Shown here in pieces: positions 1-25,379 of a DNA stretch of 25,379 nucleotides. Position 1 is the first letter of the stretch; each line of letters begins with the position of its first letter. Both the position numbers and the translations under genes were made by a program. The notes beneath the pieces were generated by a model. It had not been told where the DNA came from and searched no databases. It saw only the letters and a list, made by a program, of their open reading frames with translations. This DNA is from a virus. Lineage: Duplodnaviria; Caudoviricetes. The stretch is taken from positions 1-25,379 of the IMG/VR virus record IMGVR_UViG_3300030330_001154. The stretch is one strand, 5' to 3'.

Positions 1-183
1 CGACAGCGCGACGCTGTACACCGGCGCTATCCTGTCCGTATACAGAGCGAGGAACCTCTAGTGCCAGGCAACTACGGACGCCTCACCATCCTCGAGGACG
101 GCACCCCCTACTACGTCCCCGGCATGTACGCTCCAACGGAAATATGGTTCTGGGTGCTCGAGTACCTAAACCGAACGAACTAA
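1..183 (+). CDS. Small hypothetical protein (either the 3' end of an upstream gene or a 40-aa ORF starting at GTG 61)
   Basis: Frame 1 is open from base 1 to TAA 181-183 (...VPGNYGRLTILEDGTPYYVPGMYAPTEIWFWVLEYLNRTN). GAGGA precedes GTG at 61. No recognisable motif. Confidence 0.4.
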   Translation, partial: RQRDAVHRRYPVRIQSEEPLVPGNYGRLTILEDGTPYYVPGMYAPTEIWFWVLEYLNRTN

Positions 184-190
184 GCCTCTC

Positions 191-287
191 GTCGGGGCTT
201 CCAGGTCATACAACACCTGCAGAGCTGCGCAGGAAAAGCCGGACAACTCTCGACTTCTAGGGGGCGAGAGCTAGATCCCTCCCCGAC
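191..287 (+). ncRNA. Candidate structured RNA or cis-regulatory leader
   Basis: Intergenic, with nested complementary segments: GTCGGGG 191-197/CCCCGAC 281-287; GGCTT 196-200/AAGCC 236-240; CAGGT 202-206/ACCTG 215-219; CCTGC 216-220/GCAGG 229-233; CTCTCG 247-252/CGAGAG 265-270. Strand assumed from flanking genes. Confidence 0.4.
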
Positions 288-309
288 ACCCCATTCCTTC
301 CTCTAAAAA

Positions 310-726
310 ATGTTCTACAAAGCCAGGCCGCAGGATTCGTACTTCTACGACGAGTATTGCAAGGGCAAGTGGACTCTTTTTGATTTCCAATGTCCTATCG
401 ATTTCGGTTGGGATTTTCTCGCGCCGATCGACGGGATTGTGCAACGCATTCGTGAACTTGGAGGTGATAGGTCGATAGACCTCATCTGCTTCGGAGCGTT
501 TCTTCAGCGGATAACGACTAGCGGAGGTGCTTCGGGGGATTTCACGGAAACCCCTCGAGCTATCGCATTGCCAACCGCTAAAAACGAAATCCAGTTCATC
601 GGTCTCGTTTGGAAGGAAGACGGCGGAATCACCTACGTGGCTCTCAAAGAAAAATACGCGGCACTAGCCGAGACGATGCTGCAGGGTGAAACTCCATTGG
701 GGAAGTTCACGGAGATCACCGTATGA
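310..726 (+). CDS. Hypothetical protein (138 aa)
   Basis: ATG-initiated ORF with globular-protein composition; its stop overlaps the next ATG (ATGA 723-726). No recognised motif. Confidence 0.65.
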   Translation: MFYKARPQDSYFYDEYCKGKWTLFDFQCPIDFGWDFLAPIDGIVQRIRELGGDRSIDLICFGAFLQRITTSGGASGDFTETPRAIALPTAKNEIQFIGLVWKEDGGITYVALKEKYAALAETMLQGETPLGKFTEITV

Positions 727-917
727 CTCTCGACGAACGCCTCCGCATCGCGCAGCATGACAACGAGCTCCGTGCCTTCCTCGACTATGAGCGACGCCTC
801 AGCCTCGCCTACGCCCGCAGCAAAGATCCGCACCCTCGACGATGGCTGCGTCCGCATTCAGGTTGGAGAATACGTCGGGACGGTGAGCTCGATGCATCTT
901 GTAGAACCGAAAATTAA
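723..917 (+). CDS. Hypothetical protein (64 aa), overlapping the 757-984 ORF
   Basis: ATGA-coupled to the upstream gene; helical-looking N-terminus (LRAFLDYERRLSLAYARS). Confidence 0.4.
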   Translation: MTLDERLRIAQHDNELRAFLDYERRLSLAYARSKDPHPRRWLRPHSGWRIRRDGELDASCRTEN

Positions 918-984
918 GCAGCTAATGTCCTATTGGACGTTGAAAAACAATCTCAGTGACATCGATCAAGGATCTCAAATCTGA
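757..984 (+). CDS. Hypothetical protein (start may be ATG 787)
   Basis: Beta/alpha-patterned segment KIRTLDDGCVRIQVGEYVGTVSSMHLVEPKIKQL; overlaps the ParB-like gene start. Confidence 0.5.
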   Translation: MTTSSVPSSTMSDASASPTPAAKIRTLDDGCVRIQVGEYVGTVSSMHLVEPKIKQLMSYWTLKNNLSDIDQGSQI

Positions 985-1456
985 TCACAAAAATGCTCGC
1001 AGGCGCACTGATCGTTCCGCCGAACTAATCAAGGAGTCCCTGCAGCGTTACGGCGCAGCCCGCTCGATCGTCATCGATGAGGACAACCGCATCCTCGCCG
1101 GCAACGGCACTATCGAGGGCGCTAAGGAGGCCGGCATCAACCGCATCCGCGTGATCGAGACCGACGGCGACGAAGTGATCGCTGTTCGCCGCACCGGCCT
1201 TACCGAAGAGCAAAAGGTCGGCCTTGCCCTCGCCGATAACCGCACCGCTGATCTCTCCGAGTGGGATCAGGAGATGCTGAACCGCCTCGGCGAGCAGCAC
1301 GACATCTCCCTCTTCTTTTCGCAGGACGATCTCGACGGCATCCTCGAGACCGATGTCGAGCCCCTCCCCCCCGAAGATTTCGACGAGGTAGACGACGACA
1401 TCACAACCGAGCACCGTTGCCCCTCCTGCGGGTACGAATGGAGCGGCAAGTCCTAG
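956..1456 (+). CDS. ParB/Srx-like N-terminal-domain protein with acidic linker and C-terminal CPxCG ribbon
   Basis: NARR...IKESLQRYG...IVIDEDNRILAGNGT..GA and LALADNRTADLSEWD match phage ParB-like proteins; ends in HRCPSCGYEW. Confidence 0.85.
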   Translation: MTSIKDLKSDHKNARRRTDRSAELIKESLQRYGAARSIVIDEDNRILAGNGTIEGAKEAGINRIRVIETDGDEVIAVRRTGLTEEQKVGLALADNRTADLSEWDQEMLNRLGEQHDISLFFSQDDLDGILETDVEPLPPEDFDEVDDDITTEHRCPSCGYEWSGKS

Positions 1457-1457
1457 C

Positions 1458-1497
1458 TGGACGAACCGCCTGCGGCACCCCTACAATCCGTATACAG
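1458..1497 (+). promoter_or_regulatory. Putative sigma70-type promoter for the modification/packaging operon
   Basis: TGGACG 1458-1463, 18-bp spacer, TACAAT 1482-1487, located in the intergenic gap; GGGAG precedes ATG 1516. Confidence 0.45.
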
Positions 1498-1515
1498 CAA
1501 CCGGGAGCGTTCCCA

Positions 1516-1716
1516 ATGCAAATCCGTCTAGTCCCCCCCTACAACCGTCGCGCCCCCAAGTGGTCGGTCGTCACCTTCGTGAAAGATCCGATCATGTGCG
1601 CATGGAAAGAAGAGAAGCGCAAACGCTTCCTCAACCCCGCCGAGGCTCGCGCCTTCGCTGAGTCCCTCGCCCTCGAGAACGACGCCGAACTGATCGAAGT
1701 CGCCCCGAGACGTTGA
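1516..1716 (+). CDS. Hypothetical protein (66 aa)
   Basis: 3' part of track ORF 1261-1716 taken from ATG 1516 (MQIRLVPPYNRR...); RBS-like GGGAG upstream; stop overlaps the next TTG start (TTGA). Confidence 0.65.
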   Translation: MQIRLVPPYNRRAPKWSVVTFVKDPIMCAWKEEKRKRFLNPAEARAFAESLALENDAELIEVAPRR

Positions 1717-2492
1717 GAGACCTCCTGATTAGCCTCCTGGCTCCCCTGCCCCTCGATTTCGCCGTCGCGACGTCGGGGGGTCTTGATTCGTGCACTCTCG
1801 TCGCTGCTGCCGTCGCCGCAGGCAAGCGGCCTCGCATCGTCTCGTTCACCTTTGACGATTTCGAGTCGTCTGACTTCAAGCACGCTCGAGCGGTCGCCGA
1901 TCACTTCGACCTCGACTTCGAGCCGGTCCTACTGCCCAGCGGTCAGAAAGAGATCATTCGCACGATCACCCGACTGATCAAGCAGTACAAGCTCAGCAAG
2001 AAGGCTCGGATCGAATGCGGCTTCCCTTTCTTCTACCTAGCCCGGCAACTCGAGGGGCAGACCCTCGTCACCGGCCTCGGAACCGACGGGCACTTCGGAC
2101 TCTCGAAGAAAGCCATGATTCACTTCCGTGAGCCGCAGGAAAAATTCGACGAGTTCCGCAACGCCTACTTCGCGAACACCGACGCTGCCGGCAAGCTCTG
2201 CATCAAGCGGATCTGCTCGTCCTTTGACGTCGATCTCGTCAACCCTTATTTCGATCCGAAGGTCTTTCATGCCCTGCTCGGTCGATCATGGGACGAGCTC
2301 AACAAACCACGGCAGAAAGAGGTTTTGCGTGCGGCCTTTCCCGAGCTCGACTCCCTCAAGCTTCCGAAGCACACGAACCTGCAACTAGGTGACTCGCAGA
2401 TCGCTGAGCGCCTCGGCGCAACCGCGATGCTCTACGTCCCCGGCTCCGTATCCGCGATCGGTGCCTACAACAAAATCCGCAAGCAGAAATGA
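1713..2492 (+). CDS. Stand-alone asparagine-synthase C-terminal-domain (PP-loop) ATP-dependent amide ligase; predicted CmoY-like DNA hypermodification enzyme
   Basis: PP-loop SGGLDS, SDFKHARAVADHF, LVTGLGTDGHFG (compare the AsnB SGEGADELFG motif), NPYFD, KEVLRAAF. No N-terminal glutaminase domain. Confidence 0.8.
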   Translation: MRDLLISLLAPLPLDFAVATSGGLDSCTLVAAAVAAGKRPRIVSFTFDDFESSDFKHARAVADHFDLDFEPVLLPSGQKEIIRTITRLIKQYKLSKKARIECGFPFFYLARQLEGQTLVTGLGTDGHFGLSKKAMIHFREPQEKFDEFRNAYFANTDAAGKLCIKRICSSFDVDLVNPYFDPKVFHALLGRSWDELNKPRQKEVLRAAFPELDSLKLPKHTNLQLGDSQIAERLGATAMLYVPGSVSAIGAYNKIRKQK

Positions 2493-3559
2493 AGCCGCCC
2501 TACAACGTCCCGTCAATGCGGGAGATCGAAGCAACGCCGTGGAACGGGTTCAAGGTCGCCTCGACCTTTTCAGGTTGCGGCGGCTCCTGCCTCGGTTACC
2601 GAATGGCGGGTTTCCGCGTCATCTACGCAAACGAGTTCATCCCTGAGGCTCAGCGGACCTACAAGACGAATCACCCCAACAGCTACCTCGACGGGTCGGA
2701 CATCAGAACCCTGACCCCTGAGAAGCTCCTCGAGCGTGCCGGGCTTGAACGAGGCGAGCTTGATCTACTCGACGGATCACCGCCCTGTTCCGCCTTCTCG
2801 ACCGCAGGACGACGTGAGGAAGGCTGGGGCAAGGTCAAGCAGTACAGCGACGGCGCGCAACGCGTTGATGACCTGTTCTACGAATACGCCCGAATCTTGA
2901 AAGGCGTGCAGCCGAAGGTTTTCGTTGCCGAGAACGTCAGCGGCCTCGTCAAAGGAACCGCCAAGGGTTACTTCAAGCGGATCCTGCAGGCTCTTCGCGA
3001 TTGCGGGTACAACGTCAGATGCCGCGTCCTTGACGCTCGCTGGCTAGGCGTCCCGCAGATGAGGTCGCGGACGATCTTCGTCGGGGTTCGGAATGATCTC
3101 GGCCTCGAGCCCGCATACCCGAAGCCCTTCCCTTACGCCTACACCGTCGGCGAAGCCCTAACGCCTACCCCCGCAGATACGACCTCGAAGCAGCTAAACG
3201 AAGAGTCGGAGACCTACCGCTATTGGCTCCGAGCTAAGCCCGGCGAAACCCTCGGCGACGTCTGCCGACGGCTAACCGGCAAGACGAGCTTCCTGACTCA
3301 CTACAAGCAATCACCGGACCGCCCGGCGAACGCGATCACTCAGGGCACGCAGCAGCTTTATCACTGGGCCGAGCCTCGGACCCTCACCCTCGGAGAGCTT
3401 CGCCGAATCGGCGGCTTCCCTGATGATTTCATCCTTACCGGCAGTTTTATTCAGCAGTGGGAACGTATCGGTCGTGCAGTTCCTCCGTTAATGATGGCGC
3501 AGGTTGCTAAAACTATTGAGCAAGAGATCTTGTCAAAAATCGGTGGAGATACCCGCTAG
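2489..3559 (+). CDS. C5-cytosine DNA methyltransferase homologue; predicted carboxy-SAM-dependent carboxymethyltransferase (CmoX-like)
   Basis: Motif I FSGCGG, motif IV GSPPC (Cys100), motif VI ENV, motif VIII PQMRSR, motif IX RIGGFPDDF, motif X IGRAVPP with Arg329 in place of the canonical Asn. Confidence 0.9.
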   Translation: MKPPYNVPSMREIEATPWNGFKVASTFSGCGGSCLGYRMAGFRVIYANEFIPEAQRTYKTNHPNSYLDGSDIRTLTPEKLLERAGLERGELDLLDGSPPCSAFSTAGRREEGWGKVKQYSDGAQRVDDLFYEYARILKGVQPKVFVAENVSGLVKGTAKGYFKRILQALRDCGYNVRCRVLDARWLGVPQMRSRTIFVGVRNDLGLEPAYPKPFPYAYTVGEALTPTPADTTSKQLNEESETYRYWLRAKPGETLGDVCRRLTGKTSFLTHYKQSPDRPANAITQGTQQLYHWAEPRTLTLGELRRIGGFPDDFILTGSFIQQWERIGRAVPPLMMAQVAKTIEQEILSKIGGDTR

Positions 3560-4196
3560 TTGGACATTTGAAACGCCGGATGTAGCAACCGGCTTTGATA
3601 ATCACGTCCGCGAACAGCTTCCCTGGTACGACTTAGCAACCGCCGCGATCACTCACATCGCACGGCATTACATCCCGAAGGGCGGGCTGGTCTACGACAT
3701 CGGTTGCGCTACCGGCAACATCGGTCGCAGCCTCGAGGCGACGCTCAAAGCTCGAGACGCCCGACTCGTCGGCATCGATCCTTCTGACGAGATGCGGAAG
3801 ATTTACAACGCCCCGGGGATCTTCGTTTGCTCCCCGGCGGAGTCCTACGAATACGAGCCCTTTGACCTAGGCATCTCGTTCTTGACGTTGATGTTCGTCG
3901 AGCCGAGCAAGCGCCGTGACTACCTTCGGAGGCTCCTCGATAAGTGCCGACCCGGAGGCGCAATCATCATCTTTGACAAGCTCGAGACCGCGCACGGTTA
4001 CTTCGGCACCGTGATGACTCGTTTAACCCTCGCGGGAAAATATGAGGCCGGTGTTAACGCTCAGGAGATAATCGAGAAGGAATTATCTCTTGCGGGAGTG
4101 CAAAGACCCATAACATTGGCTCAACTCCCCGGCGTCCCTTATCAGTGGTTCCGTTTCGGTGATTTCGCCGGTTACATCCTCGAGAAACCGATCTGA
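3543..4196 (+). CDS. cmoA: CmoA-like carboxy-S-adenosylmethionine synthase (class I SAM fold)
   Basis: WTF...VATGFDNHVREQLPWYD, VYDIGCATG, GIDPSDEM, LTLMF, PGGAIIIFDK, EIIEK..L.GV and QWFRFGDF follow the CmoA pattern (DWTFDE.VAEVFPDMI.RSVPGY, VYDLGCSLG, FTLQF, LSEK, WFQ.FNF). GTG 3543 preferred over TTG 3504. Confidence 0.8.
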   Translation: MEIPASWTFETPDVATGFDNHVREQLPWYDLATAAITHIARHYIPKGGLVYDIGCATGNIGRSLEATLKARDARLVGIDPSDEMRKIYNAPGIFVCSPAESYEYEPFDLGISFLTLMFVEPSKRRDYLRRLLDKCRPGGAIIIFDKLETAHGYFGTVMTRLTLAGKYEAGVNAQEIIEKELSLAGVQRPITLAQLPGVPYQWFRFGDFAGYILEKPI

Positions 4197-4513
4197 TGTC
4201 TAAGTCAACGAAGATCGAAGTCGATATGCGGGTCAACCGAGTTGCCCGTCTCCTAGCGAACGGGGCCGTGCGCTCGGAGATCGTTCAATACTCTGCGAAT
4301 GAGTGGGGGGTCTCGGATCGGCAGACAGACAACTACATCGCGAAGGCGAGAGAGCTGATCCGCGCTGACTGGGAGATCGACCGGCGCAGCTTCACTGCGG
4401 AGATCCTTGCCCAGCTTTCGAGCATTCAGAAAGAGGCCCGGAAGACCGGCAACCTCAGCGTCGCCTTAGGTTGCGTCAATCAAGCCGCGAAGGTCGCGCG
4501 GTTGTTTGAATGA
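4196..4513 (+). CDS. terS: Probable terminase small subunit (HTH protein)
   Basis: HTH-like RSEIVQYSANEWGVSDRQTDNYIAKARE; directly upstream of and ATGA-coupled to terL. Confidence 0.65.
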   Translation: MSKSTKIEVDMRVNRVARLLANGAVRSEIVQYSANEWGVSDRQTDNYIAKARELIRADWEIDRRSFTAEILAQLSSIQKEARKTGNLSVALGCVNQAAKVARLFE

Positions 4514-5835
4514 GCATTCTGGCGTCAGTCCCGGGGGGCTCGATCCTTTCCGCTATCGAGTCCGCAACGCCTTTCACTGAGGCTGACCTGCGCGGATACG
4601 TTGACGGGCTAGCCGAGGGGCTCACGGGGCCTCAGCGTGAGGTGTGGGAGGCGAACAAGCGGTTCAAGCTGCTCTGCTCAGGTCGTCGTTTCGGCAAGAC
4701 CTATCTCTGCATCACTCGGCTGATCTGCTGGGCGATGGAAAAGCCCGGAAGCCTGTGCTGGTACGTCACCGCGAACTATCGGATGGCGAAGCAGATCGCA
4801 TGGCGTCAACTGAAGACGATGGCCCCCGAGGAGCTCGTCGTTAAACGGAACGAGTCGGACCTATCGATCGAGTTCGCTAACGGCAGCCTGATCGCTCTCC
4901 GGGGCGCGGATAACGAGGACAGCCTGCGGGGGGTCAGCCTTTCGGCGCTCGTCATCGATGAGGCCGCCTACGTCAAGCAGACGGCGTGGGAGATGGTCCT
5001 ACGGCCCGCCCTATCGGATCAAAACGGCCCCGCCTGGTTTATTACTACCCCTGCCGGCCTGAACTGGTTTCACGATCTCTGGGAGCAGGCTCAGGAGCAA
5101 GCGGATTGGGACACCTTCTCGTTTACGACGATTCAAGGGGGGAACGTCTCAGCGGAAGAGATCGAGGCCGCGCGAAACACTCTCGATGAACGAACCTTTA
5201 GGCAAGAATATCTAGCGAGCTTTGAGACGCTCTCGGGTCGGGTTTATCCCGGCTTCACCGACGAGAACATCAGCGAAGACGTCAAGGACACCGGCGGGCC
5301 GATCTACTGGGGCACCGACTTCAACGTCAGCATCATGGCCGGCGTTCTCGGTAGCAGAGTCGGCGACACGCTTCATATCTGGGACGAGCTCGCCGTCAAG
5401 CAGTCGAATACCGACGAGGTCTGCGCGATGCTCCGCGCTCGGTTCCCTGATCGTCAGGTCATCGCCTACCCGGACCCGACGGGCTCAGCTCGTAAGACGT
5501 CCTCGGCGGGGCGTACCGACCACGACATCATCCGCCGCTTCGGCTTTAGCTGTATCAGCCCGAAGGCTCCTTGGGCCGTTAAAGACAAAATCAACGCCAC
5601 GAACTGGATGATCAGAACGGCGAAAGGCAGCCTGCGTCTATTCGTACATCCCCGCTGTAAACACACAATCAAGGCTCTAAAAAACGTGACCTACAAGCAA
5701 GGCGCGGAAGACTATGTGATCGATAAGTCGGCAAACATCGAGCACTGGACTGACGGCCTCGGTTACTTAATCCTCGGCGCGTTTAATCCTCTGCACGAAC
5801 GCGCTGGACGGGGCACTGGCATCAGGCTTTACTAA
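4510..5835 (+). CDS. terL: Terminase large subunit
   Basis: Walker A SGRRFGKT, LRG, Walker B VIDEAA, coupling motif ITTPAG, FRQEYLASF, nuclease motifs GTDFN and HWTDGLGY. Confidence 0.95.
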   Translation: MSILASVPGGSILSAIESATPFTEADLRGYVDGLAEGLTGPQREVWEANKRFKLLCSGRRFGKTYLCITRLICWAMEKPGSLCWYVTANYRMAKQIAWRQLKTMAPEELVVKRNESDLSIEFANGSLIALRGADNEDSLRGVSLSALVIDEAAYVKQTAWEMVLRPALSDQNGPAWFITTPAGLNWFHDLWEQAQEQADWDTFSFTTIQGGNVSAEEIEAARNTLDERTFRQEYLASFETLSGRVYPGFTDENISEDVKDTGGPIYWGTDFNVSIMAGVLGSRVGDTLHIWDELAVKQSNTDEVCAMLRARFPDRQVIAYPDPTGSARKTSSAGRTDHDIIRRFGFSCISPKAPWAVKDKINATNWMIRTAKGSLRLFVHPRCKHTIKALKNVTYKQGAEDYVIDKSANIEHWTDGLGYLILGAFNPLHERAGRGTGIRLY

Positions 5836-5862
5836 ACTGATTGCGATGGGCGGGTTCTAGCT

Positions 5863-7311
5863 GTGTACTCAGGCTTTTCTGGTCGGCAACGCGTCGGCAA
5901 CGTGACGACCGTCGAAAGCCCCAACACGGCTTACGTCAACATGGAGCCTCACTGGCTTCTTATCGAAGCGTTGTTGCAAGGAACTTACGGAATCAGAAAA
6001 GGTCACAGAAAATATCTTCCGCAGGAGCCGAGAGAGCTAGACGAGGCATACGACAACAGGCTGATGCGTTCAACGCTTGCGCCTTATTACGTCAGGCTCG
6101 AGCGGATGTTGGCGGGTATGTTGACCCGCAAGCCTGTACGCCTCGAAGACGTCAGCGACGTTGTCACTGAGCAACTCTTCGACGTTGACCTGCAAGGCAA
6201 CGATCTCAACGTGTGGACCTACGAAACCGCACGGAAATGTATTCGTTACGGACACGTCGGCGTTTTAGTTGACGCGCCGAAGGCGGGCGAGAACGGGCGG
6301 CCCTACTGGGTAGCCGTGACGCCAAGAGACATCCTCGGCTGGCGGAGCGAGGTCAAGGACGGCCGGCAGCAGCTTACTCAGTTGCGGCTGATGGAAGAGA
6401 TCACCGTGCCCGACGGTCTCTACGGCGAGAAGCAGGTGCAGCAGGTTCGGGTACTTACCCCCGGCGCTTTCGAGATTCATCAGAAGGATAAGAAAGGGGA
6501 CTTTGTTCTGATCGATGAGGGCCGCACGAGCCTCAGCGAGATCCCGTTCGCTGTCGCCTACTCGAACCGCGTCGGCGTTCTCGAGTCACGCCCGCCGCTC
6601 TCTGACATCGCTGAGTTGAACCTCAAGGCGTATCAGGTGCAGTCTGATCTCGATAATCAGCTCCATATCAGCGCCGTTCCGATGCTCGCCATCTACGGCT
6701 TCCCGCAGTCGGCAGAGGAGATCAGCGCCGGGCCAGGAGAGGCGATGGCGCTCCCTGAGTCAGCGCGGGCCGAATATATCGAGCCAGGCGGAAACAGCTA
6801 CAACGCACAGTTTCAGCGGCTTGATCAGATCGCAGGTCAGATTAATGAATTAGGCCTCGCTGCCGTTCTCGGTCAGAAGCTCAGCGCAGAGACGGCGGAG
6901 GCGAAGAAGATCGACCGGAGTCAGGGCGACAGCACAATGATGGTCATCGCTCAGCAGATGCAGGATCTGATCGATAACTGCCTGTCATTCCACGCGCAGT
7001 ACATGCAGCAGTCTCAGGTCGGCAGCAGCTTCGTTAATCGTGACTTCCTCGGTCAGCGTCTCGAGCCGCAAGAGATTCAGTCCCTGTTGCAGCTCTATAC
7101 CGCAGGAACGATTACGCAGGAAACGCTCCTGAATCAGCTCTCTGCCGGTGAGGTTCTCGGCGACGAGTTCGACGTCGAGGAGGAGATCGAGGCGACGCAG
7201 ACCGGCGGCCTGATCGAGATGCAGCAACCTGAGCCCGAGCCTGCGCCGGAAGAAGAGGCCACAATGCCAAAAGCAGAGCCGGAGGCAGAAGAAGATGAGC
7301 TGGCTGGATAA
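5863..7311 (+). CDS. Portal protein (DUF4055-like)
   Basis: Follows terL; 482 aa; YLPQEPRE..AY..RL, DVDLQGNDL, YGHVGVLVD, PPLSDIAELN motifs; acidic C-terminus. Confidence 0.88.
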   Translation: MYSGFSGRQRVGNVTTVESPNTAYVNMEPHWLLIEALLQGTYGIRKGHRKYLPQEPRELDEAYDNRLMRSTLAPYYVRLERMLAGMLTRKPVRLEDVSDVVTEQLFDVDLQGNDLNVWTYETARKCIRYGHVGVLVDAPKAGENGRPYWVAVTPRDILGWRSEVKDGRQQLTQLRLMEEITVPDGLYGEKQVQQVRVLTPGAFEIHQKDKKGDFVLIDEGRTSLSEIPFAVAYSNRVGVLESRPPLSDIAELNLKAYQVQSDLDNQLHISAVPMLAIYGFPQSAEEISAGPGEAMALPESARAEYIEPGGNSYNAQFQRLDQIAGQINELGLAAVLGQKLSAETAEAKKIDRSQGDSTMMVIAQQMQDLIDNCLSFHAQYMQQSQVGSSFVNRDFLGQRLEPQEIQSLLQLYTAGTITQETLLNQLSAGEVLGDEFDVEEEIEATQTGGLIEMQQPEPEPAPEEEATMPKAEPEAEEDELAG

Positions 7312-7579
7312 GTTGCGAAAGCGCGGGCAAGAAGAGCCGATCAATCGACTCCTGTTCTTTACGAAACAAGAGCTGACAGAGCAGAGCTATGCGGTGATCA
7401 GAATCACCTGGTACATCGACGGTCAAATCGCCGGTGTCTCAGAGACCTCGATCGGCTTATACGACCAAGATGTCATCGCTGAGTTTTCTGATCTAGTCGG
7501 GAACGCTTTACGCGCCGGTTGTGACGTTTCGGTCGCTTGTATTGATGACCCGCAATATCTGGGCATCTATGACTCATGA
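7295..7579 (+). CDS. Hypothetical protein (94 aa)
   Basis: Fills the portal-MuF gap and overlaps both neighbours. Confidence 0.7.
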   Translation: MSWLDKLRKRGQEEPINRLLFFTKQELTEQSYAVIRITWYIDGQIAGVSETSIGLYDQDVIAEFSDLVGNALRAGCDVSVACIDDPQYLGIYDS

Positions 7580-8805
7580 GCACGCCGTCGGAGCTTTACC
7601 GCAATGCGATCGACCTCAATCGATTTAGCAACAGCGTTGCCAAGCGAGTTGCTGTTGCATACAACGATCTTGTTCTGGATTCTGTTGATCAGCTTCGTGG
7701 CATCGATGAGCTTGCTGCGCCTGCAAAGGCTGCACGGCTTCGGGCGATCCTCGCGCAGCTAAAGGAGTCCTTAGAGGGCTGGGCGGGAGCAAGCACGCTG
7801 TCGGTCGTCGAGGATCTACAGGGCTTAGCCGTTCTTCAGAGTGAGTTTGTGACGAACGAGCTAAGGCAGGCTCTGCCGATCGAACTTCGAGAGCAGATCC
7901 GCAGTATTCAGATCAGCCCGCAATTTGCTCAATCAGTCGCAACAATAGACCCAACTGAGATTAACGTTGTTTCTCTTAGCGACGACCTACAGGCCGCCGT
8001 CACCGGAGCGCCGCAAACGTTCAGCCTGACCGCCGCGCAGGGAACGACCGTCACCCTCCCGAACGGGAAAGTGCTTGAGAAGTCTTTCCGGGGCCTCGCT
8101 GAATCGCAGGCCGATCTATTCGCTAAGACCGTTCGCAACGGCCTACTTACCGGCGAATCAACCGACAAGATCGCTCGAAGGCTCAAGGGTCGTTTGCGTT
8201 TCGGTCAGCCGGGAAGCCTGCGGCAGATCGCACAGGCCGGAGGCGAGATCACTGCCGTCGCTAATAATCAGGTGATGGCGTTGATCCGGACGAGCATCAA
8301 TCAGGTCGCGAACGAAACGAGTCAGCAGGTCTACCGGGCGAATCAGGACATAACGAAACGTTATCGATACGTCGCGACGCTCGACAGCCGAACTTCCCCG
8401 ATCTGCCGGTCTCTTGACGGTCGCCTGTTTGAGTACGGCAAAGGGCCTACCCCGCCGCAACATTTCAACTGCCGATCTACAACCGTGCCAATCATTGATT
8501 ACAGCGGTCTTGGGATCTCGCGGCCCCCGCAGACGGAACTCCGCCGACCTAATACGGCGTTCGGTCCTTCCCGGGTCAGACGCGGCGATACGGTCCCGAG
8601 CAATCAGACTTACGGCGAGTGGCTTGATAAGCAGCCCAAGGAAGTCAAGGCCGATGTCCTTGGTGCGTCTAAGGTCCCGTACTTCAACCGACTGTCTGAA
8701 AAGTTCGGCCCGACAGTCGCGATCCGGAAGTTTGTAAGTCAAGACGGCACAGAGCTAACGTTAGAGCAGCTCAAGCGTCGTTATCCCGATGTCTCTTCCA
8801 GCTAA
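7576..8805 (+). CDS. Minor head morphogenesis protein (MuF / SPP1 gp7 family)
   Basis: YVATLDSRTSPICRSLDG...PPQHFNCRST signature; position after the portal gene. Confidence 0.9.
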   Translation: MSTPSELYRNAIDLNRFSNSVAKRVAVAYNDLVLDSVDQLRGIDELAAPAKAARLRAILAQLKESLEGWAGASTLSVVEDLQGLAVLQSEFVTNELRQALPIELREQIRSIQISPQFAQSVATIDPTEINVVSLSDDLQAAVTGAPQTFSLTAAQGTTVTLPNGKVLEKSFRGLAESQADLFAKTVRNGLLTGESTDKIARRLKGRLRFGQPGSLRQIAQAGGEITAVANNQVMALIRTSINQVANETSQQVYRANQDITKRYRYVATLDSRTSPICRSLDGRLFEYGKGPTPPQHFNCRSTTVPIIDYSGLGISRPPQTELRRPNTAFGPSRVRRGDTVPSNQTYGEWLDKQPKEVKADVLGASKVPYFNRLSEKFGPTVAIRKFVSQDGTELTLEQLKRRYPDVSSS

Positions 8806-8899
8806 ATACCAGTTCAAAGCGCAAGGCGCTGAGGACAAGCCGAAGGCGACGGCTAAGAAGAAAACCGCTAAAAAGGACGCAGTAAAGGAGGCTGACTGA
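8789..8899 (+). CDS. Small Lys/Ala-rich protein (36 aa)
   Basis: Hand-translated MSLPAKYQFKAQGAEDKPKATAKKKTAKKDAVKEAD; TGATG coupling to the next ORF. Confidence 0.55.
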   Translation: MSLPAKYQFKAQGAEDKPKATAKKKTAKKDAVKEAD

Positions 8900-8982
8900 T
8901 GCCTAGCGGACCTGGCACCTACGGCTCAAAAATGGGCCGTCCCCCTAAGGAGAAAAAGAAGAAGGGCGGCAAGAAAAAGTAA
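8899..8982 (+). CDS. Very small basic peptide (27 aa) with a GRP motif
   Basis: Hand-translated MPSGPGTYGSKMGRPPKEKKKKGGKKK; strong RBS AAGGAGG upstream; start/stop overlaps on both sides. Confidence 0.7.
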   Translation: MPSGPGTYGSKMGRPPKEKKKKGGKKK

Positions 8983-9221
8983 TGGCACGGAAGCAGCGGC
9001 GAGTTCCGAAGGACAAGGCCACCGGCCTGCCTAAGAAGTACCTCTCAGGTGCGCGGAACCGCTCTGCCAAGGCCCGTGAGATCAAGCGAACTGCCGAGGC
9101 CTACAAGGCTGGCGAGTTCATCGACATCAAAGCTGTTTCCGCATCGAGGACCAAGCAAGGTGGCACCAAAAAGAAAACCACTAAGCGCCGCAACAAAAAA
9201 GTCTCTAAAAGAAAAGGCTGA
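8982..9221 (+). CDS. Small basic protein (79 aa)
   Basis: TAATG-coupled to the upstream ORF; very K/R-rich. Confidence 0.7.
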   Translation: MARKQRRVPKDKATGLPKKYLSGARNRSAKAREIKRTAEAYKAGEFIDIKAVSASRTKQGGTKKKTTKRRNKKVSKRKG

Positions 9222-9411
9222 GAAGTCCAAGTTCTTTTATGGCGAGTTGGCTGCGGTCTACCGCAAGGGCCAAGGTGCTTATCTCTCCAGCGGATCGCGG
9301 AACGTGCCGATGGCGGCCTGGGCCATGGGCCGCGTTAACAGCTATATGCGAGGCGACAAGGCACGGACGGCAGATGCTGCGATCTACGCTCGCTACAACA
9401 AAAAGCGATGA
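9160..9411 (+). CDS. Small basic protein (83 aa), DUF5824-like
   Basis: Taken from GTG 9160; LAAVYRKGQGAYLSSGSR...AWAMGRVNSY resembles a viral VYxRG...WAxARVxSF family (from recall). Confidence 0.7.
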   Translation: MAPKRKPLSAATKKSLKEKAEKSKFFYGELAAVYRKGQGAYLSSGSRNVPMAAWAMGRVNSYMRGDKARTADAAIYARYNKKR

Positions 9412-9563
9412 AGCTGACAACCCGCCAAAAGAACGCTTTGAAGCGGCACCAAGAGGCGCACGGCCACACCAAGGCGCACATGGACTTTATGAAGCGCAAG
9501 ATGCGTGAGGGCATGAGCTTCACCAAGGCGCACCGCCTGGCTATGAGCAAGAAAGGCAAATGA
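9408..9563 (+). CDS. Small basic His-rich protein (51 aa)
   Basis: Hand-translated MKLTTRQKNALKRHQEAHGHTKAHMDFMKRKMREGMSFTKAHRLAMSKKGK; ATGA overlaps at both ends. Confidence 0.75.
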   Translation: MKLTTRQKNALKRHQEAHGHTKAHMDFMKRKMREGMSFTKAHRLAMSKKGK

Positions 9564-9841
9564 GCATCAAACGCGGTGGCCATACGTTTACGGGCTATGA
9601 CAAGCCCATCCGCACGCCGAATCATCCGAGCGGTAAGTCTCACGCTGTCGTCATTAACCAAGGCGGCAAGCCGAGGCTCATTAGGTTCGGCCAGCAGGGT
9701 GCTAAAACGAAACGTCCGCGCAAAGGTGAGAGCGCTGCGGATAAAGCTAAGCGTGCGTCGTTCAAGGCACGCCACGCGAAGAACATCGCGAAGGGTAAAA
9801 CATCTGCCGCATTTTGGGCTGACAAGGTGAAATGGTCCTGA
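9560..9841 (+). CDS. Small basic protein (93 aa)
   Basis: LIRFGQQG...RASFKARH...SAAFWADKVKW pattern typical of small viral basic proteins; ATGA-coupled. Confidence 0.8.
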   Translation: MSIKRGGHTFTGYDKPIRTPNHPSGKSHAVVINQGGKPRLIRFGQQGAKTKRPRKGESAADKAKRASFKARHAKNIAKGKTSAAFWADKVKWS

Positions 9842-9882
9842 GGCAGTTACCATAGGGCGGCAATTAACCCTGCGGGTTATTC

Positions 9883-10572
9883 ATGGCCGATGAAACTAAT
9901 CGTCAGGAGCCTGCGGCTTTTGATGCGTCTCAAGAAATCGATCAACTGCAAAAAAGGTTGCAGGCGATGGATCGAAAAAATGCAGAGCTTCTCGATGAGT
10001 ACAAAAAAGCTGTAGAGAAATCCAAAGCTGTTCCTGATGGCGTTGATATTCAGGAGCTACTGGACTTCAAAGCTAAGGCAGAACAAGCAGACCTGGAGAA
10101 ACAAGGCAAGTACACCGAAGCAAGACAGGCTCTGGAGCAGCAGTTCCGTGAGGCGACGGAAGAGAAGGACAAGCGCATCGCGGAGCTAGAGGCACGCGTG
10201 CGTGAGCTTGAGCTAATCGCCCCGGCTAACAACGCACTCGCTGACGTTGTGCATGATCCGAGCATCGTGTTCAAGGCTCAACTGCTGAACCCGAATCAGA
10301 TCGAGCGAGAGGCCGACGGCACTGTCGTAGTCGTCAACGGTTACGAGCGCAAACCGATCGGCGAATGGGCGAAGACTTTGCCGAGCTATATGCAGAAAGC
10401 TCCGAAGCCCGTCGGAACTGGTGCCCCTTCAGGGCGAAGCGCAGGCGGCGATATTCCCCCGGGGACAAAGAATCCCTTCGCCAAAGAGTCCTACAACCTC
10501 ACAGAACAGTCCCGGCTATATCGCACGGATCGGGATATGTATGAGAGGTTGAAAGCTGCTGCTAACCGTTAA
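9883..10572 (+). CDS. Capsid scaffolding protein
   Basis: Coiled-coil N-half, G/P-rich linker and C-terminal KNPF...NLTEQ.RLY motif; immediately upstream of the major capsid gene. Confidence 0.8.
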   Translation: MADETNRQEPAAFDASQEIDQLQKRLQAMDRKNAELLDEYKKAVEKSKAVPDGVDIQELLDFKAKAEQADLEKQGKYTEARQALEQQFREATEEKDKRIAELEARVRELELIAPANNALADVVHDPSIVFKAQLLNPNQIEREADGTVVVVNGYERKPIGEWAKTLPSYMQKAPKPVGTGAPSGRSAGGDIPPGTKNPFAKESYNLTEQSRLYRTDRDMYERLKAAANR

Positions 10573-10642
10573 TATGAAAAGAACCGGCTGCGCTGGTTAG
10601 GGCTGCGCCCAAACCGTAAACATCTTTTTTTGAGGATCTGTC

Positions 10643-11665
10643 ATGGCGACTCTTCGCTCTGACATCATCATCCCAGAGGTATTTACGCCTTATGTCATTG
10701 AGCAAACCACTCAGCGTGATGCCTTCCTGGCTAGCGGTGTGGTGCAGCCAATGGCGGAGCTAAATGCCGCTGAAGATGGTGGTGATTTCGTACAAGTGCC
10801 TTTCTATAAGGCAAACCTGTCAGGCGATTTTGAGCGTCTGACGGATAGCTCTTCGCTGACTCCCGGCAAGATCAGTGCAGACAAGCAGGTTGCTGCTGTC
10901 CTGCATCGTGGTCGTGCATTCGAGTCCCGTGACCTGGCTGCCTTGGCTGCCGGCTCTGACCCGATGGCTGCGATCGGCAACAAGATTGCTGACTACATCG
11001 CTAACCAGCGCCAGAAGGATCTGTTGTCCTGCCTGGCCGGTATTTTCGGTGCTGTCGGTGATACCAGCTCCGCATCTTTCGCAGCCCTTGCTGTTGACGG
11101 TGCTTCTGGTGACAGCCCGACTCAGCTCACCGCACGTCAGATTGTTGAAGGTCAATCCCTGCTGGGTGATCAAGGCGACAAGCTGGCTGCAATCGTTGTG
11201 CACCCCAAGGTGTATTACGACCTTAAGGAGCGCCGTGCCCTTGACATGATCTACGACGATGCAGGTCAGCCTGACACCGCCGCAGCTCAAGGCTCACTGG
11301 CGAACGCCTTCGGTCCCGTTGCCGTCCCAACTTTCATGGGAATGCGCGTAATTGTGTCTGCTGATGTGCAGACCGCTGGCTCCGGTGCGACTACCGAGTA
11401 CGCCAGCTACATGTTCACTCAGGGTGCCGTCGGCTCCGGTGAGCAACTCGGCCTCCAAACTGAGACCGACCGCGACATCCTTGCCAAGAGCGATGCGATG
11501 TCGATCGATCTGCACTACGTGTACCACCCGATCGGTTCTTCGTTCTCTACTTCCGTTTCCAACCCGACTCGGGCACAACTGGAAACCGTGGGTAACTGGA
11601 CAAAGGTGTACGAGACCAACAACATTGGCATCGTGCGGATTACCACCACCAGCGCACTCGACTGA
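10643..11665 (+). CDS. Major capsid protein
   Basis: 340 aa; TLRSDIIIPEVFTPYV...FLASGVV, SDPMAAIG, ETDRDIL, NPTRAQLETVGNWTKVY motifs typical of siphovirus coat proteins; GAGGA RBS. Confidence 0.9.
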   Translation: MATLRSDIIIPEVFTPYVIEQTTQRDAFLASGVVQPMAELNAAEDGGDFVQVPFYKANLSGDFERLTDSSSLTPGKISADKQVAAVLHRGRAFESRDLAALAAGSDPMAAIGNKIADYIANQRQKDLLSCLAGIFGAVGDTSSASFAALAVDGASGDSPTQLTARQIVEGQSLLGDQGDKLAAIVVHPKVYYDLKERRALDMIYDDAGQPDTAAAQGSLANAFGPVAVPTFMGMRVIVSADVQTAGSGATTEYASYMFTQGAVGSGEQLGLQTETDRDILAKSDAMSIDLHYVYHPIGSSFSTSVSNPTRAQLETVGNWTKVYETNNIGIVRITTTSALD

Positions 11666-11679
11666 GGAGGTAACTAACC

Positions 11680-12042
11680 ATGGCATCCATTTTTGAGGCA
11701 ACAGCGGGCAAACTGATTGGCCCGACTACTGGCGGCACTGTGACCCAGGCCACCAATAAGACCACTGGCGTGACGCTTAACGCGGCATCCGGTCAAATCA
11801 CCATGAACGGCGCAGAACTTGCTGGTGCCGCTGAAGCCACCTTCACGGTAACTAACAGCGAAGTCAGCAGCACTGACGTTGTTGTGGTCAACCACAGCTC
11901 TGCCGGAACTGCCGGTTCTTATCTCGTTCAAGCCAACAGCATTGCTGACGGCTCGTTCGCGATCACCGTGGCTAACGTTGGCTCTACCGCCAGCGAAGCC
12001 ATCGTGCTGAGCTTCGTGGCTCTGAAGGGCGCTAGCTCCTGA
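11680..12042 (+). CDS. Probable capsid decoration / minor virion protein
   Basis: Strong GAGGAGG RBS directly after the MCP gene; beta-rich A/G/S/T composition. Confidence 0.6.
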   Translation: MASIFEATAGKLIGPTTGGTVTQATNKTTGVTLNAASGQITMNGAELAGAAEATFTVTNSEVSSTDVVVVNHSSAGTAGSYLVQANSIADGSFAITVANVGSTASEAIVLSFVALKGASS

Positions 12043-12212
12043 TGGGTCTCTTCGCCTTTAGGCGGATGAAGGAACGTGAGGCTGCTGCACAAGCGGCGGC
12101 CTCCGCTTCTAAAAAGCCGACCAAAAAGACTTCTACTGTGACGCCCGATGGCAGTAACAATCGACGCAACAGCGGGCGGCGCAAACGCCAACAGCTACAT
12201 AACGCTGACTGA
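12042..12212 (+). CDS. Small basic hypothetical protein (56 aa)
   Basis: Hand-translated MGLFAFRRMKEREAAAQAAASASKKPTKK...; TGATG-coupled; fills the gap before 12148 and overlaps that gene. Confidence 0.5.
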   Translation: MGLFAFRRMKEREAAAQAAASASKKPTKKTSTVTPDGSNNRRNSGRRKRQQLHNAD

Positions 12213-12708
12213 GGCGAACACGTTCGTCGAGGCGATGATTGAGTCCACTGATGTGGGCAAATGGAGCACCGGCAATGACGATTCACGCAACCGCGCTTTG
12301 ACAGCTGCGGCTGAACGTTTGGACCGCGAGAGATTTTTAGGCGCACGCGCCACCGATACGCAAGCAAGGCAATGGCCGCGTACTGGCGTGCGAAAGCCCG
12401 ACACCTACGTCAACACTTACGCAACCGGGTTTCCGTTTCGTATCTCTGAGGATTACTTCACCGACGAAGAGATCCCGGATCAGATTAAGCGGGCTCAGAT
12501 CGAGCTTGCTGTCTACCTGAAGAACAATACGGACGGCATCAGCTTGAGCGGCCTGAACGACTTCAAGAACGTGAAGATCGGCAGCCTTGATGTCACGCCT
12601 GATAAGTCCGGCGCTGTTGGTGCTGATCACGTTCCGCCGATGTTTGAAAGGTACTTAACGGGTCTTAGAATTAGTGGACCAGGCAACATCGCTATCAAAC
12701 GGAGCTGA
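12148..12708 (+). CDS. Head-tail adaptor (DnaT-like/ANSY family)
   Basis: ANSYITLTEA, RAL..A...LD, Q...WPR and IP.QIKRAQIELA motifs; position after the capsid genes. Confidence 0.75.
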   Translation: MAVTIDATAGGANANSYITLTEANTFVEAMIESTDVGKWSTGNDDSRNRALTAAAERLDRERFLGARATDTQARQWPRTGVRKPDTYVNTYATGFPFRISEDYFTDEEIPDQIKRAQIELAVYLKNNTDGISLSGLNDFKNVKIGSLDVTPDKSGAVGADHVPPMFERYLTGLRISGPGNIAIKRS

Positions 12709-12710
12709 CC

Positions 12711-12941
12711 ATGTACGCAGATCTTTCAGGCGGCTTCGAGTTCATCTCTGATACTGCTGCCCACACCGGCAGGTTCAGCAAGGTGTACTTCAAGGAAGAC
12801 ACTGTGATCAGCGCGATCACGGTGAAGAATGCAACCGGCAACAGCTTGGCCGGTGAGACCTTTGTGGCTGACACCTACATCTGCGGAATTATTACAAGCA
12901 TCACGCTGACCAGTGGCGCTTGCATTGCCTATAACCTCTGA
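12711..12941 (+). CDS. Hypothetical protein, probably virion-associated (76 aa)
   Basis: GGAG RBS; beta-rich; TGATG-coupled to the next gene. Confidence 0.65.
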   Translation: MYADLSGGFEFISDTAAHTGRFSKVYFKEDTVISAITVKNATGNSLAGETFVADTYICGIITSITLTSGACIAYNL

Positions 12942-13297
12942 TGGCACTTGCTGATTCACTGGCACGGGTTGCAAGCAATGTGCTGAAGCAGTTCGGCGGT
13001 GATGTGACAGTTCGTATCGTCACGGCTGGCAGCTACAACACCACAACCGGCGCAATTACGGAAAGCGAAAGCGACACAACGGTTCCAGGCATCCTTGAGG
13101 ATGTGAACCTGCGCGAGGTGAATGAGCTGGTGCAGGCTGGTGACAAGCGTCTAACGGTTGCCGCTGATGACCTTGCCACCGCGCCTGAGACGAAGGATCG
13201 CGTCGTTATTGGCAGCGTTGTTCATCAGATCATCCGTGTGGAGACAACGGAGCAGGACAACACTGCGATCATTCATGAGCTGATCCTGAGGGCGTAA
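12941..13297 (+). CDS. Head closure / head-tail joining protein
   Basis: Size, synteny and YNTTTG...LVQAGDKRL...P...DRV pattern. Confidence 0.7.
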   Translation: MALADSLARVASNVLKQFGGDVTVRIVTAGSYNTTTGAITESESDTTVPGILEDVNLREVNELVQAGDKRLTVAADDLATAPETKDRVVIGSVVHQIIRVETTEQDNTAIIHELILRA

Positions 13298-13299
13298 CG

Positions 13300-13668
13300 A
13301 TGGCACGCGAGATCCCGCTGGACCGAATCGGTGACTACTACCGGGAGAGCATCCGGATCTTGGTTGCGGCTACGACGCTTGAGGCCGAGAAGCGCCTGAA
13401 AGAAAAGACGCCTGTCCGCGTTGTTTACGAAGGGGAGCCCAAAGGCGGCGGTCGATTGCGAAACGCCTGGCAGTCTGATCCTGCGAAAGGCGAAGTAATC
13501 AACAACGTTGAATATGCCGAGCCGGTTGTCTATGGAACGAACCTGCCGCCATCTTGGAAGGGCGAATACAGGACGCGGCAGAACACGGTCCCCGGCTTCC
13601 CTGACCTCATCGCCAAAGAGCTTGAGTCATGGGTGAAGCGCGAGTACAACAAGATTGCGAACAGGTGA
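13300..13668 (+). CDS. HK97 gp10-like tail completion protein
   Basis: KTPV...GRLRNAW...NNVEYAEPVVYG motif. Confidence 0.75.
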   Translation: MAREIPLDRIGDYYRESIRILVAATTLEAEKRLKEKTPVRVVYEGEPKGGGRLRNAWQSDPAKGEVINNVEYAEPVVYGTNLPPSWKGEYRTRQNTVPGFPDLIAKELESWVKREYNKIANR

Positions 13669-13671
13669 CGC

Positions 13672-14097
13672 ATGGCTGCTGCTGATCTCAACTCCATCAG
13701 GGCCACGATCGAAGGCAGGCTTGCCACTGAGCTTGCTAACAGCCCGGCCATCCCTGTTGTCTTCCACAACATGGCGTATGAGCCGACGCCGAACAGCTCA
13801 TGGGTGCAATGTCTAACGACCTTTGGGGCCAACGAATATCTAGGTCAAGGCCTGACAACTAACTCTCAAAACCGGATTGTCGGCCTTGTCGTGATGAACA
13901 TATTTTCCGGCAAAGGCGTAGGCCCTGGAGCCAACCTTGTCATTGGTAAACGCATTCGGGATTTGTATAATCGAGTTATCGTGTCGGGGGTTTACTTCGA
14001 CGCTCCTTCTGGCCCAGAGGCTCTGGCTTCGCCAAGTCCCGAGGGTTACTTCCAAACTCAGGTCCGTGTGACCTTTGAATTTATCGAGGAACTCTGA
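13672..14097 (+). CDS. Tail terminator protein (DUF4128-like)
   Basis: Immediately upstream of the tail tube gene; G...NIF...GVG and FQTQVRVTF patterns. Confidence 0.7.
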   Translation: MAAADLNSIRATIEGRLATELANSPAIPVVFHNMAYEPTPNSSWVQCLTTFGANEYLGQGLTTNSQNRIVGLVVMNIFSGKGVGPGANLVIGKRIRDLYNRVIVSGVYFDAPSGPEALASPSPEGYFQTQVRVTFEFIEEL

Positions 14098-14099
14098 CC

Positions 14100-14522
14100 A
14101 TGGCCGTCCTTCGCGGAGAACAAGGCGCAGTCCAGTTTGACGCCGCAGGCTCAAGCAACGCCACAATCGTCGGCACCCGTAGCTGGAGCCTTTCAACAAC
14201 TAAGGAAACTCTGGACGTCTCCAAGCATGGCGACACCTTCCGCAGTTTCGTTGGCAGCATGATTAGCGGCTCTGGCACTGTTGAGCTGGTCTATGACCCT
14301 GACGCCACCGGCCAAGCTGCTTTCCTCGAAGACGTTCTGACCACTGCAGATCCTGCAGACGCGACGTTTGAATTGTTCACAACCGGCACCACATCTGGAT
14401 CCGACTCTGTGAGCTTCGCCGGAATCATCACCGACATGGAGATCACTTCAACTGTTGGTGAGATTGATATTGTCACCTGCAACTTCATCACCAGCGGCAC
14501 CATCACCGGCAACCTTGAGTGA
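14100..14522 (+). CDS. Major tail tube protein
   Basis: 140 aa; RSWSLS..KETLDVS.HGD..R.FV..MISGSGTVEL.YD and SFAGIIT motifs; GAGGA RBS. Confidence 0.85.
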   Translation: MAVLRGEQGAVQFDAAGSSNATIVGTRSWSLSTTKETLDVSKHGDTFRSFVGSMISGSGTVELVYDPDATGQAAFLEDVLTTADPADATFELFTTGTTSGSDSVSFAGIITDMEITSTVGEIDIVTCNFITSGTITGNLE

Positions 14523-14533
14523 TAAGGCTATAG

Positions 14534-14559
14534 TTTAAGCGGCAAAAGTGTCGCTTAAA
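14534..14559 (+). promoter_or_regulatory. Intergenic hairpin abutting the chaperone start codon
   Basis: TTTAAGCGGCA-AAAG-TGTCGCTTAAA forms an 11-bp stem with one G-U pair; the last A is the A of ATG 14559. Confidence 0.55.
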
Positions 14560-14918
14560 TGCCTGCATCAAATCGAACCGTTGATCTGCTGGTTGGGGCG
14601 TTTGACCTCAACCAGCGCCGCAAGTTTGAGCTGAAGAACGGCGACGGCAAAAAGATTGTCGATCTGTACTTCAAGCCAATCACGCGAGCAGACCGAAAGA
14701 AAGCTTCTGCCCTCGCCGGGACTGATGAGGCGTTAGACATCAGCACGCAAATGCTGTGTCAGGTTGCTGAGCTGGAAGATGGCACGAAAGCCTTTGCCTC
14801 TGCTGATGCGAATAAGCTTCAGCGTCAGTTGCCCGAGTCTGTGCTGAATGAAATTGAGCTGTTCTTGTTTGGCGTTGCGGACGATAGCGGCGACATCGAC
14901 GACGTAAAAAACGACTGA
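14559..14918 (+). CDS. Tail assembly chaperone (lambda gpG analogue)
   Basis: Lies between the tail tube and tape measure genes; ends at a slippery heptamer. Confidence 0.85.
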   Translation: MPASNRTVDLLVGAFDLNQRRKFELKNGDGKKIVDLYFKPITRADRKKASALAGTDEALDISTQMLCQVAELEDGTKAFASADANKLQRQLPESVLNEIELFLFGVADDSGDIDDVKND

Positions 14919-15094
14919 AGCAGGACAAGTGGACTTACTTTGAGTTCTTCTTGGCCTGCGAACTTGGAATGACTGTTAGCAGGCTTCGCACGGAACTGAC
15001 CGATGCGGAGCTGCTGCACTTCGCGGCGTTTTACTCGTTAAAAGGAGAAGAGGAGGAAAAAGTAATGGAGCGCGCAAAGCAGAGACGGCGGTAA
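14906..15094 (+). CDS. Tail assembly chaperone -1 frameshift extension (gpGT analogue)
   Basis: A AAA AAC at 14906-14912; the -1 frame reads KRLKQDKWTYFEFFLACELGMTVSRLRTELTDAELLHFAAFYSLKGEEEEKVMERAKQRRR to TAA 15092-15094. Confidence 0.85.
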   Translation, partial: KKRLKQDKWTYFEFFLACELGMTVSRLRTELTDAELLHFAAFYSLKGEEEEKVMERAKQRRR

Positions 15095-15118
15095 GATTGA
15101 CTTATCGCCGGGTGGCTT

Positions 15119-17464
15119 GTGGCTGAATCCGTCCTCAGGTTTAGGGTCGAAACTGCCGACGCAAACCGCAAGGTTGCGAAGCTTGAGGAGCAGGTCCGCA
15201 AACTTGAGGTTGCATTAAAGAAAAGCGGCGGCACGTCTAGAAGTGCGGCCACAGGAATGAAGGCCTTTCAGCAAGGAGCTGGGGCGGCAGGTGTAAGCGC
15301 GAAGGCTTTGGGTGTTGCGGTCAAGGGCATCCTTGGCCCGTTGTCTTTAGTTGCAACAGCGGCAGGGGCTGTCGTTGCCGGGTTCAAAGGTTTTGTTGAG
15401 GCAGATAAGTCGAGGGCTGCCGTCAGGACTCTTGGCGTCGATGTAAAGACGCTTGAGGGTCAGCTCGTCGGCGTTGTCGCCAGAACAGGTGGATTAGCAA
15501 GCACTAACGAGCTTCTTGCCGCTTCTTATGACGTGGCCTCTGCTGGCTTCAGTAAGGCGGCAGACATCACCAAGATCCTTGAGGCGTCATTACTAGGTGC
15601 GGTCGGCGGCATGACCGACATCGGCACAGTTTCCGACGCCGCGACAAGCGTGATGAACGCTTTTGGCTTGACGACCGATAGCGTCAGCAAGATTGTTGAC
15701 GGCTTCGTTCAGACGCAAAACGACGGCAAAATTGTTGTCGGTCAGTACGCAAGCCAGATCGGTCGTGTCGCACCGATCGCAGCTGCTGCGGGTGTTGGTA
15801 TTGATGAACTGAATGCAGCGATCTCAACCGTTACTGCTCAAGGTGTTCCGGTTGAAAGTACGTTTGCAGGCATCAACCAAGTTATCGCGTCAACGGTCAA
15901 ACCAACTGCTGAGGCGGCTAAGGCGGCGAAACGATTAGGCCTGGACTTCAGCAGTGCCGCGATCAAGACCAAGGGATTCGGCGGATTCCTAGAGGATGTA
16001 ATTCAAAAGACAGGCGGCAGCGAGGTAGAGATCACCAAGCTGTTTAGCTCTGTCGATGCTCTAAAGGCATTGATGCCTTTGATCAATGATGATCTTGTCA
16101 CGTTTAACAAGAACCTTGCAAATCAAAAGAACGCAACAGGTGCCGCCAAAGATGCTGCCGACATCATGGGCAGCACGGTGTCGTCTCAGCTAAGCCAGAT
16201 TGTTAACAACGTTATGACGCTCGTAAGGGCGTTAGATCAAATTCTTGGGCCTGCAATCAGTGCGTTGCTTGGCCCGATAAACACAGTTCTCACTGCAGCA
16301 ACATCGGCGGTGGCGGAGCTGACCAAGATGTTCCAAATGAATCGCGCAAGAACACAAGCGCGAAAGGAACTAGGCGGGACGATGGGCCGTGGAACTACGA
16401 AGGCAGATCCTGCGGCGGTTGAAGCTCGTGCGGCAGAGATTTTTGAAAATGCTCAAGCGGCATCAGCAGTTAAGCAGGCTGCTAAAACGCCTGTTACGAA
16501 TCAGATCTTGCCGACAGGAGGAGGTCTAGCCGGAGGCGGCAAGGAAAGGGTCGATATGTCCGCAAAGATGCTAGACCTTAGCAATCAACTGCGAGCTGCA
16601 CAGGAAGGTGAACAGCAACGTTTAGCGGCAACCTTAAAGCTAATGCTCGAAAAGCAGAAGCTCTCAGAGAGTGAACTGTTGCCTAGAGAAAAAGAAAATA
16701 AGCTGGCAGAAGCAACACATAGGTTCAGGCAAGAAATTCTAAAAATTGATCAACAGGCGTCTGAGCAGGCTACTAAAGACGCTGAAAACAGGAGCAAAGC
16801 ACTTCTACCTTTGCAGCAGGAAATCGAGATGCTGACTGCAAAACTTCAAGGTAAAGGAGAAGAAAAACTTGTAGAGCAAGAGATTCTTGCCATCAAAGCA
16901 AAAGCCGCAGGCCTGACAGACGACGAAGTGAAAGCCCTTATTGAAAAAAGAAATCTTTTGCGAGAAGAGGTTAAGATGGCTGATGATATTGACAACCTTT
17001 ACAAAGGTATTGGCAATTCAATTAAATCGGGTGTCACTGATGCAATCACGGGAGCTATTGACGGCACTAAGACTCTCGGCGAGGCAGCCAGCAGCATTCT
17101 CAGCAACATCGGCAATCAGTTGATCTCGTTCGGCCTTGACAGCATTTTCGGAGGCCTTGGTGGTGGTGGCGGATTCCTCGGCAAGCTGTTTGGTAGGGCA
17201 AACGGTGGCACCGTTCAGGGCGGGCGCTCTTACGTCGTGGGAGAGAAAGGCCCCGAACTGTTCACGCCCGGACGAACTGGCAGCATTGCTCCTAACAGTG
17301 CGTTAGGCGGCAACATCAGCGTGAACGTCAACGTAGATGCCTCAGGCTCTGCAGTTCAGGGTGACGGCAACGAAGGCGCTCAGCTCGGCAAGGCAATCGG
17401 GGCTGCGGTACAACAGGAGTTGATGAAACAGAAACGGCCTGGTGGCCTTCTCGCTGGCGTCTAA
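15119..17464 (+). CDS. Tail tape measure protein
   Basis: 781 aa, Ala/Gly-rich and helical, with a TP901-like core and C-terminal RANGGTV..GRSYVVGEKGPELFTP. Confidence 0.92.
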   Translation: MAESVLRFRVETADANRKVAKLEEQVRKLEVALKKSGGTSRSAATGMKAFQQGAGAAGVSAKALGVAVKGILGPLSLVATAAGAVVAGFKGFVEADKSRAAVRTLGVDVKTLEGQLVGVVARTGGLASTNELLAASYDVASAGFSKAADITKILEASLLGAVGGMTDIGTVSDAATSVMNAFGLTTDSVSKIVDGFVQTQNDGKIVVGQYASQIGRVAPIAAAAGVGIDELNAAISTVTAQGVPVESTFAGINQVIASTVKPTAEAAKAAKRLGLDFSSAAIKTKGFGGFLEDVIQKTGGSEVEITKLFSSVDALKALMPLINDDLVTFNKNLANQKNATGAAKDAADIMGSTVSSQLSQIVNNVMTLVRALDQILGPAISALLGPINTVLTAATSAVAELTKMFQMNRARTQARKELGGTMGRGTTKADPAAVEARAAEIFENAQAASAVKQAAKTPVTNQILPTGGGLAGGGKERVDMSAKMLDLSNQLRAAQEGEQQRLAATLKLMLEKQKLSESELLPREKENKLAEATHRFRQEILKIDQQASEQATKDAENRSKALLPLQQEIEMLTAKLQGKGEEKLVEQEILAIKAKAAGLTDDEVKALIEKRNLLREEVKMADDIDNLYKGIGNSIKSGVTDAITGAIDGTKTLGEAASSILSNIGNQLISFGLDSIFGGLGGGGGFLGKLFGRANGGTVQGGRSYVVGEKGPELFTPGRTGSIAPNSALGGNISVNVNVDASGSAVQGDGNEGAQLGKAIGAAVQQELMKQKRPGGLLAGV

Positions 17465-17805
17465 TGGCTACTTTCCCGAGCATCACCCCTACCTACGGGC
17501 AGGTCAAAACAAGCAAGCCGAACACCCGTAGGGTCGTCTTCGGGGATGGCTACGAAAGCCGCGTGATTTTCGGCTTGAACCAAAACCCGAAGGCTTATCA
17601 GCTGACCTTTGAAGTATCCGAAACGGACGCAGACACGATTGAAACTTTCTTGGATGCGCGTGCCGTAGATAGCGACGCTTTTGATTTCACGCCGCCCGGT
17701 GAGGCCTCTAGCTCGAAGTTTGTTTGTGAAAGCTGGAGCAAGTCGATCCCCTACCTAAACCGTGCCACGATCTCAGCAACATTCCGCCAGGTATTTGAAC
17801 CCTGA
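17464..17805 (+). CDS. Distal tail protein (lambda gpM-like)
   Basis: FGDGYE.R...GLN, IETFLDAR, FDFTPP and ATFRQVFEP motifs. Confidence 0.9.
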   Translation: MATFPSITPTYGQVKTSKPNTRRVVFGDGYESRVIFGLNQNPKAYQLTFEVSETDADTIETFLDARAVDSDAFDFTPPGEASSSKFVCESWSKSIPYLNRATISATFRQVFEP

Positions 17806-18716
17806 TGGCTTACACCGCATGGGCTGCTAGCACCGCGTTTTCCGTTGGCGATGTCCGACGGGCGACAACTGTGCAGGCCTCTGGCCTTGTTTTCAAATGC
17901 ACGACCGCTGGCACTTCGGGCAGCTCTGAGCCTTCGTGGGCCACGGATATTGGTAACACGGTCAACGACAACACCGTTGTCTGGACTGCGATTAGCAGCG
18001 TTTACGAGGAGCTGAGTGTTCTAGCTCCGAGCGCAATTATTGAAATGTTTGAGCTGCATCTCGACAATACGCTGCACGGAAGCACTGATGTTTACCGCTG
18101 GCATTCAGGCGTCAATGAACAGGTCACGGGAAACATTGTGTGGAACGGCAACACCTATTCAAGGATTCCAATTCAGGCGCAGGGCTTTGAGTTCAGGAAT
18201 ACAGGAACGCTGCCTAGGCCGACCTTGACCGTTGCAAATACTGACAGCTCCGTCACAACCATTCTGATCTTGGTGAACGCGACCACAACCGGCAACGACT
18301 TGGCCGGTGCAGAGGTTAGGAGAATCAGGACGCTGAAAAAGTTTCTTGATGCCGCCAACTTCTCAGGCGGCAACTCAGACGCAGACCCTTACGCTTCAAT
18401 GCCTGAGGAGCGTTACTTTATCGACAGGAAGACCTCAGAGAGCCGTGAGGCTGTTGTCTTTGAGCTTGCCAGCAAGTTTGACCTAGCCGGGCAAAAAATC
18501 CCCAAGCGACAGTGCATCGCCAACGTCTGCCAGTGGGAGTACCGCAGCAGCGAATGCAGCTACACCGGCAGCAATTATTTCGACATCAACGACAACACTG
18601 CGGCAACCCTCGCGGATGATGTCTGCGGCAAGCGGTTGAGTTCCTGCAAGCTGCGGTTCGGCTCAGCAGGTGAGTTGCCTTTTGGTTCATTCCCTGGTGT
18701 TGGCTTGACGCAATGA
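17805..18716 (+). CDS. Tail tip protein (lambda gpL-like) with an extra N-terminal module
   Basis: IEMFEL, PRPTLTVAN, VRRIRTLKKFLDAANF and C-terminal CQWEYR..EC.Y...DVCGKRLSSCKLRFG..LPFGSFPG (the Fe-S-binding cysteines of gpL). Confidence 0.9.
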   Translation: MAYTAWAASTAFSVGDVRRATTVQASGLVFKCTTAGTSGSSEPSWATDIGNTVNDNTVVWTAISSVYEELSVLAPSAIIEMFELHLDNTLHGSTDVYRWHSGVNEQVTGNIVWNGNTYSRIPIQAQGFEFRNTGTLPRPTLTVANTDSSVTTILILVNATTTGNDLAGAEVRRIRTLKKFLDAANFSGGNSDADPYASMPEERYFIDRKTSESREAVVFELASKFDLAGQKIPKRQCIANVCQWEYRSSECSYTGSNYFDINDNTAATLADDVCGKRLSSCKLRFGSAGELPFGSFPGVGLTQ

Positions 18717-19429
18717 GTCTGCCGCCGACGATTAAAAAACAGATCCTTGTTCATTCGGTTGACAGCTATCCGAATGAATGTTGCGGCCTGATCATCGTGG
18801 TCAAGGGCAGGAAACGCTATCGGCCTTGCAAGAACTTGGCTGAGACCCCTGATGAGCACTTCATCATTGACCCGCTGGACTATGCAGCGGCAGAGGATCT
18901 AGGCGAAGTGGTCGCTGTCGTTCATTCCCATCCGAAGTCAAACCCGGCGCCATCACAGGCTGACCGCGTGGCCTGTGAGAAATCAGGGCTGCCCTGGCAC
19001 ATCGTCAACCCGTTGACCGAACAATGGGGATACTGCGAACCCGAAGGTTTTGAGCTGCCCTATGTAGGCCGTGAGTTTTCGTTTGGCATCGTGGACTGTT
19101 GGACCTTGGTTCGCGATTACTATCAGCGGGAGTATGAAATCGCTCTGCATGACTACGACCGCCGGGATGGCTTTTGGCTGCGTGGAGAGAACATGTATGT
19201 GGACAACCTGCCGAACGAAGGGTTCCACCCCATCCCTGTTGATGATGTGCAGCCGGGAGATCTAATCCTGATGCAGCTTGTTTCCCCGTTGCCGAATCAC
19301 GCGGCGATTTACTTGGGTGATCAAATCATCCTGCACCACATTCAAAATCGTCTGTCTTCTCGCGATGTCTACGGCAGGGGATACTATGCAAACAACACGG
19401 TTAGCGGTTACAGGCATGAAGACCGTTAA
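18713..19429 (+). CDS. Tail assembly protein (lambda gpK-like; JAB + NlpC/P60)
   Basis: PNECCG, VVHSHP...PS.AD (JAB domain); DCWTLVRDYY, NHAAIYLG, ILHH (NlpC/P60 domain). Confidence 0.92.
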   Translation: MSLPPTIKKQILVHSVDSYPNECCGLIIVVKGRKRYRPCKNLAETPDEHFIIDPLDYAAAEDLGEVVAVVHSHPKSNPAPSQADRVACEKSGLPWHIVNPLTEQWGYCEPEGFELPYVGREFSFGIVDCWTLVRDYYQREYEIALHDYDRRDGFWLRGENMYVDNLPNEGFHPIPVDDVQPGDLILMQLVSPLPNHAAIYLGDQIILHHIQNRLSSRDVYGRGYYANNTVSGYRHEDR

Positions 19430-20042
19430 AGTTTACGGCAAGCTTCGCGAGCTGCTGGGGCAATGCCGCTTTGAGCTGAACGTCAGCACCCCGGCGCAGG
19501 CGTTCAAGGCGTTGCTGATCAACTTCCCGCAGCTTGAGCGTTTCATTCTTGATTCAGAAAAAGACGGCGTGAGCTATCGAATGATGGTTGGCCGTCAGCA
19601 CATTGGTGAGCAAAACTTTGGGGATCTGGCCTTGCCGTTTGGTGAGCGCGAGGTGTTCAGCATTGCACCAGCGATTGCAGGCGCAGGCGGCAACTTTGAA
19701 CGGATCTTGCTAGGTGCTGGCTTGATCGGTGCATCGTTCTTGTTCCCTGGTGCTGGCTTGTTCGGTGGGGCGGCTGGCGTGACCTTTACCGGAACTGCAG
19801 CAACTTTGGCGACCGTCGGCACAGGCTTGAGTGCTATCGGTGCTGGCTTGGTTTTGGGCGGGGTGGCTGAAATGATTTCACCAACCCCACAGCCACAGCA
19901 AAGGAAAGAAGCAGAGCAGCTGGAGTCCTTCACCTTTAGCGGGATCGTGAACATCTCTAGGCAGGGGATCCCTGTTCCTGTTGTCCTTGGTCGCGCCTAC
20001 GCTGGCAGCGTGGTGATCTCTAGCGGTCTAGACGTTGTCTGA
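19416..20042 (+). CDS. Tail assembly protein (lambda gpI-like)
   Basis: Start reassigned to ATG 19416 (MKTVKVYGKL); Gly/Ala-rich hydrophobic middle; SFTFSGIVN...QGIPVPVVLG...GSVVIS. Confidence 0.88.
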   Translation: MKTVKVYGKLRELLGQCRFELNVSTPAQAFKALLINFPQLERFILDSEKDGVSYRMMVGRQHIGEQNFGDLALPFGEREVFSIAPAIAGAGGNFERILLGAGLIGASFLFPGAGLFGGAAGVTFTGTAATLATVGTGLSAIGAGLVLGGVAEMISPTPQPQQRKEAEQLESFTFSGIVNISRQGIPVPVVLGRAYAGSVVISSGLDVV

Positions 20043-23000
20043 TGGTTGTTATCCGTGGGGCTGGCAAGGGTGGCGGTGGTGGCGGCTCACCACGAGTCCC
20101 TGAAGAGGAAGATGATTCGCTGTCATCGGTACAGTTTGCCTCGGTTCTAGATGCGATCAGCGAAGGTGAGATTGATGGCATTGAGGGCGGTGCTAAAGGT
20201 GTTTATTTAGACGGGACGCCCCTTCAAGATGCTGCGGGACGCGATAACTTCACCGGCTACACGCTTACTACTAGGAACGGCACTCAGGCGCAGTCATACA
20301 TTTCAGACCGTGCAGGGGTAGAGAGCGAAAAAAACGTAGGCCTTGCGGTTGTAAAAGCAACGCCAATTACAAGGCAGATAATAGATACTGAGGTTGATCG
20401 TGTTCGAGTAACACTACAAATTCCTGCGCTTCAAGTCGTTGAAGATGACGGAGACATCAGAGGAACAAGCGTAAACATACAGATCCAAGTTCAATACAAC
20501 AGCGGCGGCTTCACAACCGTTGTTGATGACACTATTAACGGTAAGAGCAGTAGTGCCTACCAAAGGGACTACATGATCACTTTGACCGGCGCGTTCCCGG
20601 TTGACATCAAGGTTGTCAGGGTTACGGATGATTCAACATCACAGCGTCTAGCAAACGGAACTAACTGGTCAAGCTATACGGAAATCATTGACGAGAAACT
20701 GCGCTATCCGAACACTGCTCTGTCTTTCTTGAAGCTTGATTCTAGGCAATTTCAAAATATCCCTAGTCGCAAGTTTTTAGTTCGAGGAGTCAAAGTCAAG
20801 ATCCCGCACAATGCAACTGTAGATACAACAACACATATCGGCCGGATTGCATATAGCGGATTGTTCAACGGCACGTTGGGCGCTGCAACCTGGACTAATG
20901 ATCCAGCCTGGCTGCTTTACGCATTGTTGACGGACACCCGCTGGGGGGCTGGCATCCCTGAGGCGAATTTAGATGTCTTTGATTTCTACAACGTCTCGAC
21001 ATACTGCAACGCCTTGGTTCCTGATGGCAGAGGGGGGCTGGAACCTAGGTTCTCTTGCAACATGGTTATCAACACTCGCAAGGAGGTTTACAACGCGATT
21101 CAAGAGCTAAGCAGCTTGTTTAGAGGGATTGCTTTTTACGGCGCTGGTTCTTTGGTTCTCAACCAAGACAAACCGACAGATTCCCGCTATCAACTAGGCC
21201 CGAGCAATGTGATTGGTGGTGATTTTGTGTATGCAGGTTCTGCGCTGAAGGCCCGGCACACCTGCGCCACTGTTGCTTATCAAAGTTATGAACAGTTGGG
21301 GGAGGTCTCGTTTGAATATGTTGAGTTGCAAGATCAGGTCGCAAAGTATGGAGTCGTTAATAAAGACGTGCGGGCCATTGGTTGTTATTCCCAGGGGCAA
21401 GCGCACAGGCTCGGTAAATGGCTTTTGCTTACTGAAAGCAAACTGACTCAGACCGTCAGCTTCGCCGTTGCAGCAGACAGCGGCTTAGTGCTGAGGCCTG
21501 GCGTTGTTGTAGACATCGCGGATCCGGTCAAGGCTGGCACCAGACGCAGCGGTCGGATTAGTTCCGCAACGGTCAGCACAATCACTGTCGATAGCAGCTC
21601 AGATTTAAGTGTGAACCTGGCAAGCTCGCCAACGATTGCGGCGATGATGCCTGATGGCTTAGTCGAAACACGAACGATCAGCGCAATCAGCGACCGGGTT
21701 ATCACTGTCAGCGAAGATTTTTCGCAAGCTCCTAAAGCGCAATCTGTTTACCTGATTCAAACGACAGACGTTCAGTCAAATCAATTTAGGATTTTAAGCG
21801 TTACTGAATCAGATGATTCTACGCTTGCAATATCGGCTGTTGAATACAACGAAAGCATTTACGCAGCGGTTGAACAAGATCTGAAGTTTACGGGCAGAGA
21901 TATCACAAACCTTTCAGAAACTCCCAATGCTGTTGAGGGCATCACCGGAACAGAGTTTCTATATCAAGAAGGGCAAACCGTTCATACTGGATTCGACCTG
22001 AGCTGGAATCATGATCGCCTTAATACGACCGATTACATCGTCAAATACAGGCTAGATAATGACAATTATGTAGTTCTCAACCCAAGCGCAACCTCTGCAA
22101 CGCTCAGGGCACTAAAGGCCGGAACATTAGAAGTTGAAGTTGTTGCGCGTAACTTCACCGGCAAGCAGAGCAGAATCGCAAAGGCAAGTTTTGAGCTGCT
22201 TGGCAAAACAGAGGTTCCAGGCGATGTGCAGAACCTTTCGATTGAACCGATCAGTGCAAACAGTGCTCGCCTGCGCTGGGATCAGACCGTTGATCTTGAC
22301 GTGAAGGTGAATGGTCTTGTTCACATCAAGCACAGCAGCCTGACTGATGGAACGGGCACTTGGCCGAATTCTGTTGACCTAATCCCTGCTGTTGCGGGCA
22401 ACTCAACGGAAGCCATCGTGCCGTTGGTTGAAGGTGAGATCCTCGTCAAATTTGAGGATGACCTAGGCAACAAAAGCACAAACGCCACCAGCGTCTTGGT
22501 GGACTTCCCTGATGCTGTCGGCAGGATCACGGTTCAAACCCGCAGGGAGGATCAGGACACCCCGCCGTTCCAAGGCACTAAGACAGACTGCTTCTATAGC
22601 GACGATCTTGACGCATTAGTGATTGATGGTGACGACACCTTGGACGACGTGGCAGACGTTGATGCCATCACGTCTTTCGATTTCTTAGGCAGCATCAAAA
22701 GTTCTGCTGAGTATCAGTTCAACAACACGCTGGACCTTGGGGCTAAGTTCTCGCTGGATATGAAGCGTCACTTCGTCACGCGGGCTTTCTTCCCTAATGA
22801 CACCATCGACGCTCGCACTGCGTTGATTGACACCTGGAACGACTTTGACGGCACAGAGGCTGACGCTGTTAACGCGAAGCTCTACATGCGAAGGACTGAC
22901 GACGACCCCACAGGGACTCCGACTTATACGGCCTGGCAGGAGTTCGTGGCCGGTACGTTTGCGGGCCGTGCTTTCCAGTTCAAGGCAGAGCTGACCAGTG

Positions 23001-23332
23001 CTGACATCGCGCAGAACATCTTGATTGACCAGCTGGGGTATGAAACCAGTTTCCAGCGCAGGGAGGAGACAGGGCAACCCACAGCGTCGGGCACCAGTAC
23101 CAAGTCGGTGGCTTTCGGCAATGCCTTCTTTGTTGGCACGTCGGCGCTAGGCAACCTGAATAACTTCCTGCCCAGTGTCGGCGTCACGGTTCAAAACCTT
23201 GGCGCAGGCGAACGGGTCAACATCAGTAATGTGTCGGCCACTGGTTTTGATCTTGACGTTCTGGATTCAAACGACAACAACGTCGATCGAAACTTCAGTT
23301 ATACAGCTGTGGGCTTTGGCAGGGGCGTTTAA
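20042..23332 (+). CDS. Central tail tip / host specificity protein (lambda gpJ-like)
   Basis: GAGKGGGG, LDAISEGEIDG, YLDGTP, LRYPNTAL, WTNDPAW, EPRFSCN, GCYSQGQAHRLGKWLL and FN3-like repeats. Confidence 0.93.
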   Translation: MVVIRGAGKGGGGGGSPRVPEEEDDSLSSVQFASVLDAISEGEIDGIEGGAKGVYLDGTPLQDAAGRDNFTGYTLTTRNGTQAQSYISDRAGVESEKNVGLAVVKATPITRQIIDTEVDRVRVTLQIPALQVVEDDGDIRGTSVNIQIQVQYNSGGFTTVVDDTINGKSSSAYQRDYMITLTGAFPVDIKVVRVTDDSTSQRLANGTNWSSYTEIIDEKLRYPNTALSFLKLDSRQFQNIPSRKFLVRGVKVKIPHNATVDTTTHIGRIAYSGLFNGTLGAATWTNDPAWLLYALLTDTRWGAGIPEANLDVFDFYNVSTYCNALVPDGRGGLEPRFSCNMVINTRKEVYNAIQELSSLFRGIAFYGAGSLVLNQDKPTDSRYQLGPSNVIGGDFVYAGSALKARHTCATVAYQSYEQLGEVSFEYVELQDQVAKYGVVNKDVRAIGCYSQGQAHRLGKWLLLTESKLTQTVSFAVAADSGLVLRPGVVVDIADPVKAGTRRSGRISSATVSTITVDSSSDLSVNLASSPTIAAMMPDGLVETRTISAISDRVITVSEDFSQAPKAQSVYLIQTTDVQSNQFRILSVTESDDSTLAISAVEYNESIYAAVEQDLKFTGRDITNLSETPNAVEGITGTEFLYQEGQTVHTGFDLSWNHDRLNTTDYIVKYRLDNDNYVVLNPSATSATLRALKAGTLEVEVVARNFTGKQSRIAKASFELLGKTEVPGDVQNLSIEPISANSARLRWDQTVDLDVKVNGLVHIKHSSLTDGTGTWPNSVDLIPAVAGNSTEAIVPLVEGEILVKFEDDLGNKSTNATSVLVDFPDAVGRITVQTRREDQDTPPFQGTKTDCFYSDDLDALVIDGDDTLDDVADVDAITSFDFLGSIKSSAEYQFNNTLDLGAKFSLDMKRHFVTRAFFPNDTIDARTALIDTWNDFDGTEADAVNAKLYMRRTDDDPTGTPTYTAWQEFVAGTFAGRAFQFKAELTSADIAQNILIDQLGYETSFQRREETGQPTASGTSTKSVAFGNAFFVGTSALGNLNNFLPSVGVTVQNLGAGERVNISNVSATGFDLDVLDSNDNNVDRNFSYTAVGFGRGV

Positions 23333-23366
23333 TATGCAGGGAATGTTGTCCGCAGCGGGCTAGGTC

Positions 23367-25148
23367 ATGGCAACCCACGATTATGTAATTGCAAACGGAA
23401 CAGGCGCTGCAGTCCGTTCTGATTTGAATGATGCCTTAGCCGCAATCGTCAGCAATAACAGCGGAAGCTCCGAGCCAGCCACAACCTACGCGTTTCAGTG
23501 GTGGGCAGATACAACGGCCAACGTTCTGAAGATCAGGAACAGCGCCAACAACGGCTGGATCACCCTGCGTGAGCTTGACGGCACGCTGCTGATAGAAGAC
23601 GGAACGGAAGCGGCTCCAAGCTTATCTTTCGCCACTGACTTGAATACTGGGCTATTTAGAAGTGCAGAAAATAAATTAAACATATCGGCTGGCGGTGCAG
23701 AGCGCCTTGAGATTGGCAGCTCTGAGGTTGTATTTAACGACCCCAGCAATGATGTTGACTTCCGCGTGGAGTCAAACGGCCAGACTCACATGTTGTTTGT
23801 CGATGCGGGAAATGATCGCGTTGGCATTGGAACGTCGTCGCCTGGAGTTCTGGTAGACGCTGCAGGGTCTAATCCAACGCTGAGAGTAAGGGCTACAACA
23901 AGTAACACAGAAGTTTCTACGCTGAGGCTTACAGAAGACAACAGTTATGTTGGCGCTTACGTCAAATACGACGGCAGCACAAATTTAACTCACATTGGCA
24001 CCCACTCTGCAGCTGACTCCAATTCTGCAAATGACAATAACGCCATTACCATTGTTCGCGACAACAGAAGAGTTGGCATTGGAACGACGTCGCCTGCATA
24101 TAACCTGTCAGTCGAAAGTACATCTGGCACAAGCATCAACATCAAAGCGGGAACAGCAAGCACTGCAAGACTTCGTTTTGGCGACAGTGGGGATGATGAC
24201 ATCGGACAAATAATTTATGACAACGGTGGTAATTCCATGCGTTTTCATACAAACGCTGCCGAGCGATTCCGCGTCGACAGCTCAGGAAATTTTGCCATAG
24301 GAACGTCGTCGCCTACTTCTAAATTTGACGTAGAAGTTGCGACCAATACAGGCATCAATTTTACAAATATAAGTACAGCTCCAATCATTGATTTTAAAGC
24401 TAATTCTGTTGAGTCTGCTGGCCGCATAAGAGTCAACGAAGCCAGCGGTGGCGGCGTCATGCAATTCGCCACAAAAACCACTGGTGGCACGATTACCGAG
24501 GCGATTCGAATTGACAGCTCGCAAAATGTAAACATTGGATCAAATATTTCTTCTAATCCATTCACATATTTGAGGTTTGGAGCATCTCAACACGGTGCTG
24601 CGGATATTAGACCAACAAATGAAGGTTCTCATAAAGTAGGACTATCGTTTTATACAGACGGCACGCAAGATACAACAATCAATCCGACAGAGCGGCTGCG
24701 AATCCTCTCAAGTGGCGGCATTACTTTTAACGGCGACACGGCGCAAGCAAACGCTCTCGACGATTATGAAGAGGGCAGTTTTTCAGTTGCTTATGTTTCA
24801 GGACTTACCGCTGACACCTATGCAAATACAGGAGGCCATTATACAAAAATTGGCAACCTTGTTACTTTTACTATAAGAATTGCAGGTGCTGGCAATAACT
24901 CAGGCAGTGAACAAGTGCAAATTGGTAACTTGCCGTTTATAGCGAGTTCAAGCGCGATGGAAGGCGGTGCATGGTTTAACTTTAGACACAATTTAGATAC
25001 AGGTGGCGCTCCGTTTATGCATATTGTTAAAGGCGGCGATGATATTCTTTGGTACACAAGTGGCGGCTCTGCCTGGGTTGGTTCAGATGGAGCTGGTCTA
25101 AACAATAAAACATTTCACATCCAAGGGTTTTACTACACCGATTCATAA
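23367..25148 (+). CDS. Tail fibre protein
   Basis: N-terminal anchor HDYVIANGTGAAVRSDLN.AL.AI; repeated VGIGTSSP...R(L/F)RIDSSG modules; tip domain beginning ANALDDYEEG...YTKIGNLV...NLPF. Confidence 0.88.
   Translation: MATHDYVIANGTGAAVRSDLNDALAAIVSNNSGSSEPATTYAFQWWADTTANVLKIRNSANNGWITLRELDGTLLIEDGTEAAPSLSFATDLNTGLFRSAENKLNISAGGAERLEIGSSEVVFNDPSNDVDFRVESNGQTHMLFVDAGNDRVGIGTSSPGVLVDAAGSNPTLRVRATTSNTEVSTLRLTEDNSYVGAYVKYDGSTNLTHIGTHSAADSNSANDNNAITIVRDNRRVGIGTTSPAYNLSVESTSGTSINIKAGTASTARLRFGDSGDDDIGQIIYDNGGNSMRFHTNAAERFRVDSSGNFAIGTSSPTSKFDVEVATNTGINFTNISTAPIIDFKANSVESAGRIRVNEASGGGVMQFATKTTGGTITEAIRIDSSQNVNIGSNISSNPFTYLRFGASQHGAADIRPTNEGSHKVGLSFYTDGTQDTTINPTERLRILSSGGITFNGDTAQANALDDYEEGSFSVAYVSGLTADTYANTGGHYTKIGNLVTFTIRIAGAGNNSGSEQVQIGNLPFIASSSAMEGGAWFNFRHNLDTGGAPFMHIVKGGDDILWYTSGGSAWVGSDGAGLNNKTFHIQGFYYTDS
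23820..24314 (+). repeat. Three dispersed GIGT(S/T)SP-coding repeats inside the fibre gene
   Basis: GTTGGCATTGGAACGTCGTCGCCTG 23820-23844; GTTGGCATTGGAACGACGTCGCCTG 24072-24096 (24/25 identical); GCCATAGGAACGTCGTCGCCT 24294-24314. Confidence 0.85.
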
Positions 25149-25150
25149 AT

Positions 25151-25379
25151 ACTACGCCTAAACCTATTTCGTCTGGAGGACGTTCTTAATGGCTATTACA
25201 AAACGACTACACGGAAATTGCCTTTACTGGAAAAAATGGAGGTCTATGGGGTTCTAATGGAATCCGTGTCAATGGTCTTGGCAGCAGCGGAGGCTCCATC
25301 CAAATGTCTGGTACTTATATGGCTAACTAGCCCGCAACGGCTCAAAACTATGCCTAAACCTGTCACGTCTGGAGGACGT
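25151..25379 (+). repeat. 33-bp imperfect direct repeat carrying a GGAGG RBS
   Basis: ACTACGCCTAAACCTATTTCGTCTGGAGGACGT 25151-25183 versus ACTATGCCTAAACCTGTCACGTCTGGAGGACGT 25347-25379; 29/33 identical; the second copy runs to the window edge. Confidence 0.9.
25189..25330 (+). pseudogene. Chimeric remnant: first codons of a fibre-accessory gene joined out of frame to an orphan tail-fibre C-terminus
   Basis: ATG 25189 after GGAGG gives only 22 codons (MAITKRLHG...). The +1 frame has no start and reads NDYTEIAFTGKNGGLWGSNGIRVNGLGSSGGSIQMSGTYMAN to TAG 25328-25330, ending like the intact fibre (FHIQGFYYTDS). Confidence 0.6.

Follow-up and report, generated by a model that had tools for sequence, protein, structure and literature searches.

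A putative carboxymethylation cassette beside the terminase genes

The window, by which we mean the whole stretch of 25,379 nucleotides taken from IMG/VR record IMGVR_UViG_3300030330_001154, belongs to a cyanosiphovirus-like genome of marine origin: its portal is 75% identical to that of cyanophage KBS-S-2A, and 69-71% identical to those of S-H1 and MED4-184. From position 956, the genes follow each other in the order ParB-like protein, asparagine-synthase-like ligase, C5 cytosine methyltransferase homologue, CmoA-like protein, terS, terL and portal, before the head and tail genes.

The ParB-like protein (956..1456, on the + strand, as are all the genes and gene features located below) matches phrog_620 (E 4.6e-31). 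The ligase (1713..2492) falls in PF00733 and resembles CmoY, an ATP-dependent amide ligase, with 38% identity to SpCmoY of phage S-B43 (E 2e-50). The methyltransferase homologue (2489..3559) resembles CmoX, the C5-cytosine carboxymethyltransferase: its top PDB match is 8YF3 (E 1.9e-74), its identity to SpCmoX is 40%, and it matches PF00145 (E 3.4e-58). Alignments place the catalytic motif SPPC, residues S97 to C100 with the catalytic Cys100, at 2777..2788, and the equivalent of SpCmoX Arg350, which binds Cx-SAM, at Arg329 (3473..3475), a residue invariant in 25 of 25 aligned rows. The CmoA-like Cx-SAM synthase (3543..4196, with a GTG start inferred from the related locus L050) matches phrog_4752 (E 3e-50) and is 25% identical to SpCmoA (E 1e-18). 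Profile matches identify terS and terL at 4196..5835, and the portal and minor head genes occupy 5863..8805.

The window thus combines a C5-methyltransferase fold bearing SPPC, an arginine at the R350 position, and adjoining genes for CmoA and an amide ligase. Judged by homology, these genes make up the CmoA-CmoX-CmoY system already described for Synechococcus phage S-B43 (Yang et al., PMC12783734; 8YF3): the three homologues, the SPPC motif and the ParB neighbour are common to the two, and in both CmoX proteins Arg replaces the Asn of motif X. By the same token, CmoA would make Cx-SAM, CmoX would carboxymethylate cytosine at C5, and CmoY would amidate the product. The two phages differ in that S-B43 is a myovirus, while the window belongs to a siphovirus with its cassette beside the terminase. 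They also differ in the variable recognition region of CmoX, at about residues 245-292 (3221..3364, ending in TQGTQQLYHW), where the window is divergent from SpCmoX. A scan for promoters and terminators gave chance-level hits only.

A shortage of CCA and TGG from parB to the minor head gene

The first-pass annotation had counted CCA by hand on the + strand and proposed a depletion in this module. Its counts are exact in all seven genes recounted: 0 in parB, 3 in the ligase gene, 2 in the methyltransferase gene, 1 in cmoA and 2 in terL, against 17 in the major capsid gene and 9 in the tail tube gene. Its remark that most TGG in terL is forced also holds, since 14 of the 22 sites encode Trp and 5 more are Met-G. 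When sequences from parB to terL (956..5835) are shuffled while preserving amino acids and codon usage, 137 CCA and TGG are expected and 55 are observed (z -11.2), so that the depletion survives the control; in the same shuffle, the second-lowest of the 32 trimers stands at z -4.1.

Let the free O/E be the observed/expected ratio of CCA/TGG once Trp and Met-G sites are removed. It ranges from 0.00 to 0.28 across the five genes formed by the cassette and terS, parB having 0 non-Trp sites for 9.8 expected, and is 0.21 in terL. The portal (0.34; 17 sites versus 42.6) and the minor head gene (0.32; 10 versus 29.0) are low as well, hence the depletion, correctly placed at 956..5835, does not end at terL as had been proposed: the zone extends to about 8805 and fades afterwards. 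Over 956..8805, both strands included, 49 non-Trp sites are found where 173.5 are expected, and the free O/E is 0.00-0.34 in 8 main genes, with two small ORFs at 0.38 and 0.55. Further on, it is 0.44 in the partly depleted scaffold gene (9883..10572; 9 versus 18.0), 0.70 in the tape measure gene, 0.85 in the capsid gene, and 1.1-1.2 in the tube and fibre genes. In related loci that bear the cassette, the Markov ratio over the 10 kb upstream is mostly 0.5-1.0, compared with mostly 0.8-1.4 in cassette-free loci; the pressure thus looks genome-wide, with its minimum at the cassette. Contigs of an independent sequencing run match long stretches with 0 differences, and a sequencing artefact is rejected.

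To see which words are affected, we use a codon model that takes context into account, derived from 64 kb of relatives that lack the cassette. Against it, CCA stands at 0.32, and the three words CCC (1.39), CCG (1.73) and CCT (1.17) show no reduction. Nor is the unit a longer or bipartite site: in 8 loci, all flanking contexts of CCA are reduced about equally (O/E 0.36-0.61), and whichever base stands at -2 to +3, the word is not spared. The depletion covers all five synonymous contexts on both strands: CCA is used for 7 of 120 proline codons, and the ratios are 0.23 for NCC|A, 0.07 for NNC|CA, 0.19 for NTG|G and 0.22 for NNT|GG. Before GG, C is the last base of 46 out of 46 two-fold codons, and before CA of 2 out of 31; in cassette-free relatives the fractions are 0.49 and 0.45, respectively. 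With every frame and both strands affected, a cause at the level of RNA or tRNA is rejected.

The first-pass annotation had offered deamination of a modified C, turning CCA into TCA or CTA, as one route of loss. The context NNC|CA, which C>T can reach, does have the lowest ratio, and a minor contribution is conceivable; but the proline codon CCA and NNT|GG, both out of reach of a synonymous C>T change, are depleted too. Fourteen sister portals share 29 consensus CCA sites, of which the window portal lacks 18: these have become CGA in 7 cases, CCG in 5, TCA in 4, AGA in 1, CAA in 1, and CTA in none. TCA is not enriched against the context model (0.88), and the words that had been reported as specially common are not: TCAG is at 0.99, and CTA at 1.47 in the depleted zone against 1.73 in the tail genes. 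The loss is not confined to C>T and comes with no gain of TCA, which largely refutes deamination as sole cause; we consider a history of mutational decay very improbable. The strands, the five codon contexts and the replacement words together indicate selection on a DNA word, rather than deamination or an effect on RNA.

Could CCA simply be the extreme case of a compositional shift, due to mutation or codon bias in this lineage? Compared to relatives, CA/TG is down to 0.65 and CG up to 1.50; ACA (0.61) and GCA (0.73) are low against the context model, and CGA/TCG (1.91) is, with CCG, an enriched word. This shift of CA/TG and CG exceeds what the loss of CCA alone accounts for, and is not fully explained. 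Moreover, low CCA with high CGA is also seen in GC-rich phages whose recognition domains are unrelated, and at locus L300, which carries a canonical Asn-type methyltransferase (0.63/0.66). The ratio of CCA in the cassette to CCA in the flank is no different between 14 Asn-type loci and 37 others that are Arg-type or linked to cmoA (p 0.43). On the other side, the change of NNC|CA to NNT|CA, seen in 29 of 31 cases, retains CA and reduces GC, contrary to such a shift; 42 control portals show no dependence on GC content (rho -0.14, p 0.39); and where CCA is low in unrelated loci, CCC is reduced as well, frequently along with CCT, while CCT in the window is about 1.03. We hold this explanation to be rather unlikely.

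What the shortage follows among related loci

The comparison draws on IMG/VR: 71 loci with CmoX, the 80 top-ranking portal loci out of 592, and further sets; a search of genome contigs added 2 short loci only. Within the best 80 of 592, the 14 loci with the window's CmoX type have a median portal O/E of 0.72, while the 42 loci with a terS match and no cmoX or cmoA match, a class in which short contigs may hide a cassette, have a median of 0.91 (range 0.80-1.17). A check at E 1e-3 returned no match in 13 of the no-cassette loci, including two that have little DNA upstream. The expectation that relatives lacking the cassette would lack the depletion is therefore borne out by the portals.

The portal tree excludes loci of unknown state, one duplicate, and rows below 1200 bp or 68% identity. 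In it, depletion appears in four distinct clades that stand next to undepleted sisters. It is found even in portals that share 90-95% protein identity with undepleted sisters, and the signature of a donor genome is rejected. Four cassette loci (L014, L095, L098 and L102) have undepleted portals, nested among or beside other undepleted ones, and we read them as recent recombinants. L008, sister to the portal group of the window, carries a terL of the same family and lacks both the cassette and the depletion (terL 43/36); since another cassette-free terL of this family is also undepleted (L053, 30/30), the terminase is rejected as the cause, L082 having too little upstream DNA to be judged in this comparison. 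ParB, CmoA and CmoY are rejected likewise: each is found without the depletion, or the depletion without it. In particular, the ligase-less cassette parB-cmoX-cmoA of L050 is also depleted, so that the effect does not depend on a bulky adduct of the amide kind.

What the depletion does track is the sequence type of the CmoX recognition region. After removal of 5 duplicates, the window's type is represented by 30 loci; their cassette CCA O/E lies at 0.30-0.75, and in 27 of them no trimer is lower than CCA. In 36 loci of sister CmoX types, the O/E is 0.81-1.19. Loci inside a clade are kin, and these counts are thus not independent. A natural swap separates the enzyme from its neighbours: L004, L107 and L108 have a terL 91-96% identical in nucleotides to the window's clade, but a long-diverged CmoX of another type, and their cmoX and cmoA genes are little depleted (O/E 0.81-0.90). 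Outside the 30-locus group, six loci share the recognition type, among them L124, a different phage type: the cassette is below its flank in all six (median 0.78 versus 1.00), and none has CCA as its lowest raw trimer. Two of the six, L261 (0.91) and L352 (0.89), are only weakly depleted. Several sister CmoX clades have no clear depleted word, so the rule of a footprint is not universal. In 3 near-identical loci with a GANQ-type enzyme, CGC/CCG dips.

The recognition type might only mark phages confined to hosts that read CCA, by SspABCD-SspE phosphorothioation, a CCA nickase or a PAM; the host would then drive the avoidance, and CmoX would modify some other word. The Ssp system modifies 5'-CpsCA-3' (PMC9646914, PMC13251355), a single-strand mark on the same word, though here it is the host that modifies, and the backbone that is modified; sspBCD is present in some cyanobacteria (PMC12914056). 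A context-free CCA signal at the DNA level and on both strands is compatible with such a reader, and a host-range gene would likewise occupy the middle of the gradient. On the other side, CCA is not or only weakly depleted in the 42 portals without a cassette match; the swap lineage, which exchanges genes with the window's clade, has linked genes of its own that are not or weakly depleted; and the tail fibre gene is undepleted. The passages available on Ssp do not demonstrate CCA-specific nicking by SspE. Ssp goes unmentioned in the portions at hand of two studies of marine Synechococcus (PMC10696648, 10.1101/2024.04.25.591146), which weighs little, and no ssp gene is found among the scanned ORFs of the window. 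Cytosine modification in T4 reduces SspBCDE restriction but does not abolish it (10.1101/2022.06.16.496414). We judge a host reader acting alone unlikely, yet it is the foremost rival of the reading favoured below. If the enzyme was aimed at CCA because a host system reads CCA, this combined case would likewise predict a CCA target for CmoX.

The GC clade and the predicted target

The one CmoX whose target has been mapped serves as a positive control: SpCmoX of S-B43 acts on GC, and about 75% of GC sites are modified (PMC12783734). We find that the S-B43 cassette is itself depleted in this target, a further likeness with the window: it has 51 GC for 70.6 expected, below all 39 comparison blocks, AAT being lower still. 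In 81 loci of the S-B43 CmoX clade, GC is at 0.62-0.78 and CCA at 1.01-1.37, with the cassette below its flank in 62 of 64; in the 30 loci of the window's type, GC is at 1.02-1.15. With GC low where CCA is normal, and the reverse, the two CmoX clades dissociate. The window, with its divergent recognition region, a depleted word that is CCA and not GC, and no GC footprint, is not of the GC-specific SpCmoX type.

The control extends to orthologous replication genes. Two carriers, of which one encodes the same CmoX sequence as S-B43, have GC at 0.71-0.72, compared with 0.84 in S-CRM01 and 0.88-0.94 in six relatives, defined as having no SpCmoX search match at E 1e-40; the three lowest words in the carriers are AGC, GCA and GC. 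The 50-kb average for S-B43 (O/E 0.93) hardly differs from controls (0.94-0.95). The named S-B43-type phages have an isolation host in common, and the host is thus confounded in this control. The shortage of GC in phages whose related enzyme modifies GC makes CCA a likely target of the window's CmoX. The earlier idea that the CCA gap is the footprint of a modification target gains support from this control, unlike the deamination attached to it.

We therefore favour, with a probability of roughly 0.6, the reading that CCA is the target of the window's CmoX and is selected against, most deeply in the genes that have been linked to cmoX the longest. Modified sites, or the unmodified remainder, would carry a cost at the level of DNA, possibly a modification-dependent host nuclease, or hindered replication or repair. 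Selection would then favour, across the genome and for as long as the enzyme is present, synonymous changes by which a CCA is lost, and the genes longest linked to cmoX would gather the most escapes; structural genes would be refreshed by recombination with cassette-free phages, and there the signal would fade. A relaxed activity that extends to NCA may account for the milder loss of other CA/TG words.

The roles of the words could also be inverted, CmoX protecting many cytosines and thereby relieving an avoidance of CG, with CCA left exposed to a host nuclease and avoided. The window's clade has indeed lost the CG avoidance of its relatives, C before G being at 0.75-0.90 compared with 0.39-0.62; but in the only clade with a mapped target, the depleted word is the target and not an enriched word, and we find such a blind spot quite improbable.

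If CCA is what the window's CmoX modifies, the footprint recovers the sole mapped target, GC, and adds the prediction of a second, which is directly testable; such word gaps may let modification targets be read from sequence alone, and make it inexpensive to select enzymes and test them among the 5,615 candidates of PMC12783734, which leaves the other CmoX specificities to be determined. They also suggest that hypermodification has a cost per site, a departure from the usual picture of pure camouflage. A bolder conjecture is that hypermodifying phages in general evolve away from their own target, so that CmoX specificities are readable from codon-controlled word counts, and that this clade holds a CCA-specific carboxymethyltransferase directed against the Ssp word of the host, a dedicated counter-defence in which avoidance removes the sites that cannot be covered; taken whole, it is speculative and unlikely.

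Restriction-site avoidance is a known behaviour of phages, in which clades lose short words that are sites of host enzymes. The depletion of GANTC in pelagiphages (PMC9516812) is such a clade-specific loss of a short word, and concerns host enzyme sites, whereas the word lost in the window tracks a variant of the phage's own enzyme. The available text of PMC12783734 makes no mention of avoidance, and in the open literature, including the accessible parts of that paper, PMC8919816 and PMC9516812, we found no report of CmoX phages avoiding their own target, or of CCA specificity or depletion. The CmoA-CmoX-CmoY system being already known, the new part is the CCA footprint with the target it predicts. 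Epigenome mapping, a field in search of such enzymes (PMC9636781), would profit from a carboxymethyltransferase with a short, non-CG site. The chlorovirus enzymes M.CviPII (CCD/CC) and M.CviQIX (CC) show that a viral C5 enzyme is able to recognise a short, asymmetric site of the CC type; these two transfer methyl groups and modify CCA, CCC, CCG and CCT (PMC9636781), whereas of these four words the window is depleted in CCA only.

Cassette make-up and its upstream neighbour

Judged from positions 956-4196 of the window and from the related loci L004, L014, L050, L095 and L124, the cassette is modular. The ligase slot differs by locus, being empty in L050, of the CmoY type in the window and amidotransferase-like in L124; cmoX is swapped in L004, L107 and L108, and in cyanophage MED4-184, related to the window by its portal, a tgt-like gene occupies the slot upstream of terS.

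Upstream lies a 138-amino-acid ORF (310-726) with no match in Pfam or PHROG and only mild CCA/TGG depletion (0.74). Contigs from other runs skip approximately 291-723, and the ORF is therefore a variable insert.

CG words in the depleted zone

The zone 956-8805 lacks the CG avoidance typical of relatives, and its GATC (54 against 36) and TCGA are high: these features are not fully explained by CCA loss.

Recognition regions of CmoX and their words

In loci L125-L127, the recognition region of this C5-cytosine carboxymethyltransferase homologue reads GMQQ where L122, L124 and L128 have GTQQ; CCA is little depleted in the former (0.87-1.01) compared with the latter (0.74-0.79), which may reflect a specificity residue or a recent arrival. 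In L104-L106, whose region ends in QGANQ, CGC falls from 0.83 in the flanks to 0.54 in the cassette, and CCG from 0.71 to 0.47. A different CmoX variant may have left a CG-type footprint here, seen in only three near-identical loci.

Other CmoX-like loci low in CCA

In L274, L284, L286, L358 and L363, CmoX-like loci with unrelated recognition regions, no word in the cassette scores below CCA; either these enzymes have converged on CCA as their target, or the low value is a signature of GC-rich DNA. Moraxella phage Mcat8 carries CmoX-like and CmoA-like genes immediately upstream of its terminase (L152:15779-17486), and CCA is its lowest word by cassette-to-flank ratio (0.69); GGA stands at 0.59 across its whole genome.

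Follow-up and report, generated by a model that had tools for sequence, protein, structure and literature searches.

We identified a cassette of overlapping genes in the window (the whole 25,379-nucleotide stretch of viral DNA that was analysed) whose products are predicted to make carboxy-SAM (Cx-SAM), to carboxymethylate cytosines of the phage DNA at C5, and to couple the resulting carboxylate to an amino acid through an amide bond; that amino acid is probably glycine, and the site is predicted to be CCA rather than GC. We assign this reading a probability of roughly 0.8. The present analysis establishes the gene content and homology, the catalytic Cys together with the diagnostic Arg, the CmoA and CmoY folds, gene co-occurrence, module swapping, and CCA avoidance. 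The source is a marine cyanobacterial virus, a siphovirus with a genome of roughly 40 kb. Its known counterpart is phage S-B43, in which CmoA makes Cx-SAM, CmoX carboxymethylates cytosine, and CmoY adds glycine (Yang et al., Nat Commun 2025; PMC12783734); the original prediction had pointed to this system and its glycine adduct as an analogue, and the published work bears it out. By homology to S-B43, the CmoA-like protein would turn SAM and prephenate into Cx-SAM, C100 of CmoX would attack C6 of cytosine, with R329 gripping the carboxylate of Cx-SAM, and CmoY would adenylate the carboxylate before the amide forms. The purpose may be protection against host nucleases. For the S-B43 modification, the paper shows restriction protection against HhaI only, in vitro, and the portions consulted report no CRISPR test (PMC12783734).

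The three overlapping plus-strand ORFs of the original prediction are present at 1713-2492, at 2489-3559, and up to 4196, and their proposed identities as ligase, C5-methyltransferase, and CmoA-like protein are borne out by Asn_synthase, DNA_methylase, and TIGR00740 matches (the last below its cut-off) together with structure matches. The first ORF encodes 259 aa and opens at a TTG that lies within the stop codon of a 66-aa ORF; the second (356 aa) begins in an ATGA overlap with the first. For the CmoA-like gene a TTG start at 3504 was set aside, as 62 of 120 homologues have a length of 217 aa and 100 of 120 open with M[DEKQ]IP; the most likely start, judged from these sequences, is GTG 3543, giving 217 aa. 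With a ParB-like gene, the cassette order is ParB-CmoY-CmoX-CmoA. A contig from a public run matches 1255-4187 with zero differences, and another IMG/VR locus (L006) carries the same three genes at 98-99% identity; this identical contig and the second copy exclude an assembly artefact. One RNA run yielded short contigs only, covering parts of the cassette region. Scans of positions 1-6000 for repeats, promoters, and terminators returned nothing exceeding chance, and no parS-like repeat.

CmoX (2489..3559, +) is predicted to be a DNA cytosine C5-carboxymethyltransferase. It matches Pfam DNA_methylase (E 3.4e-58), and its top PDB match is SpCmoX of S-B43 (8YF3, E 1.9e-74), the next methyltransferase scoring 3.8e-30. 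The two proteins are 40% identical overall and 18% identical in the variable (recognition) region. The published sequence criteria for CmoX are an SPPC motif and R350, and the paper lists 5,615 CmoX candidates (PMC12783734); the window's protein carries S97-P98-P99-C100, and its R329 aligns with R350 of 8YF3. The Cx-SAM contacts F25, E47, F48, and D69 of SpCmoX are kept as F27, E49, F50, and D71, so that all six SpCmoX residues named in the paper are conserved (PMC12783734), and these six positions, C100 and R329 included, are invariant in 45/45 relatives. The closest isolate proteins are those of Streptomyces phage TurkishDelight (50%) and Moraxella phage Mcat8 (48%). Pfam and NCBIfam call the protein a DNA cytosine methylase, as would suit a plain 5-methylcytosine methyltransferase with unrelated neighbours; we consider this highly improbable, since motif X holds Arg329 instead of the canonical C5-methyltransferase Asn (HhaI N304), CmoA is adjacent nearly always, and wild-type SpCmoX takes Cx-SAM only (PMC12783734). 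The proposed hypermodification pathway is supported, as judged from the SPPC and R350 criteria, the glutaminase-less type of the ligase, and the co-occurrence of the genes in relatives.

The CmoA-like protein (217 aa; 3543..4196, +) is a predicted carboxy-SAM synthase. Its top NCBIfam match is CmoA (TIGR00740, E 3e-16), at 59.8 bits far under the cut-off of 193.3. The model (pLDDT 91) has the CmoA fold with lid helices, its top fold matches are three CmoA structures, and it fits E. coli CmoA (4GEK) best, at TM 0.85, Z 25.4, and rmsd 2.4 over 212 aligned residues. The CysG/BelI methyltransferases, which we take to be carboxyl methyltransferases, have a similar fold (Z 23.4 vs 25.4). Equivalents of Y39, D62, G64, D89, and E164 (as Asp) are kept, while that of Asn132 is missing and the Arg199 position is Glu180, a Glu in 83/83 aligned proteins. 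These two losses and the CysG/BelI resemblance would suit an ordinary SAM methyltransferase, for instance one esterifying the carboxymethyl group, with Cx-SAM supplied by the host. Arg199 of bacterial CmoA forms a salt bridge to the carboxylate (PMC3663124). Against that alternative, which we judge very unlikely, SpCmoA lacks the same two equivalents, likewise has Glu at the Arg199 position, and is a proven, active Cx-SAM synthase (PMC12783734); the profile match favours CmoA (E 1.9e-21) over CysG (7e-9); and the gene stays with cmoX whether a ligase is present, absent, or of another type. Identity is 24% to SpCmoA and 50% to the closest CmoA, that of Mcat8. The predicted co-occurrence in other phages was found, with cmoA present in 69/72 IMG/VR contigs and 71/80 bacterial-genome loci related to the cassette. 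The CmoA homologue adjoins CmoX, which is the SpCmoA-type arrangement, and searches of the record, which is ~65% complete, found no CmoB-family (PF08003) match and no tRNA, as the original prediction had it.

CmoY (1713..2492, +) is a predicted ATP-dependent amide ligase that lacks the glutaminase domain. It matches Pfam Asn_synthase (E 1.5e-10), its top phage match is the S-B43/S-B05 ligase, and it is 37.8% identical to SpCmoY over 217 aa (E 4e-49). In fold, its model (pLDDT 96) resembles both beta-lactam synthetases and asparagine synthetases (E 4e-11 to 4e-9). CmoY has the glycine-ligase architecture, that is, an asparagine-synthetase ATP-binding domain with no glutaminase, adjoining CmoX; a GATase search of its 259 aa gave no match, while the ligase of a close relative (L081) does contain this domain. 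Among 131 diverse homologues, CmoY agrees with SpCmoY at 32 of 47 conserved columns, including K97, E101, C102, D125, K132, R149, K202, H220, N222, and Q224, with mismatches near conserved motifs at A98/T99, T124/A125, H127/Y128, and F128/Y129. The direct score between the two is 41.5; they were networked at 50 and not at 56, with 270 sequences here vs 2,251 in the paper, whose network sets the SpCmoY cluster threshold at 1e-56 (PMC12783734). The S-B43 enzyme ligates glycine (PMC12783734), and by analogy glycine is somewhat favoured as the amine attached here. Attachment of some other amino acid, or of a small amine, in place of glycine would leave the first two steps the same; this is a minority prospect in our view, given the invariant Lys, Arg, Glu, Asp, and His positions common to CmoY and SpCmoY and the missing glutaminase domain, unlike the ammonia-type ligase of close relatives.

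The ParB-like (ParBc) gene (956..1456, +), overlooked in the original prediction, is the fourth cassette gene, being found in 60/72 IMG/VR CmoX loci and 74/80 genome loci. Its product combines an acidic linker with a CPxCG motif at the C-terminus, of which C155, P156, C158, and G159 are invariant in 45/45 proteins; it belongs to PHROG 620 (E 4.6e-31), and a Pfam search gave no match. The protein might help CmoX, though we lean against this. That such a partner confines modification to a region of roughly 15 kb around the packaging site appears improbable. The 66-aa ORF (1516..1716, +) returned no Pfam, NCBIfam, or PHROG match, and its Atlas matches stay <0.9; it is limited to loci of the CmoY type in the close clade, where it is exchanged along with CmoY-CmoX.

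Downstream, the cassette borders a likely terminase small subunit (4196..4513, +), assigned by position: it matches PHROG 34910 (unknown function), shares a TGATG overlap with cmoA, and its counterpart directly precedes terL in relatives. The terminase large subunit follows (4510..5835, +; Pfam Terminase_6N, PHROG 2) and served as the marker for collecting sister phages. The cassette occupies the slot ahead of the terminase, which in relatives contains one of three Cmo versions or a PAPS-reductase, radical-SAM/TAGT, or TET/TAGT module, or is empty; ParB-TAGT-TET was found at this slot in sister phages. Locus L102 was left unclassified, with no cluster evidence for the PAPS group, and was excluded from the terL comparison. 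Close relatives such as L081 carry an ammonia-type (glutaminase-fused) ligase, and the ligase alleles (none, amino-acid, glutaminase) sit on backbones with 94-100% identical TerL. In our view, whole DNA-modification systems are exchanged among marine cyanosiphoviruses at this slot. A literature search of titles and abstract openings, with most subscription papers outside its scope, returned nothing relevant on such a swappable slot or on CCA or target depletion.

A CCA/TGG-poor region (757..8805, unstranded) stretches from the replication genes as far as the minor head gene and may represent a footprint of CmoX targeting. Over its 8 genes 84 CCA/TGG occur vs 207 expected (z -14.9), and the Pro codon CCA is used 7/120 times, whereas 9883-25148 (8 genes) has 295 vs 347; strong avoidance is absent from capsid and tail genes and from cassette-free sister phages. 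In the terL body, avoidable CCA/TGG number 7-18 in 19 Cmo loci vs 26-45 in 31 non-Cmo loci, with GC unchanged (215 vs 214). These 19 form one clade and count as a single event, with L016/L017 as a second independent one; all such comparisons are among living sequences only. S-B43, the one phage available for calibration, depletes its known target in the same gene class: SpCmoX puts 5-carboxymethylcytosine at GC (PMC12783734), and 7 replication genes hold 21.0 GC dinucleotides per kb vs 34.2 and 33.7 in orthologues from two relatives without a CmoX match, 7 of 8 genes being clearly lower and hsp20 not. An apparent absence of GC depletion in S-B43 (0.79 vs 0.76 and 0.78) was discarded, because its structural genes had been compared with control replication genes. 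The S-B43 pattern and the avoidance seen here together point to CCA as the target, and we tentatively place the modified C in (C/T)CA, mostly CCA, at somewhat below even odds.

It is about an even bet that the avoidance is unrelated to CmoX, reflecting host defence or lineage composition, with CmoX marking GC or another motif. Consistent with this, independent events are few, and CCA ratios are at most 0.74 in 7 of 23 Cmo lineages, 0.85-0.89 in 3, and at least 0.96 in 13, one of which (L050-L056) shares the window's recognition-loop motif. CA/TG are also generally lower and CG and TA higher; a CG target was rejected, as CG is raised near the cassette but tracks G+C content across loci, and the rise of TA with CG while CA/TG fall fits CA loss better than CG gain. 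Local CCA depletion as a general Cmo trait was likewise rejected, the ratio near the cassette being at least 0.85 in 79/80 bacterial-genome loci; in the exception (L167) CCA is low far away too. Against an unrelated origin, GC-matched cassette-free sister phages lack the signal, three cultured relatives have ratios of 1.01-1.15 vs 0.33, S-B43 has the same regional pattern for a real target, and GC is not depleted in the window. In the cassette bins, moreover, the avoidance is weaker in three GATase-type loci with a different recognition loop (0.74-0.78 vs 0.30-0.61).

As the window genes are homologues of S-B43 CmoY, CmoX, and CmoA, the pathway is already known, and with its chemistry published the cassette alone adds little. 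Other CmoX specificities, other ligase amines, and the role of ParBc lie beyond what the 2025 paper settles (PMC12783734); this locus offers a concrete CCA prediction for the first and a natural allelic series for the second. We hypothesize, with odds well short of even, that CmoX of this clade marks C in non-palindromic CCA, a motif purged from the replication-to-packaging half since a bulky amide would be costly there, and that near-identical phages exchange CmoY-CmoX, altering the amide and probably also the target, in a slot of at least five unrelated chemistries. If so, depletion in non-structural genes could reveal which site an uncultured phage's modifier acts on, as it does for GC in S-B43, and CCA would be a new carboxymethyltransferase specificity, providing a DNA-labelling enzyme alongside GC- and CG-specific ones.

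Among known systems, S-B43 shares the three enzyme families, SPPC with the R350 equivalent, a glutaminase-less ligase, the Glu replacing CmoA Arg199, and a marine cyanobacterial phage setting, with identities of 40, 38, and 24% for CmoX, CmoY, and CmoA. It differs in gene order, which is A-Y-X beside a helicase in a 214-kb myovirus vs Y-X-A with ParB beside the terminase, and in the depleted motif, GC there and CCA in the window. Streptomyces phage TurkishDelight carries ParB-CmoX-GATase ligase-CmoA, its ligase fused to a glutaminase unlike that of the window; Moraxella phage Mcat8 carries ParB-CmoX-CmoA and lacks the ligase, though its cassette precedes the terminase and portal, the same position as here. 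With the E. coli CmoA/CmoB tRNA cmo5U pathway (PMC3663124; 4GEK, 4IWN) the CmoA fold and most cofactor contacts are common, whereas the window has no CmoB, tRNA, or Arg199, and its predicted acceptor is DNA cytosine. TET/JBP hypermodification clusters likewise pair a ParB-like gene with modifying enzymes near packaging genes, but their chemistry differs, and ParB dependence has been shown there for T-dioxygenases, not for CmoX (PMC8256090, PMC13229309).

The window, 25,379 bases long, is a linear virus record with a completeness of about 65%. It encodes siphovirus proteins for packaging, head and tail. Its capsid protein shares 72% identity with the cyanophage KBS-S-2A protein and 65% with that of Prochlorococcus phage MED4-184, and the 18 DNA runs listed as containing the sequence are of marine origin. 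The three overlapping genes of the original prediction are indeed present: cmoY (1713-2492, predicted ligase), cmoX (2489-3559, predicted C5-carboxymethyltransferase) and a cmoA-like gene (most likely start 3543, end 4196; predicted carboxy-SAM, or Cx-SAM, synthase), with a ParB-like gene (956-1456) and a 66-aa ORF (orf66) upstream. A public-run contig matches 1255-4187 with zero differences.

The best solved relative of the window CmoX is SpCmoX of Synechococcus phage S-B43 (8YF3; E 1.9e-74; 40% identity), whose F25, E47, F48, D69, C98 and R350 correspond to F27, E49, F50, D71, C100 and R329, residues that do not vary in any of the 45 aligned rows. The flanking cores are 51% and 59% identical and the target-recognising variable region only 18%, so that the target of SpCmoX, which carboxymethylates C in GC (PMC12783734), is not transferable to the window enzyme. 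By sequence, CmoA is the weakest link of the cassette; it is 24% identical to SpCmoA and scores under the NCBIfam cut-off. Its structural model matches CmoA of E. coli and of Haemophilus best, and CysG/BelI score two Z units lower. Arg199 of E. coli CmoA binds the carboxylate (PMC3663124), and at this position the window protein has Glu180, invariant in 83/83. SpCmoA, which synthesises Cx-SAM (PMC12783734), likewise has Glu there, and loss of Arg199 is therefore compatible with activity; R188, invariant here and Lys in SpCmoA, may substitute for it. The window CmoY is 37.8% identical to SpCmoY, which ligates glycine (PMC12783734), and among 58 phage records it matches the S-B43 group best. In 131 diverse homologues, 47 columns are conserved in 70% or more of the sequences, and at 32 of these the window protein and SpCmoY carry the same residue. 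The CmoY model (pLDDT 96) matches beta-lactam and asparagine synthetases in their synthetase domains. In a network built from a smaller set than that of PMC12783734, the two ligases are unlinked at the threshold reported there and linked slightly lower. Glycine is our best guess for the amine, a different amino acid being possible. Three proteins of 608-678 aa (P0257, P0273, P0327) carry a CmoY-type domain at their C-terminus.

Transferred by homology from S-B43, the pathway would begin with Cx-SAM synthesis by the predicted CmoA, continue with cytosine C5 carboxymethylation by CmoX via a C100 adduct, R329 selecting the cofactor, and end with adenylation and then amide formation by the predicted CmoY. 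The putative purpose of the modification is likely protection from host nucleases.

Co-occurrence of these genes was surveyed in 72 distinct IMG/VR contigs with a CmoX or CmoY match (L007 and L009 being one contig): CmoA is found in 69 and ParB in 60, the ligase is CmoY-type in 30 and glutaminase-fused in 13, and 18 carry ParB-CmoX-CmoA without an intervening ligase. Each of the three versions is represented among backbones whose TerL proteins are at least 90% identical (12, 4 and 3 of 23, window included; 4 unclear), and the DNA of Cmo loci is a mosaic. Locus L080, for instance, is 97-98% identical to the window in parB and 92-98% from cmoA onward but only 62-82% across orf66-cmoY-cmoX, and locus L095 shows the opposite pattern. 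Many Verrucomicrobiota MAGs hold several ParB-CmoX-CmoA copies each, often with longer CmoX genes (L174-L201, L219, L230-L238). Staphylococcus phage vB-SscS-F1 encodes a C5 methyltransferase homologue between CmoA and a CmoY-type ligase (L005:4997-6004), with SPC(Q) and with GGV instead of the motif X Arg; it would fail the CmoX filter of PMC12783734, SPPC plus R350.

The cassette occupies a slot before the terminase genes (putative terS 4196-4513, TerL 4510-5835). Among the best 80 of 301 TerL loci, 25 have Cmo genes in the interval ahead of terS, 11 a methyltransferase/PAPS-reductase/ParB set, 7 a radical SAM/TAGT set and 3 TAGT/TET; the interval is empty in 20 and too short or unclear in 14. 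In sister phages, the equivalent of window 984-4196 is filled by ParB, methyltransferase, PAPS-reductase (DUF3440) and ParB (L096, L099, L103, L104, L117, L138, L139, L143, L146, L147). Five loci (L144:6830-9658, L128, L135, L137, L141) combine a double ParB with radical SAM/SPASM and a TET-associated glycosyltransferase, have no TET gene in the slot, and possibly specify an undescribed modification. A ParB, TAGT and TET/JBP module is found in L149:2184-4335, L136 and L150. The slot of the cultured phage MED4-184 (L242:3291-5415) contains ParB, an FkbM-type methyltransferase and a TET/JBP gene; its genes carry the annotations DNA methylase and queuine tRNA-ribosyltransferase. Previous studies link ParB, terminase and modification genes in TET clusters and report that ParB activates some T-dioxygenases (PMC8256090, PMC13229309).

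Against synonymous shuffles, the eight genes from parB to the minor head gene contain 84 CCA/TGG sites versus 207 expected (z -14.9), independent of flanking base, and eight capsid and tail genes contain 295 versus 347. Avoidable CCA/TGG sites in the orthologous terL body number 7-18 in 19 Cmo loci versus 26-45 in 31 non-Cmo loci, and in G+C-matched terL sets the Cmo/control ratio is 0.50 for CCA, 0.68 for TCA, 0.67 for ACA and 0.92 for GCA, with GC unchanged. The CCA ratio is 0.33 in the window versus 1.01-1.15 in three cultured relatives. In longer contigs the CCA-poor stretch starts about 12 kb ahead of terL, ends 4-6 kb past it and takes in the replication genes; a complete relative whose slot is empty shows no such stretch. 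A 138-aa ORF of no known family (310-726) lacks the depletion, has counterparts among CmoX loci only in four (L025, L026, L035, L036), and is probably a recent insertion.

S-B43 provides a calibration. Its seven replication genes hold 21.0 GC dinucleotides per kb versus 34.2 in S-SM2 and 33.7 in Bellamy, a depletion of about 39% (L245, L001; 95-117 kb and 145-151 kb), and its structural region is near control level, hardly depleted. Neither S-SM2 nor Bellamy is among the CmoX matches listed, where all six Synechococcus records are accounted for. Thus, in one phage with a proven CmoX, the target is depleted in non-structural genes, a pattern that the available text of PMC12783734 does not mention, and in the window's clade it is CCA that is depleted in genes of this class.

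That CCA is the CmoX target is a tentative reading, to which we assign a probability of about 0.4. The 19 Cmo terL rows form a single clade. A second terL lineage (L016, L017) with a similar recognition loop has 14-22 avoidable CCA/TGG sites, but the low-G+C Cmo loci (L022, L131-L133) have 24-30. Across 23 Cmo sets the CCA ratio is at most 0.74 in 7, 0.85-0.89 in 3 and at least 0.96 in 13, with six control sets at 0.95-1.06; L050-L056 share the window's loop and show no CCA depletion, and 80 bacterial-genome loci show no local CCA signal. The regional limit of the depletion might stem from selection on genes whose transcription uses incoming modified DNA as template, from recombination continually replacing capsid and tail genes, which differ freely from relative to relative in their identity to the window, or from ParB-guided regional modification, each of which is possible. 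Other skews were also seen: GGCC is nearly missing (0.03 of expected) alongside CCA depletion in L016-L018, and two bacterial MAG contigs (L223, L236) have very low CA/TG (0.23-0.59) and high CG (1.64-1.75), both close to the CmoX-like gene and at a distance from it.

The S-B43 CmoA/CmoX/CmoY system that the original prediction named exists and is published (PMC12783734): the phage DNA contains the modified base, and HhaI resistance was demonstrated in vitro. The same study lists 5,615 CmoX candidates, with 4,257 CmoA, 2,251 ligase and 1,660 ParBc neighbours, and in its available text leaves open other CmoX specificities, other amines and the role of ParBc. The papers listed from 2025 on include no second phage study. 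The window cassette belongs to this already published kind of system, and its interest lies in a testable target prediction and a swappable slot.
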